In this document: piece by piece, positions 1 through 64,000 of the stretch | How the letters are laid out: every line of letters starts with the position of its first letter | How positions within the stretch are numbered: position 1 is the first letter of the stretch | NCBI GenBank assembly: GCA_964406895.1 | Contig: CAYOTK010000005.1 | Coordinates: forward strand, 7,484 to 71,483 | Direction: 5' to 3' | DNA from: an uncultured Candidatus Saccharibacteria bacterium | GTDB lineage: Bacteria > Patescibacteriota > Minisyncoccia > Phycocordibacterales > PALSA-1337 | Length of the DNA: 64,000 nt | Notes under the pieces: generated by a model | Told to the model about the DNA's origin: nothing | What the model saw: the letters and a program-made list of their open reading frames with translations, nothing else | Databases searched by the model: none | Program-made: the position numbers and the translations under genes

Positions 1-632
1 TAAAGAGTTTACATGTATCTCTACCCATACTTACTCGCATTGTTATATTTTTTTCGGAAAATATCATTTCGTATGGTTTGTATTATTTTTTGTCTTTGAT
101 TTTTGTCTTGATATTGTTTATTTATTTTTATAAAAGGAAAAAAGTATTCCGGTATTATTTCCAATCATTCCTGATCAAAATCCCCCTTATAGGCAATTTG
201 ATATCAATGTATTTTCTTTCTGTATTCTTGAGATCTATAGGTTCGCTGACAGAAAGTGGCATATCGGTATCAGTGGCGTATGAAGACTCCAAGGAAACGT
301 TATCATTCTTGCCTTTGTATGAAAGACTTCATGCCAATACGAAACAAATTCATCGCGGTATCGGAATGAGTAAAATATTTAGTTCAATACCAAGCGTTTT
401 GATGCCAGCATATATACCGCCTCTTATAGAGGCAGGAGAAGCGTCTGGTAATCTGGGCAAATCACTTCTGAGATCGGCGCATATTATAGATAGGAGTTTA
501 GAACATTCCTTGAAAAAGCTAACTTCACTTATTGAGCCAATTATGATGGCGGGTATTGGATGTGTGGTTGGTTCGATCGCACTTTCAATAATGATGCCTA
601 TATATGACATATCGAAAGTATTACAAAAATAA
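1..632 (+). CDS. Type II secretion / type IV pilus platform protein GspF/PilC, C-terminal part; the gene starts upstream of the window
   Basis: The reading frame is open from position 3 with no upstream stop. The C-terminal T2SS-F-like region (…PLIEAGEASGNLGKSLLRSAHII…, hydrophobic tail …IMMAGIGCVVGSIALSIMMPIYD) is followed directly by pilin genes. Confidence 0.55.
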   Translation, partial: KSLHVSLPILTRIVIFFSENIISYGLYYFLSLIFVLILFIYFYKRKKVFRYYFQSFLIKIPLIGNLISMYFLSVFLRSIGSLTESGISVSVAYEDSKETLSFLPLYERLHANTKQIHRGIGMSKIFSSIPSVLMPAYIPPLIEAGEASGNLGKSLLRSAHIIDRSLEHSLKKLTSLIEPIMMAGIGCVVGSIALSIMMPIYDISKVLQK

Positions 633-2103
633 AAAGGGCATGATTATTGTTGATGTAATGTTGGCTCTTACTCTGTCTACATTGTTGATTTTTTCTATTA
701 TTCAAATAATAGATTCTTCCTCACAAGTTTTCGAGCAAGCAAAGATGAAAAATTATCTCATGAATATTGCCATGTTGAATATGTATGAATTCGATGATTT
801 GCGAGAATATGAGACCAAGAAAATTGTAATATCAGATGTGGTCATTGAAGCTAGTTCTTTGCCTTGGGGCAACACTATGCAGGAAATATTGTTCGATATT
901 TATATTGATAAAACAAATATTCATGAATATATAACAGTCGTAAGAAAATCAAATTCACCGGATAATGTCATAGATAAGATCAGTAATAATTATTGTGCCG
1001 TCAATCCAGGTCTCAGTAATATTGTTGGCGATTATCAATATATTCAGAATTTTATATCTTATAAAAATGGTTTAACTCTTCCTTCGACCCAAATATCCTC
1101 GAGTACCACTATTGTCCTTCCACTAAATCCACTTTTGCCTCCGACTGATTTCGATATACACGATAACATCGCTTTTATATCAATTGATTCCAATGTTGCC
1201 TCAGATCCAGATTTAATTGTTTCTGACATTACCAATGTTAATAGCCCGATAATAAAAAGTGTTGCAAATACTGGCCCGGGAATATCTGGTTTTGTTACCA
1301 ATAGAGAATATTTATATGCAGCCGCTGCTAGTACTGCGGCCCAATTGCATATATTGAGGATTGGTCCAGAATATTCTTTGTCTCTCATTACGAAATATCA
1401 ATTGCCGTTACCGTATGCAACCGCAACACCACCACTAGGCACTTCTATTCTTTTTGCCAATGAAAAAGTATATGTAGGGACAACAAAATGGGATGGAGGA
1501 GAATTCAATATTATTGATGTTAAAGATCCGACCCGTCCATTCTTGTTAGGCTCATATGATATAGGAAGCAAAGTCGAGAATATAATGATTGCAAACAATG
1601 TGGCTTATATTTCTAATGCAGGCCAAGAATCACTGCTCGAATTGGATATTTCAGATCCTTCTAATATTAAGAAAATAGCATCTTTTTCACCACAAGGATA
1701 TGAAAGACAAGAAGGTAAGACTTCGACTGTATTTGAGAAAAAATTATTTTTCGGAAGAACTTCAGGAGGTTTCGATATCAGTAATGAGCATGAATTATTC
1801 TTATGGAATAGTACATCTTCTATTCAAGATATCTTTTCCTCCAAATACAACTCTGTGAACTTTTCAGGCGGAATATATGGCTTTGTCCCTTCAAGATTTG
1901 ATCTATTTTCGATCACGAGAAAGGGCGGAAATGAATTAACCATATTCGATAACAATACATCTTTATCGATGCAAAAGAGTGTGTCCCTGCCAATACTGCC
2001 ACAGGCTATCACGTGTAATGATCGGTATATATATGTTTTATCACATAATACACCTGCAATATTAAGATTGAGTTTTGATAAATACAAAAATGAAAATAAG
2101 TAA
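604..2103 (+). CDS. Large prepilin-like (pseudopilin) protein with LVIVD-type beta-propeller repeats
   Basis: The N-terminus MTYRKYYKNKKG|MIIVDVMLALTLSTLLIF has a short basic leader, Gly, Asp at +5 and a hydrophobic helix, which is a prepilin peptidase substrate pattern. The interior carries repeats like NIIDVKDPTRP…ISNAGQESLLELDISDPSN (LVIVD-like). Confidence 0.5.
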   Translation: MTYRKYYKNKKGMIIVDVMLALTLSTLLIFSIIQIIDSSSQVFEQAKMKNYLMNIAMLNMYEFDDLREYETKKIVISDVVIEASSLPWGNTMQEILFDIYIDKTNIHEYITVVRKSNSPDNVIDKISNNYCAVNPGLSNIVGDYQYIQNFISYKNGLTLPSTQISSSTTIVLPLNPLLPPTDFDIHDNIAFISIDSNVASDPDLIVSDITNVNSPIIKSVANTGPGISGFVTNREYLYAAAASTAAQLHILRIGPEYSLSLITKYQLPLPYATATPPLGTSILFANEKVYVGTTKWDGGEFNIIDVKDPTRPFLLGSYDIGSKVENIMIANNVAYISNAGQESLLELDISDPSNIKKIASFSPQGYERQEGKTSTVFEKKLFFGRTSGGFDISNEHELFLWNSTSSIQDIFSSKYNSVNFSGGIYGFVPSRFDLFSITRKGGNELTIFDNNTSLSMQKSVSLPILPQAITCNDRYIYVLSHNTPAILRLSFDKYKNENK

Positions 2104-2257
2104 AACATCATCTAAAATAGGAATGTCTCTTATAGAAGTAATTATTTATGTTTGTCTGTTGTCGATTTTATTATCAACTTTTATTCAGTTTGTTTATATC
2201 CATCAAGACAGAAACTACGAGCTTTTACATGAAATCAATGATGCTTATTCAGAATAA
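2075..2257 (+). CDS. Minor type IV pilin / pseudopilin
   Basis: …SKIG|MSLIEVIIYVCLLSILLSTF has the canonical G-(F/M)-(T/S)-L-I-E class III signal with Glu at +5. The true start is possibly the internal Met near 2090. Confidence 0.5.
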   Translation: MINTKMKISKTSSKIGMSLIEVIIYVCLLSILLSTFIQFVYIHQDRNYELLHEINDAYSE

Positions 2258-2579
2258 AAATTCAGGTTTTATGGCTACCGTATCAATTATTCTGATTTCA
2301 CTCGGGGTAATCGCTTTTTCACTGTCAGTTTCGAGTGGGGCAATATTATACGCTGATTTCATGAATAAAAAAGAAATGCGTATACAAGCCGGTTTCAATC
2401 TTGAAGCTTGTAAAGAGATTGCCCTCCAACAATTCAAACGTAATTATATATTTCTCAAACATATTGATATTTCCGAATTGGGTTGTGTTGCGGACTTGTT
2501 TCCAAATGGTTTGTATAAAACAATAAAACTCAATGCGGCCTTCGGGGGCACGCGGGTGGCGACGAGCACAGTTTTTTAA
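2229..2579 (+). CDS. Pilin-like small membrane protein (non-canonical prepilin signal)
   Basis: The internal Met start gives MKSMMLIQNKNSGFMATVSIILISLGVIAFSL, with a Gly followed by a hydrophobic helix but no Glu at +5. It lies between two pilin genes. The 2148 start would overlap the previous gene. Confidence 0.35.
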   Translation: MKSMMLIQNKNSGFMATVSIILISLGVIAFSLSVSSGAILYADFMNKKEMRIQAGFNLEACKEIALQQFKRNYIFLKHIDISELGCVADLFPNGLYKTIKLNAAFGGTRVATSTVF

Positions 2580-2660
2580 TTTAAGAAATCTTTAGGAAAA
2601 ATTTAATAAATCTTTAACACTGTTTTGATAATCTTCATTATTATTAGTAACAATAAAAAT

Positions 2661-3143
2661 ATGAAGAATAAACAAAGAAAGATTCGTAGTAAGGGGTTTA
2701 CGCTTATAGAAGTTCTTGTGGTTATTGGCATAATAGCGATCTTGGCAACTGTTGTGCTCGTTGCGGTAAATCCAAGTCGCCAATTCAAATTAGCCAGAGA
2801 TTCTCAGAGAACAAGCAATGTAAATGCGATCCTGAATGCTGTGCACCAGAATATGGCTGAGCACAAAGGAACTTTAGTTTGTAACGGTAGTGTCAAAGAT
2901 ATTCCATCAAGCTTCACTCTCATCAGAGATTCGAAGGATAGTGCGAATTGGGCAGGAGATATAGCTTCTTGTATTATTCCTGATTATATTTCTTCATTAC
3001 CATTTGACCCGAATAAAACCGGTGCAAATTATAAGGATAATGCTGAATATAATACTGGCTATGAAATAGCACGCGATATTAATGGCCGAATAACAGCAAG
3101 TTCTACCGGAGAGTTGACTCCAACTATTTCTGTTACGAGATAA
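2661..3143 (+). CDS. Type IV pilin (major pilin candidate)
   Basis: MKNKQRKIRSKG|FTLIEVLVVIGIIAILATVVLVAV is a textbook type IV prepilin leader with N-terminal helix. The start was chosen at the internal Met of ORF 2625. Confidence 0.75.
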   Translation: MKNKQRKIRSKGFTLIEVLVVIGIIAILATVVLVAVNPSRQFKLARDSQRTSNVNAILNAVHQNMAEHKGTLVCNGSVKDIPSSFTLIRDSKDSANWAGDIASCIIPDYISSLPFDPNKTGANYKDNAEYNTGYEIARDINGRITASSTGELTPTISVTR

Positions 3144-3172
3144 AGAGAGAGTAATATGGTAAAATTGTATGC

Positions 3173-4141
3173 ATGCTCTTCTCGCATAGAAATGCAATCA
3201 TTATTACAAGTGTAGTCGTTTCTTTCTTAGCAACGATCGTTGTGGTGCATTTGAAGAGAGTCAATGAAATTCCTTCAAATAATTTCGTCACTTTCAGGTA
3301 TGAGCCGTCTGTTTTGAATCCTGATCCTGAATTCTTCAATTCAAAATCTCAAGAAGAGAAACAATCTAGTGATCTCAAAATTGTAGAGAACAAAAAAAAT
3401 AAATCACAGAATGTTGATTCTGATAACGTGACGGCAAGAGCCTATTTGGTGGGAGATATACAATCAGGAAAGATTTTGCTAGGTAAGAATGTTGATATGG
3501 TTTTGCCCGTTGCTTCTATGTCCAAGCTTGTAACAGCTTTTGTGGCTACCGATGAATTGAATCTAGACAAAGTTATCGAAATTACTCCTGAGATGACCAA
3601 AGTGCCTCCCGATAGCAGTAATATAAAAGCAGGTGAGAAATATACCGTCAAAGAATTACTTTATCCTATGTTGCTTAACTCATCTAACATAGCAGCGGAG
3701 GCACTTGCTTCATCTTCTGACAGAGCTCATTTCATGGATCAAATGAAAAGTTATGCCTGGGAAATAGGTATGCCTTCTAGTTTCTTTAGTGATCCTTCAG
3801 GGGTTAGTGCAGAGAATACAGCTTCAGCAAAAGATCTGTTTGCATTATCTGTTTATCTTTACAAATTTAGACCTGATATATTGGCACTGACGCGCAATCC
3901 TTCTATGCTTTCTGCAGCAGTTGCTGACAGACAAACACATAATTTTTCTAGTACGCATCCTTTCGTTAGAGATGAGCGTTTCATTGGAGGCAAGACGGGT
4001 AGAACACCTCAGGCAGGGGATACTATGCTTACAATATTAAATATTGATAATAAACCAATATCATTCATCGTTCTTGGTTCAAAATATGATAATAGAGCCA
4101 ATGACACACGTTTGCTTATCGAGAAAATCAGCAAGAAATAA
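3173..4141 (+). CDS. D-alanyl-D-alanine carboxypeptidase (peptidase S11, PBP5-like), membrane anchored
   Basis: It has an N-terminal TM helix. SMSKLVTAF is the SxxK motif, SSNIAAE the SxN motif and GGKTGRT the KTG motif, in the correct order and spacing. Confidence 0.7.
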   Translation: MLFSHRNAIIITSVVVSFLATIVVVHLKRVNEIPSNNFVTFRYEPSVLNPDPEFFNSKSQEEKQSSDLKIVENKKNKSQNVDSDNVTARAYLVGDIQSGKILLGKNVDMVLPVASMSKLVTAFVATDELNLDKVIEITPEMTKVPPDSSNIKAGEKYTVKELLYPMLLNSSNIAAEALASSSDRAHFMDQMKSYAWEIGMPSSFFSDPSGVSAENTASAKDLFALSVYLYKFRPDILALTRNPSMLSAAVADRQTHNFSSTHPFVRDERFIGGKTGRTPQAGDTMLTILNIDNKPISFIVLGSKYDNRANDTRLLIEKISKK

Positions 4142-4903
4142 CTATTCAAGATCTACCAACCATTTCTTGATAAGTTCTGAGGTTTCTTCAGGACCTTTGA
4201 CTGATACACAGTCAACACCTGTGGCTTTGGCGGGGTAATCGTTTCCTCCATAGAATAAAGCGTCCCCGACGAAAACCATATCATCTGCATTAATTTTCAG
4301 ATAGTCTTCTAATCTCCTTATGCCATATCCTTTATTGACTCCTTTTCTTGTTATATCGACAGAAGTACTTCCACCGACTCTCACATCAAATTCAGGTATT
4401 TTTTGTTTTATTAGTTCTGCTATTTGTTCTCTTTTTTTCCTATCAGGATCCCAAGAAAGTTTTATTTGTACGGGGGCATTTTGTCCCAAAGCCGAAAAAG
4501 TTATTTGAGAGCCTCTGTCTTCGATTATTGGTCCGTATACTTTTTCTGGGTTTTGATAATTGGTTTGTTTCAAAACTTGATTGAGTGATGAAATTATTTT
4601 TTCTTTTTCTTCCTTGCTCAAAACTTCTGAATATTCTTCATGCCAGTCTCCTTTCCATGTATATAGTTTTGTGCCAGAAGTGGGGAGGAGCAATAGATTG
4701 CTTCCGAATTCATTTATGTTAGAAAGTTTGGCTAAGAATTGACTTTGGAATTGCGGGTATCCACCGCCAGAAATTACTGCCACTTTGATTTTTTTCATTA
4801 AGCCAGTAAGTAAAGAAGCCATTTCTTGTTCTAGCGGTGATTTGCTCACAGTGAGAGTGCCATCAAGATCGAACATTGCGATTTTTTTATCTTTGATATT
4901 CAT
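4142..4903 (-). CDS. HAD-IIB hydrolase, eukaryotic-type phosphomannomutase-like
   Basis: It has the N-terminal FDLDGTLT HAD motif I and the C-terminal VGDALFYGGNDYP motif (GD…GGND[HY]E of PMM). Its length (~250 aa) matches PMM. Confidence 0.5.
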   Translation of the reverse strand: MNIKDKKIAMFDLDGTLTVSKSPLEQEMASLLTGLMKKIKVAVISGGGYPQFQSQFLAKLSNINEFGSNLLLLPTSGTKLYTWKGDWHEEYSEVLSKEEKEKIISSLNQVLKQTNYQNPEKVYGPIIEDRGSQITFSALGQNAPVQIKLSWDPDRKKREQIAELIKQKIPEFDVRVGGSTSVDITRKGVNKGYGIRRLEDYLKINADDMVFVGDALFYGGNDYPAKATGVDCVSVKGPEETSELIKKWLVDLE

Positions 4904-4904
4904 A

Positions 4905-6806
4905 CTATGATTCTAACATTTCAAGCAGTATTTCCATATCGACATACGCAACGCCGACATGTTTATCTGCAGCTCCATAATATATGTATAATTTTCCATT
5001 TCTGACTATATTCCCACAAGGAAATACAACATTTGAGACTATGCCTTGCATCTCATAGGATTCTTGTGGTTCTAATATCGGTACTGCTGTACGTGCTCTC
5101 ACGATTGTCGGATCTTCCAAATCGAGCAAAACTGCACCTACTCGATATATAGCACTCCATGATACTCCGTGATAAAGCATGAGCCAACCCTTCGGGGTTT
5201 TGATTGGAGGACAAGATATGCCGACCTTGAGTCCGTCCCACATACCACGTCTCGGTTCTATAATCTCAATACACTGATCAATTTTTTCTTTGGAAAAATC
5301 TAGAGAATCAACGAAATCAGCACAGACGACTTCGTGAACTCTGTGGAATACCATGTATCGATTCTTTACAGGCTCGGGCAATATTGTGGCATCTTTGTTC
5401 GGAATGTTTGGAGGAGTTATGGCTTCGGGCTTACTCCACGCGCTCCATTTTTTGTTTATAAAATCACTCTTGGATATTGAACTTATGGCTACTCTAGGAG
5501 TAACTCCGTCATAACCTGTATAACTCATATATAGTTTATCGTTTATTTCTACAATTCTTGGATCTTCGCAACCGTATCCAGGACTATTATCAGTTTTTGA
5601 TTCGAATTTTTCTCTAGGGAAATAAATCGGTTTGTCAGGTCTTTCGTCTATCTTCAATCCGTCAAAAGATGAAGCGTATCCTATTGTAGATTGATTTGAT
5701 ACTGTTGCTGCTCTATATAGTAGATGAACTTTACCATCAATATCTATAGCGGCGGGATTGAGCGTCCCTCCTTGTTCCCACAAAAGCCCAGGTCTTGGTG
5801 ATATTATCGGGTTTCCTGGATATCTTTTGATAGCCTTTTTATATTCTCCGGTTATTGTTTTCATGAATTGTTTGAGCGGTATAGTTGCAAAAGCAGTGTG
5901 AGTATCAGCAGCACCGTAATAAATTTCCAATTTATCATTTCTTATGAGTGCCCCAGAAGGGAATATGGTATGGGACACTTGTCCTGTACGATCATAATAT
6001 GTTTCAGGAATAAGAAACGGGCCATCTGTTTTGCCTATGACTTTCCTAGGATCATTTAGATCTAGCAATAGTGCTTCTATGCCAAAGACATGATCGTCTC
6101 TGCCGTATCTTTGTATGTGAGCATAAATAACAAGCCAGCCATGATCTGTCTTCAATGGTACAGAACCAAGCTCAACGTGATCTTCTGCATATCTTCTTAT
6201 TTTAAGTTTATTATTATCGGATTTTTTCAACCATTCGTGCCAGAAAGATTCTGACCATAACTGTTCAATGTTGTCGCATTCTACGTAACATATATCAGAA
6301 GGTTTTCGGTCTGGATTTATGGTGACGAGTGCTGAAACCTTGCCATTTATTCTTTCTGGAAATATGGCCATAGCTTTTGCGTTGAATGGAGTGACCGGGT
6401 GTTTGGCTTCTATTGTTTTAAGATCATTACTTATTGCTACGGCAACTTTTATATTTTCTGCAGAGAATGGATACCCACTTAGTCCTGTATAAAAGATGTA
6501 GAATTTTCCCTCGAATTTTGTTACTCGAGGATCTTCACAACCGAACTTGTCGAAATCTGAATCATTGATGACCAGCTGTCTGTGTTTGTCATAATATATT
6601 CCATCCGAAGAATGAGCAACTGCTATTGTTGATGTCTGAATATGTGGCTCCTTCAGAATTTCATTGTCAGACATTGCTCGATAGATCAGATAGGTTTGAT
6701 TGTCGTGAATGACAGGGGAAGCGTTGAAAGCAGCAGCAGCTTCCCAAGAATGATCCAGGTCTGGTGATAATATTGGATTATGTTTTGATCGCGTGACTGT
6801 GAACAT
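4905..6806 (-). CDS. Protein with two tandem GH130-like domains (mannoside phosphorylase / DUF377 fold)
   Basis: The motif GCEDPR…Y…YTG…YYGAAD occurs twice (FGCEDPRVTKFEGKFYIFYTG…YYGAADTH and GYGCEDPRIVEINDKLYMSYTG…YYGAADKH). Confidence 0.65.
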   Translation of the reverse strand: MFTVTRSKHNPILSPDLDHSWEAAAAFNASPVIHDNQTYLIYRAMSDNEILKEPHIQTSTIAVAHSSDGIYYDKHRQLVINDSDFDKFGCEDPRVTKFEGKFYIFYTGLSGYPFSAENIKVAVAISNDLKTIEAKHPVTPFNAKAMAIFPERINGKVSALVTINPDRKPSDICYVECDNIEQLWSESFWHEWLKKSDNNKLKIRRYAEDHVELGSVPLKTDHGWLVIYAHIQRYGRDDHVFGIEALLLDLNDPRKVIGKTDGPFLIPETYYDRTGQVSHTIFPSGALIRNDKLEIYYGAADTHTAFATIPLKQFMKTITGEYKKAIKRYPGNPIISPRPGLLWEQGGTLNPAAIDIDGKVHLLYRAATVSNQSTIGYASSFDGLKIDERPDKPIYFPREKFESKTDNSPGYGCEDPRIVEINDKLYMSYTGYDGVTPRVAISSISKSDFINKKWSAWSKPEAITPPNIPNKDATILPEPVKNRYMVFHRVHEVVCADFVDSLDFSKEKIDQCIEIIEPRRGMWDGLKVGISCPPIKTPKGWLMLYHGVSWSAIYRVGAVLLDLEDPTIVRARTAVPILEPQESYEMQGIVSNVVFPCGNIVRNGKLYIYYGAADKHVGVAYVDMEILLEMLES

Positions 6807-6810
6807 TGTT

Positions 6811-7911
6811 TTATTCTACCTTGCCGTTCTTCATTAACCAGTCCAATAATGGTTGCAATTTTGTTTCTGCTACACAAACATGTTTATCTCCACCGCCGTA
6901 ATATACGTATAATTTGTCATCTCTTACTATTGCACCTGATGCATATACAACACCAGGCTTGCCATCATTTTCATATGGCATTTCAGGAGAAAGTATTGGT
7001 TTCGGTGCTCGATACAGAATCTTTTTAGGATCATTAAGATCGAGAATCATTGCGCCTATTTTGTACTTGTTTGGATCATTTTTATCCATCGCATGATAAA
7101 GAAGTAACCAACCTGCGCTCGTTTTTATTGGTGGAGGGCCCGCACCTCTTACCCAATTATCCCAGAACTCTTGTCTACCTCCTTTGGGCGGTTTACTCTT
7201 GATTTTTTCTTTATTGTAGAAATTGTCCAAGCTATCTAAATAATCGATTAAAATATTTGGTGATATTCCATGAAGTATTGCAAACTTACCATTTATTTTT
7301 TCAGGGAATAAAACCCAATTTTTATGAGTCTCACCCTCAGGTGATATAACAACAGGCTTTTTCCAATTCCACTTTTTCTTCTTGAAATCTTCTTCGCTTA
7401 TAGAAGTTACTGCCATTTTTATAGAACCCCAACCCTCGAAAGCGACATATGTCATGTAAATACGATCTTCTATCTGAACAGCTCTTGGATCTTCGCATCC
7501 GCCCCAACCACCACCAGAAGTGTAATATGAAGGATTGTATATTCTTGGTTCTTTAGGATCATTTTGCGGAGGACGAGGTGGTTGAAAAACTGGATATAGA
7601 GAGCGTTTGAAATTGATGCCGTCTTTACTTTCTGCGTGTCCGACGCTCGAAAGACCACCGCCACCAATCGCTCTATATAGCAAATGAACATTACCTTCTT
7701 TATCTTGGAGTGCACCAGGATTGAATGTGCCAACATTTTCCCAATCATGATGGGCACGTGGTGACATAACAGGATTGTTCGGATGTCTGTTCAGGCCAAA
7801 ATTAATTTTTGATTTACTATTATCAAGAGTCTTTTTGATGAGAAGAACGGCAATCACAATTATGAGTGCGAGAGATATAAGTATTAGTGCTGATATAATA
7901 TTGTCTTGCAT
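6811..7911 (-). CDS. GH130-like domain protein with N-terminal membrane anchor
   Basis: It has an N-terminal TM segment (ALILISLALIIVIAVLLI), then GCEDPRAVQIEDRIYMTYVAFEG … YYGGGDKH. Confidence 0.6.
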   Translation of the reverse strand: MQDNIISALILISLALIIVIAVLLIKKTLDNSKSKINFGLNRHPNNPVMSPRAHHDWENVGTFNPGALQDKEGNVHLLYRAIGGGGLSSVGHAESKDGINFKRSLYPVFQPPRPPQNDPKEPRIYNPSYYTSGGGWGGCEDPRAVQIEDRIYMTYVAFEGWGSIKMAVTSISEEDFKKKKWNWKKPVVISPEGETHKNWVLFPEKINGKFAILHGISPNILIDYLDSLDNFYNKEKIKSKPPKGGRQEFWDNWVRGAGPPPIKTSAGWLLLYHAMDKNDPNKYKIGAMILDLNDPKKILYRAPKPILSPEMPYENDGKPGVVYASGAIVRDDKLYVYYGGGDKHVCVAETKLQPLLDWLMKNGKVE

Positions 7912-7912
7912 T

Positions 7913-8266
7913 TTATTTATTGCGATTGTATTTGTCTTCGTATCTTACTATGTCATTTTCATCGAATTGCCCGAATGAAATTTCGAGAAGTATTAGATCA
8001 GAATTTGTTGCAGATATTCTGTGTTTGGTTTCTTTTGGAACGAAGTATTCTTTACCTGCGGTGGCAGAATCTTTGTTTTCTCCGATTTCGATCAAACCTT
8101 CTCCTGAAATTATATGCCAGAATTCTTCTCGGTTTTGATGTGATTGTAAACTCAAAGACTCTCCCGTTTTGACGGTTATTATTTTGACTGTTGATGGGGT
8201 GTTGTGTGTGAACTCCAAAAACTCTCCCCATGGACGGTGCTCTAAATATGGTTTGATGGGCAACAT
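7913..8266 (-). CDS. Cupin-domain protein (mannose-6-phosphate isomerase type II-like cupin_2)
   Basis: It is a small (117 aa) protein with the cupin motif region HQNREEFWHIISGEGLIEIGE. Confidence 0.45.
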   Translation of the reverse strand: MLPIKPYLEHRPWGEFLEFTHNTPSTVKIITVKTGESLSLQSHQNREEFWHIISGEGLIEIGENKDSATAGKEYFVPKETKHRISATNSDLILLEISFGQFDENDIVRYEDKYNRNK

Positions 8267-8331
8267 TTTGTAATTACCTATATTTTACCTTTTATTTTGC
8301 TTTTGTTTTTGGCAAATCTGTGTATAACTTA

Positions 8332-8340
8332 TGATATAAT
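8332..8340 (+). promoter_or_regulatory. Possible extended -10 promoter element (TGaTATAAT) upstream of the GtrA-family gene
   Basis: TGATATAAT lies 13 nt upstream of the ATG at 8354. A TTGGCA upstream sits 20 nt away, so it is not counted as a -35. Confidence 0.25.
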
Positions 8341-8353
8341 TGTAGTTACAAAA

Positions 8354-8788
8354 ATGAGCAAAATCAAAGTTTTTTTGATGCATTTCGAAAATAAATACAG
8401 TGCTTTGTATAAGGTTTTTCGCTATGTAGTTGCTGGTGGTACAGCAGCTATTGTTAATATTGGTTATTTATTCCTTTTTACTGACGTTTTTGGTGTTTGG
8501 TACATTATTTCCTCGGTGTTTGCCTATGTTATAGCTTTTTTGGTTAGTTTTACATTGCAAAAATACTGGACATTCAGGGATTATTCGACAGATCGCATGG
8601 CTAAACAGGGTACTATTTATTTTATTATTGGTTTTATCAATCTCGCCCTGAATACATTACTCATATATTTGTTTACAGATATTATTGGTCTGTATTATAT
8701 TGTTTCTCAGATAATATCTGGATTACTCATTGCTTGTATTAGTTTCTTTGTTTATAAGAATATAATTTTTTCTAAAACTCCAAAATGA
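8354..8788 (+). CDS. GtrA-family polysaccharide biosynthesis membrane protein
   Basis: FRYVVAGGTAAIVNIGYLFLFTDVFGVWYIISSVFAYVIAFLVSFTLQKYWTF is the GtrA family signature. The protein has four TM helices. Confidence 0.65.
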   Translation: MSKIKVFLMHFENKYSALYKVFRYVVAGGTAAIVNIGYLFLFTDVFGVWYIISSVFAYVIAFLVSFTLQKYWTFRDYSTDRMAKQGTIYFIIGFINLALNTLLIYLFTDIIGLYYIVSQIISGLLIACISFFVYKNIIFSKTPK

Positions 8789-9822
8789 AATTATTGATCT
8801 TAACTCAAAAGGTAAATAGAGATGATCCTATCCTTGGGTTTTTCTGTAGATGGATAACTGAATTTTCGAAACATTTTGAGAGTATAAAAGTTATTGCGCT
8901 AGAGGTTGAGAGTAATACTCCGAGCACCTTGCCAAATAACGTCAATGTATTTTCGCTAGGTAAAGACAAGAAGATTCACACCGGCCTCGGAAAAATCAAT
9001 TATATTCTGAGATTTTACAAATATATTTGGAGTTTGAGAGATGAGTATGATGCGGTTTTTGTGCATATGAATCAGGAATATATTTTGCTCGGCTATATTC
9101 TCTGGAAGATTTTAAAAAAGAAAATCTATATGTGGAGAAACCACTATTCCGGAAATTATCTAACAAGATTATCCGTTATGTTTTGTAACAAAGTTTTTTG
9201 TACCTCGAAATATTCATATACTGCTCAATTCAAAAAAACTGTACTTATGCCAGTTGGTATCGATACTGATTTTTTTGTGGCAAATCCGAATATCCGAAGG
9301 AAAGAGAAATCTATACTGTCATTAGGGAGAATTTCAAGTTCAAAAAATATTGATTTATTTGTTGATGCGTTGTTGGAACTATACAAAGAAGGAATCGATT
9401 TTTATTCATGCATATATGGTGATGCTTTACCGAAGGAATATAAATACAAGATAAGTTTAATTGAGAAAGTTTCCACTTCAGGTTGTAAGAATATTGAATT
9501 CCACGACGGTATTCCGAATTACAAAACACCCGAAATTTATTCAGCTTTCGATATTTTTATTAATTTGAGTCCGAGTGGAATGTATGATAAAACCATGTTT
9601 GAGGCTGCTGCTTGTGGTTGTCAGATCGTTGCTCTCAATCAAGACCTTATATTAGAGTTCGGTCCGGAGTATGTCGTGGAAAAACCAGAATTTCAAACAG
9701 TGGTAAACAAGTTAAAAATATTTTTGTCGGAAGGACGACCCCAAAAAAATCTGAGAGAAATTACGATTCAGAATCAAAGTTTAAGTCTCTTGGCAAAAAG
9801 ATTGAAAGAAGAAATGAAATAA
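8785..9822 (+). CDS. Glycosyltransferase family 1 (GT4-like)
   Basis: It has the GT-B C-terminal domain pattern (…FINLSPSGMYDKTMFEAAACGCQIVA…). Its start overlaps the previous gene (operon). Confidence 0.55.
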   Translation: MKLLILTQKVNRDDPILGFFCRWITEFSKHFESIKVIALEVESNTPSTLPNNVNVFSLGKDKKIHTGLGKINYILRFYKYIWSLRDEYDAVFVHMNQEYILLGYILWKILKKKIYMWRNHYSGNYLTRLSVMFCNKVFCTSKYSYTAQFKKTVLMPVGIDTDFFVANPNIRRKEKSILSLGRISSSKNIDLFVDALLELYKEGIDFYSCIYGDALPKEYKYKISLIEKVSTSGCKNIEFHDGIPNYKTPEIYSAFDIFINLSPSGMYDKTMFEAAACGCQIVALNQDLILEFGPEYVVEKPEFQTVVNKLKIFLSEGRPQKNLREITIQNQSLSLLAKRLKEEMK

Positions 9823-9823
9823 C

Positions 9824-10867
9824 ATGAAAGTATTGTATTTGTTTAGTAATTACAGAAAAGATCATGTAGATAAGTTTCAAAAGGGACTAATAAGTGACAA
9901 TGCTTTTTTTGGTTTATTCAGACTAAAAAATTTCAATATTGAAACATCTTATTTTGAAATAGAGGATTTTTTACCAAAACGTTTGTGCTCTTTTTTAAGA
10001 AAATATGTCAGTGTTTACGTTATCAACTTATTTGCCTTTGCAAAAATAATTCGTACGGATTTTGTTATTCATGTTAATTCTTTTGTTACGCAAATGGTTT
10101 TTGTATTCCTGCCTTTTGTTAGTCCTAAATGGGTAATATATGATTATAGTTTAACCGGACTTTTGAAAAACAGTCGAAGTTATAAGCAGAAAATTTTGAA
10201 ATGGATAGTTTCGAAAAGTTCTGGAATAATAACTCTCTGTGAAGAAGAAAAAAGAAGACTTGAAAATATTTTTCCTCATTTGATAGGGAAGATTAAGTTT
10301 ATTCGTTACGGTGTAGATACCAAATTTTTTGAACCCCTAAAAGTGGAAGAAGAAGATTATGTCCTTTCGATAGGGCATGATATGGGGCGAGATTATCAGA
10401 CGTTATTTGAAGCAATGAAGGGTCTGAATACAAAATTGATAATAACAGATCAAAAAAGAGCAAAGAAAATGTCTGTAATTCCTGCTTTTGTTCAGGTGAA
10501 GAATTTTTCTGAACAAGAACTTAGAACGGCTTATGCAAGGGCCAAAGTTATAGTTATTCCACTCAACACATCTGGAGGTTTCAATGATGCTATGGGTTGT
10601 TCTACGCTCGTGGAGGCTTTCTCTATGGGCAAGCCTGTTATAATTACGAGAACTTTTACGACTGAATCTTATGTTGAAAATGGTGTAAATGCTTTGCTTG
10701 TAGGACAAGGAAATGTTTCTGAATTAAGAAGCAAGCTTGTATATTTATTGAATAATGACGAGATCAGGCGTAAATTAGGTACAGAGGCAAGGAGGTATGC
10801 GATAGAAAAATGTGAATCAAATCTGATAGCAAGAGATATGGCGCAGTTCTTCAAAAAAATGATATAG
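9824..10867 (+). CDS. Glycosyltransferase family 1 (GT4-like)
   Basis: …STLVEAFSMGKPVIITR…ENGVNALLV is a GT1/GT4 C-terminal motif. Confidence 0.55.
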   Translation: MKVLYLFSNYRKDHVDKFQKGLISDNAFFGLFRLKNFNIETSYFEIEDFLPKRLCSFLRKYVSVYVINLFAFAKIIRTDFVIHVNSFVTQMVFVFLPFVSPKWVIYDYSLTGLLKNSRSYKQKILKWIVSKSSGIITLCEEEKRRLENIFPHLIGKIKFIRYGVDTKFFEPLKVEEEDYVLSIGHDMGRDYQTLFEAMKGLNTKLIITDQKRAKKMSVIPAFVQVKNFSEQELRTAYARAKVIVIPLNTSGGFNDAMGCSTLVEAFSMGKPVIITRTFTTESYVENGVNALLVGQGNVSELRSKLVYLLNNDEIRRKLGTEARRYAIEKCESNLIARDMAQFFKKMI

Positions 10868-10878
10868 TTGAAACTATC

Positions 10879-11520
10879 ATGATTCAGTCATTGTTAAGAA
10901 TTGAAGAAACAAAAGCCTTGTCTCGACTTGAATTAAACGGGAAGATATTGGATTTGGGTGGTGAGAAAAATGCCTATTATCATAGAATAATACAGGGTAA
11001 ACATAATTTTTTTGTAGTAAATTTGGACATGAAGACTAAACCAGATCTTTTCTATGACCTAGAGAAAAATTTGCCTTTTAAGGAGGGTGAATATGAACAT
11101 GTTATTATCATGAATGTCTTGGAGCATGTTTATAATTTCAAGAAATTAATCGATGAATCATATAGAATTGTAGAAATAGGGGGGACAATTGTTGTTGTGG
11201 TCCCTTTCTTATTTCCATTTCACGCTTCACCTCGAGATTTTTTTCGCTATACTGAAACTTCTTTAAAACAAATATTAATAGATTCTGGATTCAAGGATAT
11301 AAATGTGAAGGCTCTTGGGTCGGGTATTTTCTCTATTTCTTTATTGTGTTTTGATAGATTGATGCCTTATCCGTTGCGTTTTATTAATTATTATGTGACT
11401 AGACACATCGTTTATTTTTTTGATTTTATTTTCGATAAAGCCGCTTATTTCATGCGGAAGAAATACAAAAAAACTGACTACGCTCTGGGTTATTTTGTTA
11501 CTGCAAAAAAAGTTTTATGA
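10879..11520 (+). CDS. Class I SAM-dependent methyltransferase
   Basis: ILDLGGEKNAYY is motif I and VIIMNVLEHV is the post-I motif. The fold is type 11/12-like. Confidence 0.5.
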   Translation: MIQSLLRIEETKALSRLELNGKILDLGGEKNAYYHRIIQGKHNFFVVNLDMKTKPDLFYDLEKNLPFKEGEYEHVIIMNVLEHVYNFKKLIDESYRIVEIGGTIVVVVPFLFPFHASPRDFFRYTETSLKQILIDSGFKDINVKALGSGIFSISLLCFDRLMPYPLRFINYYVTRHIVYFFDFIFDKAAYFMRKKYKKTDYALGYFVTAKKVL

Positions 11521-12362
11521 ATATCAAAAATATAGTAAAAAAAATTACACCCGCACCTATATGGAATTTTTTGCGTCACTACAAAGCTATAATTTTTGAT
11601 CGACTATCAAATTTTGGTCATAGTGTTTGCAGTATCAAATATTGTGGATTTGATTTGTTTTATTTGCCAGGAGATCTCTTGGTAAAAAAAATCAGAAACA
11701 ATAAAATTTTCGAACAAAAAATGTGCGACAAAATTGAAAAGGAACTTCACAGTTCAAATTCGAATACATTTATGGATATCGGATCAAATATTGGCCTCAT
11801 AAGTCTCTATGTTAGTTCCAAAATAAAAAATATTAGTATATATGCTTTTGAGCCAGGACCAAATCAAAGTAAAATGTTTGAGAAAACTATTTTAAAAAAT
11901 AATTTAAATTCAATTTCTCTCTATAAAATTGCACTAGGAAATGAAGACAAATCAGTAACATTTGTGAGTCATTATTCTCCTGATTCTTCGGGTGACGGTT
12001 TGGTGGATACAGGGAGGGCTGGTCAACCTATTCCTGTATCTGTTCCCATGATGAGATTGGATACTTGGTGGAAAAAAAATAATGAACCTCAGATTGACGT
12101 AATGAAAATTGATACCGAAGGTTCAGAGCTTCTTATCTTGCAAGGCGCTATGGTCATGATACAAAGTACAAAACCTATTATTTATATAGAAATTGAACCG
12201 AAAAATATCAAAGTTTATCCATATACCAGAGATGATTTGTTTCTTTGGTTTCAGTACAATAATTATTCTTTATACACTTTAGACAATGAATTATGTACCC
12301 ACACAAACTTTGCATCCTTTATTGGGAAATATGATACATATATTGCACGTCCAAAACTATGA
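11517..12362 (+). CDS. FkbM-family methyltransferase
   Basis: FMDIGSNIGLISLYV … IYAFEPGP … VMKIDTEGSELLIL is the FkbM-family pattern. Confidence 0.55.
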   Translation: MNIKNIVKKITPAPIWNFLRHYKAIIFDRLSNFGHSVCSIKYCGFDLFYLPGDLLVKKIRNNKIFEQKMCDKIEKELHSSNSNTFMDIGSNIGLISLYVSSKIKNISIYAFEPGPNQSKMFEKTILKNNLNSISLYKIALGNEDKSVTFVSHYSPDSSGDGLVDTGRAGQPIPVSVPMMRLDTWWKKNNEPQIDVMKIDTEGSELLILQGAMVMIQSTKPIIYIEIEPKNIKVYPYTRDDLFLWFQYNNYSLYTLDNELCTHTNFASFIGKYDTYIARPKL

Positions 12363-13459
12363 AATTAATACAAATAACAGCCAAGAAATTTCCTGCTAAT
12401 ACCGCGGATCATATTTTTTTAAAGAAATCTGTTTACGCTTTTTCTAAACTACTGAATAAAGATTATCAATTTATATGTTTGAATTGTTATGACAATTCAT
12501 TTGAAAACATAAATTATATAAATATTGGGTCAACTTGGACTAGGGGAATTACATTTTATTTGTTCCTTTGGGTTCCGTATTTTATATTCAAAAACAAAAT
12601 ATATAATCAAGAGATTTGGTTTTATAGTAATGATTTATATATTTTATCTATTTTGATTTTTTGGAAGAAATTGTTTTCCATGAAATTTTGTATTGCTTCA
12701 GAGTGGCATATGCTTATCTCTAATTACTTAGATGGATATGTATCTAGGAATAGTGATAAGCTGATCACAACTACAAAACACTTGAAAAATATATTAATAA
12801 AAAGTTTTAATATAGAAAGTTCTAAAGTGCAAGAAATATATGGTGGTGTAGAAATCGATCCTTTTCAAAACCTCCGTAATACAAATATTTCAGGTATGCA
12901 AGATAAGACGTTGATCAAATTGGGTTACATCGGATATTACAAGACAATGGGTATGGAGAAAGGTCTGTCTACAATCATTGAGAGTCTTAAATATCTAGAC
13001 AAAAAAATTCATGCATATCTCGTGGGGGGTCGTAAAGATGAGATAGAGGGATATAAAATTTTGGCAGGAAAGATTGGGGTTCTTGATCGTGTCGAATTTA
13101 TTCCCACCGTAGAACAAAGCGAAATTCCAAAATATTTTGAAAATATGGATATCGTAATAATTCCATATCCAAACAAGAAACATTTTAGAGATTATGGATT
13201 ACCAATGAAGATTTATGAATATATGGCCAGTAAAAAAATAATTGTTTATTCGAAATTGCCTGTCATTGATGAATTACTTCACGACTGCGCAGTATCTTTT
13301 GAACCCGATAATTCACAAGATTTGGCAAATAAGATTGCTCAAATAATAAATAATAGGGAAAATTTTGATGTGCTTGTTGATAGGGCTTACGCCAAGGTTT
13401 TGAATTATTCGTGGGATAAAAGATCCGAGAATATCGTTAGATTTTTAGGAAAGATTTGA
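12359..13459 (+). CDS. Glycosyltransferase family 1 (GT4-like)
   Basis: It has GT-B C-terminal features (…IPYPNKKHFRDYGLPMKIYEYMASKKIIVYSKLP…). Confidence 0.5.
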   Translation: MKLIQITAKKFPANTADHIFLKKSVYAFSKLLNKDYQFICLNCYDNSFENINYINIGSTWTRGITFYLFLWVPYFIFKNKIYNQEIWFYSNDLYILSILIFWKKLFSMKFCIASEWHMLISNYLDGYVSRNSDKLITTTKHLKNILIKSFNIESSKVQEIYGGVEIDPFQNLRNTNISGMQDKTLIKLGYIGYYKTMGMEKGLSTIIESLKYLDKKIHAYLVGGRKDEIEGYKILAGKIGVLDRVEFIPTVEQSEIPKYFENMDIVIIPYPNKKHFRDYGLPMKIYEYMASKKIIVYSKLPVIDELLHDCAVSFEPDNSQDLANKIAQIINNRENFDVLVDRAYAKVLNYSWDKRSENIVRFLGKI

Positions 13460-15194
13460 TGAATATTTTTGCAATATCTATATAAGATTTTTTGCTATAC
13501 TCACTAAATATTTTTGATTTGCGGAATATTTGTGCCGAGATTTTAATTCTATTTGCATTTAAGCCGCATATGTTATACCAGCGCATATATAATATTTTTT
13601 TAAGACTTTTTGAAGAATATATTTTGCATGAATCATTTTTTTTCATTATGATTTCTAGCCAGTTCTTATGTTCAACGAGAAATTGCTCTATGGCGATTTC
13701 AGAAGGACAAATTATTGAATTGTGAACAAACATGTCGGATTCTTGTGGTTGTAGACCCAATTTTTCCAATTGTCGCTTTCTTATTTCGTTTACGGTGCTT
13801 TTTTTGTTTGCTTTGTTTTGAATCATTAGATTCGATTCATGTAATCTGTAATACAACAAAACACGTCTTATATTCGTTATTTTTCCCAACTCTGATATTC
13901 TCGTCCAGAGGTCGTAATCTTCTTCGATATATTGGCTTCTATAAAAAAGGTTGTTTTCGATCAAGAATGATTTTCTTATTATTACTGTTGGATGTGCTAT
14001 GCTCGTATTGAATAACAATTGCGCCTTTATATCTTCGGGATTACTAAGCAATTTGCTTTTATATGATTTGCTGTGACCAATGGTTTTGTAAAATGTTCCT
14101 GATATTGATATGTCCTTGTTTTTTTCCATGAATTCATATTGTTTCTCGAATCTTTGTGGTAATGAAATATCATCAGAATCCATTCTTGCTATATAATCGC
14201 CCTGGGATAATAATATGCCTTGATTTAGAGATTCTGCTATGCCTTTTTTTGTTTCATTTAGGATATATTTGATTCTTGGATCATCGTATGAGTTGATAAT
14301 ATTTTTACATTCGTCTGAGTCACTTTTGTCTTCGATTATGATGAATTCAAAATTTTTGAAGGTCTGATCGAGTATGCTGTCGATAGCTTGTTTTAAGTAT
14401 TTGCCATTTTTATACACAGGCATAATAACACTGATTTTCGGATCATTTATTATCTTTTTCCATGATTTGGGTATTAGATCTTTTTCGTCACGCTGATCGA
14501 CGAACCAATTCATGGGGGAAATAACAATTTTGTTTGGGTTTGGATTGAGCCATGCCGCCCACCAACTATAAGTACTGTTTGCAATGATATTATGTTTACA
14601 TTGCGACATTAGATAGTGCTCTTCAGTATCAGAAAATCCTTTACCAGAGACATACTCGAAATTGTCATGAATGTGGGGTTGAATATTTTCTTTTACCCAA
14701 TTTACGTCATCAGTGAATATAAATATTTTTATTTGTTTACTTTCGAGTTTTCTTTTTATTGTGTTTATTGATTCTATATAATAACTAGGCGACAAATTAT
14801 CATAAATTATTTTATGTTTTGTGGTTGTATAATCTGTTCTTCGTACATGAATTGAAACCGAAAGGGAAGACTTGATATCTTTATAAATGGGATATTTGTC
14901 CCAGTCTGTTTTTTTTGGAGACAATTCTCTGCGTATTTTATCTGATATTTGATCGAAATATTTCTCGCTTTGCCAGTACCCTTCCGAAATATTTTTTTCA
15001 TTGGAAATATGGTCTTTGACTATTTTAGCTTCGATATTGTATTGATCCAATAAGAATTTTCGATCGCTATTTTCTTTATTGTAATAACTTATGTCAAGAA
15101 ATAATGACTCCTTTCTTTCAAGACTAAAATATCGACCATATGCATATTGGAACATTTGATTTCCAAGACCGCCTTGAATTTTGATTTTACTCAT
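13437..15194 (-). CDS. Bifunctional glycosyltransferase: N-terminal GT11 (alpha-1,2-fucosyltransferase-like) fused to a C-terminal GT2 domain
   Basis: The N-terminus MSKIKIQGGLGNQMFQYAYGRYFS matches the GT11/FutC family start motif (GGLGNQMFQYA). The C-terminal half has ISVIMPVYKNGKYLKQAIDSILDQTF…FEFIIIEDKSDSD, a GT2 DxD-type domain. Confidence 0.6.
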   Translation of the reverse strand: MSKIKIQGGLGNQMFQYAYGRYFSLERKESLFLDISYYNKENSDRKFLLDQYNIEAKIVKDHISNEKNISEGYWQSEKYFDQISDKIRRELSPKKTDWDKYPIYKDIKSSLSVSIHVRRTDYTTTKHKIIYDNLSPSYYIESINTIKRKLESKQIKIFIFTDDVNWVKENIQPHIHDNFEYVSGKGFSDTEEHYLMSQCKHNIIANSTYSWWAAWLNPNPNKIVISPMNWFVDQRDEKDLIPKSWKKIINDPKISVIMPVYKNGKYLKQAIDSILDQTFKNFEFIIIEDKSDSDECKNIINSYDDPRIKYILNETKKGIAESLNQGILLSQGDYIARMDSDDISLPQRFEKQYEFMEKNKDISISGTFYKTIGHSKSYKSKLLSNPEDIKAQLLFNTSIAHPTVIIRKSFLIENNLFYRSQYIEEDYDLWTRISELGKITNIRRVLLYYRLHESNLMIQNKANKKSTVNEIRKRQLEKLGLQPQESDMFVHNSIICPSEIAIEQFLVEHKNWLEIIMKKNDSCKIYSSKSLKKILYMRWYNICGLNANRIKISAQIFRKSKIFSEYSKKSYIDIAKIFIKSFLKI

Positions 15195-15701
15195 TTATCT
15201 TTTTCTTATGAATTTTGCGGGAGTTCCGGCATATATACTATATTCAGGAACATCTGATGTTACGACACTATTTGCGCCGATTACTGAACCATTACCAATC
15301 TTTACTCCGTCTGTAATAGTACAATTTGCACCAATCCATACATCATTTCCTATATGTATTGGTCCTTTAGAAATATCTGTAGCAAATCTCATGGGTTTTT
15401 CTTTTTGATTTAGATTGTGGTTACCTGAAGCAATCATGCAGTGAGGGGCAATCATAACATTATCTCCAATATGTACTCCGCTGCCACCATATATGACCGT
15501 GAATGGGTTTATTTGAGTGTTTTTTCCAATAATAACTGGATTTCTATACGTTCTGATTATTACATATTCTTGGATTTCCGCTTTTTCTTTTATTGTTATT
15601 AGTTTCTTAACTTCCAAAATGGCTGTTTTATCAACAGTATAGGGCTTTTGGGGGAACCAAAAAAATAAGTATTTTTTAATTATGTTTTTAATTCTGTTCA
15701 T
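15195..15701 (-). CDS. Hexapeptide-repeat (LbH) sugar O-acetyltransferase
   Basis: It has repeated [LIV]-G-x-x-x-x-I hexapeptides (IGDNVMIAPHCMIASGNH…IGNDVWIGANCTITDGVKIGNGSVIGANSVV). Confidence 0.6.
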   Translation of the reverse strand: MNRIKNIIKKYLFFWFPQKPYTVDKTAILEVKKLITIKEKAEIQEYVIIRTYRNPVIIGKNTQINPFTVIYGGSGVHIGDNVMIAPHCMIASGNHNLNQKEKPMRFATDISKGPIHIGNDVWIGANCTITDGVKIGNGSVIGANSVVTSDVPEYSIYAGTPAKFIRKR

Positions 15702-16494
15702 TGATCAAATCAAGTAATCCTTGTTCCAAACTTATTTTTGGATGCCAGCCTTTCGGTTTGCCTTTTATTGTTACGAAATTTCTATCTACACCTTTTTGGT
15801 TACCGGGAACGACTTTTGCTTTTGTGTGTTTTGCAATTATATGTGCCAACTCTAACATTGATGTCCATTCGAAGTTTGTAAGATCGTATATTTTGCCTGT
15901 CATATTATTCTCGAAAAGATGATGTAATGCTTCGGAGACATCTCTTACATGTGTGAATTGTCTTCTTTCATTTCCAGAAGTCATCATTTTGATTTTACCG
16001 GTTGTTTTGGCTTGGTGAATAAAATCTGCCACCACATGGCTCTTCTCGTCTATTTTTTCTGATGCGCCATATATATTCCAAAGTCTTACACATATACCTT
16101 GTAGCTCTAGCGTCCATAATTCTCCAGTTCTTTTGAGAGCACCATATATAGTATCTGTTTCATCGGCTAATTGACTTGATACGAATACAAATGGTTTTTT
16201 GTGTTTTTGTATTTGTGTCATTACGTTTCTGAGTAAGTCAATGTTCCAATTGAGTTGCAGTAGTTGAGTCTCTTTTTTATAAAGATACTTTGCTCCACCG
16301 ACTTCCCAAGCGAGGAAATAGACTCTGTCATACTTGTTAAGTTTTAGATCCGCGAAGCGGGCATCTTCTTTCTTGCCTCTTTTGATATCGAAATGGGTAA
16401 CCTCTTCACCTTTTTCTTTCAAAAATTTACAGAGTGGTTTGCCCAAGAATCCTTCCGAACCGATTACAAGATTTTTTATTTTTTTATTATTCAT
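15688..16494 (-). CDS. NAD-dependent epimerase/dehydratase family (short SDR-type nucleotide-sugar enzyme)
   Basis: The N-terminus has the Rossmann motif NLVIGSEGFLGKPL. It is ~268 aa and lies in the glycan locus. Confidence 0.5.
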   Translation of the reverse strand: MNNKKIKNLVIGSEGFLGKPLCKFLKEKGEEVTHFDIKRGKKEDARFADLKLNKYDRVYFLAWEVGGAKYLYKKETQLLQLNWNIDLLRNVMTQIQKHKKPFVFVSSQLADETDTIYGALKRTGELWTLELQGICVRLWNIYGASEKIDEKSHVVADFIHQAKTTGKIKMMTSGNERRQFTHVRDVSEALHHLFENNMTGKIYDLTNFEWTSMLELAHIIAKHTKAKVVPGNQKGVDRNFVTIKGKPKGWHPKISLEQGLLDLINEQN

Positions 16495-17575
16495 TTTGTT
16501 TGCTTAGGTTGAGAGCTTTAATAATTGGTAAACAGAAATTCTCGGGAAGAAATTTCTTGTATTTTTCACTTTTCATGAATCGTTCTGCAGCCTGTAGGTA
16601 TTCATCATATCTCTTTTCATCTACACTTATCAAGTAATCAGCCAGTTCTTTGTCTGAGTTGAATTTCCGTCTGTCAACAAAGGTGTCAGTGTCTATATAG
16701 TCTTCGATATTACATGCTCCCCAATATATAGGAACAGCTCTTGCATGAAATGAGGTGAATATTTTATCGCAAACATATCCGTGTGCGTCAGATGTGTTTT
16801 CGTAGCATAAATTGAATTTATATCGTGATAGAATATCAAATTTATTATCTGCAAATCCTCTGTATGTTTTGTATTTCTTTACTAGGAAAGGGAATAGCTT
16901 TTGCATTCTAGTGGCAGGTTTATTCCACCTTGCTCCATAAAAATCAAAATCATTCGGGTAATATTTATCAAAATAGTCATAAGCTTTTCTTCTTGCAGTA
17001 TAAAGTTCGTATTTATAGTTTGAATATTTGTTAATTGACGCGCTTACAAGTAATTTCTTTTCATTAAATGGGATCGGTTTTTCTAACATCTTGTTACCTT
17101 CCATGGGAACGTAGAATTGTGTGAATCTTTTATCACCAAGAAGACTATCATCCCATGTCACCATTTTATCGAATTTTGACCACGTCTCTTCCGTATAATT
17201 ATCTTTTAATACCGTCTTTGGTTCCCACACTATGAGCAATAGTTTGTCTCTAAGTCCTGCTTTTATTGCTTCAGAATAGAGATCTCTTGTAACATTGATT
17301 GGATTGATTTTCATGCCAAATAATTTGCGTAAGGAGTTTTCTATTCTTTTTGAAATAGAAAGTGGTTTGTATAGACTGTCTGCGTTGTGGAATATTATTC
17401 CTGCGCAATTTTCCAAAGAATGATTATCTGCTGTAGAAAATTCATACCCTAAATCCTCGATGTTTTTCTTGAGATAATGCCAACCAGCAGAAAGATTATT
17501 TCGATCCATTACATTGAATATCTGATTGTTCATGAAAGCTCGACTTGAAAACTGAATTAGAACTTTCTTTTTCAT
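16487..17575 (-). CDS. GT10-family glycosyltransferase (alpha-1,3/4-fucosyltransferase-like)
   Basis: YKFNLCYENTSDAHGYVCDKIF matches the GT10 C-terminal motif (F-x-L-x-FENS…YVTEK). Confidence 0.5.
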   Translation of the reverse strand: MKKKVLIQFSSRAFMNNQIFNVMDRNNLSAGWHYLKKNIEDLGYEFSTADNHSLENCAGIIFHNADSLYKPLSISKRIENSLRKLFGMKINPINVTRDLYSEAIKAGLRDKLLLIVWEPKTVLKDNYTEETWSKFDKMVTWDDSLLGDKRFTQFYVPMEGNKMLEKPIPFNEKKLLVSASINKYSNYKYELYTARRKAYDYFDKYYPNDFDFYGARWNKPATRMQKLFPFLVKKYKTYRGFADNKFDILSRYKFNLCYENTSDAHGYVCDKIFTSFHARAVPIYWGACNIEDYIDTDTFVDRRKFNSDKELADYLISVDEKRYDEYLQAAERFMKSEKYKKFLPENFCLPIIKALNLSKQNE

Positions 17576-17579
17576 ATTG

Positions 17580-18842
17580 TTATGAAATTTGTATTGTTTG
17601 ATAATTCGGTATGATACCCATTACGCCCGTAGTATTGTCACTAAATATCCGTGTTTTTGGATTATTCTCGTCAATAATTTTGAAACTAATATTGCTGACC
17701 TTGTCTATTATATTAATTCCAGGATTATCTATGAGTATGTCCATGTCATAGTTTCCCACGTTAAATGTAAAAGCTGGAATTGAAATGCTGGTTTTATAGT
17801 GGCCTTTTTTGAAGTTTTTTAGCGTCCCAGAATAATCACTTTCATAAGTGTGAAGTATTTCATTTCCATTGCTTGAGAACATGAAACAAAGGGTCGCTTT
17901 GTTTATGTCGTTTATTACTTCAAAATCAATATCGATTTTGAAGTCTTTATATATCGGTATATCAGTAGTTGATTCATTGTGACATAATATTTGTGCTTGC
18001 TTTATGTATGCGTCTTTTTTGTTATTGTTTTCAAATTTTATCAGGGGATTTGAGTTTTTATTTTCTAGATAGAATTCAACGACCTTATCTGTTTCTCCAT
18101 ACATTACAATTTGACCTTTTTCGAGGAGAATGGTTTTTTTGCACAATTTCTGGATTGCATTCATGTTGTGACTAACGAAGATTATTGTTCTTCCTTCTTG
18201 TTTTGTTACTTCCTGCATTTTTCCTATACATTTTTTCTGGAATTCCACGTCTCCAACAGCAAGAACTTCATCAACAATCAAAATGTCTGGTTCCATATGT
18301 GCTGCCACAGAGAAAGCAAGTCTTACATACATTCCAGATGAATAATATTTTACAGGTGTATCCAAGAATTGACTTATTCCTGCAAACTCTACAATTTCAT
18401 CGAATTTTTTTATTATCTGATTTTTATGCATACCAAGAATGGCGCCGTTCAGGAAGATATTTTCTCTTCCGGTTAATTCGGGATGAAATCCCGTGCCTAC
18501 TTCGAGCAAACTTCCCACTACACCATTAAGAACAACTTCTCCTGTTGTTGGCGGAGTGATTTGAGATAGGATTTTGAGAAGAGTAGATTTGCCTGCGCCG
18601 TTTTTACCGATTACACCTATTACTTCGCCACGTTTTATTTCTAGATTAATATTTTTGAGGGCCCAATATTCTTCGGTTTTATTCATGCCTGTAATATCTC
18701 TAGTTTTGTTTATTACGAAACGAAAGGGGTTTCTCAATACAGATGAAAAAACATCTCTAAGAGCTATGTAGCCACCTTTTTGGTGGGTAATATGATATTT
18801 TTTGCCTATATTTTTTATGCTTATGATTGGGTCGTTTTGCAT
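17580..18842 (-). CDS. Polysaccharide ABC exporter ATP-binding protein (Wzt/TagH-like) with extended C-terminal domain
   Basis: Walker A is GKNGAGKSTLLKIL, the ABC signature is YSSGMYVRLAFSVAA and Walker B is ILIVDEVLAVGD. About 170 extra C-terminal residues follow the NBD. Confidence 0.7.
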   Translation of the reverse strand: MQNDPIISIKNIGKKYHITHQKGGYIALRDVFSSVLRNPFRFVINKTRDITGMNKTEEYWALKNINLEIKRGEVIGVIGKNGAGKSTLLKILSQITPPTTGEVVLNGVVGSLLEVGTGFHPELTGRENIFLNGAILGMHKNQIIKKFDEIVEFAGISQFLDTPVKYYSSGMYVRLAFSVAAHMEPDILIVDEVLAVGDVEFQKKCIGKMQEVTKQEGRTIIFVSHNMNAIQKLCKKTILLEKGQIVMYGETDKVVEFYLENKNSNPLIKFENNNKKDAYIKQAQILCHNESTTDIPIYKDFKIDIDFEVINDINKATLCFMFSSNGNEILHTYESDYSGTLKNFKKGHYKTSISIPAFTFNVGNYDMDILIDNPGINIIDKVSNISFKIIDENNPKTRIFSDNTTGVMGIIPNYQTIQIS

Positions 18843-18851
18843 GATGATATA

Positions 18852-19883
18852 TTACATTCTTTTTGCCTTTTTGAATATGACCTCTTTCTGAACCACAAAA
18901 TTGACAATATACAATATTGTTTCTGAAATTATTTTAGAAATATTTACAGGTATGCCCATTTTCCTACTAAGGATATATATTAATCCTGAAGACAATGCAC
19001 CAGAGATAATAACCAAGGTTATGTATTTAACGAATGTGCCTTTTTTCTCGCTATCAACGAATACTTTCTTGCTTACTAGACTGTAATTCACAAAAAGTGA
19101 AACACATCTTGAAGCATATGTTGATATTAGAATATTATTAATTAGTGGATACACTAATATGAAGACTAGAAAATCAACCAAGGCTGATAATAATGAAGAA
19201 ATTGTATATCTGAAAATGACAAAATATATTTTGAGAGAGTCCAGTAGAGGATTGAAATGAGAGGAAGAATTATTGTCCTTATATATTGTTTCGATCGAAA
19301 TCTCTTTTATTTTGATATTATTCTTAGAACATTTGAGTAACATTTCTGTTTCGAATTCATAGCCATTATATGGTATGTCTAGAAAATGTTTTAGATGCGA
19401 TACTTGGAAACCTCTCAATCCTGATTGTGTGTCTGATATTTTGACTTTATATATATACCTGAATATGTTTCTGGTTAAGATATTTCCGATTTTGCTCCTG
19501 AATGGAACTTCTTTACCGAAAGTTCTAGAACCTAGAAAAAGAGAATTCTCATCTTCTTTCATATATTCAATGATTTTTTTAACGTCGTTTTCATGATGTT
19601 GACCATCAGCATCGGCGGTTATAATTTTGTTCACGTCAGGGAAATTGCTGAGGGCATATTTGAATCCTGTTTTTAGGGCTGCGCCCTTGCCTTTATTTAC
19701 TTCATGATTGACTACAAACACATTCTGAAATCTTCTTACGTGGTCAAACATTTTGTCGAAGTCATGACCACTACCATCATTGATTATAAGAACTGCTTCA
19801 TTAGAGATTTGTCTCAAACGAGACATGAATGTGATCATGTCTTCGCTTGGTTTGTATGCAGGAATAAGTATTAAAGATTTCAT
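18852..19883 (-). CDS. GT2 glycosyltransferase fused to a C-terminal GtrA-like membrane domain (polyprenol-phosphate sugar synthase / Ppm1-DPM1-like)
   Basis: The N-terminal GT2 fold has LILIPAYKPSEDMI…ADADGQHH (DxD). The C-terminus has ~4 TM helices. Confidence 0.55.
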   Translation of the reverse strand: MKSLILIPAYKPSEDMITFMSRLRQISNEAVLIINDGSGHDFDKMFDHVRRFQNVFVVNHEVNKGKGAALKTGFKYALSNFPDVNKIITADADGQHHENDVKKIIEYMKEDENSLFLGSRTFGKEVPFRSKIGNILTRNIFRYIYKVKISDTQSGLRGFQVSHLKHFLDIPYNGYEFETEMLLKCSKNNIKIKEISIETIYKDNNSSSHFNPLLDSLKIYFVIFRYTISSLLSALVDFLVFILVYPLINNILISTYASRCVSLFVNYSLVSKKVFVDSEKKGTFVKYITLVIISGALSSGLIYILSRKMGIPVNISKIISETILYIVNFVVQKEVIFKKAKRM

Positions 19884-21745
19884 TTGTTTTTCTCAATAAC
19901 TTTCACAAGAATAAATCCATCGATATCAAATATTTTTACATATTTTCCAGCTTTTATCTTGTCTTTAATATCGTTTATAATTATATCTTTACTGTAATTT
20001 GTGGCCAGAATGTATCCGATATTGTTAGTCTTCGAAACAACATCAAAATATTTTTCAAAATTATCTTTTGTTGTTGCGTGTTCTGGATTGAGTTCATATA
20101 GCCTGTCTTTGGTGTCTGGCAAGAAATGGAGTAGGGCAAAATTGCTATATATTTTTTTATCGTCGTTATTGTCTGCAAAATATGAACTTATATTAGTGCT
20201 TAATTCTTTGTTGGATATAGTCTTTTTTTCTATATTGTATTTATTGAGTATTTTGCTATTCAAAAAAGGTCCCGAAATAAAAATCAAAAGAGCTATTAGG
20301 AGAAATAGTGGCCACAATTTCATTCTATCGATAAATGTCGCAGTTTTTTCAGAATTGATTATTGCGTGTATTGCAAATGATAAAGATATGCCTAGTAGCA
20401 CTACTCCGAAAGTTAAATTCCTGGAATCATAGCTTAAGAAAAGACTCCAGTATAAAGTGATAATAATAGCTGGAAGGGCAAACAAAAGCCCTGACAACCT
20501 TTTTTTGAATAACAAATAGATCGTTGATATGAAATACAAGATGATGATAAGGTAAGATTTTTTTATTGTATATATGAGAGCGTTGAATATAATAACTGCA
20601 TTAGAATTACCGCCGGCATGAATCAGAGCGTTAATGGTGGGGAGAACAGATGTTTCTTCGCCAAGATATATGGTGAATTCTTTGTATATATAGTATGGTC
20701 CAACTAATATTAGAATAAGAGAAATATATATGAATGTATATTTTAGGATTTTAGTTTTTATTGATTCGGATCTATGCAGATATACTAATATTGCTAATGG
20801 ATATATAAGAGCAATAAATATTCCTGTTTGTTTGGTGAGCAGTGCTGCAATGACTGATAGTGCTCCAGCTAATATTGTGATTTTTTCTTGGTTTCCTGAA
20901 AGTTTTTCTGTAAATAGTCGATACAAGAAGATAAGAGGTACAAGAGAAAAGAAACTTACTGCCGTATCGGCATAACCTTCAGTTGCCATTATTTCATAGC
21001 CGTTCATCAGTCTCAGTAATATGAATATTGTAAAAACTGAGAGAATAAATGCTGAATTTCTCGTTTTTATTCCCATTGAAAAAAGCATTGTGGCCATGAA
21101 TAATGGAAAGAGTGGCATAATCGCTTTTGCCAAGAATTCGCCGCTTTGCCCTAGCAGAACATAGAAGACCGACCAATTCATCGGTAATAATTGAGGATAT
21201 TCCCACGTGTCTGTTGGTAAAGTGTTTGACGCCCATTGTGTGGCCCAACGATTCCAAGAAAATATTGCGTCCGATAGATTGAATAATGTTCCTACATTCG
21301 AAATTAATAAATACAATAAATACGTGATTGTAAGAATAGATAGTAATACTACTAACGATTGATACGTCCTGCTTTTTTCTTCAAATAAATAATTTTTTAT
21401 TTGGTTAAATTTGAATTTCAAACGCATCTGTAGATAATCAACTACAGAAAACATATTCATGTTGAATATTTTATATATCGTATTTTTTTCAATATAAAAC
21501 AGTAACAATAATTCAATTGAAATAATTATTAATAGAACGTTTTGCGTATATGTGTGAAATAGGGTAAGAGGAAAAATTATTAGACTGTTGAATATCATAC
21601 TGAAGATGAAAGAAAAAATTAATCTCTCATCCAATTTGTGCCCAATTATTTTTATTAAGAAATGTGATATGAGCCAACCAGGAAGCAATGTGACCTGAAC
21701 AAGACCAAGAATGGCAAATATAGAAAATAATAAATTGTGTTGCAT
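19880..21745 (-). CDS. Polytopic GT-C-type glycosyltransferase (PMT/ArnT-like, GT39/GT83-like)
   Basis: It is a 621-aa integral membrane protein with more than 10 TM helices and an extracytoplasmic C-terminal domain. It is start-overlapped with the Ppm-like gene. Assignment is by architecture, not by motif. Confidence 0.4.
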   Translation of the reverse strand: MQHNLLFSIFAILGLVQVTLLPGWLISHFLIKIIGHKLDERLIFSFIFSMIFNSLIIFPLTLFHTYTQNVLLIIISIELLLLFYIEKNTIYKIFNMNMFSVVDYLQMRLKFKFNQIKNYLFEEKSRTYQSLVVLLSILTITYLLYLLISNVGTLFNLSDAIFSWNRWATQWASNTLPTDTWEYPQLLPMNWSVFYVLLGQSGEFLAKAIMPLFPLFMATMLFSMGIKTRNSAFILSVFTIFILLRLMNGYEIMATEGYADTAVSFFSLVPLIFLYRLFTEKLSGNQEKITILAGALSVIAALLTKQTGIFIALIYPLAILVYLHRSESIKTKILKYTFIYISLILILVGPYYIYKEFTIYLGEETSVLPTINALIHAGGNSNAVIIFNALIYTIKKSYLIIILYFISTIYLLFKKRLSGLLFALPAIIITLYWSLFLSYDSRNLTFGVVLLGISLSFAIHAIINSEKTATFIDRMKLWPLFLLIALLIFISGPFLNSKILNKYNIEKKTISNKELSTNISSYFADNNDDKKIYSNFALLHFLPDTKDRLYELNPEHATTKDNFEKYFDVVSKTNNIGYILATNYSKDIIINDIKDKIKAGKYVKIFDIDGFILVKVIEKNK

Positions 21746-21752
21746 GTTTTTA

Positions 21753-22574
21753 CTAAACTATATCAGCAAAATATCTTTCTACTTTCTTGAATAGATATAT
21801 ACCAATAAGCATTAGTACAAAACATGAGACAAATGAAATGCCGATAAGATTCCAATTTATTGCTGTAGTGCCGAGCAGAGCAGCGCGTGCGCTTTGTATT
21901 GCTCCCGTCATCGGATTCAAGGCGAGAATCCAAGAATACTTGTGTGCAATGCTTGCTGGATATATAACTGGAGTGACGAAAAGTAGCATTTGAATGAAGA
22001 ATGGTAATACGTACCTGACGTCACGGTATTTGACGTTTATGGCAGAAAGTATCAATCCTAGACCAACAGATGCCATGAATGAAATAGCGATTACAAGAGG
22101 AATAACTAATAGACTCTCGATTTTCGGTGTGAAGCCATAATATATCATCATTACAACCAGTATTGATGCTGAGATAATAAAATCTACAAGCTTTGTGGTA
22201 ACTGAAGATAATGGCAATATGAGCCTAGGGAAATATACTTTTGTGATGATAGATTGGTTGGTGATAAGACAATTACTAATATCAACTAATGCCGTAGAGA
22301 AAAATTGCCAGAATAATAAGCCAGCATAAACAAATATAGGATATGGAACATTATCAGATGGTACATGTATTAGATTGCTGAAGAATATAGTGAACACAAA
22401 CATTGTTATGAAGGGTTGAAATATAGCCCACAAGACACCGATTAATGTTTGTTTGTATCGCACCTTAAGATCTCTCCAGGTGAAGAAATACAATAATTCT
22501 TTGAACTGCCATAATTCTTTCAGGTCTGAAAAATGAAATATCTTTTTGGGCCTGATAACTATTGTTTGATTTGA
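21753..22574 (-). CDS. ABC-2 type polysaccharide exporter permease (Wzm-like)
   Basis: It has ~6 TM helices and the ABC-2 pattern. The internal Met (MSNQTIVIRPKK) was chosen so it does not overlap the upstream methyltransferase. Confidence 0.6.
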   Translation of the reverse strand, partial: SNQTIVIRPKKIFHFSDLKELWQFKELLYFFTWRDLKVRYKQTLIGVLWAIFQPFITMFVFTIFFSNLIHVPSDNVPYPIFVYAGLLFWQFFSTALVDISNCLITNQSIITKVYFPRLILPLSSVTTKLVDFIISASILVVMMIYYGFTPKIESLLVIPLVIAISFMASVGLGLILSAINVKYRDVRYVLPFFIQMLLFVTPVIYPASIAHKYSWILALNPMTGAIQSARAALLGTTAINWNLIGISFVSCFVLMLIGIYLFKKVERYFADIV

Positions 22575-22587
22575 CATAAAATCTATA

Positions 22588-23229
22588 CTAACACGGTTTT
22601 GAACAGATAAAAACAAGGTCAAAAGAGAACATTCCTGGCATGAATTTGTCAAAATACGCGAATCTTCCGAGCGGCTCTATTGTCACTTCTTTGAAATATT
22701 TGTGAAGGACTTGTTTGAGCTCTTTGTGGCTGAAGTGGTTTATGTGTGTTGGGTCATGAAGGGGAGTTTTGTCTTTTTTTCCTAAGAATAATCTTATGCG
22801 ATTTATCAAGCTAAAAGCATTTGGTACAGATCCTATAAGCATTCCTTCTTTATTAAGTACAGATTTTATTTTTTGAATGACTTTTTCAGGATAATATATG
22901 TGTTCTAGTGTCTCAGCAATTACTACGACATCATACTTATTTTGAGAAATCTGCTCCCACTCGCCATTTATATCGAAGTGTAAAGGTTTTATACCTCTCT
23001 TGCTTGCTTTATCAAGTGCGATGGTATCTATGTCGGCACCAGTTACATCGTTATTTTTTACGAAGAATGATGTGAGAGCGCCGTCTCTACATCCAAGATC
23101 AAGTATTTTTTTACCAGTTCCAATATTCTTGGCAAATAATCTACCTCTGTCTTCCTTCAATATGCTGAAACCTTCTCCTCTACAATTGTTATTATGAAAT
23201 TCGTATATGTTTTGTCCTGATTTATTCAT
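22588..23229 (-). CDS. Class I SAM-dependent methyltransferase
   Basis: ILDLGCRDGALTSFF is motif I and VVVIAETLEHIYYP follows it. Confidence 0.5.
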   Translation of the reverse strand: MNKSGQNIYEFHNNNCRGEGFSILKEDRGRLFAKNIGTGKKILDLGCRDGALTSFFVKNNDVTGADIDTIALDKASKRGIKPLHFDINGEWEQISQNKYDVVVIAETLEHIYYPEKVIQKIKSVLNKEGMLIGSVPNAFSLINRIRLFLGKKDKTPLHDPTHINHFSHKELKQVLHKYFKEVTIEPLGRFAYFDKFMPGMFSFDLVFICSKPC

Positions 23230-23333
23230 GCCACAATATTATCATATAATTAACTTTGAGTTTATGTTTGTGTATACCCCCTTGGATTTTGTATATACAT
23301 AATATATACTGAAAAATCATAATTAATAAAAAC

Positions 23334-25568
23334 ATGAATTTAAAAACAATAGTTCGTAGTATTTCAATAAGTGCAATATTCCTCATCCCATTCTTCGCAA
23401 TCTTGGCTCCAAGTGGGGCAGCTCACCCAATATTTCCGTCGAACCTTATAAACGACTTATTCTTTCCATTTATCACAGGGAAAGCCTTTTATTTCAGGAT
23501 TTTGACTGAAATTGCTTTTGCTGGATGGATTATTTTGGCCTTTTTGGATCCAAAATACAGACCTAAATGCACACCTGTATCCATAACCATTACTATTTTT
23601 GCCTTTGTTGTTTTGTTATCAGACCTATTGGGCGTCAATCCTATAAGAAGCATGTGGTCAAACTTCGAACGTATGGAAGGTTGGGTTACCATCATACACC
23701 TATGGGCTTTGTTTATGGCAATGGTCAACGTATTTGGCACAGGAGAATCTGGTCGAAGGATGTGGCAACGATATATGAATACACATCTAGTTGTCGCTGG
23801 TATCGTAGCTATTTACGCTTTTGTACAGCTTTTGGGTGGCGCTCAAATTCACCAAGGTTCTCGTATCGACGCTTCTCTCGGAAACGCGGCTTACCTAGCT
23901 GTCTACATGCTTTTCCAGACTTTCATTTCAGCTTATATGTTCTTTGTAGCAAAAAACAAGAAAATATCAGGATCAGAAATACTGGTTTGGGTTTACGGCA
24001 TATCGTTCTTTGTGTTTGGTTATTTGCTTGTTGAAACAGCAACAAGAGGTACTATACTTGGTCTTATTGGTGGAGTTTTGCTCGCCCTCGCCCTTTATGC
24101 AATATTCGGTGGGAAGAAGAAAGAAGACAAAAAGTGGCGTTGGATTTCATTAGGAATTATTGTGTTTATCATGGTTGTAGGCATTTTATTCTGGGTCAAT
24201 AGAGATGCAAAATTCATACAGAATCACGAAGCACTTCGTCGTATGGCATCGATATCAATTTCCGAGAATAAAACTCAAGCTCGTGCATATATCTGGCCAG
24301 CAGCTGTGAAGGGGGCAATGGAAAGACCGCTATTTGGTTGGGGCCAAGATAATTTCAATTATATTTTCAACTCCAACTACAACCCAAAGATGTGGGCTCA
24401 AGAGCAATGGTTCGATAGGGCGCACAGCGTATTTCTCGATTGGTTGGTTTCTTCGGGTCTAGTTGGCATAATCGTATATTTGGCATTGTATGTAATGGCC
24501 ATTATTGTTATTTGGAAATCGACGTTTTCTGTTGCAGAAAAAAGCACTCTCACGGGTTTGATTGTGGGCTATGCAATACACAATATATTCGTGTTCGACA
24601 ACCTCGCTAGTTACATTTTATTCTTTAGTTTCCTCGGCTTTGTTTCTTCGAATTATCAGAATGGCAAAGATACGAATACAAAAGGTCTACGAGAATTCAA
24701 AAATGAAACCGTTGAATATGTTGTGGCTCCGCTTGTTCTCGTGCTTCTTATAGTCACTATATATATGGTCAATGTGAGAGTTATTCAGGCCAACACTACT
24801 CTTATCAAGGCTCTTGTTACATGTCAGTCGGGTAAAACAGATTCTACTCCGGTCTTCGAGAAGGCATTGAGTTATGATATGTATGTAGCAAATCAAGAAA
24901 TACGTGAACAACTCATAACATGTGCACAAAATACCATACTTTCGAATGCTACTTCTGGTCCTATGAAACAGTCTATATTCTTGCTTACTGATGCTCAGAT
25001 TCAGAAACAAATCGAAGCTACTCCGAAAGATGCGAGAATATACAACTTGGCAGGTAATCTTATGAATTCAATCCAGAATGGCGAAAAGGCTCTAGAATAT
25101 CTGAAAATTGCAAATGAACTATTCCCGAATAAGCCTGCTATTTTGATCAGTTTGGCGGAGGCTTATTTGAGGACCAATAACAAAGATAAGGCAATCGAAA
25201 CTATCAAGGCCGCTTATGAACTGTCGACGGACAATTACAATGCGAGAGATGCTTATGCGCGTGCTCTGGTAATTATGGGTAGAGAAAAGGAAGCAATAGA
25301 TAGATTCAAGGCCAATCCAGAAATATTCGATACACAAGGCTTTGCTCAGTTGTATGTTTCGCTTAAACAATACGACAAAGCAATTGATATTGCGAAGAAA
25401 CTCATAAATAGCGATCCTAAGAAAATAGAATACAAGGTCATGCTTGCCGATATACAAAATGCCGCTGGGTATAAATGGGAAGCTGTGCAGACACTAAAAG
25501 GCATAGCTAATGATTTCCCTGAATACAAGACTCAAGTAGATCAAGCGATCAAACAGATTCAGAAATAG
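23334..25568 (+). CDS. Wzy_C (O-antigen ligase-like) polytopic membrane protein with C-terminal TPR repeats, putative O-oligosaccharyltransferase/ligase
   Basis: It has ~12 TM helices and the Wzy_C-like loop …GWGQDNFNYIF…AHSVFLDWLVSSGLVG. The C-terminal 250 aa carry TPR-like repeats (…EALKYLKIANELFPNKPAILISLAEAYLRTNNKDKAIE…). Confidence 0.55.
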   Translation: MNLKTIVRSISISAIFLIPFFAILAPSGAAHPIFPSNLINDLFFPFITGKAFYFRILTEIAFAGWIILAFLDPKYRPKCTPVSITITIFAFVVLLSDLLGVNPIRSMWSNFERMEGWVTIIHLWALFMAMVNVFGTGESGRRMWQRYMNTHLVVAGIVAIYAFVQLLGGAQIHQGSRIDASLGNAAYLAVYMLFQTFISAYMFFVAKNKKISGSEILVWVYGISFFVFGYLLVETATRGTILGLIGGVLLALALYAIFGGKKKEDKKWRWISLGIIVFIMVVGILFWVNRDAKFIQNHEALRRMASISISENKTQARAYIWPAAVKGAMERPLFGWGQDNFNYIFNSNYNPKMWAQEQWFDRAHSVFLDWLVSSGLVGIIVYLALYVMAIIVIWKSTFSVAEKSTLTGLIVGYAIHNIFVFDNLASYILFFSFLGFVSSNYQNGKDTNTKGLREFKNETVEYVVAPLVLVLLIVTIYMVNVRVIQANTTLIKALVTCQSGKTDSTPVFEKALSYDMYVANQEIREQLITCAQNTILSNATSGPMKQSIFLLTDAQIQKQIEATPKDARIYNLAGNLMNSIQNGEKALEYLKIANELFPNKPAILISLAEAYLRTNNKDKAIETIKAAYELSTDNYNARDAYARALVIMGREKEAIDRFKANPEIFDTQGFAQLYVSLKQYDKAIDIAKKLINSDPKKIEYKVMLADIQNAAGYKWEAVQTLKGIANDFPEYKTQVDQAIKQIQK

Positions 25569-25810
25569 TTTTGAAAGAATTCTTGTGCCAAATGATGGTG
25601 AGCGGGTGTGAGCTCCAAATAAAATGTCTAGTTTTATGAGTACAGCCGCCCACCGTCATTTGGAGCAATCCAAGATTTATTATAACACACATTATATAAC
25701 GCAAAAGGCCGCCGAGGGCGGTCCTTTGCGAGACATTATATTGGAGAGTGCCCACTTGGGTACTCATGGCGCAACTATAGCATATAAGGCTATAATATGC
25801 AAGTATAAGT

Positions 25811-26836
25811 GTGCATAAAATGCAAATACAAGAAAATGTAAATTTGGCTCAATATACAACTTTCAAAATCGGCGGACCGGCCAAGTTTTTTTGTGCTGTT
25901 AAAAATAAAAAAGATATTATCGATGCAGTTGATTTTGCCAAGAATAAAAATTTGAAAATAATGCCTTTGGGTGGAGGTTCCAATATATTGGTTTCTGACA
26001 ATGGTTTTGATGGTTTGATTGTTAAGAATGAAATTATGGGTATTGATATAAAAGAAGAAAAGGATATTGTCATAATTTCTGCCGGAGCTGGAGAGCTTTG
26101 GGATGATCTCGTTTTGTTTGCTGTCAAAAGGAATTTGAGTGGTTTGGAAAATCTTTCTGCTATTCCCGGAACAGTTGGGGCAGCGCCCGTACAAAACATT
26201 GGTGCATATGGTGCTGAGGTTGGTCAAACAGTTCACAAGGTTTTCGCTTATGATTGTGATAAAAGTGAATTTGTAGAACTAAACAATCGACAGTGCAACT
26301 TCGGTTATAGAAACAGTGTTTTTAAATACAATAAACATCGATATATTATCGTTATGGTTCAATTTACGTTGAAATGTAATGCTAAAACCAATATTTCTTA
26401 CAAAGATTTAAAACACTATTTCGTCGATAGGACTGATTCACCAAGTTGTATGGAGGTTCGTAATGCTGTTATTCATATTCGTGAGAATAAATTGCCAGAT
26501 TGGAAGAAGTGGGGTACTGCGGGTTCATTTTTCAAAAACCCAATTATAAGTAAAGAAAAATTCCAAGAACTCAAAAAACAATATCCAGATTTACCAGGTT
26601 TCGAAGAGTCTAGTGGATATGTGAAAGTTTCGCTTGGTTGGATATTAGATAAGATTTGTAATGCAAAGGGCTTGAAATATGAGAGAGCTAGCACTTATGA
26701 CAAGCAGGCACTTGTTATTGTCTCAGAAATGGGTGCAAAAGCCGATGAGGTTGTGGGTCTTTCTTTGAAGCTAATAAATCAAGTCAAAGAAAAGACAGGA
26801 ATTATAATTGAATCAGAGGTTGAGTGGGTGGCTTAA
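25811..26836 (+). CDS. murB: UDP-N-acetylenolpyruvoylglucosamine reductase
   Basis: It has the FAD-binding N-terminus LAQYTTFKIGGPAKFF, the PLGGGSNIL motif and the MurB C-terminal domain. Confidence 0.75.
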   Translation: MHKMQIQENVNLAQYTTFKIGGPAKFFCAVKNKKDIIDAVDFAKNKNLKIMPLGGGSNILVSDNGFDGLIVKNEIMGIDIKEEKDIVIISAGAGELWDDLVLFAVKRNLSGLENLSAIPGTVGAAPVQNIGAYGAEVGQTVHKVFAYDCDKSEFVELNNRQCNFGYRNSVFKYNKHRYIIVMVQFTLKCNAKTNISYKDLKHYFVDRTDSPSCMEVRNAVIHIRENKLPDWKKWGTAGSFFKNPIISKEKFQELKKQYPDLPGFEESSGYVKVSLGWILDKICNAKGLKYERASTYDKQALVIVSEMGAKADEVVGLSLKLINQVKEKTGIIIESEVEWVA

Positions 26837-26869
26837 ATTATCTCTATAATATGCTATAGTAGGTCTTAT

Positions 26870-29506
26870 ATGTCATTTTGGGACAAAATAAGAGGCGTTT
26901 CGCCAACGAAAAATATCAAACAATTCGAGCCAAATGTTCAATTGGTCAATTCTTTCGAAGTATCAATCAAAAAACTTTCAGATGAAGAGCTGAAGAACAA
27001 AACTCTTGAATTTCGAAAAAAGCTTGGATTTCAAGATAAACAAGAATTCAGTGTAGATTTGACTGTTGAGGAAAAAATAAAGCAACACGAAAAAGAACAG
27101 AAGATTCTGAAGGAGATTTTACCGGAAGCTTTTGCGGTCGTTAGAGAAGCGGCAAGAAGGACATTGGGACAAAGGCATTTCGATGTGCAATTGATCGGAG
27201 GCATGATACTGAATTCAGGCGCTATTGCTGAAATGAGAACAGGAGAAGGTAAGACTCTCGTCGCAACTTTGCCTGCTTATCTCAACGCTCTATCTGGAAA
27301 AGGCGTTCACGTTGTAACCGTAAATGATTATCTTTCTCGTCGTGATGCGGTTTGGATGGGTCAAATATATAATGCTCTAGGTTTGTCTGTTTCCGTCATA
27401 AATCATGAATCAAGTTTCTTGTATGATCCAACTCACAAAGAGTCCAAAGATACAAATACTGATGACAAATTAGACAAAGAACGAGATGAAACGGGCGCCT
27501 TCAAGGTTGTCCATGAATTCCTACGACCATGCACTAGAACAGAAGCTTATGCGGCAGATATTACTTATGGTACAAACAACGAATTTGGTTTCGATTATTT
27601 GCGAGATAATCTCGAATACAGCAGGGATCGTTTGAGACAAAGACCATTCAATTTTGCCATAGTAGACGAAATAGACTCAATACTTATTGATGAAGCCAGG
27701 ACACCACTTATTATTTCTGCACCAACTAGAGATGCAGAAAACATATATAGACAATTCGCCAGCCTTGTATCTAGTTTTGTCGAAAACGAAGATTATACAG
27801 TCGAGGAAAAACACAAAGCAATACAACTCACAGAATCCGGTATTAATAAAGCAGAAAAATATCTCGGTGTAGATAATATTTATACCGATAAAGGAGTAAA
27901 ATATGTCCATCATCTCGAAACAGCAGTAAGAGCGAAAGCCATATTCCATAAAGATAAAGAATATGTTGTTAGAGATGGAGAAGTTATGATCGTTGATGAA
28001 TTCACTGGTAGATTGCAACCCGGTAGACGTTGGTCAGAAGGTTTGCACCAAGCAATAGAAGCCAAAGAAGGTGTCAAAATTCAACAAGAATCACGAACAT
28101 ATGCATCTATCACCTTTCAGAATTTCTTCAGGATGTATCCGAAATTATCCGGTATGACGGGTACAGCAGCTACATCATCTGAGGAGTTTTTCAAGGTTTA
28201 TGGTTTGGAAGTTTATACGGTACCAACGAATGTTAAAGCAGTAAGAATTGACCAGAATGATCAAATATTCAGAACAGAAATAGGTAAATTCAAAGCCATA
28301 TCAAGGAAAGTAAAAGAAGTCCATGCAAAAGGTCAGCCAGTTCTTATCGGTACAGTTTCTATAGAGAAGAACCAATTACTATCAGAATTCTTGCGCGCAG
28401 AAGGAGTACCACATACACTTTTGAATGCAAAGCCAGAATTTGCCGAAAAAGAAGGCGAGATAGTAGCTCAGGCGGGCAAGAAGGGTGCGGTCACTATAGC
28501 TACAAACATGGCAGGAAGAGGTGTTGATATCAAACTCGGTGGTAATCCAAACACAAAAGATAGTTATGATGAGATCAAGAGTCTCGGTGGTTTATTTGTT
28601 TTGGGAACAGAAAGACACGAAGCAAGACGAATAGACAACCAGTTAAGAGGTCGTTCGGGTCGTCAGGGTGATCCTGGAGAAACACAGTTTTTTGTTTCTT
28701 TGGAAGATTCACTTATGAGAGTTTTTGCTTCCGATACCATAAAATCTATGATGGGTCGTCTCAATTTGCCAGAAGATCAAGCAATTGAACATAAAATCAT
28801 TTCCAAAGCTTTAGAAACAGCCCAAGAAAAAATAGAGGGTTTCAATTTCGATTCTCGTAAACATATTCTAGAATTTGACGACGTTATAAATAATCAGCGT
28901 CGATCAGTATACGATAGGAGAAGGAAACTGCTTCTTGGCTCGATTGATGATATAGAAAATGAGCTTTTCGATATGCTAGGACTCGGTAATTTACAATTGT
29001 CAGAAAAAGTTATTGTATCTGAAGATGCGGGAAACGATAATGTACAAGATATTCTCGCGAAGAAAATGAAAGAATTTGGTCGTGAATCATTCATGTCAGC
29101 CATGAGAATAGTTCTTCTACAGACTATTGATATGTACTGGGTAGAACATTTGGAAGTTATGGATTATACACGCTCAAGCGTCAATTTGAGAGCTTATGGT
29201 CAGAGAGATCCTTTGGTTGAATATAAGAAAGAAGGTTTGAGATTATTCAAGGAAATGAATGCTGCTATAAGAGGTCAGATCGAGAGATTGTTGCCAAATG
29301 TTGTGCCTACGGTAGATGGTATTCCTGTTGATCAAACCAAAAATAATGATACAAGTGAGCTCCAAGAAATTCATGAAAATGCAGTTACTATTGGTAAGGG
29401 TAGTGACAATAATTCAGGTACAATAAAAAAAGAAGAAACTGTCGGCAGGAATGATCCTTGTCCTTGTGGTAGTGGTAAAAAGTACAAGAAATGCCACGGG
29501 AAGTAA
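26870..29506 (+). CDS. secA: Preprotein translocase ATPase SecA
   Basis: LIGGMILNSGAIAEMRTGEGKTLVATLPAYLNALSGKGVHVVTVNDYLSRRDA is the DEAD-motor Walker A region. The C-terminal zinc finger is CPCGSGKKYKKCHG. Confidence 0.9.
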   Translation: MSFWDKIRGVSPTKNIKQFEPNVQLVNSFEVSIKKLSDEELKNKTLEFRKKLGFQDKQEFSVDLTVEEKIKQHEKEQKILKEILPEAFAVVREAARRTLGQRHFDVQLIGGMILNSGAIAEMRTGEGKTLVATLPAYLNALSGKGVHVVTVNDYLSRRDAVWMGQIYNALGLSVSVINHESSFLYDPTHKESKDTNTDDKLDKERDETGAFKVVHEFLRPCTRTEAYAADITYGTNNEFGFDYLRDNLEYSRDRLRQRPFNFAIVDEIDSILIDEARTPLIISAPTRDAENIYRQFASLVSSFVENEDYTVEEKHKAIQLTESGINKAEKYLGVDNIYTDKGVKYVHHLETAVRAKAIFHKDKEYVVRDGEVMIVDEFTGRLQPGRRWSEGLHQAIEAKEGVKIQQESRTYASITFQNFFRMYPKLSGMTGTAATSSEEFFKVYGLEVYTVPTNVKAVRIDQNDQIFRTEIGKFKAISRKVKEVHAKGQPVLIGTVSIEKNQLLSEFLRAEGVPHTLLNAKPEFAEKEGEIVAQAGKKGAVTIATNMAGRGVDIKLGGNPNTKDSYDEIKSLGGLFVLGTERHEARRIDNQLRGRSGRQGDPGETQFFVSLEDSLMRVFASDTIKSMMGRLNLPEDQAIEHKIISKALETAQEKIEGFNFDSRKHILEFDDVINNQRRSVYDRRRKLLLGSIDDIENELFDMLGLGNLQLSEKVIVSEDAGNDNVQDILAKKMKEFGRESFMSAMRIVLLQTIDMYWVEHLEVMDYTRSSVNLRAYGQRDPLVEYKKEGLRLFKEMNAAIRGQIERLLPNVVPTVDGIPVDQTKNNDTSELQEIHENAVTIGKGSDNNSGTIKKEETVGRNDPCPCGSGKKYKKCHGK

Positions 29507-29509
29507 TTT

Positions 29510-29998
29510 ATGAAAAAGTTTATATTTAAACCGAAACCAGGGCAGACTGATTTTACAAATGTGCGCTGGGCACCTGTTATCAATTGTGTTTTAAAATACA
29601 AAGATAGGATTCTAGTAGTACAAAGAAGTGAAAAACTCAATTTTTATCCAGGTTATTGGAATGGAATATCGGGGTTTTTAGATGATCAAAGAGATTTGAT
29701 AGAGAAGGTTTCAGATGAATTGAATGAAGAGTTGGGAATACCGAAAACCAAGATCAAAAAAATTAGATTAGGAGAAATTTTCGATCAGAATGAACCAAAA
29801 TACAAGAAAACATGGATTGTCCATCCTGTATTAGTAAATGTTTCAACCGATAAAGTCACAATAGATTGGGAAGCAAAGAACTATAGATGGCTTACATTAA
29901 GAGAAATTCGAAAATTGAAACTTCTTCCTGGTTTCGATAAGGTAATAAAACACCTGTCATCAATGATGAATAATAAAGGTAAACGTGATTGCAAATAG
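29510..29998 (+). CDS. NUDIX hydrolase
   Basis: The Nudix box-like segment is GISGFLDDQRDLIEKVSDELNEELGI (GX5EX7REUXEEXGU pattern). Confidence 0.55.
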   Translation: MKKFIFKPKPGQTDFTNVRWAPVINCVLKYKDRILVVQRSEKLNFYPGYWNGISGFLDDQRDLIEKVSDELNEELGIPKTKIKKIRLGEIFDQNEPKYKKTWIVHPVLVNVSTDKVTIDWEAKNYRWLTLREIRKLKLLPGFDKVIKHLSSMMNNKGKRDCK

Positions 29999-30020
29999 AA
30001 AAGTGTGTTAAAATAATTAC

Positions 30021-31085
30021 ATGAATTCAAAAATCTCACAATATTTTTTGATTAGCTTAATAATAGTTGTGGTGGTGTTGGCAGTCTTTATATTCCTGCC
30101 ATTTATGACGCCGATAGTTCTCGCTGCGGCTTTATCAGTCATATTCAAACCAATACACAGATGGATACAAAGAGTATTTTTCCCGAAAAACGAAAGAAGT
30201 AGCTTCGCGGCACTCATATCGGTCATACTCATCGTCGTTATCGTTCTTATTCCACTATTACTAATAGCGGGCAGTATATATTCTGAAGTTCAGAACATGT
30301 ATTCATATTTGGCTGATGAATCAGGCAGATCACAGTTTATTTCTATGCTTAACAATGTTTCTGAAGCTGGATCCAAGATTTTCCTCAACATGTACACGCC
30401 TCAGTCATTTGACTCTTTCAACATTACAAAGATTATTACTAAGGGTCTAGAATGGGTATTCTCAAACATAGATGTTGTATTTGGAGGGGCGTCTAAGATA
30501 GCGTTGCATGTATTCATCATGTTCTTGGCATTGTTTTATTTCTTGAGAGATGGAAGAGAACTTCGTAGGCAGATCATTTCTATAAGTCCTCTTATGGATG
30601 AGCAAGATGATAGAGTTTTGAAGAAACTCGAAATTGCTGTGTATTCTATATTCGCTGGAAGTTTGGCGGTGGCTATCATTCAAGGTATTTTGACCGGAAT
30701 AGGTTTCTACATATTTGGAGTGCCTAGTCCAACTCTGTGGGGAGCAACGGCTTCTATATCTGCTCTTATACCCGGTGTGGGCACGTCACTCGTCTTGGGT
30801 CCGGGAATACTTTATTTGTTTTTGATCGGATCAAAGTCACAAGCTATAGGTTTGCTTGTGTGGAGCATATTTGCAGTAGGTCTTATAGATAATTTCTTGC
30901 AACCCTCACTCGTAAATAGGGGAGTTAAAATACATCCATTCATAATATTGGTCTCTGTTTTGGGAGGTTTGAGTTTTTTTGGTATAGTAGGATTCGTTCT
31001 TGGCCCAATAATTCTAGCCTTTCTCTTTGCTTTGCTCGAAATATACAAGTCTGGACAAAAACCCACAATAAGTCATAATATCTAG
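30021..31085 (+). CDS. AI-2E family transporter (PerM/UPF0118) membrane protein
   Basis: It has ~8 TM helices with the …FLRDGRELRRQIISISPL… loop typical of the family. Confidence 0.55.
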   Translation: MNSKISQYFLISLIIVVVVLAVFIFLPFMTPIVLAAALSVIFKPIHRWIQRVFFPKNERSSFAALISVILIVVIVLIPLLLIAGSIYSEVQNMYSYLADESGRSQFISMLNNVSEAGSKIFLNMYTPQSFDSFNITKIITKGLEWVFSNIDVVFGGASKIALHVFIMFLALFYFLRDGRELRRQIISISPLMDEQDDRVLKKLEIAVYSIFAGSLAVAIIQGILTGIGFYIFGVPSPTLWGATASISALIPGVGTSLVLGPGILYLFLIGSKSQAIGLLVWSIFAVGLIDNFLQPSLVNRGVKIHPFIILVSVLGGLSFFGIVGFVLGPIILAFLFALLEIYKSGQKPTISHNI

Positions 31086-31088
31086 CCT

Positions 31089-32066
31089 ATGGCTTTTATA
31101 GACGAAATACAATTTCATGCCCGCGCAGGAAACGGTGGTGATGGCGTTGTGCGATGGAGACATGAGAAAAATAAAGAATATTCTGGCGCTGCAGGCGGTA
31201 ATGGTGGTCCTGGTGGTGATGTTTATGTGCGCGCAGTCAACGATATAAGTATTTTGACCAAATACAAAACAACGAAGTCTTTCGAGGCCAGGAATGGTTT
31301 CGCGGGTAGTAATTGGAGTAGGCAGGGCAGGTCAGGTGAAGATTGTTATATTGATTTGCCCGTCGGTTCAGTTATAAGAAATGTTGAAAGCGGTTTTAGT
31401 GTAGAACTTATGCAGGCAGGTCAAGTCGAGAAGATATTGCACGGAGGAAGAGGCGGGCTTGGCAATGAACATTTCAAGGCTTCGACAAATATAAGACCAG
31501 AACAATCAACAGATGGCAGAGAAGGTGAATCAGGAGATTTTGTAGTGGAATTAAATCTTATTGCTGACGCTGGTTTTATCGGGCTTCCAAATGCTGGCAA
31601 ATCTAGTCTGCTTAATGCTCTTACCAATTCCAATGCAAAAGTAGGCAGTTATGCCTTCACGACCCTGGATCCGAACCTTGGAGTGCTTCATGGTTATGTT
31701 TTGGCCGATATACCTGGAATCATTGAGGGCGCCTCAGAGGGCAAGGGCCTGGGCTTTAAATTCTTGAAACACGTGAAGAGAACATCACTTCTAATACATC
31801 TCGTATCAGTTGAGAATGATGATGTTGTGGAGACTTACAATTCTATAAGAGCAGAACTCGAAAAATACGGCGAAGGACTAAGAGATAAGCCGGAAATAAT
31901 AGTATTAACTAAAATTGATCTTATAGACAAGAAGAAACAAAAAGAACTTCAATCTACGATGAAAAAAGCCGGATTGAAAGCTCTTTTGGTTTCAGTTTTG
32001 GATGATGAAAGCGTCAAAAAATTGAGCACAGAAATTGTCAAAAAAATAGAGAAATTGCGAAAATAA
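31089..32066 (+). CDS. obg: GTPase Obg/CgtA
   Basis: It has the N-terminal glycine-rich Obg fold (AGNGGDGVVRWRHEK…GGNGGPGGDVYV). The G domain has GLPNAGKSSLLNAL and DIPGIIEGA. Confidence 0.85.
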   Translation: MAFIDEIQFHARAGNGGDGVVRWRHEKNKEYSGAAGGNGGPGGDVYVRAVNDISILTKYKTTKSFEARNGFAGSNWSRQGRSGEDCYIDLPVGSVIRNVESGFSVELMQAGQVEKILHGGRGGLGNEHFKASTNIRPEQSTDGREGESGDFVVELNLIADAGFIGLPNAGKSSLLNALTNSNAKVGSYAFTTLDPNLGVLHGYVLADIPGIIEGASEGKGLGFKFLKHVKRTSLLIHLVSVENDDVVETYNSIRAELEKYGEGLRDKPEIIVLTKIDLIDKKKQKELQSTMKKAGLKALLVSVLDDESVKKLSTEIVKKIEKLRK

Positions 32067-32070
32067 AATA

Positions 32071-33570
32071 TTATTTGAGCTTTTCCAAGAATAGTTTGCT
32101 CAATATACCTGGGTTTGCTGAGCCTTTGGTTGCTTTCATGGCTTGTCCTATGAGGAATTGGAGAGATGCTGTCTTGCCAGCTTTGAATTCGGTTATGGCT
32201 TTTGGATTTTTCGAAATTATATCATCTATGATTGGAGCGAGATCACCCTCATTGCTTTTTTGTATTAAGTCCTTTTCTTTTGCTATTGTTGATGGCGAAT
32301 TTTGTTTGTTTCCAGCCTTAGTGTTGAACATATCCAACAATATTTCTTTGGCTCCTCTCGATGATATTTCGTTTGCCGATATCATATCGATTAGTTCGGC
32401 AAAGTATTCAGGAATTATATAACCCCTACTTTTTTCGGTGATTATTTTTTCATATGAATCAGATTTTGATGAACCTTGGTCAGTCATACTGTTAAGTAGA
32501 GAAATATAATCACTTAAGAAATAATTTGTGACTAGACGAATTTTGTTTTTGTCCTTCGGGAAATGTGCTGTGATTTTTTCATAATAGTCTGCAAGAGCAG
32601 GGGAGTCCACGAAAATAGCCACCTCTTTTTCATTCAAGGAATAATCTTGAGTGAAACGATTTCTTTTTTGCCAAGGAAGTTCTGGCAGTGAGTTTGATAT
32701 TGATTGCTTAGAAAATTCTTTAATCTCCGAAATTTTTAGTTTCGGAATATCAGGCTCAGGGAAATATCTGTAGTCATGTGAACTTTCTTTGCTTCTCTGT
32801 GAATATGTTTCATTTTTCTTATCGTCCCAACCACGAGTTTCTTGCACGACCTTCTCGCTATTTTCTATTAGAGATATTTGTCTTTCTATCTCATACTCTA
32901 TCGCGCGCTCAACTGCTCTAAATGAGTTCAGATTTTTGACTTCAGTTTTCGTACCGAGAATGATTTTCTCATTAAGTGATTGCGGTTTTTTCGCTACAGA
33001 AATATTTGCTTCTACACGCATTTCGCCCTTCTCCATGTTTGCTTCTCCTGCTCCGAGATATCTAAGGAGAAGTTGCAGTTCTTTTGCGAAAGTTACGGCG
33101 CTCTTGGCATCATGAATCACGGGTTTTGTAACCAGTTCCATGAGAGGTACGCCCGAACGATTGTAGTTAACCAAACTCTTGTGATGAGTGTCGTGAGTCG
33201 ATTGAGCTGTGTCTTCTTCTAGATGTATTCTTTCAATCTCTATATTTGCTATTGAGCCACCTGAAACGAGAGGGTATTTGTACTGACTTATTTGATATCC
33301 TTTCGGAATATCAGGATAGAAATAGTTCTTTCTGTCCCATTCAGTAAAATCAGCGATTTGACCGCCTACAGCTACGCCAATTCTTATAACATTTCGTATG
33401 GCCTCATGATTTAACACAGGTAATGTGCCTGGATGACCAAGACAAATAGGGCAAATATTCTTATTAGGTCTGGATTCATCCGGATCATTTTTGCATGAGC
33501 AAAACATCTTAGAATTTGTCTTCATTTCGGCATGAATTTCTAGGCCTATTGTTGGTATATATTTGTCCAT
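32071..33570 (-). CDS. gatB: Asp-tRNA(Asn)/Glu-tRNA(Gln) amidotransferase subunit B
   Basis: The N-terminus is IGLEIHAEMKTNSKMFCSC with C-x-C zinc ligands. A GatB/YqeY C-terminal domain is present. Confidence 0.85.
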   Translation of the reverse strand: MDKYIPTIGLEIHAEMKTNSKMFCSCKNDPDESRPNKNICPICLGHPGTLPVLNHEAIRNVIRIGVAVGGQIADFTEWDRKNYFYPDIPKGYQISQYKYPLVSGGSIANIEIERIHLEEDTAQSTHDTHHKSLVNYNRSGVPLMELVTKPVIHDAKSAVTFAKELQLLLRYLGAGEANMEKGEMRVEANISVAKKPQSLNEKIILGTKTEVKNLNSFRAVERAIEYEIERQISLIENSEKVVQETRGWDDKKNETYSQRSKESSHDYRYFPEPDIPKLKISEIKEFSKQSISNSLPELPWQKRNRFTQDYSLNEKEVAIFVDSPALADYYEKITAHFPKDKNKIRLVTNYFLSDYISLLNSMTDQGSSKSDSYEKIITEKSRGYIIPEYFAELIDMISANEISSRGAKEILLDMFNTKAGNKQNSPSTIAKEKDLIQKSNEGDLAPIIDDIISKNPKAITEFKAGKTASLQFLIGQAMKATKGSANPGILSKLFLEKLK

Positions 33571-33616
33571 TTTAATATTAATTATTTATAGTTCGTCTAT
33601 CCGAGATAGTCATAAA

Positions 33617-33916
33617 TTAGGCCGTATCTCGGATGTCTCCATAGTCATCAATGTGTTTGACTTTCAATGTTTTAATTTTCTTAACCTTCTTTGGTATGTA
33701 TACTTTATCATAATTTGATCGAATTTTCCCTATAAGAAAGTCAATATCTTCGCGTTTGTATACTCGATAATTATTTAGAGGATGACGTAATGGTTTGAGC
33801 TTGCCAGACTTATCCCAATTACGCAGGGTAAGTGCAGTTACACCAAGCAAGGACGCTGCCTCCTTTATTGATATAAGTTCTTTGTGACTGTTCGACATGC
33901 AATGATTATATATCAT
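33617..33916 (-). CDS. Small HTH DNA-binding protein (MerR/excisionase-type HTH_17)
   Basis: ISIKEAASLLGVTALTLRNWDKSGKLKP…YRVYKREDIDF is an HTH_17-like motif. The gene is divergent from the giant protein gene. Confidence 0.55.
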   Translation of the reverse strand: MIYNHCMSNSHKELISIKEAASLLGVTALTLRNWDKSGKLKPLRHPLNNYRVYKREDIDFLIGKIRSNYDKVYIPKKVKKIKTLKVKHIDDYGDIRDTA

Positions 33917-34391
33917 AAAACTATTACAGAAAAGTTTTAAGTATCACAGATTAAAGAAATAGCGTCATGGTTGTCAGTTGATAGATGTGCGTGCAATGTC
34001 ACTTGAACAAAATCAGGCGGTGGGGATACAAGATAACAACGGATAATTATAAATAAGCCAAGCATTTAATTAACCAAATACATTATGAAACCTATATAAA
34101 CATTACTAGACCGTAATAAACAAATTGTCGAAAAATGTTGATTTTATAACCAATCGCTCTAAAAATTATTATATTAATCAGTATCGGTTTACTGTTGTTG
34201 GAAAGATGAAGTGTGTCAATTTTAAAATTTTTGTGAGTCATTTTTGTAAATTTTTTTGTGATTATTATCTCGGTCGAGTATTGGATGATCATAAATATTT
34301 AATAGTTTGTTGATATCATTAATATTTTTTATTTGATATTTTTTATTAGGGATTTTTTTAAATTAGCGCTTATCCACAGTTTTTTTTGCTC

Positions 34392-34403
34392 GTGACTTGA
34401 TAT
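34392..34403 (+). promoter_or_regulatory. Extended -10 element (TGATATAAT) immediately upstream of the giant gene start
   Basis: cgtgacTTGATATAATttttatgaATG. The -10 ends ~14 nt before the ATG at 34415, with no obvious SD. Confidence 0.3.
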
Positions 34404-34414
34404 AATTTTTATGA

Positions 34415-37400
34415 ATGAAAGATACATTAATCATCGACGGAAAGGAATTCATCTCGTCTCGCCGAGCTGCCGAGATGACCAAGTACACCAACGATTATGT
34501 TGGACAACTTTGTCGTCAATCCAAAGTTGTTGCCAAGAGATTTGGGAGGGTATGGTTTATTGACAGAGATTCAATATTACAGTATAAAAAGAATCAGGAT
34601 AATTTACTTGGAATTTCAAATTTTGATGTTCGAGTTGATGACGCTCCAATTCTCAAAACTGTTGAGCCTGATAATTCGTTATTAGATACTTCTCATCAAT
34701 CAAAATTATCTGATCAAAATAATAAACCCCAGATAAAGAGTCAGAGTGACATAGTTTGGGACTTCAAACATTTTGAGGATGTTTCTCAAATTAAAGATTC
34801 AAATACTAAAAAGGAATTAGAAACTGCTTTAGTCAATATTAAGGGAAGAGCAAATAGGGCCATCGAAACTTTTGGAAAGTCATTACCGACAATTTTAGTT
34901 GCCATATTGCTTTCTGCTGGATCAGTTTTTTCTGCCTATTCATTTTCGTATCCAGATCAAGTTAATGACTTTATAGAAAAAAATCGTTCGAGAACAAGTA
35001 TAATTGTTTCTCAATATTCAGCGATCAAGAATCAATTTAATGTCAATGAAGGTCAGACAGCAAACATTATTGATTCTTCAATTAGTGATGTGAAGGATTT
35101 TGGTGTGTCTGCCTACATTGGATTCAGAGATTTTATTGTTTCGATATTTGGTACTAAGATAAAAACAAATAATAATCAATTTGTTAATACTCAAATTTAC
35201 ACCACACCAAACACTCCACCCATCACTACAATCATAAATCTTTCTAAAAAATCTTCATCTCAGACATCAGGCATAACAAATCAAAGTTTCAATTATTATG
35301 ATACTGGTTCGTATAGTTATCTGAATCAAAAAATTGATTCTTTGCGAGAAGATTTTAATAAATCTCTGTGGTTTGAAAAAGAACAAAACTACAGGATAGT
35401 AGAGAGTGTAAGTAAAACATCTCTGAATAGTAGTTCAAACAATCAAACTCAAGTTACGGATTTGTCTCAATTGACTGGTACTCTCGGAATAGGTCATGGT
35501 GGAACGGGTGTAGCGTCATTGTTATCGGGATTAATATATTCTGATGGTACTTCTGCTCTGAATTCGACTACATCTCCTTTGGTTGGTTCCATTTTTGCAT
35601 CAAGTACAATTGCTAATAATATATTCTTGGGTAATGTGGGCGTTGGCACAACTTCTCCTCTTTCTAAGCTTGATGTGTACGGAGATCTAATACTTTCTGG
35701 ATTGTCTCGTTATGTTAATTTTGGTGATGTTTCTGGTTCAAGTGGTTATGGTATTAGAGATAATGGAGGCATAATAGAATTTAAGAATACTGGCGGAACA
35801 TGGCTTGGTATTGGTTCTGGTGGAGGCGGTGGTTCTGATGGAAATTGGTCATATTTCAATGGTTCTGGAATAAGACTCGCCACAAGTTCCAATACTGTTT
35901 TGGTTGGCGCCAACTCTACGACTACATCGAGCAAGCTAGAAGTTATAGGTTCTGGATATTATTCTGGTAATTTAGGAATTGGCACAACTTCTCCTTGGAG
36001 AACATTATCTGTAAAAGGAAATTCTGATCTTGGTAATAATGCTCTGGCTGGCTCATTTACCGCCACATCAACAACCGCTTCTGTATTTCCTTATGCATCA
36101 TCTACTGCTGTAACAGTCTCTGGTAATCTTTATTTGAATTCTTATAACGGACCACTTCAGGCCAATAATGGTATTGTGTCTGCTACTACATCTATAGGGG
36201 TTGTTTACGGTGGAACGGGAGTCTCTACATTTGGTCAGGGTTGGATTTATTCTTCCGGTGGAACAACTGCTCTTGCGGCTTCAACGTCACCAACAGTGAA
36301 TTATTTGGTTTCTACTTCAACTACAGCAACTTCCACATTTGCTGGACCTATTTCTATAATTGGTTCTTCGGGACTAAATGTTCTTACTAATGGTCATGTC
36401 GGTATCGGCACATCAACGCCTGTCGGAAGTTTGTATGTTCCTGATCTGGTAACTCAAGCAATAGCATTTCCTTCGGGAGCAAATATTACATATCAGAGCG
36501 GATACAATGCTTATACAAACTTTAGTTCAGGCATAGGTATTGCTTCAGTGCCTTTTGCTACAGTAAACATTGATACTCCAAACAAGGTTGCATTATCTAA
36601 TATTTCGACGATTCAGTCCGGAGAATTAAACGTAAGATCAGGTGGCACTTTCGGTACAAAGACTGATTATACAACGGGAACTTTGCCAAGCGGAATATAT
36701 GTATCAGATATAAATAATGATGGAAAGAAAGATGTAATAACTGGTAACAATGGTAGTGACAACATATCTGTATTTCCTGGTAATGGAGATGGAACTCTTG
36801 GTTCTCGCACAAATTATTCTACTGGCACCGGATCTGGTCCGGCATTTGTGACAGCGGCTGATCTGAATGGTGACGGTTTCAATGATATTGTCGCAGCAGA
36901 TAATGCGTCAACAACAATGTCGGTCTTTATTAATAAAAAAGACGGAACATTTTTGGCGCACGTTGATTATATTTCAGGAACAACTCCTGGTGGAATAACA
37001 ATAAATGATTTCAATGGTGATGGAAAATCAGATATAGCTGTTTCAAATTATGGATCGAATACAATATCAGTTTTCATAAATAATGGCGACGGAACTTTTG
37101 CAAGTAAGGTGAATTATACAGTGGGTTCAGCGCCTACATATATAACTAGTGCAGATGTAAATGGCGATGGAAAGATCGATATTATATCTCCGAATTTCTC
37201 TTCCAATACTGTTTCTGTGCTCATGAATAATGGCAATGGCACATTTGCTACAAAGGTTGATTATGTAACAGCTGCCGGCCCGCAAACATCTGATGTCGGA
37301 GATGTAAATGGTGATGGAAAACCAGATATTGTAGTAGGAAATTACACTGGAAATAGCGCCTCTGTATTTCTAAACAACGGTAACGGTACTTTTGCTGCTA

Positions 37401-40400
37401 AGGTTGATTACACATTAGGTATTAACCCCGTTGATCTTCATCTCGCAGATTTTTCTGGTGATGGTAAACCTGACATTGCCGTTGTGAATTATACTGATAG
37501 TACTGTTTCTGTACTCATAAATAATGGCGACGGAACTTTTGCAAGTAAGGTGGATTATTCTACGAATACAGGACCATCTGCTGTTGCGATTGGAGATCTA
37601 AATAGAGATGGTGCCCCTGATATTGTTGTCGCTGACACGGACATAAACAAGGTTTCAGTTTTGTTAAATCAAACAAGTTCACTCTTGTATGCTCAAGCAA
37701 GTACAAATCGTGTTGCGATTGGTACTTCTACACCATACTCCAAATTCTCTGTATGGGGTACAGGAACCGGAACAAATAGATTGTTTGATCTTGTAAATTC
37801 TGCTTCAACAACGATTGCTTCATTCCTTGAAAATGGCACAGGTTATCTCCTTGGAAATATCGGAGTTGGTACTACATCTCCATATTCCAAATTAGCAATT
37901 ACAAATTCTTCTGCATCACAACCAGCTTTGAGTATTTATGGTTTCAATTCACAAACATCTCCTTTGATGCTTGTGGCTTCGACTACGGGTTCAGCTACAT
38001 CAACAGCATTTATTATTGATAATAATGGCAAGGTTGGTGTTGGCACATCATCACCTTATGTTCAATTGAGTGTGGCTGGTATTGGAGCATTCGATAGCTT
38101 GAATATAAACAGTAATGCTACTTCAACTTTTGTAGGAGGTATTCAGGCTAAGGCTCTAAACATAATAAGCACAACAGCAAGTTCAACGTTTGGAAATGGA
38201 ATAAGTTTGAGTAATGGTTGTTATGCAATAAATGGAACTTGTATTGGTGCTGGAACAATTGATGGTGCTGGGCTTGCAAACAAGTTAGCATTTTGGTCTG
38301 GAGCTTCTACAATCTCTTATAACAACAATCTTTCTTGGTTGAATTCTAGTAGTAGATTTGGAATCGGAACAAGTACACCGAATTGGGATTTGCAAGTCGC
38401 TTCGTCGAGTGGGGCTACAATAGCACTTACAGATACTTCTGCTTCAGCAAATACAAAACATTGGACGCTATCTTCTTTGGGTGGTAATTTCTATCTCTCT
38501 ACAAGCTCTGATTCTCTCAGTGCAAGTTCTAATTATATGTGGTTCGATACCAATAATTATGGTACATATTTGGGCAAGGATGCGGGTCGATTTAATTCAA
38601 TTGTTCCTGATTACGCTCAATACAATACTTTTGTTGGTTATGCTTCTGGACACGGCCCAAGCAGTTGGATTTCTGATAATAATACCGGTGTCGGTGCCTT
38701 GTCTCTGTACTCAGCTACAACTGGATATGACAATACTGCAATTGGTTATATGGCTTTGTATAACAATGTCGATGGTGATCAAAATATTGTGATTGGTAGT
38801 AATACTGGCACGAACATAGTAAATGGAAGTAGAAACATTATTATTGGTAGTAATATTGATGCCCCGTCTGATAATGGTTCTCTTTTGAATATAGGTAATA
38901 TTATTTATGGTAACAATATAGACGGATCATTAAGTACAATTTCTTCAGGTAATATTGGTATTGGTACAACTTCACCTGGAGCAAGATTCTCGATTAGTGG
39001 TGCTTCTGGAGGTTCGGTGCCGTTATTTGCAATTTCTTCTTCAACTGCTGGTTTTGCAACTTCAACATCTTTGATTGTGGATGCAAACGGCAAAGTCGGC
39101 ATTGGCACAACCACTCCATATACTCAGCTATCAGTAGCGGGAAATATTGCAGCAACAGGTCTAACATTGTCAGGAATAACTGGCTCAACACAATGTTTGA
39201 GAGTTAACGCTTCAGGAATTGTTTCTGGAACAGGTGCAGATTGTGGCACTTCTTCTGGTGCATCGTATGATTGGTTACAACAAACAAATACATTTGGTGT
39301 TAATTCTCTAACCCCAACTACAACAATACCAATATGGATCAAATCAACCGCCACATCAACATTTGCGGGTGGCATAGAATCATGGGACAAGATCGGCGCT
39401 CCATACTTCAATGCAACATCATCAACGGCTACCTCTACGTTTAATGGAGGTTTGATCGCTGCAAACGTAGGCAATTCATACGGTTTGTATGCTTTGTCTA
39501 GTACTGGTTATGTCGGTATTGGTACCAACTCACCATTTTATCCATTGTCAGTCATAACAAATGCCGACAACCTTGGTTTGCAGATAAGAAGAAATTCAGG
39601 TTCGACCAATACAACCAATGAAATTGGTTTCAGAGTGGCAAGTACAGAAGGATCAAATCTTGCAGGAATTAGATCTACTAGAGTTGATGCTGGCGCAGGT
39701 CATAGTCTTTCTTTCTTCACAAACCCTTCTGGCAATACACCAACAATAAGAATGACTCTTGCAAGTACTGGTGAAGTGGGTGTGGGTTCAACTACTCCTT
39801 GGGCCAGATTGTCTGTTAATGGTTCAAATGGCGGAACTACACCTTTGTTTGTGGTTGCATCTTCAACATCTGCCTATGCAACATCAACAGTGTTTATGAT
39901 TGATCAAAATGGTCAGGTTGGTATAGGTTCTAGTTCACCTATGTCTGTTTTCGGTATAGTTTCTCCTTACAAAGCTAATGTATCATTTGGAAATGGAACT
40001 GTTACAGGATATACCGGTATCGATAATGTTGATTCTGCTATAGATCTTGGAACATATTCCGCTCATCCTGTAAGGCTTGAAACAAGTGGTGTTGAAAGAT
40101 TGAGAGTATTATCGACAGGAAATATTGGTGTGGGTACAACATCTCCTTGGACTAATTTTGCTATTTCGGGATCAGCAGCACAATCTACTCCAATATTCGC
40201 CATCTCTACATCAACTGCTGGTTTTGCAACTTCCACCGCTTTCATTATCGACTCAAACGGCAAAGTTGGTATTGGCACAACCACTCCATATACTCAGCTA
40301 TCAGTAGCAGGAAATATTGCAGCAACAGGTCTAACATTGTCAGGAATTACAGGATCAACTCAATGTTTGAGAGTTGATGCCTCCGGAATTGTTTCTGGAA

Positions 40401-42589
40401 CAGGCGCAGATTGTGGCACTTCTTCTGGTGCGGCATACGATTGGCTACAACAATCAAACACATTTTCTGTTAATTCTCTAACCCCAACTACAACAATACC
40501 AATATGGATCAAATCAACCGCCACATCAACATTTGCGGGTGGTATTGAGTCGTGGGACAAGATTGGAGCGCCGTATTTCAATGCTACGTCCTCGACGGCA
40601 ACTTCTACATTTAATGGAGGGTTGAGGGTTGGAACAGGCGTTAATGGTTTATTTGCGTTCCAGAATGGATTTGTTTCTGTTGGAACAAGTTCTACTAACG
40701 CTGTATTTTCTATTCATTCTAATACAAGCAGTCAAGCGCCTCTATTTATGATTGCTTCTTCAACAAACGGCGCCGCAACGACGACCGCCTTCTTTGTTGC
40801 TGCAAATGGTACGATTGGTGTCGGAACTGCTCCAGTAGCTGGCTTTCAAATGAATATTACAGGAGCTTCAAGAGCAGGACAGGTTTTCGCTACAAGTCAG
40901 ATGAGTTCTCCAAACTATCTTTTAACTAATCCAGGCACTGTAAATAGTTATGCCTCTATGAATGGCGGCATATATTCTACAACCAATGGCGGTATTTATC
41001 CTTTCAACAATACGATGAACCTTATTATTTCCCCTCAGACTGGTGGTGGCACACCGAGGGATATAGTATTTGCCGTTGGTTCGACAACTGTTTCTACGGT
41101 GGTTATACGAGGTTCATCATATAACGTGGGTATTGGTACGACATCTCCATATGCCAAACTTTCAGTTATTGGTTCTACTGCCGCCACAACTACATTCGCT
41201 GTCTATGGTTTCAATTCTCAAACAGCACCGCTTGTGTTGGTTGCTTCGACAACAGGATCAGCTACATCTACAGCATTTATTATCGATAATAATGGTCAGG
41301 CAGGTATCGGCACAAGTACACCATGGAGAACACTGTCTTTGACTGGCACAGCAGCAATGCCAGGACTTACAGTGGCAGGCGCTTCCGGCTCAGCTGTCTG
41401 TCTTGCTGCTGGCGGTGAATTGCAAGTCAATTCCGGAGCGCAAACATGTACAGTTTCTTCAGCCAAATTTAAGCATGATATAGAGTCACAGATATCCGGT
41501 CTAGATACAATAAGAGCCTTGAGACCGGTATCATTTAAATACAACAATGATTCTTCAGGATCTGAGAGATTGGGTTTGATAGCAGAAGAAGTAAACAAAG
41601 TAGATCCAAGATTGATATTTACGGGTAACGATAACGAACCACGAGGTGTACGTTATGAAGATTTGACTTCAGTTCTTACAAGAGCTGTTCAGGAACTAGA
41701 TACAAAGGTTGATGATAATGCTTCCACAACTCTTGATTTCATGAAGTCTTCGAAGTTAAGTGTAGATTCTTCTTTGAATAAATTTACAGAGTATGACAAT
41801 CAATTTACAGATATAACTAAACAAATATCAGAGATGAATATTAGGATTTCAGATATTGCTTCTAGCACCTCAACAATTGCAAGCACAACGATAGATGCAA
41901 TATCTCATGATCAATCATTCATAGAAGTTATAGCAAATAAGGTCAAAGAATATATCGCTTCAGCTGGTGAATGGGTTGTATCTAAGATTTCTTCGGTCCT
42001 CGCTGTATTCGATAGGGTAGAAACCAAGACCGCAGCAGTAAGCAATGGTATAGAAATGACAGATAGTTCAACCAAAGAAGTTTGGTGTGTGAGAATACAG
42101 AATGGCGATTGGAATAAATTGCGTGGTAAATGCGGTGATGTAACCAGTGAAATTAAACCAGAAGTAACACCAGTACTAAATAATATAAATATAATAAACA
42201 CTGAGACAGCAACAACTACAATTGTTACAAATCCAGATAATGCTTCTACAACACCTGTTTCATCTTCAACAAGTACAGACGAGACGACAAATCAAGTAAA
42301 TCAGATTAATACCAACGAATCCACAACAACACAAAATACCACACCTACAACCCAAAAAGATGAAAGTGCCTCATCAAACAAGACTGAGAATCAAGCTCCT
42401 GTAACAACCCCGCAACCAGTTGAAAATGTTACAACAGCAAAAACAGAAACAGTTACGACACCAGATCCATCTACAGCAAGTTCTGGAACTGTTTCTGGTG
42501 GTAGTAATACCGAGACGGTGAATAGTTCAGGTAGTACGTCCTCTTTGAGTGGTAGTGTTTCGTCTGATTCGGGATCAGTAAATCCATAA
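34415..42589 (+). CDS. Giant (2724 aa) surface fibre protein with six regions (N to C): an HTH-like cytoplasmic N-terminus, a single TM helix, an FG-GAP/VCBS beta-propeller, long GIGTTSP-type fibre repeats, a peptidase S74 intramolecular-chaperone domain and a Ser/Thr-rich tail
   Basis: It is one uninterrupted ORF. The TM helix is LPTILVAILLSAGSVFSAYSF (~34880-34945). Eight or more repeats of D-[IV]-N-x-DG-x-x-D-[IV]…N-x-[IV]-S-V-[FL]-x-N-x-G-[DN]-G-T-F lie at ~36640-37680. SSAKFKHDIESQISGLDTIRALRPVSFKYNNDSSGSERLGLIAEEV lies at ~41455-41710. Confidence 0.8.
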   Translation: MKDTLIIDGKEFISSRRAAEMTKYTNDYVGQLCRQSKVVAKRFGRVWFIDRDSILQYKKNQDNLLGISNFDVRVDDAPILKTVEPDNSLLDTSHQSKLSDQNNKPQIKSQSDIVWDFKHFEDVSQIKDSNTKKELETALVNIKGRANRAIETFGKSLPTILVAILLSAGSVFSAYSFSYPDQVNDFIEKNRSRTSIIVSQYSAIKNQFNVNEGQTANIIDSSISDVKDFGVSAYIGFRDFIVSIFGTKIKTNNNQFVNTQIYTTPNTPPITTIINLSKKSSSQTSGITNQSFNYYDTGSYSYLNQKIDSLREDFNKSLWFEKEQNYRIVESVSKTSLNSSSNNQTQVTDLSQLTGTLGIGHGGTGVASLLSGLIYSDGTSALNSTTSPLVGSIFASSTIANNIFLGNVGVGTTSPLSKLDVYGDLILSGLSRYVNFGDVSGSSGYGIRDNGGIIEFKNTGGTWLGIGSGGGGGSDGNWSYFNGSGIRLATSSNTVLVGANSTTTSSKLEVIGSGYYSGNLGIGTTSPWRTLSVKGNSDLGNNALAGSFTATSTTASVFPYASSTAVTVSGNLYLNSYNGPLQANNGIVSATTSIGVVYGGTGVSTFGQGWIYSSGGTTALAASTSPTVNYLVSTSTTATSTFAGPISIIGSSGLNVLTNGHVGIGTSTPVGSLYVPDLVTQAIAFPSGANITYQSGYNAYTNFSSGIGIASVPFATVNIDTPNKVALSNISTIQSGELNVRSGGTFGTKTDYTTGTLPSGIYVSDINNDGKKDVITGNNGSDNISVFPGNGDGTLGSRTNYSTGTGSGPAFVTAADLNGDGFNDIVAADNASTTMSVFINKKDGTFLAHVDYISGTTPGGITINDFNGDGKSDIAVSNYGSNTISVFINNGDGTFASKVNYTVGSAPTYITSADVNGDGKIDIISPNFSSNTVSVLMNNGNGTFATKVDYVTAAGPQTSDVGDVNGDGKPDIVVGNYTGNSASVFLNNGNGTFAAKVDYTLGINPVDLHLADFSGDGKPDIAVVNYTDSTVSVLINNGDGTFASKVDYSTNTGPSAVAIGDLNRDGAPDIVVADTDINKVSVLLNQTSSLLYAQASTNRVAIGTSTPYSKFSVWGTGTGTNRLFDLVNSASTTIASFLENGTGYLLGNIGVGTTSPYSKLAITNSSASQPALSIYGFNSQTSPLMLVASTTGSATSTAFIIDNNGKVGVGTSSPYVQLSVAGIGAFDSLNINSNATSTFVGGIQAKALNIISTTASSTFGNGISLSNGCYAINGTCIGAGTIDGAGLANKLAFWSGASTISYNNNLSWLNSSSRFGIGTSTPNWDLQVASSSGATIALTDTSASANTKHWTLSSLGGNFYLSTSSDSLSASSNYMWFDTNNYGTYLGKDAGRFNSIVPDYAQYNTFVGYASGHGPSSWISDNNTGVGALSLYSATTGYDNTAIGYMALYNNVDGDQNIVIGSNTGTNIVNGSRNIIIGSNIDAPSDNGSLLNIGNIIYGNNIDGSLSTISSGNIGIGTTSPGARFSISGASGGSVPLFAISSSTAGFATSTSLIVDANGKVGIGTTTPYTQLSVAGNIAATGLTLSGITGSTQCLRVNASGIVSGTGADCGTSSGASYDWLQQTNTFGVNSLTPTTTIPIWIKSTATSTFAGGIESWDKIGAPYFNATSSTATSTFNGGLIAANVGNSYGLYALSSTGYVGIGTNSPFYPLSVITNADNLGLQIRRNSGSTNTTNEIGFRVASTEGSNLAGIRSTRVDAGAGHSLSFFTNPSGNTPTIRMTLASTGEVGVGSTTPWARLSVNGSNGGTTPLFVVASSTSAYATSTVFMIDQNGQVGIGSSSPMSVFGIVSPYKANVSFGNGTVTGYTGIDNVDSAIDLGTYSAHPVRLETSGVERLRVLSTGNIGVGTTSPWTNFAISGSAAQSTPIFAISTSTAGFATSTAFIIDSNGKVGIGTTTPYTQLSVAGNIAATGLTLSGITGSTQCLRVDASGIVSGTGADCGTSSGAAYDWLQQSNTFSVNSLTPTTTIPIWIKSTATSTFAGGIESWDKIGAPYFNATSSTATSTFNGGLRVGTGVNGLFAFQNGFVSVGTSSTNAVFSIHSNTSSQAPLFMIASSTNGAATTTAFFVAANGTIGVGTAPVAGFQMNITGASRAGQVFATSQMSSPNYLLTNPGTVNSYASMNGGIYSTTNGGIYPFNNTMNLIISPQTGGGTPRDIVFAVGSTTVSTVVIRGSSYNVGIGTTSPYAKLSVIGSTAATTTFAVYGFNSQTAPLVLVASTTGSATSTAFIIDNNGQAGIGTSTPWRTLSLTGTAAMPGLTVAGASGSAVCLAAGGELQVNSGAQTCTVSSAKFKHDIESQISGLDTIRALRPVSFKYNNDSSGSERLGLIAEEVNKVDPRLIFTGNDNEPRGVRYEDLTSVLTRAVQELDTKVDDNASTTLDFMKSSKLSVDSSLNKFTEYDNQFTDITKQISEMNIRISDIASSTSTIASTTIDAISHDQSFIEVIANKVKEYIASAGEWVVSKISSVLAVFDRVETKTAAVSNGIEMTDSSTKEVWCVRIQNGDWNKLRGKCGDVTSEIKPEVTPVLNNINIINTETATTTIVTNPDNASTTPVSSSTSTDETTNQVNQINTNESTTTQNTTPTTQKDESASSNKTENQAPVTTPQPVENVTTAKTETVTTPDPSTASSGTVSGGSNTETVNSSGSTSSLSGSVSSDSGSVNP
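39041..39454. repeat. Internal 414-bp coding repeat, copy 1 (~95% identical to 40211-40624)
   Basis: It contains long identical runs, e.g. caaccactccatatactcagctatcagtagc and tctctaaccccaactacaacaataccaatatggatcaaatcaaccgccacatcaacatttgcgggtgg. Confidence 0.8.
40211..40624. repeat. Internal 414-bp coding repeat, copy 2
   Basis: Same as copy 1, offset 1170 bp and in frame. Confidence 0.8.
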
Positions 42590-42629
42590 TTAGCATGATG
42601 AATTATCAATTTAATTGTAATGAAAGCAT

Positions 42630-45600
42630 ATGAAAAAGATACAGAATAAAAATTTTGCGATGGTTGTAGGAATTGCTGTTTTGTTATTTGCTTTTATTAC
42701 AATTAGTTTTTGGGGAGTGATTGTTTCTCCTCAGTATTATCCAAATACTGCACAAGTTGTTTCGAATCCGACAACACTTACACCAGAAGAAATACAGAAA
42801 CAATTAAGTGATCTAGAAAATCAGATAAATCAAACGAATCAAGAATTGAATAGTACCACTCAAGAGGTAAGTTCTCTCGAGTCCAATCAAAAACTGACCA
42901 ATCAACCAGACGGCACCAATATTATTCACATAACAACTTATGGATCAGATTCTGGTGATGGGAGTTCTGCGTCGCCGATGGCTTCTATTGATAAAGCCAT
43001 TGCAAAATTAGATTCCGCAGGTATTCATGACGGAAGAATTATTGTTCATAATGGCACATACGTTCTCAAGAATTCTATAGAAATAAAACCCGCATCAGAT
43101 AATTCTAGGACCTTAACAATAGAAGCTGGTCAGGGTGAGGCTCCAGTACTTGACGGTTCGCAGGTTATTACAGCTCAGCCTTTGAGTGGTCAGGCAGGAA
43201 TTTATCTTATTTCGATTTCATATTCTGGCACGAATATGCCACAAATCTGGCATCAAAATCAAAGAATTAGATATGTGCCGGTTCAGAGTTTCGATGTCTT
43301 GAAAAGTACTGATTATGGCGCTTATCCGTATTCAGCGAATACAATCGCTATTCACCCAAAAGGCGGTGTTCTGTCAGATGGTTCTGATTTGAGAGGATCG
43401 GTTTTGGATTACGGTTTTATCATTACAAGAAGTAATGTTAAAGTCGACAAGATATCTTTTACTGGTTTTGCGAAAACTAGTTATTCTGCAGGAATTGTTG
43501 TCGGAGCAAATAACTATAGTCCCGCAGTAGATAATATTAATTTGTTAAATGTAATTGTCAGTAATTCTTATTCTGGAATATCGACTCTGAAAGGTACTAG
43601 TGTTAGAAAAGTAAATATAAATAATTGTGACATAAGAGATGTTGCCACAGGAATTAATGCGCACGGAGGAGATGTATCTATCACGTATTGTAAAATAATA
43701 AATGATGCCAGAGCCTCAAATCTATTTGCTTTCAAGCAGGTTGATGTTTATATGGGTGAGGCAGGAATAAACGTTCGAGATAGTTACAGTACGGCGGGGT
43801 GTGAATATAAATATAATGTTATTAAAGGTTTCAAATATGGCATAGCTTTACAGGCCACTGAAAATCAAACTAATGGTGGTGGATATGCAAAATATAGTAT
43901 AGAACATAATACGATTGTGCTTGCTCCGGACGACGTTATAAGTACCGGAAGTTCTATGGGAATTCAATTTTCAAGATATGTCGGAACATCTTGTGCAAAT
44001 TGTGGTCCTGATAAAGCTCAATTCAGATACAACATTGTTGATGGATTCACATATCCATGGAATGTAAACAAGAGTGGATCTGCATCTCAAACTCAAGCAA
44101 ACATCGATCAAAATGTTTTTTGGAATAGTTCCGCGAACAAATCAACCTATGAAAAAGATTTCAAAGATATTCCTTCTGACAAGGGCTCAGGAACAAATAT
44201 AGTTGGGGATCCAATGTTTGTTAATAAAAATTCTCAAGATTTCCGTGTCTTTTCTGGCGGTTCAGCCTTGAGCATCGTCGCATCCGCTGTGCCAGCAGGA
44301 GCGTTATCATCAGTGCCTGGTGGAGGAAATATAGAGCCGAATTTTAGTTTGGACATCCCGGTTATCGCTAATGTTCAAAATAAAGTTGGTAACTCATATG
44401 AAGTAATTGGTTCAACATTCAAGTTCAACATAACCGCATATGATCCAACTTCTGTAAAAAACACGAAAATTTCAATATCGTCTCCCAGCACAGAGACTGT
44501 AAATATTACTCATTCGTATGTCAATCAAGAAACAATTACATTACCAGACAGCTTGGTAACTTATACAATTACGATAGTTATAGATAATGGTACAAAGACT
44601 TCATCTCCTCAAACAATCACAGTTACAAAGAAATCCTCGACAGTATCTTATTCCGATAATTATGTGAGAACATCAAAATATGGTTTTGTGGTTTTTGCCA
44701 AAAATAGTCAAGATGCAGATCAATACATTTCTTATAGAAAAAAAGGTGACACCAATTGGACAAAGGGTTTTGATGATAGCCAATATTCTGGAGCTATATA
44801 TAGTGATGCAAGAAATTCTGGTTTGCAACCACTTATAGTTACAGGCGTTGAGCCAAATACAGACTATGAATACATGATTACAACCAAACAAGGAAATGAA
44901 TCGTCTTCTGTTTATACCGTCAACACTTCAGGAGAACCAAAGACTTATTATGTTTCCACGAATGGTGAAGATTCATTTGATCGTGGTCTTGGTGCATCGA
45001 ATGCTTTCAAGACTTTACAATATGCTGTAGATTTATCGTTACCTGGAGATACAATAAATATTTTAGCTGGAGTATATTCTGGCACAACAATAATGGTTCA
45101 TAGTGGAACTGTGAGCAATCATATTAGAATAACTGGTAATCCTGCAGGCGGAACAATTCTTGGTGGACAAAATACAGCCTTGTCAGCACTTTCTCTAGAA
45201 AAAGTTTCTTATGTGGACATTTCGAATTTGTCTATACAAGGAGTAGCCACTGCAGGAATTTCCTGTAATAAATGTTCAAATGTAAGTATTACAAATTCAT
45301 TCTTTGCCAATCAATATATAGGCTCGAGTCTAAACAAGACTGATGTGGCAATAATTCTGAGAGATAGTTCTGATATTGATATAAATCATAATGTTATCAG
45401 GAATTGGTGGTGGGGAGTTCAGGTTACAAATTCTCCAAGAACAAAAATAGTAAATAACACAATAGTTTCTACGGTTGATGGTTGTATCATTCTTGGTACA
45501 GGTTCTGTTGATTCGGAAATTTCATATAACAGTTTGAATTTCCCTATAAATACAACAATGATTGTATATGCATCACCACAAGATCGTTCAAGAATTAAAA

Positions 45601-48600
45601 TTGATTATAACAATTTGGCCTCGAATATAATGTCGACTTATAGGGGTGACCCTGATACGAATACTGATTATAAGAGCAATTATTCATATTTTAAGAGTTC
45701 ACGAGAATTAAGTTGGTATTATGATTCAGCGCAAAATGGCAAAGTATATACCTCTTTCTCGAAATGGAAGAATGATACGGGCTGGGATACCAATAGTATA
45801 GTTGCTGATCCGATGTGGGTAGATCCATTGAAAGATGATTTTCATGTTAAGACCGGAAGTCCAAACTTGCTTTCAAATGGAAAATATATCGGCGCAATGG
45901 GTCCGGGAAATAATACTCCCGAAATAATTATTGAAAATAATTCCGATACAATATATGTTTCAAATTCAGGTTCAGATACTTCAGGAGATGGTAGTTCGGA
46001 TAAACCATACAAAACTATTCAAAAGGCATTAGATAATGCCGAAGCGGGAAAGACAGTATTCATAAAGGCGGGAACATATGATGGCAGAAGATTAATTTTT
46101 AAGAATTCTGGTGTTTCAGGAAAACCAATTGTTATAGAAGGGGAGAAATCATCATCGGGAGAGAGATTGGTTACTTTGGATGGTGGAGAATCTATGACTG
46201 GTTGGGAAAATGCGCCAGAAATAGGTGATGGTGTATATAAGGTTGCAAATAAAGTTTCTCCTGTAAGTAATCTTATAAATAACTTACCATATTCTGTTGT
46301 GGTTGACGGGAAATATGCTGATCCTTTGAGAAGTAATAGTTATATGGACATAAGTACAGAATGGAAGAAATACATGAATATGGATATAAATGCCGAGGTT
46401 ACTACAGACAATCCCGAGCACGCTCAGTCTAATCAAGCCTTACTTGGAAAGGTTAGGTTTTGGGATGTAACCAAAGCGATATTCTATGCCACAAAAGATT
46501 ACACATATATAAGGCTTGCAGACAAATCAAATCCAAATAATCACACTATTAGGGGCTCGTTCTATATTCCTGGATATTGGTCTTATGATACTTTCGTTAT
46601 TCAAGACAAAAGCTACATAACAATTCGAGATATAAACTTTAGAACTTATACAAACGGTATTAGTATGAGAGGTGCGGGTTCACATCATATAAATATTACA
46701 AATAACAATATTCAGGCCTCAAAAATCGCTATCGAAATTCAGTCGGGGGCACATGATATTGATGTCTCAAATAATGAAATACCTTTTGCTCATTTCGGAA
46801 CTTCATTCGGAGCATGGATTGGCTCAGAATATACAACAGGTAATTTGAGATATTCATTGGATTTGAAACAAGCTATATATCAGTGGTATCACCATTGGAT
46901 ATTCAACGGTACAGGATTCACAGGTATCAGTGCTTCGGCTGACGCGGGTGATAATATCGATATTTATAATAACAAGCTATCACAGGGATTCATTGCTATT
47001 GATGTAACAACAATCAATCGACGAATAAATAATGTTGAGGTTTACGGTAATACAATATCTGGTTTTTCAAGTGGAGCAATTTACGCAAGAGGTGCGATAA
47101 TAAATCTACAGATTCATAACAACGTTATGAGCGATGTGAATTATGCCGTAAGAAACCATGAACTCAATATATCAGACCCAAGAAAGGTTTATATATACAA
47201 CAATTGGGTCATAAATCCTGAACATGTTGGTATGGGAATATTCTTCCATTATTTCTCAGGTCATCCAATTCCAGCAAATCCTCCCGAAATATATATTTAT
47301 CATAACAATCTTATTGGTGGCAGGAATGGATTCAATTTTGATGCATATGTAGGTGAATATAATGGCGCTAAGGGTGTGTATGTGCTCAATAATATAGTTT
47401 CGAGTGGTGATTATGACTTGTCGGGTGCCAATACTCCAGAAAAAGATTTCTTCGGGATTTTTGATTATAACTGGTTTGATAATATGCCTGAAGTATATAC
47501 AAAACGAAATTGGTTTGGTGCAAATAATTTGAAAAAATCTAATGGCGAATCTAAGATTATGACTGGAAATACACCCACAACATTTAGATTGCCGTCCAAT
47601 ATCAAGGCATATCAAGCAGGAATTGATCTTTCGAAAACTCAAAATATAAATGGCAAGACAATTGGTCCATTACCAGGAATGTCTGGTTGTTCGAATTCAA
47701 AACCAGACATGGGAGTTATTGGTTCCTGTAATGGCGGTGGCGTGATAATTATTCCTGTAAATAATATCTCTGCATATGATGGTAGATATACTATAAAGAA
47801 AGGAGAAGTTTTGAACGGTTCAATGTCTATCAATAGAGCAATTAATTCGGGAATAAAATTCTTGATAACAACGCAATCGTTCAGAGGTATTGTTGCTGTT
47901 AGAGATAATGGAACATTCACATATACACCAGAATCAAACTTTGTAGGAACTGATTATTTTAACTTTAAAGTTAATGATGGTGTTTCTGATTCTAATATCG
48001 CAACAATAAGAATTACTGTCGAGAATAATGACAATACGAACACGGGTGGAGGCGGAGGTAACACTGGTGGTAATGGAACATCCGGTGGTAACACAACAGG
48101 TGGAGGAAATAATAATGGAAATAATAGCAATTCAAATAATAATAAAATTGTGGTGCCGAAGACTGGAGATGATGTCAAAAACAAGGTTACTGAAGTCGTT
48201 AAGACTGTTGTGCCGGTCAAGACTCCTATAGCACCAAAGAATGTTGTATATCAAAATGAAAATCGCAAAACAGAGACTGTAGTTAATTCAACTGCAAAAA
48301 TTAAATCGACTCTTTCAATCGGTTCCAAGGGGGAAGAAGTAAAGGTTTTGCAGAGAGTACTTTCAAGAGAAAATCTATTGCCAGCAACTTTGAATACAGG
48401 TTATTATGGCACGCTCACGGAAGTTGCTGTGCAGAGATTGCAAAAGAAATACAATATTGTTACTACCGGTTCACCAAATACAACAGGCTTCGGTGTTGTG
48501 GGTAAAAAAACTCAGGATTTGGTAAATAAATTGAATTCCAAAATACCTACTCCGAGTTCAACTAGTGAACCACTTCTATTGCCTACAGGTGGATCTTCAT

Positions 48601-48875
48601 CAAGCAACACCACATCTTCTTCAGGTTCTGTGACAAGTAATTTGAAATTTGGTTCTAGGGGTGAAGAAGTAAAGATTCTCCAACAAGCTCTGGTGAAAGA
48701 GAAGTTGTTAGCACCAAATCTTACAACAGGATATTACGGAACTCTCACTCAGTCTGCAGTGCAGAAATTGCAGACAAAGTACAATGTTATTTCTTCAGGC
48801 AATCCTCAAACCACCGGATATGGCTCAGTAGGGCCAAAAACAAAAGATATAATAAACACAATATTGAAGAAGTGA
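42630..48875 (+). CDS. Giant (2081 aa) secreted/cell-wall-bound parallel beta-helix protein with two C-terminal peptidoglycan-binding (PG_binding_1) domains
   Basis: It has an N-terminal TM/signal segment and a coiled coil. Many beta-helix repeats are present (e.g. DKPYKTIQKALDNAEAGKTVFIKAGTY, NxxI…N). A Gly/Asn low-complexity linker lies at ~48040-48150. The PG-binding motif occurs twice: LSIGSKGEEVKVLQRVLSRENLL…GYYGTLTEVAVQRLQKKYNI and LKFGSRGEEVKILQQALVKEKLL…GYYGTLTQSAVQKLQTKYNV. Confidence 0.75.
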   Translation: MKKIQNKNFAMVVGIAVLLFAFITISFWGVIVSPQYYPNTAQVVSNPTTLTPEEIQKQLSDLENQINQTNQELNSTTQEVSSLESNQKLTNQPDGTNIIHITTYGSDSGDGSSASPMASIDKAIAKLDSAGIHDGRIIVHNGTYVLKNSIEIKPASDNSRTLTIEAGQGEAPVLDGSQVITAQPLSGQAGIYLISISYSGTNMPQIWHQNQRIRYVPVQSFDVLKSTDYGAYPYSANTIAIHPKGGVLSDGSDLRGSVLDYGFIITRSNVKVDKISFTGFAKTSYSAGIVVGANNYSPAVDNINLLNVIVSNSYSGISTLKGTSVRKVNINNCDIRDVATGINAHGGDVSITYCKIINDARASNLFAFKQVDVYMGEAGINVRDSYSTAGCEYKYNVIKGFKYGIALQATENQTNGGGYAKYSIEHNTIVLAPDDVISTGSSMGIQFSRYVGTSCANCGPDKAQFRYNIVDGFTYPWNVNKSGSASQTQANIDQNVFWNSSANKSTYEKDFKDIPSDKGSGTNIVGDPMFVNKNSQDFRVFSGGSALSIVASAVPAGALSSVPGGGNIEPNFSLDIPVIANVQNKVGNSYEVIGSTFKFNITAYDPTSVKNTKISISSPSTETVNITHSYVNQETITLPDSLVTYTITIVIDNGTKTSSPQTITVTKKSSTVSYSDNYVRTSKYGFVVFAKNSQDADQYISYRKKGDTNWTKGFDDSQYSGAIYSDARNSGLQPLIVTGVEPNTDYEYMITTKQGNESSSVYTVNTSGEPKTYYVSTNGEDSFDRGLGASNAFKTLQYAVDLSLPGDTINILAGVYSGTTIMVHSGTVSNHIRITGNPAGGTILGGQNTALSALSLEKVSYVDISNLSIQGVATAGISCNKCSNVSITNSFFANQYIGSSLNKTDVAIILRDSSDIDINHNVIRNWWWGVQVTNSPRTKIVNNTIVSTVDGCIILGTGSVDSEISYNSLNFPINTTMIVYASPQDRSRIKIDYNNLASNIMSTYRGDPDTNTDYKSNYSYFKSSRELSWYYDSAQNGKVYTSFSKWKNDTGWDTNSIVADPMWVDPLKDDFHVKTGSPNLLSNGKYIGAMGPGNNTPEIIIENNSDTIYVSNSGSDTSGDGSSDKPYKTIQKALDNAEAGKTVFIKAGTYDGRRLIFKNSGVSGKPIVIEGEKSSSGERLVTLDGGESMTGWENAPEIGDGVYKVANKVSPVSNLINNLPYSVVVDGKYADPLRSNSYMDISTEWKKYMNMDINAEVTTDNPEHAQSNQALLGKVRFWDVTKAIFYATKDYTYIRLADKSNPNNHTIRGSFYIPGYWSYDTFVIQDKSYITIRDINFRTYTNGISMRGAGSHHINITNNNIQASKIAIEIQSGAHDIDVSNNEIPFAHFGTSFGAWIGSEYTTGNLRYSLDLKQAIYQWYHHWIFNGTGFTGISASADAGDNIDIYNNKLSQGFIAIDVTTINRRINNVEVYGNTISGFSSGAIYARGAIINLQIHNNVMSDVNYAVRNHELNISDPRKVYIYNNWVINPEHVGMGIFFHYFSGHPIPANPPEIYIYHNNLIGGRNGFNFDAYVGEYNGAKGVYVLNNIVSSGDYDLSGANTPEKDFFGIFDYNWFDNMPEVYTKRNWFGANNLKKSNGESKIMTGNTPTTFRLPSNIKAYQAGIDLSKTQNINGKTIGPLPGMSGCSNSKPDMGVIGSCNGGGVIIIPVNNISAYDGRYTIKKGEVLNGSMSINRAINSGIKFLITTQSFRGIVAVRDNGTFTYTPESNFVGTDYFNFKVNDGVSDSNIATIRITVENNDNTNTGGGGGNTGGNGTSGGNTTGGGNNNGNNSNSNNNKIVVPKTGDDVKNKVTEVVKTVVPVKTPIAPKNVVYQNENRKTETVVNSTAKIKSTLSIGSKGEEVKVLQRVLSRENLLPATLNTGYYGTLTEVAVQRLQKKYNIVTTGSPNTTGFGVVGKKTQDLVNKLNSKIPTPSSTSEPLLLPTGGSSSSNTTSSSGSVTSNLKFGSRGEEVKILQQALVKEKLLAPNLTTGYYGTLTQSAVQKLQTKYNVISSGNPQTTGYGSVGPKTKDIINTILKK

Positions 48876-49059
48876 TATAGATTGAATTTGATTGATTTTA
48901 TTATCATAATGTGTTAGTATATGGGCGTGTAAGATTCTCGTCCTTACGCGTTAGCAATAATGTACGAGAGGTGCCGCTAGCGCGAATCACTAAGGTTAGA
49001 GTCATAGATTTCAATCTCATGCTCGGGTCTTGTGGAACGTAGTGTGCGGATAAAAGAAA

Positions 49060-49311
49060 ATGTCAAAAAGACTTTTCGTAGGCAGTCTTGCCTGGGGTAC
49101 AACAGATGCAAGCTTGAAGAAACACTTCGAGCAAGCAGGACAGGTTGTATCTGCAACGGTCATCATGGACAAAATGTCCGGAAGATCTAAGGGTTTCGGT
49201 TTCGTTGAAATGTCAACAGAAGCTGAAGCACAAGCAGCCGTTGATAAGCTCAATGGTTCTGAATTAGATGGTCGCAAGATCGTCGTTTCAGAGGCTCGTC
49301 CAAAGCAATAA
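49060..49311 (+). CDS. RRM-domain RNA-binding protein (bacterial Rbp type)
   Basis: RNP2 is LFVGSL and RNP1 is KGFGFVEM. The protein is 83 aa. Confidence 0.8.
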   Translation: MSKRLFVGSLAWGTTDASLKKHFEQAGQVVSATVIMDKMSGRSKGFGFVEMSTEAEAQAAVDKLNGSELDGRKIVVSEARPKQ

Positions 49312-49337
49312 TTAACGGTTTTACCGTTGGTTAATAC

Positions 49338-49368
49338 AAAAAACGACTTCGCAAGAGGTCGTTTTTTG
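49338..49368 (+). terminator. Rho-independent terminator downstream of the RRM gene
   Basis: AACGAC-ttcgcaagag-GTCGTT stem followed by TTTTTT. Confidence 0.6.
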
Positions 49369-49400
49369 TAATTGTTTGGGATTTGAGATAAAATAATATC

Positions 49401-50300
49401 ATGACCCCCCAAACCCCCGAAACACCACAAACCCCACCATCCACTCAACCCAGAGAAGGTACTCCAGAACCTACAGTCACAAACATGGCACAATCTCAAT
49501 CTCCTGAAAAACCACAAAAAACACAAGAAGAACTAAGAGAAATATGGCAACAAAGAATACAAGATATACGTAAACGAGGGGAAGAAATGCTAGATGAATA
49601 TGAGAAAAAAGTAAAAGAAGGAGAATTCAAAGATAAACCAGGTGAAGAACCAGGAAGTGGTAATAAAAGAGATATAGAAGCACAAGCAGAAATCACTCAA
49701 GTAATTGAAAGAGGAGAAAGAATGAAGAATAAGCTAGATAGTAATGAAGAACTGCCTCAGGAATCACCAGATATATTACCATATCTCGGAAAACAATATG
49801 ATTTGGAATTATCTCTAGGTATGTTCGGCACCCCAGAACACGGATTCAAGGGTATATACATTAATCCAAGAGATCAAGACTACGAAACACTCAAGAAGGA
49901 CACTGACCCAAAAAAGTTTGGTGAATATACTCTAAACCCAGACATGCAAAACGTAGACTTCAAAAACATACCAGAAAACAAGATACACATAATCGACCTA
50001 CCACAATTCGCAGGAAAACCACGAGCTGAAGTTATTGAACACATCCTTAAAATGTACCCCAACCTCAAACTTCCAGGACTGGAATACTGGGAATGGTTAG
50101 GAAAAAACCCAACCAAAATCCCAAAAAAAATACAAGACACAACACTATGGTTCTACTTCCCAGGTTCCCTCGTTCGTAATTCCGGTGGCGATTGGTATGT
50201 TCCTTGTGCCTACTGGCGTGGTTCAAGTTGGAATCGTAGTGCGCATTGGCTTAGCGGTTCTTGGGATGCTGATTACCGTTTCGTCCTCCTCGAGATTTGA
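49401..50300 (+). CDS. Hypothetical protein with Pro/Thr/Gln-rich low-complexity N-terminus
   Basis: It is an ORF of 299 aa. The N-terminus is MTPQTPETPQTPPSTQPREGTPEPT…, followed by a charged coiled region and a Trp-rich C-terminus. No recognisable family. Confidence 0.4.
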   Translation: MTPQTPETPQTPPSTQPREGTPEPTVTNMAQSQSPEKPQKTQEELREIWQQRIQDIRKRGEEMLDEYEKKVKEGEFKDKPGEEPGSGNKRDIEAQAEITQVIERGERMKNKLDSNEELPQESPDILPYLGKQYDLELSLGMFGTPEHGFKGIYINPRDQDYETLKKDTDPKKFGEYTLNPDMQNVDFKNIPENKIHIIDLPQFAGKPRAEVIEHILKMYPNLKLPGLEYWEWLGKNPTKIPKKIQDTTLWFYFPGSLVRNSGGDWYVPCAYWRGSSWNRSAHWLSGSWDADYRFVLLEI

Positions 50301-50394
50301 TTCTTGCCCAGCCCGAAGGGCTGGTGATGTCTTCCTGCCTTTTTGATTCTTGAATTCTTGAACTTTGATCTGCGATTTGGTTTTTTTATTTGAA

Positions 50395-50436
50395 GGTCGA
50401 ACCTCCATGAGGACCGACCCTGATTTTGTTTTTTTA
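50395..50436 (+). terminator. Rho-independent terminator (nested GC stem + T-tract)
   Basis: GGTCG-aa-CCTC-cat-GAGG-ac-CGACC followed by ctgaTTTTgTTTTTTT. Confidence 0.5.
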
Positions 50437-50456
50437 TGTAATCGCGTTTTGAGTCT

Positions 50457-50583
50457 TGCACCCCATCACACTGCTGTATTTTGGATACATGGAAATTTTC
50501 TGCAGAAAATTCCCTAATCCTCAGCATTTTTCTGCTGAAAAATGCTTGCGGTGTGTCCAAAATACAAGAATGTGATGGGGTGC
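50457..50583. repeat. 127-bp inverted-repeat element (31-bp imperfect terminal inverted repeats enclosing two palindromic hairpins)
   Basis: tgcaccccatcacactgctgtattttggatac … gtgtccaaaatacaagaatgtgatggggtgca. The internal 18-bp perfect palindrome is aattttctgcagaaaatt, and the near-palindrome is catttttctgctgaaaaatg. Confidence 0.6.
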
Positions 50584-50668
50584 ATAAGACATCATGTAAT
50601 TAATCACAAAATTGTCTTGTTATAAAAAACGATTTCTCAATAACAAAATAATCTGCTAAAATTACTTC

Positions 50669-51364
50669 ATGAAAAAAATAAATCAAAATCACTATTTCTC
50701 GAAATCCGATATTCACGGAGTGGACATTGAGTCACATTTACAAGAGATCAATTCCGAATTCAAAGCAGGTTTCGAATTTGTCAAAAAATTTCCAAAATCC
50801 GTTTCTATATTCGGCTCATCTAGAGCAAAACCAGGTACGTCCAATTATCAATTGGCAGAAAAGCTCGCAGAAAGAATAGTATCTGAACTCAACTATGCTG
50901 TCGTTACAGGTGGTGGCCCAGGTATTATGGAAGCAGCTAACAAGGGCGCAAAACTCGCTCATGGTCATTCAGTCGGCATGAATGTTAGTTTGCCACACGA
51001 GAGAAAGCCAAATGATTTCCTAACAGACGAAATACACTTCACATATTTCTTCGCGAGGAAGACCATGCTTACATTCGCTGCTGAAGCATACATATTCATG
51101 CCAGGAGGTTTCGGAACCTTCGATGAATTATTTAGCATTCTTACACTTATTCAAACAGGCAAAATACCACGCGTGCCAGTTATTTTGTTCGGCTCTTCAT
51201 TCTGGGACCATTTGAGAACTTTCATAAATGAACAAATGATAGCAAAAGAAAATGCAGTTGATCCTGATTGTCTCGAATTTATAGAAATTACAGATTCAGA
51301 AGAAAGAGTCATAGAAATTATTCGTAAGGCTCCCGTGTCAGAATGGTGGCGTAGTATCAACTAA
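50669..51364 (+). CDS. LOG-family protein (TIGR00730 Rossmann-fold nucleotide-binding / cytokinin riboside 5'-monophosphate phosphoribohydrolase-like)
   Basis: VTGGGPGIMEAANKGA and PGGFGTFDEL are LOG family motifs. Confidence 0.65.
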   Translation: MKKINQNHYFSKSDIHGVDIESHLQEINSEFKAGFEFVKKFPKSVSIFGSSRAKPGTSNYQLAEKLAERIVSELNYAVVTGGGPGIMEAANKGAKLAHGHSVGMNVSLPHERKPNDFLTDEIHFTYFFARKTMLTFAAEAYIFMPGGFGTFDELFSILTLIQTGKIPRVPVILFGSSFWDHLRTFINEQMIAKENAVDPDCLEFIEITDSEERVIEIIRKAPVSEWWRSIN

Positions 51365-52590
51365 TCTTTCCTGACGGTAGTTATAAACACAATCCAGCTT
51401 ATAAGCATCATAACTCCCGCTATATAGATAGGCGCTATTGCAGATATTGTCGCGGCTAGCACACCTGCAATGATCGGTGGAGAAGCTTGGGCTAAGGCTT
51501 GCACACTACTGTTGATGCCAAGAATTTCACCTTGAATATCATTATCAGCTCTCTGACTAGCCAAGCTCGGTATAGCAGCCATACTTATGCCATTTGTAAG
51601 AGCAAATAATGCGCCGACAATGAGTAGGCCGATCAAACTTTGTGTAATACAGAATACGAATATAACTATCGATCCTGCAATGAGATAGAATTTGAGCAGA
51701 GTATGTTCATCGAATTTTTTTGTTAAGAATCTAAGTACAAATACTTGAGTGATGACTACCCAAATACCGACATAGCCGATGAAATAACCAACATTGACTT
51801 GATTGAATGAAAATCTATTTATGAGAAAAACAGAGAAGAAAGTGGCGAATAATGCAAGGCTCGCTTGGAAGAAGAAGTTGGTGGCAAATATTGATCGCAA
51901 TTTCTTCATGCCATATGCCTGAATGATATGCTCAATTGCTTTGTGCCATGAGATAGTGAGCTTGTTGTGATTGACTCTTGTTTCTCTCAAATATTTGAAA
52001 ACCAAAAATGCATTTGCAAAAGACAAAATAGCCGCGAACCAAAATGGAGTAGATGCGGTGAACCAAGGAATCAAACTGTTGTCTGATAGTAGGCCGCCTA
52101 TGACTGGACCAATTATGAAGCCGACACCATATGCAGCACCGATCAAGCCGAATTGTTTCGCGCGATCTTTCGGCGGAGTTATGTCGGCGATTGCGGCTTG
52201 AGCGACAGATAGGTTGCCACCAGATATTCCGCCGATTATTCTCGATACGAATAATAGAGTTAGACTTTTCGAGAAGACACCCAATGCAAATATGACAAAT
52301 GAAAGACCTGTGCCAAAAAGTGATGCAGTTATTATTTTCCTACGACCATAGAAATCAGAATATTCACCAAGAATTGGTGTCGAGAAAAATTGAATAATAG
52401 GGAAAGTGGCGATGAGTAATCCTAGTATCAAATAACTGTATTGTATTGGGACTTGGGCTGGTAGTAGATAAAATTGTGAATCAGGATTGGCTAGAAGTTG
52501 AGGCACTATAGGTACTAATATGCCGTTACTGACAAGGTCAAGAAATATGGCCATAAGAACTACGGTCAATTCTCGACTTGGTTTTTTCAT
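51361..52590 (-). CDS. MFS transporter (drug:H+ antiporter-like)
   Basis: It has 12 TM helices and the MFS motif GxLaD-like G…DRxGRR (EYSDFYGRRKII). The start was trimmed to the internal Met (MKKPSRELTVV) because the longer ORF reads through tRNA-Leu. Confidence 0.6.
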   Translation of the reverse strand: MKKPSRELTVVLMAIFLDLVSNGILVPIVPQLLANPDSQFYLLPAQVPIQYSYLILGLLIATFPIIQFFSTPILGEYSDFYGRRKIITASLFGTGLSFVIFALGVFSKSLTLLFVSRIIGGISGGNLSVAQAAIADITPPKDRAKQFGLIGAAYGVGFIIGPVIGGLLSDNSLIPWFTASTPFWFAAILSFANAFLVFKYLRETRVNHNKLTISWHKAIEHIIQAYGMKKLRSIFATNFFFQASLALFATFFSVFLINRFSFNQVNVGYFIGYVGIWVVITQVFVLRFLTKKFDEHTLLKFYLIAGSIVIFVFCITQSLIGLLIVGALFALTNGISMAAIPSLASQRADNDIQGEILGINSSVQALAQASPPIIAGVLAATISAIAPIYIAGVMMLISWIVFITTVRKD

Positions 52591-52612
52591 AGGGGATATT
52601 ATAGCAGATTTT

Positions 52613-52699
52613 TGGTGCCCGGGGTGGGAATCGAACCCACATGACCTTGCGGTCGACAAATTTTAAGTCTGTTGCGTATACCAATTTCGCCACCCGGGC
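52613..52699 (-). tRNA. tRNA-Leu (anticodon TAA), type II with long variable arm, CCA encoded
   Basis: Reverse complement: GCCCGGG-TG-GCG-AAATTGGTATA-CGC-A-ACAGA-CTTAAAA-TTTGT-CGACCGCAAGGTCATG-TGGGTTCGATTCCCAC-CCCGGGC-A-CCA. Confidence 0.8.
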
Positions 52700-52758
52700 C
52701 CTCTAGTTCTTGCTTCACTAAATGACCAATAACCAATAACCAAAAACTATTGGGGGGA

Positions 52759-52830
52759 GGCCACGGCGAGAATCGAACTCGCGCATAGCAGTTTTGCAGA
52801 CTGCTGACTTACCACTTGTCTACGTGGCCA
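52759..52830 (-). tRNA. tRNA-Cys (anticodon GCA)
   Basis: Reverse complement: GGCCACG-TA-GACA-AGTGGTAA-GTC-A-GCAGT-CTGCAAA-ACTGC-TATG-CGCGA-GTTCGATT-CTCGC-CGTGGCC-T. The discriminator is U and CCA is not encoded. Confidence 0.75.
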
Positions 52831-52840
52831 CAAAAGTATT

Positions 52841-53167
52841 CTATACTTTCTCGGCAATCTCGTCTATACGTTGACGATTTTTCTCTCCTATATCAATTTT
52901 GACATCGAAGAATGGAACGAAGGCAATCCTAGAATTATCCATTACATATTGTCTGAAATCTCCCAATCTCCTATGAATGAATTCTACGGCGCTTTGTTCT
53001 TTATCAACCGGCAGAACAGAAATCAATATTGTAGCTTTTTTTGCGCGACTATTGAGGTCAATATCTGTAATAGTAATCAGGGAAGTTCTATTCGATTCTC
53101 TGGAGAAGAAATCAGCTGCAAGTTCTCTCAGAATTTCTTTCTTTTTGTTTTCTTTGAGTTCAGACAT
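52841..53167 (-). CDS. rbfA: Ribosome-binding factor A
   Basis: It is ~108 aa, lies directly downstream of infB and has an RbfA-like KH fold sequence (…RTSLITITDIDLNSRAKKATILISV…). Confidence 0.6.
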   Translation of the reverse strand: MSELKENKKKEILRELAADFFSRESNRTSLITITDIDLNSRAKKATILISVLPVDKEQSAVEFIHRRLGDFRQYVMDNSRIAFVPFFDVKIDIGEKNRQRIDEIAEKV

Positions 53168-53168
53168 A

Positions 53169-54746
53169 TTAGTTTGTTTTTTCTACGGTTTTGACACATT
53201 CTATGCGATCACCGACTGCAATTTCAATTTTTGCTTCAACAAGTAAGCCGAATTCATGACCCTCCGCAACTTCGCGAGTTTTGACTTTCTTCTCTTGAAG
53301 CTCGCGTATTTTGCCTCGTCCTATCTCACTTTCTCTGCGCATGATTCTGACATCATTTCCGCTTTCTATTGTACCCATCTCGACTTTTCCACCGATGACT
53401 TGCCTATCTTTTTCCTTTGAGAATAATGCCAATATTTTGGCACGTCCTGTAACTTCTTCAATGTAGACTTTTGGTACTCGGGATAATAATGTTTCTTGTA
53501 CGAATTCTGTTAGATTATAAATGATATTGAAGGACTTAACGATAAGTGGTTGAGAAGATCTTTCTATGATTGCTCCTGTTTTCTTATCTGGTTTTGAATT
53601 GAAACCGATGACAATTATATCTTTATCACCTTGAGCGATCTTTATATCGTTTTCATTGATGTCGCCTATACCTTCTGATACTATTTTTATTTTAACTTTC
53701 TCATTATGTATTTTCTCCAATTCATGTCTTATACCATCGAGACTGCCAATAGCGTCTGCCTTGATAATGATTGGTAATATTATTGGTCCATTTTGTTCTG
53801 CGTTGTCTGAGGAAACTTGTGCTGGGTGTTTGGCCACAGAAATTTCTGCTTGCTTTTGGTTGGCATTTATTTCGGCTCTTCTTTTGTCCAAATATTCATT
53901 GTATTTCTCCTCTGCTTCTTTTTTGTTTTTTACTACCGAGAATACTGATCCACATATTGGCACTTTATTCCAGCCTAGAATAGATACAGGCATAGAAGCT
54001 TGTGCAGATAAAATTTTCTCACCTTTGAAATTTTCTATGAATCTAATAGGTGCATAAGCATTGCCTGTAGAAACATAATCACCAATATTGAGTAGACCGT
54101 CTTTGATAAGAAGTGTTGCAGATATGCCTTTTTTGGAATCTCTGTTTGCTTCGATGACAAGACCAGAAGCTGGCAAGGATTTGTTTGTTTTGAGTTCTGT
54201 GATTTCTGATAGTAATATAACCATGTCCAATAATTCCGTTATGCCTTGTCCTGATATTGCTGATATGGACACGCACGGTATATCACCACCCCAACCTTCG
54301 ACGTAGATTTCATTCTCGCCTAGACTTTGTTTTGTCTTATCAATATTTGCATTTGTCTTGTCTATTTTTGTAATCGCTACAATATAGGGGATTTTTTGTT
54401 CGAGAATATTTTTCAAGGCTTCAACAGTTTGGGGTTTGACTCCGTCTTCCGCAGAAACAACGAGAATTGCTACGTCTGCCGCTTGTGTGCCTCTTTCTCG
54501 AATAGAACAGAATGCTTCGTGTCCGGGAGTGTCAATAAATGTTATTAGATTTTTGCTACCTTCTGGACTCAAATGTTCTGCTTCGTATGCCCCCATGTGT
54601 TGAGTGATACCTCCTGCTTCGCCCTCAACAACATTGGCTTTTCTGATGTAATCAAGAAGGGTAGATTTGCCATGATCAATATGCCCCATAATAACAACTA
54701 TAGGGGAACGCTTAACATCGCCTGTTTTGGGCTTTTCTGTGGGCAT
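53169..54746 (-). CDS. infB: Translation initiation factor IF-2 (short form lacking N-terminal extension)
   Basis: The G domain has VIMGHIDHGKSTLLD, DTPGHEAF and ITKIDK, followed by IF-2 beta-barrel and C-terminal domains. Confidence 0.85.
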   Translation of the reverse strand: MPTEKPKTGDVKRSPIVVIMGHIDHGKSTLLDYIRKANVVEGEAGGITQHMGAYEAEHLSPEGSKNLITFIDTPGHEAFCSIRERGTQAADVAILVVSAEDGVKPQTVEALKNILEQKIPYIVAITKIDKTNANIDKTKQSLGENEIYVEGWGGDIPCVSISAISGQGITELLDMVILLSEITELKTNKSLPASGLVIEANRDSKKGISATLLIKDGLLNIGDYVSTGNAYAPIRFIENFKGEKILSAQASMPVSILGWNKVPICGSVFSVVKNKKEAEEKYNEYLDKRRAEINANQKQAEISVAKHPAQVSSDNAEQNGPIILPIIIKADAIGSLDGIRHELEKIHNEKVKIKIVSEGIGDINENDIKIAQGDKDIIVIGFNSKPDKKTGAIIERSSQPLIVKSFNIIYNLTEFVQETLLSRVPKVYIEEVTGRAKILALFSKEKDRQVIGGKVEMGTIESGNDVRIMRRESEIGRGKIRELQEKKVKTREVAEGHEFGLLVEAKIEIAVGDRIECVKTVEKTN

Positions 54747-54811
54747 GATGTATTACAATACCACAATTTTGAATTTTTTCAAACTTACGATATAGATATG
54801 TTTTGTCGGGA

Positions 54812-55291
54812 CTATAGTAACTTCTTTGCTTTCTCTAAGGCTTCTTTTTCTTCGCCGGATAATTCATGTTCAGAATCATGTTTGGTGATTGGTTTTGAGA
54901 AGACACTCACATAATCTCTCGAATATAAACTAGAAATGATGACGCCATTACCTTCTTGGTTCAAAAAAGCGGTTGCGAAACTTTGATTACCTCCGCCACC
55001 TGTACCTTTGAATGGATTGAATCTTACAGTATGTACAGACTGAACGCTTTTTCTCAGTCTTTTTTCTACATCGGATAAATATGTTTCTAGTTCGCTTTTG
55101 AATTTCTGCAATTCATTCAGGTCTTTAGAAACTATTTTCAGAGAATCTGAAATATTTTGTGCATTTACATTGACTAGGAAACGACGTAGGCGAAAATGCA
55201 TTATAAGTACGAGTACGAGAAGTATTATGGTTGCGATTGAGAGGATGATGAAGCCAAGCAATATAGGGTTTGAAGAAATATTATTTATCAT
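54812..55291 (-). CDS. Small membrane protein, DUF4446-like
   Basis: It has an N-terminal TM helix, a coiled segment and the conserved-looking RFNPFKGTGGGGNQSFATAFLNQEGNGVIISSLYSRDYVSVFSKPI. The family assignment is from memory and tentative. Confidence 0.4.
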   Translation of the reverse strand: MINNISSNPILLGFIILSIATIILLVLVLIMHFRLRRFLVNVNAQNISDSLKIVSKDLNELQKFKSELETYLSDVEKRLRKSVQSVHTVRFNPFKGTGGGGNQSFATAFLNQEGNGVIISSLYSRDYVSVFSKPITKHDSEHELSGEEKEALEKAKKLL

Positions 55292-55321
55292 GAGTGTATT
55301 ATAACATAGTAGTGTTGAGTG

Positions 55322-55350
55322 GAGGTCGGACCTCTAAAAGGTCCGACCTC
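55322..55350. repeat. GC-rich palindromic hairpin repeat, copy A (GAGGTCGGACC-tctaaaag-GGTCCGACCTC)
   Basis: It is a perfect 11-bp stem. The same unit recurs at 55639-55667, with an extra half-unit at ~55673-55683. Confidence 0.7.
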
Positions 55351-55603
55351 GTATTGCATTCTATTAATAATAGGTGTATTTTATTCGCGTATGCACATTC
55401 CAGTTACTGCTGTGGTCTTCTTCTTCCTTGGGGCCGGAGTACAGTACCGGATCGTGCCGCCAACAGGTCCGTTGCGGCGTGGGCCGAGGCAGAGGAATTG
55501 GGAACGCAACAAAAAACGCCTTGGGATCAAGGGCACGCCTGCAAGGCCCTATACTCCCGGCACCCATCGGGGCGCATGACATTCTCGCGCCACGTTTCTT
55601 CAC

Positions 55604-55637
55604 CCGCTGTTGGTCTCACGGTCGACGGCGGTTTTTT
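55604..55637 (+). terminator. Possible rho-independent terminator closing a GC-rich plus-strand transcript
   Basis: CCGCTG…(16 nt)…CGGCGG followed by TTTTTT. The loop is long, so the structure is uncertain. Confidence 0.3.
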
Positions 55638-55638
55638 C

Positions 55639-55690
55639 GAGGTCGGACCTCTTAGAGGTCCGACCTCCAAAAGGTCCGACCTCGAACTCG
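55639..55690. repeat. GC-rich palindromic hairpin repeat, copy B plus extra half-copy
   Basis: GAGGTCGGACC-tcttaga-GGTCCGACCTC-caaaa-GGTCCGACCTC-gaactcgag. Confidence 0.7.
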
Positions 55691-55744
55691 AGAAAAGTGT
55701 GTTATGATAAAAATATGAAAATTTGGCCACAAAAGAGAATATAT

Positions 55745-56950
55745 ATGGATTATGCTTCATTAACACCCATTGATCCTTGGGTTGTTTCGGAGATGAAGAA
55801 ATTTTCAGGCAGAGAATATGCAAATGCTTCTTCTATATATAAGGAGGGTGTAGCTTCAAAGAAGACTATTGAAAATGCTCGAATCACTATAGGGGATTTT
55901 ATCGGTGCGCATAGTGATGAGATATTCTTTACTTCAGGGGGCACAGAGTCAAACAATATTGCAATACTCGGTGCAGTTGAATCTTTACTGAAGGACGGTG
56001 TGCAATATTCAGAAATGCATATAGTTGTGAGCTCAATCGAACATTCTTCAGTCATTGAGACAGCAAAATATCTCAAATCAAGAGGCGTACATGTGGATTT
56101 TATACCGGTAGACAAGTGTGGTGTTGTTGATTTGGATATATTGAAGAAAAGTTTGAAAGTTAATACTGTTCTGGTTTCTATAATGGCTGTAAACAATGAA
56201 ATAGGCACAGTTGAGCCAATAAGAGAAATTGCGAAAATTGTTAGGGATTATAGGAAATCTTTGCATGAGGATCTTCTCGAAGAAAATATAAACAGGGCAG
56301 CTGATTCTTGGAGAAATAAAATTTTACCTGAATTGGCCAATCACTATCCTCTTTTCCATACTGATGCTAGTCAGGCAGGATTATTCCAAGAATTAAAAGT
56401 CGAAAAGATGGGTGTGCAACTTATGACTCTGGACGCAGGCAAAGTGTATGGTCCACGCGGTACTGGCATATTATTCAAAAAGAGAAATACGCCGATTTCT
56501 CCTATTATTTTCGGTGGAGGACAAGAAAAAGGTTTGCGTTCAGGAACAGAGAATGTTCCTGCGATTATGGGATTTGCAAAAGCTGTTGAATTGGCAAGAA
56601 ATGAAAGGGAATCAGAAACACAAAGACTTCAAGAATTAAAAAATTACTTCATAGATACTTTTAAAACATTGCGGCCTGAAATTATAATTCACGGCGAAGG
56701 CACGGTAGTTTCGCCTCATATAGTGAATATACAAATACCGAAAATAGACAATGAATTCTTCGTATTACAGCTGGATGCGAAGGGTATTTCTTGTTCTACC
56801 AAGAGTTCATGCCTACGCGACGCTGATGAATCATACGTGCTCAAAGCTATTGGTGCTGACACGCACACCTCGATTAGATTGTCCTTTGGACGGTGGTCGC
56901 GCAAGGCCCATATACGCAAGCTTATTCGAGTCATATTGCAATTATTGTAA
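55745..56950 (+). CDS. Cysteine desulfurase (class V aminotransferase, NifS/IscS-like)
   Basis: FTSGGTESNNIAILG … HTDASQAGL, a PLP-lysine region …LDAGKVYGPRGTGILF and a C-terminal Cys region (SSCLRD). The start was chosen at MDYASLTPIDP, because the longer ORF 55610 reads through the repeat region. Confidence 0.7.
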   Translation: MDYASLTPIDPWVVSEMKKFSGREYANASSIYKEGVASKKTIENARITIGDFIGAHSDEIFFTSGGTESNNIAILGAVESLLKDGVQYSEMHIVVSSIEHSSVIETAKYLKSRGVHVDFIPVDKCGVVDLDILKKSLKVNTVLVSIMAVNNEIGTVEPIREIAKIVRDYRKSLHEDLLEENINRAADSWRNKILPELANHYPLFHTDASQAGLFQELKVEKMGVQLMTLDAGKVYGPRGTGILFKKRNTPISPIIFGGGQEKGLRSGTENVPAIMGFAKAVELARNERESETQRLQELKNYFIDTFKTLRPEIIIHGEGTVVSPHIVNIQIPKIDNEFFVLQLDAKGISCSTKSSCLRDADESYVLKAIGADTHTSIRLSFGRWSRKAHIRKLIRVILQLL

Positions 56951-56971
56951 ACCTTTGCTAGTATCTCACCT

Positions 56972-57328
56972 ATGTTAATGATTCGCTTACAACGCACAGG
57001 ACGCAAACACGAACCAACTTTTCGTGTTGTTTTGACTGATTCCAAGAATGGTCCAAAAAGTGGCAAATACATAGAGAATTTGGGCTGGTATGATTCTAGG
57101 ACAAAGAATAAGATTGAGCAGATAGACATAGAGGCAATCAAGACACATATGAAGAATGGCGCCAAACTCTCTCTCACACTTCACAATTTCCTCGTAAATA
57201 ACAAAGTCATTTCTGGTAAGAAGCTCAACGCTCTTCCTAAGAAAAGCCCCATCAAATCCGAAACACCAGCCGAAGCTGCACCTGCACCAGTTGCAACTCC
57301 AACTCCCGCGGAGGCGCCTGCAGCTTAG
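56972..57328 (+). CDS. rpsP: 30S ribosomal protein S16 with Ala/Pro-rich C-terminal extension
   Basis: The N-terminus MLMIRLQRTGRKHEPTFRVVLTDSKNGPKSGKYIENLGWYD is the bS16 signature. The tail is ETPAEAAPAPVATPTPAEAPAA. Confidence 0.8.
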   Translation: MLMIRLQRTGRKHEPTFRVVLTDSKNGPKSGKYIENLGWYDSRTKNKIEQIDIEAIKTHMKNGAKLSLTLHNFLVNNKVISGKKLNALPKKSPIKSETPAEAAPAPVATPTPAEAPAA

Positions 57329-57432
57329 TTACCGATATATATAGTCTTGATGGCTCACTTCGATGAGTTTTTTGTTTGTTTATTTAAATATAGAAATTTG
57401 TTTTTACCCTTAGCTTGTAGTAATATTGAGCC

Positions 57433-58068
57433 ATGATAATAACTTATTTAGGTGCAGAATTCGTGAAGATTCAATTTGGCGACATTACTCTCGCTCTCAA
57501 TCCAGTATCCAAGGATTCTGATTTGAAGACATCCAAGTTTGGTGCTGACGTTGTACTTTCTAGTATCAATCATTCTCATATGAACGGCATAGAGACGGTT
57601 TCATTCGGGGACAAGAAACCATTTAGTATTACAGGACCGGGAGAATATGAGGTTAGAGGTGTATTCATAAGAGGCATGTTGTCCGAATCCGGTTACGATG
57701 GTGAGAAGAGGATCAATACCATATACACTATCAATCTTGAAGGCATGAATATATGTTATTTGGGAGCTGTGAATACACCAATCTTGCCCAAAGAAAGCGA
57801 TGAGGCCATAGAAGAAGTTGATATACTTTTTGTGCCGATAGGCGGAGATGGAGTTTTGGATCCAGCTTCTGCTTACAAACTAGCCGTCTCTATTGGCCCT
57901 AAGATTATTATACCTATTCATTATGGAGAGATCGGCTCAAAAGACGCTCTCAAACAATTTTTGAAAGAGGCAGGTGAGAATCCAACACCAGTACCAAAAT
58001 TAACTCTGAAGAAAAAAGACCTAGAAGGCAAAGATGCAGATGTCGTGGTTCTAGAAGTTGAGAAATAA
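57433..58068 (+). CDS. MBL-fold metal-dependent hydrolase (UPF0173-like)
   Basis: It is ~211 aa and has the beta-lactamase-fold pattern with HxHxDH-like SINHSHMNG and later His/Asp residues (PIHYGE). Similarity is at family level only. Confidence 0.45.
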   Translation: MIITYLGAEFVKIQFGDITLALNPVSKDSDLKTSKFGADVVLSSINHSHMNGIETVSFGDKKPFSITGPGEYEVRGVFIRGMLSESGYDGEKRINTIYTINLEGMNICYLGAVNTPILPKESDEAIEEVDILFVPIGGDGVLDPASAYKLAVSIGPKIIIPIHYGEIGSKDALKQFLKEAGENPTPVPKLTLKKKDLEGKDADVVVLEVEK

Positions 58069-58164
58069 CTATGTATAAGAACATATTTTAAGCTCGACGG
58101 AGTGACTGTTTTTTGCTATACTTAAGCCATAATAATCCATTAAAGGTTAATTTTTATTATCAAA

Positions 58165-60642
58165 ATGACAAAGAAAACAGACAAAAGTAGAGATGAAGAA
58201 TCAGTGCCAGAGAGAATCGGTAATGGTATTGTTCCTCGAAGTCTCACCAGTGAAATGCGTGAGTCTTATCTCAACTACGCGATGTCTGTTATTACTTCGA
58301 GAGCCTTGCCAGATGTTCGTGATGGTCTCAAACCTGTTCACAGACGCATACTCTACACGATGCACGAACTCGGCCTCAGTCCTAACGGCAAAACCAGAAA
58401 GTCTGCCAAGATTGTTGGAGACGTTACAGGTAATTATCATCCTCATGGAACAACTGCGGTTTATGAATCTCTAGTCAATCTTATCCAGCCTTTTAGAATG
58501 CGATATCCTCTGGCCATTGGTCAGGGTAACTTCGGTTCTTTGGATGGTGATGGTGCCGCTGCTGATAGATATACTGAGGCCAAAATGTCTAGAATATCTA
58601 GCGAATTGTTGAAAGACATAGACAAGGATACTGTTGATTGGCGACCGAACTACGAAGGCACAAGGAATGAGCCGACAGTATTGCCATCGATGGTTCCAAA
58701 CTTACTACTCAATGGAACTTTGGGTATTGCAGTTGGTATGGCTACAAACATTGCTCCTCACAATTTGCGAGAAGTTGTAGATGCCACCACTCACCTTATA
58801 GACAATTCTGACGCTACTACAGAAGACTTGCTTCAGCATATCAAGGGTCCAGATTTTCCTACTTATGGAGTTATGTATGGCGAGAAAGACATCCATCATA
58901 CATATGCAACAGGCCGTGGAAGTATTGTTGTTAGAGGTGAAGCAGAAATAGTCGAAGACAAGAAAGGTCAATATCAGATCGTTATCACTTCTATTCCATA
59001 TCGCGTGAACAAAGCAGAACTCATAATGCGTATTGCAGATTTGGTCCGAGAAAAGACCATAGAGGGTGTGAGAGCTTTGAGAGATGAGTCTGACAAGGAT
59101 GTTCGTATAGTTATAGAACTGAAACAAGGCTCATATCCAGAGAAAACACTCAATCTTCTTTACAAACATACTCAACTAGAAGATTCATTCCACGTAAACA
59201 ATGTTGCTTTGGTTGATGGTGTTCCACAAACACTGTCTTTGAAGACAATGTTGCAGGAATTCATCGCACATAGAATACAGGTTATAAGACGCAAGACAAA
59301 ATTCGAACTTGATAGAGCTGAGGAAAGAGAGCATATTTTGTTGGGCTTGAAGAAAGCGCTCGACCACATAGATGCGATCATTACTCTTATTCGCGCGTCC
59401 AAGGATGCAACTGAGGCACATGCCAACCTTATCAAGAAATTCAAATTCACAGACAAACAAGCTACAGCAATTCTCGAAATGAAACTTCAAAGATTGGCTG
59501 GTTTGGAGCGTAAGAAAGTTCTCGATGAATTGGCAGAAGTACAAGCACTCATAGAAGAATTGAAAAGTATTTTGGGAAGTGAGAAGAAAGTCAGAACAAT
59601 CATCAAGACCGAACTAACAAATATCAAAGAAAAATACGGCGATGATCGCAGAACTCGTATTGTCAAACATGGCGTCAAAGAATTCAACCCTGAAGATCTC
59701 ATAGCCGACGAAGAATCAGTCTTGGTTCTCACTAAGGGTGGTTATATCAAGCGCACCAATCCTGACGAGTACCGCAAGCAGAAAAGAGGTGGAGTTGGGG
59801 TTGTAGATCTAGATACCAAAGAAGAAGATTTCATTACGCATCTTGTTTATGCTTCGACACACAATGATATTCTATTCTTTACTGACAAAGGCAAGGCTTA
59901 TCAAATCAAAATGTACGATATTCCTGAAGGCAAAAGAGCAACAAGAGGCAAGTCAGTTATGAATTTCCTATCTCTTGCAGAAGGTGAAAGAGTAACTTCT
60001 ATTTTGCCGATGCCAAAGAACAAGAAAGAAGCAGAAGGTTTGTCGATAATGATGGTTACCAAGAATGGTACCGGCAAGAAATCTTCCGCAAAACACTTCC
60101 ACGATGTTAGAAGATCAGGCCTTATAGCCATAACATTGGATTCAGGTGATGAGCTCATCTCCGTATCATTTGTTTCCAAGAATGATGATGTAATGATTGC
60201 TACAAAAGAAGGCCAGTCGATCAGATTCAAAGAAAGTGATGTGAGAGAAATGGGCAGGAATGCTGCGGGTGTTCGTGTTATCAAACTCGAGAAGAATGAC
60301 GCAGTTATTTCCGCAGATATTGTTTCGAAAGATTCCAAGAATCCAGCCCTGTTTGTTATAGGATCAAATGGTTACGGTAAGAAAACAGATCTTTCTGAAT
60401 ACAAGACTCAGAAGCGTGGAGGATCTGGTATATTGACCATGAAAGTTACTTCAAAGACTGGTTCTCTTATGGGCGCAAAAGTAGTTACAGAAAATGAAGA
60501 AGAGATTGTGGCAATGTCGAAGAAAAGCCAAGTCATAAGAACTGATTTGAAAGAAATACCGACTCTCGGCCGCTCAACTCAAGGCGTTAGGATTATGAAA
60601 CTTCGTGATGGAGATTCGTTGGCTAGTATGATTTGCTTATAG
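58165..60642 (+). CDS. gyrA: DNA gyrase subunit A
   Basis: [27 protein letters not shown], the active-site region [11 protein letters not shown] (Tyr), a C-terminal beta-pinwheel and the GyrA-box-like QKRGGVG. Confidence 0.85.
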
Positions 60643-60687
60643 GCTATTCACTTCCCTCTGTGTATAAAAATACGCTAGAATATAGCT

Positions 60688-61206
60688 ATGTTTTCTAATC
60701 CAGCCTCAAATATCGCCAAGCTCGGAATCATTCATGGAATGAAATTAATAGACATAGGTACTGGCTCGGGTTTCTATGCTATAGAATCAGCAAAATTAGT
60801 AGGCCCATCAGGGCGCGTATATGCTGTTGATGTTCAAAGAGAAATTCTTGATCGAATACGCGCCAATGGTATATCACAAAAACTCAATAACATTGAGGTG
60901 GTTTGGGGTAATGCAGAAAAGATCGGCGGCACCAAAATCAGAGAAAATATCGCTGATAGAATAATTGTATCAAATGTATTATTTCAAGTAGCCAAGCCAG
61001 ATGATTTCTGCTTAGAGATAAAGAGACTAACAAAAACAGGCGGCAAAGTTTTGGTTGTAGATTGGAGTGATATTAGTCCTATCGGTCCCAAGAATGTTGT
61101 AAGTGCCGAAAAGGCTCGTCTTTTATTCGAGAAGCATGGTTTCAAACTGGATCAAAGTTTCGATGCGGGAGATCATCATTATGGTTTAATTTTCATAAAA
61201 ACATAA
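60688..61206 (+). CDS. Class I SAM-dependent methyltransferase
   Basis: LIDIGTGSGFYAIESAKLVGPSGRVYAVDV is motif I plus the acidic post-I residue. Confidence 0.55.
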   Translation: MFSNPASNIAKLGIIHGMKLIDIGTGSGFYAIESAKLVGPSGRVYAVDVQREILDRIRANGISQKLNNIEVVWGNAEKIGGTKIRENIADRIIVSNVLFQVAKPDDFCLEIKRLTKTGGKVLVVDWSDISPIGPKNVVSAEKARLLFEKHGFKLDQSFDAGDHHYGLIFIKT

Positions 61207-61210
61207 TACT

Positions 61211-62503
61211 ATGTCCAAATTTCAAATGATCGTTATAGGAATATTTGTGGTTTGCATAATTGCAGGTGTTGCTGCTTTTGCAATGTTCAAGGGCAGTAGT
61301 TCTTCTACGGCTTTGCCACAGATCACTATTTGGGGAACATTCCCGAAGGACGTCTTCGATCAATACGTATCCAAGATCAATAATACTTTGCCTCAAAGTA
61401 TTTCTATTGATTATGTTCAAAAATCAACTGATCAATTTTCCAAAGATTTCATAGCCACTCTTGCTAGGGGTTCTGGACCTGATGCCATACTTATTCCTTC
61501 AGACATGATTTTGCCTCATATGGATAAGATTGTTCCTATACCATATGGTGCTTTGCCACAGAGAGATTTCATGGATACATATATCGAAGAATCCTACATG
61601 TATTTGGGTCAACAGGGTTTGTACGCACTACCTTTTACGGTTGATCCTCTAATCATGTATTGGAACAGAGACATGTTCAATTCCGCTGGCATAGCGACGA
61701 GCCCAAAATATTGGGATGAATTTATCAATATCAATAAAAAGTTAGTTACTAAAGATCAAAAAGGCAATATTCGCAAAACTGGTTTGGCTATGGGGGAGTT
61801 CGTCAACATCACTAATGCCCGAGAATTATTAGGCACGCTTATTATGCAATTGGGTAATCCTGTAACATATACCAATAACGAGGGTGTTACACGTAGTTCG
61901 CTCAAGATGTCTTTCAATCCCAATCCTTCAAAAGCTGTACAATTCTATACTCAGTTTGCGGACGCTTCACAGCAATTATATTCTTGGAATAGAGGTATGC
62001 CAGAATCAAAATCATATTTCCTATCAGGATTACTCGGTACATATTTCGGTTTTGCATCAGAGATCAATGATATTAGAGCCAAGAATCCCAATCTGAATTT
62101 CGATGCCGCCACGATACCACAGGTAAGGACCGGAGGCAAAAAAGCTACATTTGGAAGGATGTACGGACTTTCTATTGTTCGAGCTTCCAAGAATGCAAAT
62201 GCAACTTTCCAGATACTTTCTGTTATTACTTCTGCATCTGCATTGAAAATGCTGTCCAATACTCTGTATTTGCCTTCAGTTAGAAGAGATGTCATATCTG
62301 TGGGCTCGAGTGACCCATACATCTCTGTGTTCAATGAGCAGGCTTTGATAGCCAAATCTTGGCTTGATATTGATCCTTCAAGTTCATTCAACATATTCAG
62401 AAATATGGTAGAATCTGTTACAAGTGGTAGCAAGAATATAAACGAAGCTTTGGATGATGCTGGTGATCAATATGATAATATTTTACGAATAAGCAATGAA
62501 TAA
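61211..62503 (+). CDS. Extracellular solute-binding protein (ABC transporter substrate-binding, family 1, sugar-type) with N-terminal membrane anchor
   Basis: It has an N-terminal TM (IVIGIFVVCIIAGVAAFAMF) and the SBP_bac_1-like pattern (…LPFTVDPLIMYWNRDMFNSAGI…). Confidence 0.5.
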   Translation: MSKFQMIVIGIFVVCIIAGVAAFAMFKGSSSSTALPQITIWGTFPKDVFDQYVSKINNTLPQSISIDYVQKSTDQFSKDFIATLARGSGPDAILIPSDMILPHMDKIVPIPYGALPQRDFMDTYIEESYMYLGQQGLYALPFTVDPLIMYWNRDMFNSAGIATSPKYWDEFININKKLVTKDQKGNIRKTGLAMGEFVNITNARELLGTLIMQLGNPVTYTNNEGVTRSSLKMSFNPNPSKAVQFYTQFADASQQLYSWNRGMPESKSYFLSGLLGTYFGFASEINDIRAKNPNLNFDAATIPQVRTGGKKATFGRMYGLSIVRASKNANATFQILSVITSASALKMLSNTLYLPSVRRDVISVGSSDPYISVFNEQALIAKSWLDIDPSSSFNIFRNMVESVTSGSKNINEALDDAGDQYDNILRISNE

Positions 62504-62957
62504 ATTACTTTTAATTTTCTTTCTCGCGTTTAGTTTCGCAAATGTATATATAGCGAATGCTGCGACCACTCCCAATCCAAATTTTACGAACATCAACAAT
62601 CCAGAATTCAGATTAGTTATATGTGATGGTCCTAGATATCCAGATCCTTTGCCAGTAGGCATGAATCCACCACCGGCAAATTACGTTCCATGTGATTTCA
62701 ACGGTCTTATGTTGCAAGCCAATCACATAATAACGTTATTACTTATTGCTGGAGTATTTGTAGCTATAGCTGGTCTTGCATATTCTGGGTATTTGTTTTT
62801 GACAGGCAAGGAGCAAGATCGTACTCGCGCTAAGGAAATATTACCAAAAATTGCAAAAGGGTTTATAATGATGATATCCGCATGGTTTATTGTGCATCAG
62901 TTGCTAATCTGGCTTACTGATAATGGCAATGGTTTTTCTAGGTTAATAGGAGGATAA
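62496..62957 (+). CDS. Small membrane protein, VirB2/TrbC-like (T4SS-type pilin) architecture
   Basis: It has a signal peptide (LAFSFANVYIANA), then two hydrophobic helices separated by a short charged loop (…LFLTGKEQDRTRAKEILPKIAKGFIMM…). Confidence 0.4.
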   Translation: MNKLLLIFFLAFSFANVYIANAATTPNPNFTNINNPEFRLVICDGPRYPDPLPVGMNPPPANYVPCDFNGLMLQANHIITLLLIAGVFVAIAGLAYSGYLFLTGKEQDRTRAKEILPKIAKGFIMMISAWFIVHQLLIWLTDNGNGFSRLIGG

Positions 62958-62961
62958 AATT

Positions 62962-63450
62962 ATGACTAAGCAAACAAAAAAAATTGTTGTACCAATAGTG
63001 GCATTATTACTCATCTGCTCATTTTTTTCATTTTCTATAGCTTTGGCTGATACTGCCAATACAGGACCTTCAGGTGATACAGGAGCAAATTTGCCCGCAC
63101 CTACGCCTACAGCTACTAAGGCAGAGATAATACCTCTCGCTAATCCTCTATCTAGTAAGTTTAATACCGTCGGTGGATTGATAAACTCTCTCATGGAGAT
63201 TTTCAGTTATGTCGCTGTTATTATTGCTGTTTTGGCTTTGATATGGGTTGGCTTCCAATTCATCATGGCGCAGGGTAATTCTGATCGCATAAGTGAGCTC
63301 AAAACTTGGTTTTACTATATTATTATCGGTACTGCTATTATTCTGGCCTCGAGACTTATCGTGTCTGTCGTTATCAATACCTTAGAATCAGCAGGTACAG
63401 TCAGTCCTGATGTTATACAAAAATTAAGACAACCACTTAATAATCAATAA
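62962..63450 (+). CDS. Small membrane protein, VirB2/TrbC-like paralog
   Basis: It has a signal peptide, helix-loop(QGNSDRISELK)-helix, and the same layout as the neighbour. Confidence 0.4.
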   Translation: MTKQTKKIVVPIVALLLICSFFSFSIALADTANTGPSGDTGANLPAPTPTATKAEIIPLANPLSSKFNTVGGLINSLMEIFSYVAVIIAVLALIWVGFQFIMAQGNSDRISELKTWFYYIIIGTAIILASRLIVSVVINTLESAGTVSPDVIQKLRQPLNNQ

Positions 63451-63459
63451 AAATATTTT

Positions 63460-63912
63460 ATGATCAAAAGAATATCAATCGCTTCATTATTAACAATCTT
63501 GGTACCTGCTATCACATTTGCGGCTGGTAAGGACTTGGCATATTTGATTGCTGTTTTCATCAAATATCTCAATCAAGCTCTATTCGTACTTATAGGAGTT
63601 GCTGTTGTCGTCTTCATATATCACATAGTGAAATATTTCATTTTACCGAATGAAGACAGGAAGGCCGCCGGTAATTATGTTATGTACAGCGTTATTGGTT
63701 TCTTTGTTATTATTTCATTTTGGGGTTTGGTTAATATAATAAAAAATACCTTTGAATTGGACAATCAAGCACCAACCACTTGGGGCAGTTTCTCCAATCT
63801 GTTTCCTTCGGGAGGTTCGACTGGAGGTTCCAATAATAATGGTTCAAACAGCGGATCACAGACGCCGTTTTCACCAAGTGTAGTTCCAGTGACCAGTGGA
63901 GAAAACAATTAG
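63460..63912 (+). CDS. Small membrane protein, VirB2/TrbC-like paralog with Gly/Ser/Asn-rich tail
   Basis: It has a signal peptide (PAITFAAG), helix-loop(PNEDRKAAG)-helix and the tail GGSTGGSNNNGSNSGSQ. Confidence 0.4.
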   Translation: MIKRISIASLLTILVPAITFAAGKDLAYLIAVFIKYLNQALFVLIGVAVVVFIYHIVKYFILPNEDRKAAGNYVMYSVIGFFVIISFWGLVNIIKNTFELDNQAPTTWGSFSNLFPSGGSTGGSNNNGSNSGSQTPFSPSVVPVTSGENN

Positions 63913-64000
63913 TTTATTTGAACAATTCACATATTTGCTTGTTTATGGCAGGTACGATGAGTTATAATCATTAGGTAATATAATTATAAATTAATAAATA

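Follow-up and report, generated by a model that had tools for sequence, protein, structure and literature searches.

The question raised by this locus is whether the giant protein encoded beside a fibre gene, in a chromosomal region of a Patescibacterium, degrades the glycans of another cell surface or recognizes them. The window, i.e. the whole 64,000-nucleotide stretch of DNA analysed, contains housekeeping genes on the flanks of the gene pair (GatB, Obg, SecA, LOG, MFS, IF-2), the gene for MurB and, at 8.3-25.6 kb, a large cluster for the synthesis and export of glycans; GyrA, 80-84% identical, indicates a Taylorbacteria-like Patescibacterium, not a phage, as the host. The initial annotation placed a 2081-aa ORF 40 bp past the fibre gene on the same strand and assigned 14.4 kb, about 22% of the window, to the two genes; the ORF list and the translation agree with this (14,461 bp, 22.6%). 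An identical protein is encoded by the Logan contig L001, and a 2079-aa strain variant (P0001) by the JGI contig L083; the two-codon indel between the strains sits in the linker/spacer region and, in the strain alignment, marks the border between a 100%-identical part and a diverged one. Most sister genomes have no related protein. The features of the locus are collected in Table 1.

Table 1. Features of the fibre gene, of the adjacent surface-protein gene and of their surroundings (window coordinates).
Feature	Position	Strand	Evidence or remark
Upstream gene of the 2724-aa fibre protein	34415..42589	+	seven FG-GAP_3 (VCBS-type) repeats, E 8e-63
Intergenic gap, 40 bp	42590..42629	+	contains TGTAAT 42616-42621
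Gene of the 2081-aa surface protein	42630..48875	+	ORF list and translation, ATG start
N-terminal hydrophobic segment, aa 9-33	42654..42728	+	Kyte-Doolittle window scores up to 2.65
Q/N-rich heptad stretch, aa ~52-85	42783..42884	+	4-3 hydrophobic spacing by eye, weak heptad count
M1, first right-handed beta-helix, aa 95-565	42912..44324	+	AlphaFold, B-family collinearity, hhalign
Two beta-sandwich (FN3/Ig-like) domains, aa ~572-766	44343..44927	+	model strands, Foldseek
M2, second beta-helix, aa 770-1092	44937..45905	+	Pfam scan of segment, AlphaFold
M3, third beta-helix, aa 1105-1697	45942..47720	+	A-family alignment, AlphaFold, Foldseek
Cadherin_5/Big_9 Ig-like domain, aa 1716-1797	47775..48020	+	Pfam
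Linker aa 1799-1838 (Gly/Asn-rich) and spacer aa 1839-1892 (Lys/Val/Thr-rich)	48024..48305	+	read from sequence
PG_binding_1 domain 1, aa ~1893-1960	48306..48509	+	best Pfam PF01471 stretch aa 1901-1950
PG_binding_1 domain 2, aa ~2004-2075	48639..48854	+	second PF01471 stretch
First strong downstream intrinsic-terminator-like hairpin	49335..49370	+	16-bp stem, then T-run

The very long beta-helix initially described has the expected fold, but it consists of three separate domains, each starting with its own cap motif (aa 98, 774 and 1109), with an FN3-like pair between the first two. The motif SDKPYKTIQKALDNAEAGKTVFIKAGTY, previously read as a DUF1565-like repeat, does match DUF1565 (26.3 bits, cutoff 20.3); however, it caps a helix at the N-terminus and is not a helix repeat. 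Pfam Beta_helix stays below threshold on the whole protein (22.6 vs 25.9) and is passed only by M2 scanned alone (26.5 bits, cutoff 25.9), which also matches NosD (23.8 bits, cutoff 23.6). AlphaFold models of the beta-helix regions have pLDDT values of 84 and 89: M1 corresponds to residues 1-470 of model me6155366b932, the strands of the FN3-like pair and M2 to model residues 482-675 and 682-1000, and the M3 model (m351c1119447b) has a pLDDT of 89.2 and a pTM of 0.92. The Foldseek neighbours are beta-helix carbohydrate-active enzymes only, plus tandem FN3 structures for the middle region (E ~1e-6); this region gives no significant Pfam match in the protein itself, while its relatives P0015 and P0016 match Pur_ac_phosph_N/fn3 there. 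The claim of a giant exported surface protein having beta-helices of carbohydrate-enzyme fold and a twin PG_binding_1 tail is supported. M2 shares 25% identity with M1 over 253 aa (E 4e-5). The Gly/Asn linker was correctly recognized, while the Ig-like domain preceding it had been overlooked; Cadherin_5 and Big_9 match it with E values of 3.4e-10 and 4.2e-10 when it is scanned alone (8.6e-9 and 6e-9 on the whole protein), and the NCBIfam tandem-95 repeat reaches E 6.6e-11 but is under its cutoff. This Ig-like module was also the source of all spurious matches in a word-indexed search.

The origin of these helices is indicated by a phmmer search against 1.84 billion representatives, which returned 3085 matches falling into two families. 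Family B proteins (~1040 aa) align end to end with aa 91-1091 and family A proteins (~620 aa) with aa 1104-1697; judging from these alignments, two families of secreted proteins, both widespread and without a name, are joined end to end in the protein, B then A. Family B provides M1 (its N-terminal helix, of GH120-like type), the two FN3-like sandwiches and M2 (its C-terminal helix), and M3 is a complete A-family protein, aligning end to end with ~600-aa stand-alone members; M1 is also related to family A by hhalign (probability 99.8%, E 1e-28). Past the cap, neither family is covered by a curated Pfam or NCBIfam model, and no true B gene was found beside the A gene in ~22 A-family loci. The fusion is kept in an orthologue, P0174, which is 54% identical over 2022 aa, M3 being the best conserved module (69%). 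Genes around the stand-alone members include GH141-like, GH42, GH88, heparinase II/III-like and BNR genes, and an EPS cluster with a Wzx flippase, an acetyltransferase and a GT4 begins with P0016, the closest of the B proteins that stand alone.

The enzyme ancestry of the fold is evident. The closest relative of solved structure is the GH120 beta-xylosidase XylC (PDB 3vst), which ranks first in Foldseek with M3 (E 5e-14) as well as with the B block (E 5e-12); residues 2-400 of XylC are matched by the A-family profile with E 3.2e-23; at the profile level, M3 and family A are remote GH120 homologues. As read from this alignment, the GH120 catalytic machinery is nonetheless missing: the column that faces the catalytic Asp382 is variable, with Arg in the present protein, and the active-site loop His352-Ala361 (with Glu353, Lys358 and His360) is an insertion missing from the family; Glu405 lies beyond the reliable part of the alignment. 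Residues conserved within the families themselves have also been replaced, as confirmed by an independent hmmalign, and the orthologue has the same replacements: Y385S and K408Q in M1, where Tyr and Lys are 100% conserved among 25 aligned B members; W871G in M2 (Trp in 92% of B members); and, in M3, E1152G (98% conserved), K1421H (95%), E1357T and R1367A (71% each). In P0015 and P0016, CPR-like proteins of family B that stand alone, the Tyr, Lys and Trp are retained. No acidic pair or Ca-site motif was identified. The replaced residues may be catalytic; for a Tyr/Lys dyad the precedent is one of analogy, with PsAly, which works by a Tyr/Lys catalytic pair (PMC6796002). A degradative role of M1 is not supported, while M3, which retains the family-invariant W1192, Y1417 and R1508, plus H1510, Y1557, H1558 and D1612, appears compatible with retained or altered activity.

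Both ends of the protein are probably equipped for attachment. The N-terminal hydrophobic run, earlier described as an anchor or signal, comprises ~24 residues without an Ala-X-Ala site and is probably an uncleaved signal anchor; stand-alone family members have short, cleavable-looking signal peptides immediately ahead of the cap. The coiled coil proposed to follow it corresponds to the heptad stretch, possibly forming a short coiled coil; this region is 17% identical and 50% alignable to P0174, in which the stretch is missing. At the C-terminus, the tandem PG_binding_1 pair is present as reported (Pfam E 1.6e-16, 60.7 bits vs a cutoff of 23, two stretches); domain 1 is weakly similar to the SleB N-terminus, and a PHROG endolysin family matches aa 2005-2057 of domain 2 (E 4e-10). 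A like tail is found again on other modular CPR giants. With MurB encoded in the genome, tethering to the organism's own wall is plausible, and it is indistinguishable from binding of a partner cell's peptidoglycan.

The upstream fibre protein carries a Peptidase_S74 intramolecular-chaperone domain (aa 2348-2400) and, like its neighbour, a probable membrane anchor. The initially proposed link between the two genes is strengthened by gene order: the P0174 gene is preceded, after a 15-nt gap, by the same type of fibre gene, whose product is 46% identical over the S74 region (E 8e-61), and the adjacency is also kept in contigs L083, L001 and L180. As to shared transcription, no terminator-like hairpin was found in the 40-bp gap and co-transcription appears plausible; however, it cannot be asserted, because the gap holds a -10-like start signal. 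This TGTAAT ends 8 nt ahead of the ATG, a spacing equal to that of the TATAAT ahead of the fibre gene, and signals of this kind precede 20 of the 48 window genes; a Shine-Dalgarno motif is missing, as in 47 of the 48. A small RRM gene (49060-49311) lies between the surface-protein gene and the first strong downstream terminator-like hairpin, which therefore follows the RRM gene and not the surface-protein gene directly.

These data may be brought together in a model, to which we assign about even probability, of a membrane-anchored, wall-tethered glycan-binding protein, partner of the fibre, which arose by fusion of B and A. The hydrophobic segment would direct Sec export and probably remain as a membrane anchor, the two PG_binding_1 domains would hold peptidoglycan non-covalently, most simply that of the own wall, and the three beta-helices would be displayed on the surface between these attachment points, where they would offer clefts for polysaccharide binding that derive from their carbohydrate-active enzyme ancestors. 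Replacement in this lineage of the M1 Tyr/Lys, the M2 Trp and four charged M3 residues argues for a module devoted mainly to glycan recognition or adhesion rather than a depolymerase; residual or altered catalysis, if any, would reside in M3, the most conserved module and one in which the invariant Trp, Tyr and Arg are kept. The protein would act with its neighbour, which resembles a trimeric fibre (VCBS/FG-GAP propeller and S74 chaperone), presumably in making contact with the surface of a partner or host cell, an epibiotic lifestyle being assumed from the phylum. Of the host-surface recognition and degradation originally suggested, surface-glycan recognition is reasonable by analogy with Saccharibacteria, while degradation is weakened by the lack of the GH120 residues and loop and by the M1 and M3 replacements.

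An active surface depolymerase, in which at least one beta-helix, M3 being the likeliest, acts as a polysaccharide lyase or glycosidase and cuts the partner's capsule, EPS or wall glycan to give access to fibre and cell, as a phage tailspike does, is unlikely but deserves consideration: structural neighbours are all enzymes (GH120, BT_1002, GH136, PL9, PL6 and phage capsule depolymerases), family A is homologous to GH120, stand-alone relatives are housed in glycan-catabolism loci and M3 is the best conserved module, with its seven residues retained. Against it stand the variable nucleophile position and missing loop, the loss of both B-invariant polar residues from M1 and of E1152, E1357, R1367 and K1421 from M3, in the orthologue as well, and the failure to find an acidic pair or Ca-site motif. 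The same losses count against an improbable role on the cell's own exported polysaccharide, which the protein would trim, epimerise or measure as AlgG, AlgL or PslG-type proteins do. The EPS cluster headed by P0016, the glycan cluster of the window and a weak similarity of the B profile to the AlgG C5-epimerase (E ~0.09) agree with such a role; however, the gene lies 9 kb from that cluster, with MurB, SecA, Obg and GatB in between, and the gene kept beside it is that of the fibre rather than one for glycan synthesis.

The wall-binding tail and the very large size would also suit a structural envelope or S-layer-type protein, a beta-helix lattice held to peptidoglycan by the PG_binding_1 pair; indeed, S-layer proteins that combine a beta-helix with interchangeable anchoring domains are widespread, and proteins of the S-layer were also identified in Patescibacteria (bioRxiv 10.1101/2024.05.28.596244). 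A membrane anchor combined with a wall anchor is nevertheless unusual in a lattice protein, the homology points to enzyme families of catabolic loci, evidence of lattice formation was not found and most sister genomes are without the protein, so that we consider this quite improbable. Least credible, at a very low probability, is a prophage remnant in which fibre and tailspike/endolysin module were left in the chromosome. The S74 domain, weak tblastn matches of the fibre to phage tail-fibre genes (29-38% identity), a fold-level match of M3 (E 1.8e-11) to a beta-helix protein from an uncultured phage and PHROG matches to 'tail protein' and 'endolysin' families recall phages; yet, the PHROG matches do not extend beyond helix cap and PG-binding domain and none falls on the fibre, tblastn of M3 against 50,697 phage genomes gave no match, the housekeeping flanks include no capsid, portal, terminase or integrase gene, both proteins are probably membrane-anchored and related strains show synteny of the locus. 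On the whole, the protein looks more like a sugar-recognizing adhesin than the degrading enzyme suggested by the earlier reading.

Among the known systems that can be compared, XylC shares the right-handed parallel beta-helix and the N-terminal cap, but the TM-score is just ~0.44 and XylC is a soluble single-domain enzyme. Families A and B, i.e. secreted 'right-handed parallel beta-helix repeat-containing' proteins, have the same cap, Asn-ladder and C-terminal motifs and are collinear with M3 end to end (A, 26-35% identity) and with aa 91-1091 (B, 23-37%); unlike the fusion, stand-alone members lack a wall tail, start with signal peptides that look cleavable, keep the Tyr/Lys (B) or the E/E/R/K residues (A) and reside in glycan-catabolism or EPS loci without a fibre gene alongside. 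With beta-helix lyases (PL9 Pel9A 1ru4, the PL9 rhamnogalacturonan lyase 5olq, PL6 and PsAly 6kfn) fold and cap are shared, the likeness being established at the cap (profile matches E 1e-10 to 1e-6, cap only) and not over the catalytic coils; no Ca-binding acidic cluster was identified in the present protein, which also lacks the PsAly-like Tyr/Lys pair, one coil apart and invariant in the aligned members of family B.

A phage tailspike or depolymerase with an S74 fibre presents the same beta-helix adjoining a Peptidase_S74 fibre, with fold-level matches to phage proteins and the same fibre-plus-spike logic for reaching a cell surface; here, however, the locus is chromosomal and housekeeping, both proteins are probably membrane-anchored and no particle-binding N-terminal domain was detected. 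The CPR giants P0015, P0043, P0123 and P0005 are likewise exported proteins of >1400 aa with C-terminal PG_binding_1 repeats and lectin-like modules; they differ by Laminin_G_3, PKD and He_PIG modules, occur with or without A or B helices, none joining B and A, and have no neighbouring fibre gene within the short contigs examined. An experimental parallel in function comes from Saccharibacteria, a class of Patescibacteria other than that of the present host, and it is drawn from gene adjacency and domain content; the cited passage mentions neither a beta-helix nor PG_binding_1. There, SEML1_0890 (FN3) and SEML1_0891 (VCBS), which like the present pair are adjacent genes, one coding for VCBS-type repeats, as the fibre gene does here, and one for FN3 domains, are envelope genes described as essential for epibiotic growth, for whose products the authors propose host glycans as targets, in adhesion or in degradation (PMC10633639).

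The ORF at 42630-48875 (+) opens with an ATG and codes for a protein of 2081 aa, as its listing among the ORFs and its translation confirmed; its placement 40 bp behind the fibre gene (34415-42589, 2724 aa), on the same strand, and the share of the window that the initial annotation had assigned to the two genes (14,461 bp, 22.6%) were likewise correct. The protein had also been described as carrying one very long beta-helix; instead, it contains three separate right-handed beta-helix domains, M1, M2 and M3, each opening with its own copy of a cap motif common to all of them (at aa 98, 774 and 1109, respectively). M1 and M2 share 25% identity over 253 aa, and the caps are 31-39% identical. The domains and the family-conserved residues that are replaced in them are listed in the table.

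Domain organization of the 2081-aa protein and replacements of family-conserved residues (family residue, position, residue in the protein)
Feature	Position (aa)	Remark
Hydrophobic segment, preceded by a basic N-terminus	9-33	
Short Q/N-rich heptad stretch	~52-85	Missing in orthologue P0174
M1 beta-helix	95-565	
Two FN3-like beta-sandwiches	~572-766	
M2 beta-helix	770-1092	
M3 beta-helix	1105-1697	
Cadherin_5/Big_9 Ig-like domain	1716-1797	
Gly/Asn linker	~1799-1838	
Lys/Val/Thr-rich spacer	1839-1892	
Two PG_binding_1 domains	~1893-1960 and ~2004-2075	
Replacement in M1	Y385S	100% conserved, 25 aligned B members
Replacement in M1	K408Q	100% conserved, 25 aligned B members
Replacement in M2	W871G	92% of aligned family members
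Replacement in M3	E1152G	98% of aligned family members
Replacement in M3	K1421H	95% of aligned family members
Replacement in M3	E1357T	71% of aligned family members
Replacement in M3	R1367A	71% of aligned family members

With family alignments as input, confident AlphaFold models were obtained for M3 (pLDDT 89.2, pTM 0.92) and for aa 91-1097 (pLDDT 83.8, pTM 0.82), the latter in the order helix, two beta-sandwiches, helix; in both, stacked short strands form a predicted parallel beta-helix and the top Foldseek matches are all beta-helix proteins, and the middle region resembles tandem FN3 domains by Foldseek. The helix profiles proposed as a check gave a divided answer: the whole protein reaches 22.6 bits with Pfam Beta_helix, below the cutoff of 25.9, whereas M2 scanned alone passes with Beta_helix (26.5 bits) and NosD (23.8 bits), both barely over the cutoff. 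M1, scanned alone, gave no Pfam helix match, and the DUF1565 match of M3 (26.3 bits, cutoff 20.3) is limited to profile positions 2-40 of 257, which correspond to the cap.

The relatives of the protein depended strongly on how they were searched. Three word-indexed searches of 5.8 billion proteins (with the full length, aa 90-1700 and a B+A scaffold profile) recovered the protein itself, together with proteins carrying a Cadherin/Big_9 module or generic beta-helix giants, and the known members of the two families described below were absent from their output; a locus search of GTDB representative genomes and metagenome contigs found no relative either. Index-free phmmer, run with aa 491-1690 on 1.84 billion representatives of clusters, yielded 3085 relatives, 137 of them below 1e-30, a practical warning, since the word-indexed searches had missed every true one. 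An intermediate difficulty was that a combined MAFFT alignment of both families and the target placed A proteins wrongly on M1, and the mixed alignment gave a profile of M3 alone; artificial B+A concatenates mended the scaffold profile, with which the word-indexed search still returned no family members.

The phmmer relatives split into two families. Family A consists of stand-alone proteins of ~600-650 aa that are collinear with M3 from end to end, as in P0020 (q1104-1697 versus s46-620 of 645 residues, 34% identity) and in ~100 of the best 150 matches. Family B comprises proteins of ~1000-1060 aa, collinear with aa 91-1091 over their whole length, as in P0016 (q91-1091 versus s35-1036 of 1042 residues, 37% identity) and in more than 15 further members. 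By these collinear alignments, the protein is B plus A, followed by the Ig domain, the linker and the two PG-binding domains. By profile-profile comparison (probability 99.8%, E 1e-28), the M1 helix is homologous to that of the A family and belongs to the same type. The orthologue P0174 (2073 aa) has the same architecture, with 54% identity over 2022 aa, and the fusion accordingly predates the strain level. The idea that A and B are common gene neighbours, which would make a Rosetta-stone fusion, was abandoned, as no true B gene adjoins A in the ~22 loci of the A family that a degenerate FDYNWxGG DNA pattern retrieved. Outside the cap, neither family is covered by a curated Pfam or NCBIfam model, and the source names of their members are generic (“hypothetical protein” or “right-handed parallel beta-helix repeat-containing protein”).

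Some of the loci of these relatives deserve mention. Three A-family paralogues lie in tandem on the metagenome contig L148 (665-6849), and on L163 (3-8429) an A module is found inside a 2809-aa giant. On L188 (GCA_009612975.1, WBZP01013774.1) the orthologue is broken into overlapping calls of 1276 and 1003 aa, probably by a frameshift or an assembly error. In a related patescibacterial MAG (GCA_023487965.1, JAMDBV010000025.1; contig L181), P0015 is an unfused protein of 1432 aa with the B part, FN3 and PG_binding_1, in which the Tyr/Lys pair is kept; its neighbours are the LOG and MFS genes also seen beside the target, but it is encoded on the opposite strand and lacks the fibre gene, an arrangement that may represent the pre-fusion state of the locus. 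Both family profiles match PDB 9rx2_A (717 aa, “Parallel beta-helix repeat protein”; E 4e-18 and 7.6e-14), which shares the C-terminal motif DPMFVDP..GDF with the ends of M1 and M2; a literature search for PDB 9rx2 found no paper.

An enzymatic ancestry of the beta-helix modules is likely, given the homology of the A family to the GH120 beta-xylosidase XylC, the enzymes matched by Foldseek and the glycan loci of stand-alone members. Against the PDB, both models returned solely carbohydrate-active beta-helix enzymes, with TM-scores of ~0.3-0.45: XylC was the top match (E 5e-14 and 5e-12), and BT_1002, GH136 lacto-N-biosidases, PL9, PL6, GH28, GH110 and phage capsule depolymerases were also found. 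The A-family profile matches XylC with E 3.2e-23 and 85 bits (profile 32-400 versus chain 2-400); at the level of profiles, the remote homology between the A family and XylC is real. As for the loci, the A protein P0028, from a large non-CPR genome, adjoins a GH141-like gene, a GH42 gene and a sugar transporter, and the B protein P0163, from another such genome, is surrounded by heparinase II/III-like, GH88, BNR, GHL10 and GH42 genes and by sugar regulators; P0016, the closest stand-alone B protein, heads a Wzx/acetyltransferase/GT4 cluster.

The active site of the GH120 enzymes is not retained. GH120 uses Asp382 as catalytic nucleophile and Glu405 as acid/base, with Glu353, Lys358 and His360 as binding residues (PMC3507262); Asp382 of XylC falls on a variable family column, with Arg in the target, its loop 352-361 is an insertion missing from the family profile, and Glu405 sits just outside the aligned region. 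By these alignments, the protein falls outside GH120 as far as function is concerned. An exact placement of the invariant B-family Tyr/Lys on Asp382/Glu405 of XylC was discarded, as it came from a 7.6-bit HMMER domain and is contradicted by stronger alignments, which, when chained, place the two residues on His327 and Tyr350. Tyr385 and Lys408 are 23 residues apart, that is, one helix turn, and would therefore stack on one face. In PsAly, one beta-helix lyase, Tyr/Lys is a proven catalytic dyad (PMC6796002), which is a precedent only, as no equivalence of the B-family pair to Tyr184/Lys221 is demonstrable; profile matches to beta-helix lyases of the PL9, PL6 and PsAly type are confined to the cap.

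Many of the polar residues that are best conserved within the two families are replaced in the target; in M3, R1524N and the deletion of one conserved Asp add to those in the table. In an independent hmmalign run, the motifs on either side align cleanly, and the replacements are common to P0174, which has N, Q and G at the positions of Y385, K408 and W871; the Tyr, Lys and Trp are kept in the nearest stand-alone proteins, P0015 and P0016. Such lineage-specific replacements suggest the conversion of enzymes into binders. On balance, glycan binding is the favoured role of M1 and probably also of M2. M3 keeps W1192, Y1417 and R1508 (all 100%), Y1557/H1558, D1612 and D1666, and is the best conserved part between the target and P0174 (69% identity; M1 and M2 reach 53-59%, the tail 28-43%); it is strongly constrained, for binding or for an altered activity. 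The degradation of a host surface initially suggested for the protein fares differently among its modules: in M1 the loss of the family-invariant Tyr/Lys, along with the absent GH120 site, speaks against it, and in M3 the retained W1192/Y1417/R1508 and the high conservation leave it possible. An active depolymerase, working mainly through M3, is on the whole possible but rather unlikely.

The protein would be fixed to the cell at both ends. Its N-terminal hydrophobic run of ~24 residues has no obvious cleavage site, and the stand-alone relatives have short signal peptides directly before the cap; from this difference we infer that the segment is a membrane anchor. The twin PG_binding_1 domains (PF01471) that had been proposed are present as two stretches, with 52.9 bits for the whole protein and 60.7 bits for the tail alone (cutoff 23). 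Located at the far C-terminus behind a flexible tether of ~90 residues, the pair would bind peptidoglycan; MurB is encoded in the window and the organism thus makes its own wall, so that tethering to this wall is the simplest reading, and binding to the wall of a partner cell is a possible alternative. PG_binding_1 tails are also found on modular giants of CPR-like contigs, with Laminin_G_3, FN3, PKD or He_PIG modules and with A or B helices present or absent, and such tails seem to serve the CPR group generally as an anchor. Compared with L083, a near-identical strain contig, 15.4 kb including the entire fibre gene and target codons 1-1804 are 100% identical, and all 21 mismatches (window 48040-48760) fall in the linker and the PG-binding tail, with ~2.9% divergence (16 synonymous and 4 non-synonymous codons and a 2-codon indel); further downstream, identity between the contigs is 99.4%. 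That the break falls at the Gly/Asn linker points to a swap of the wall-binding tail, either by recombination or through a chimeric assembly.

In the fibre protein, the FG-GAP_3 (VCBS-type) repeat occurs seven times, along with a Peptidase_S74 domain, an intramolecular chaperone that phage tail fibres have as well (weak matches, 29-38% identity). The order of fibre gene and target recurs in the strain contigs L083 and L001, whose sequence is identical across the junction, and on L180, the contig of P0174, an S74 gene ends 15 nt before the start of the orthologue, with an S74 region 46% identical (E 8e-61). A functional linkage between fibre and target is supported by the comparison of these loci. 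As regards the co-transcription initially proposed, the common strand, the 40-bp spacing, the absence of a terminator-like site in the gap 42590-42629 and the conserved order are in its favour; against it, the gap contains a -10-like TGTAAT (42616-42621), which, like the TATAAT before the fibre gene (34401-34406), ends 8 nt upstream of the ATG. Co-transcription is therefore plausible, and a separate transcription start within the gap is possible; no -10-like box is found at the same spacing in the 15-nt junction of P0174. The first strong terminator lies at 49335-49370, beyond a small gene (49060-49311) for an RRM_1-type RNA-binding protein of 83 aa, too short to appear among the listed ORFs. 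Among the 48 genes of the window, a Shine-Dalgarno-like motif precedes one, and a TATAAT-like hexamer (at least 5 of 6 positions) ending 5-10 nt before the ATG precedes 20, versus 2 of 48 per control window, which points to leaderless-type promoters being widespread or to a start signal of non-SD type; the box is seen also at genes starting 3 bp after the preceding stop.

Two features of the fibre gene itself were noted. The first ~60 residues (the N-terminal region 34415-34900 codes for aa 1-~177) have the look of an excisionase/MerR-type helix-turn-helix, and a hydrophobic segment comes after them at aa ~155-177; a DNA-binding-like domain in the cytoplasm would thereby be joined to a giant extracellular fibre. 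The helix-turn-helix-like segment has no Pfam or NCBIfam match and does not detectably resemble the divergent MerR gene (33617-33916). Moreover, a direct repeat of 432 bp (39024-39455 and 40194-40625, 88% identical) represents a duplicated protein segment.

The surroundings bear on the remaining alternatives. The flanking genes, for MurB, SecA, Obg, GatB, LOG, MFS, two tRNAs, a short IF-2, DUF4446 and GyrA, indicate that the window belongs to a cellular chromosome, and GyrA is 80-84% identical to that of MAGs labelled Candidatus Taylorbacteria, Paceibacterota or Parcubacteria, which makes the organism a Patescibacterium (CPR). That the locus is a prophage remnant is highly improbable: a phage origin, or a tailspike, was rejected on account of these housekeeping flanks and of PHROG matches limited to the cap and the PG-binding domain, and a tblastn search with M3 against 50,697 phage records gave no match. 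A processing of the cell's own glycan is hinted at by the gene context of P0016 and by the glycan cluster of the window, but the conserved neighbour of the target is the fibre, which makes this role improbable; quite improbable is also an S-layer-type structural role, for which a protein of this size at the surface might be considered, as no lattice evidence was found and the double anchoring would be unusual. The large cluster for surface-glycan synthesis and export (8297-25568) is located 9 kb upstream of the fibre gene and includes three GT1, two methyltransferases, a GT2+GT11 fucosyltransferase fusion, an epimerase and a GT10 fucosyltransferase, besides an ABC_tran + ABC2_membrane exporter, a GT2-GtrA gene and a Wzy_C-TPR protein. 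On the other side of the target, an ORF of 299 aa (49401-50300), Pro/Thr-rich at its N-terminus, matched neither Pfam nor PHROG, and the 1.1-kb segment (49315-50420) that holds it and the terminator is replaced by 80 nt in L083.

To our knowledge, how Patescibacteria beyond the cultivated Saccharibacteria recognize and hold their partner cells is largely unknown. The locus offers a concrete and testable candidate, a conserved pair made of a fibre and a wall-tethered triple beta-helix protein, whose modules trace to two large carbohydrate-enzyme-like families with thousands of cluster representatives and no curated model. Rather speculatively, and with little confidence, the pair may be the cellular counterpart of a phage receptor-binding apparatus, in which an S74-chaperoned trimeric fibre with a VCBS-type propeller acts with a “tailspike-like” three-helix protein fixed to membrane and wall of an ultra-small bacterium, its enzyme-derived beta-helices having turned into specific glycan readers and M3 possibly still cutting; if true, the two would be the organelle by which a lineage of Paceibacteria recognizes its hosts and docks to them. 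The parts are known domain types, and what is new is their arrangement: three helices from two families, a wall-binding tail, the loss of conserved residues and a conserved S74-fibre partner. On present evidence, known domain types are combined here in an unusual way, and the locus is no new kind of system. The nearest functional analogue, likened to fibre and target by domain types, is found in a Saccharibacterium, where, according to a Tn-seq study, an adjacent pair of VCBS and FN3 genes is essential for epibiotic growth (PMC10633639).
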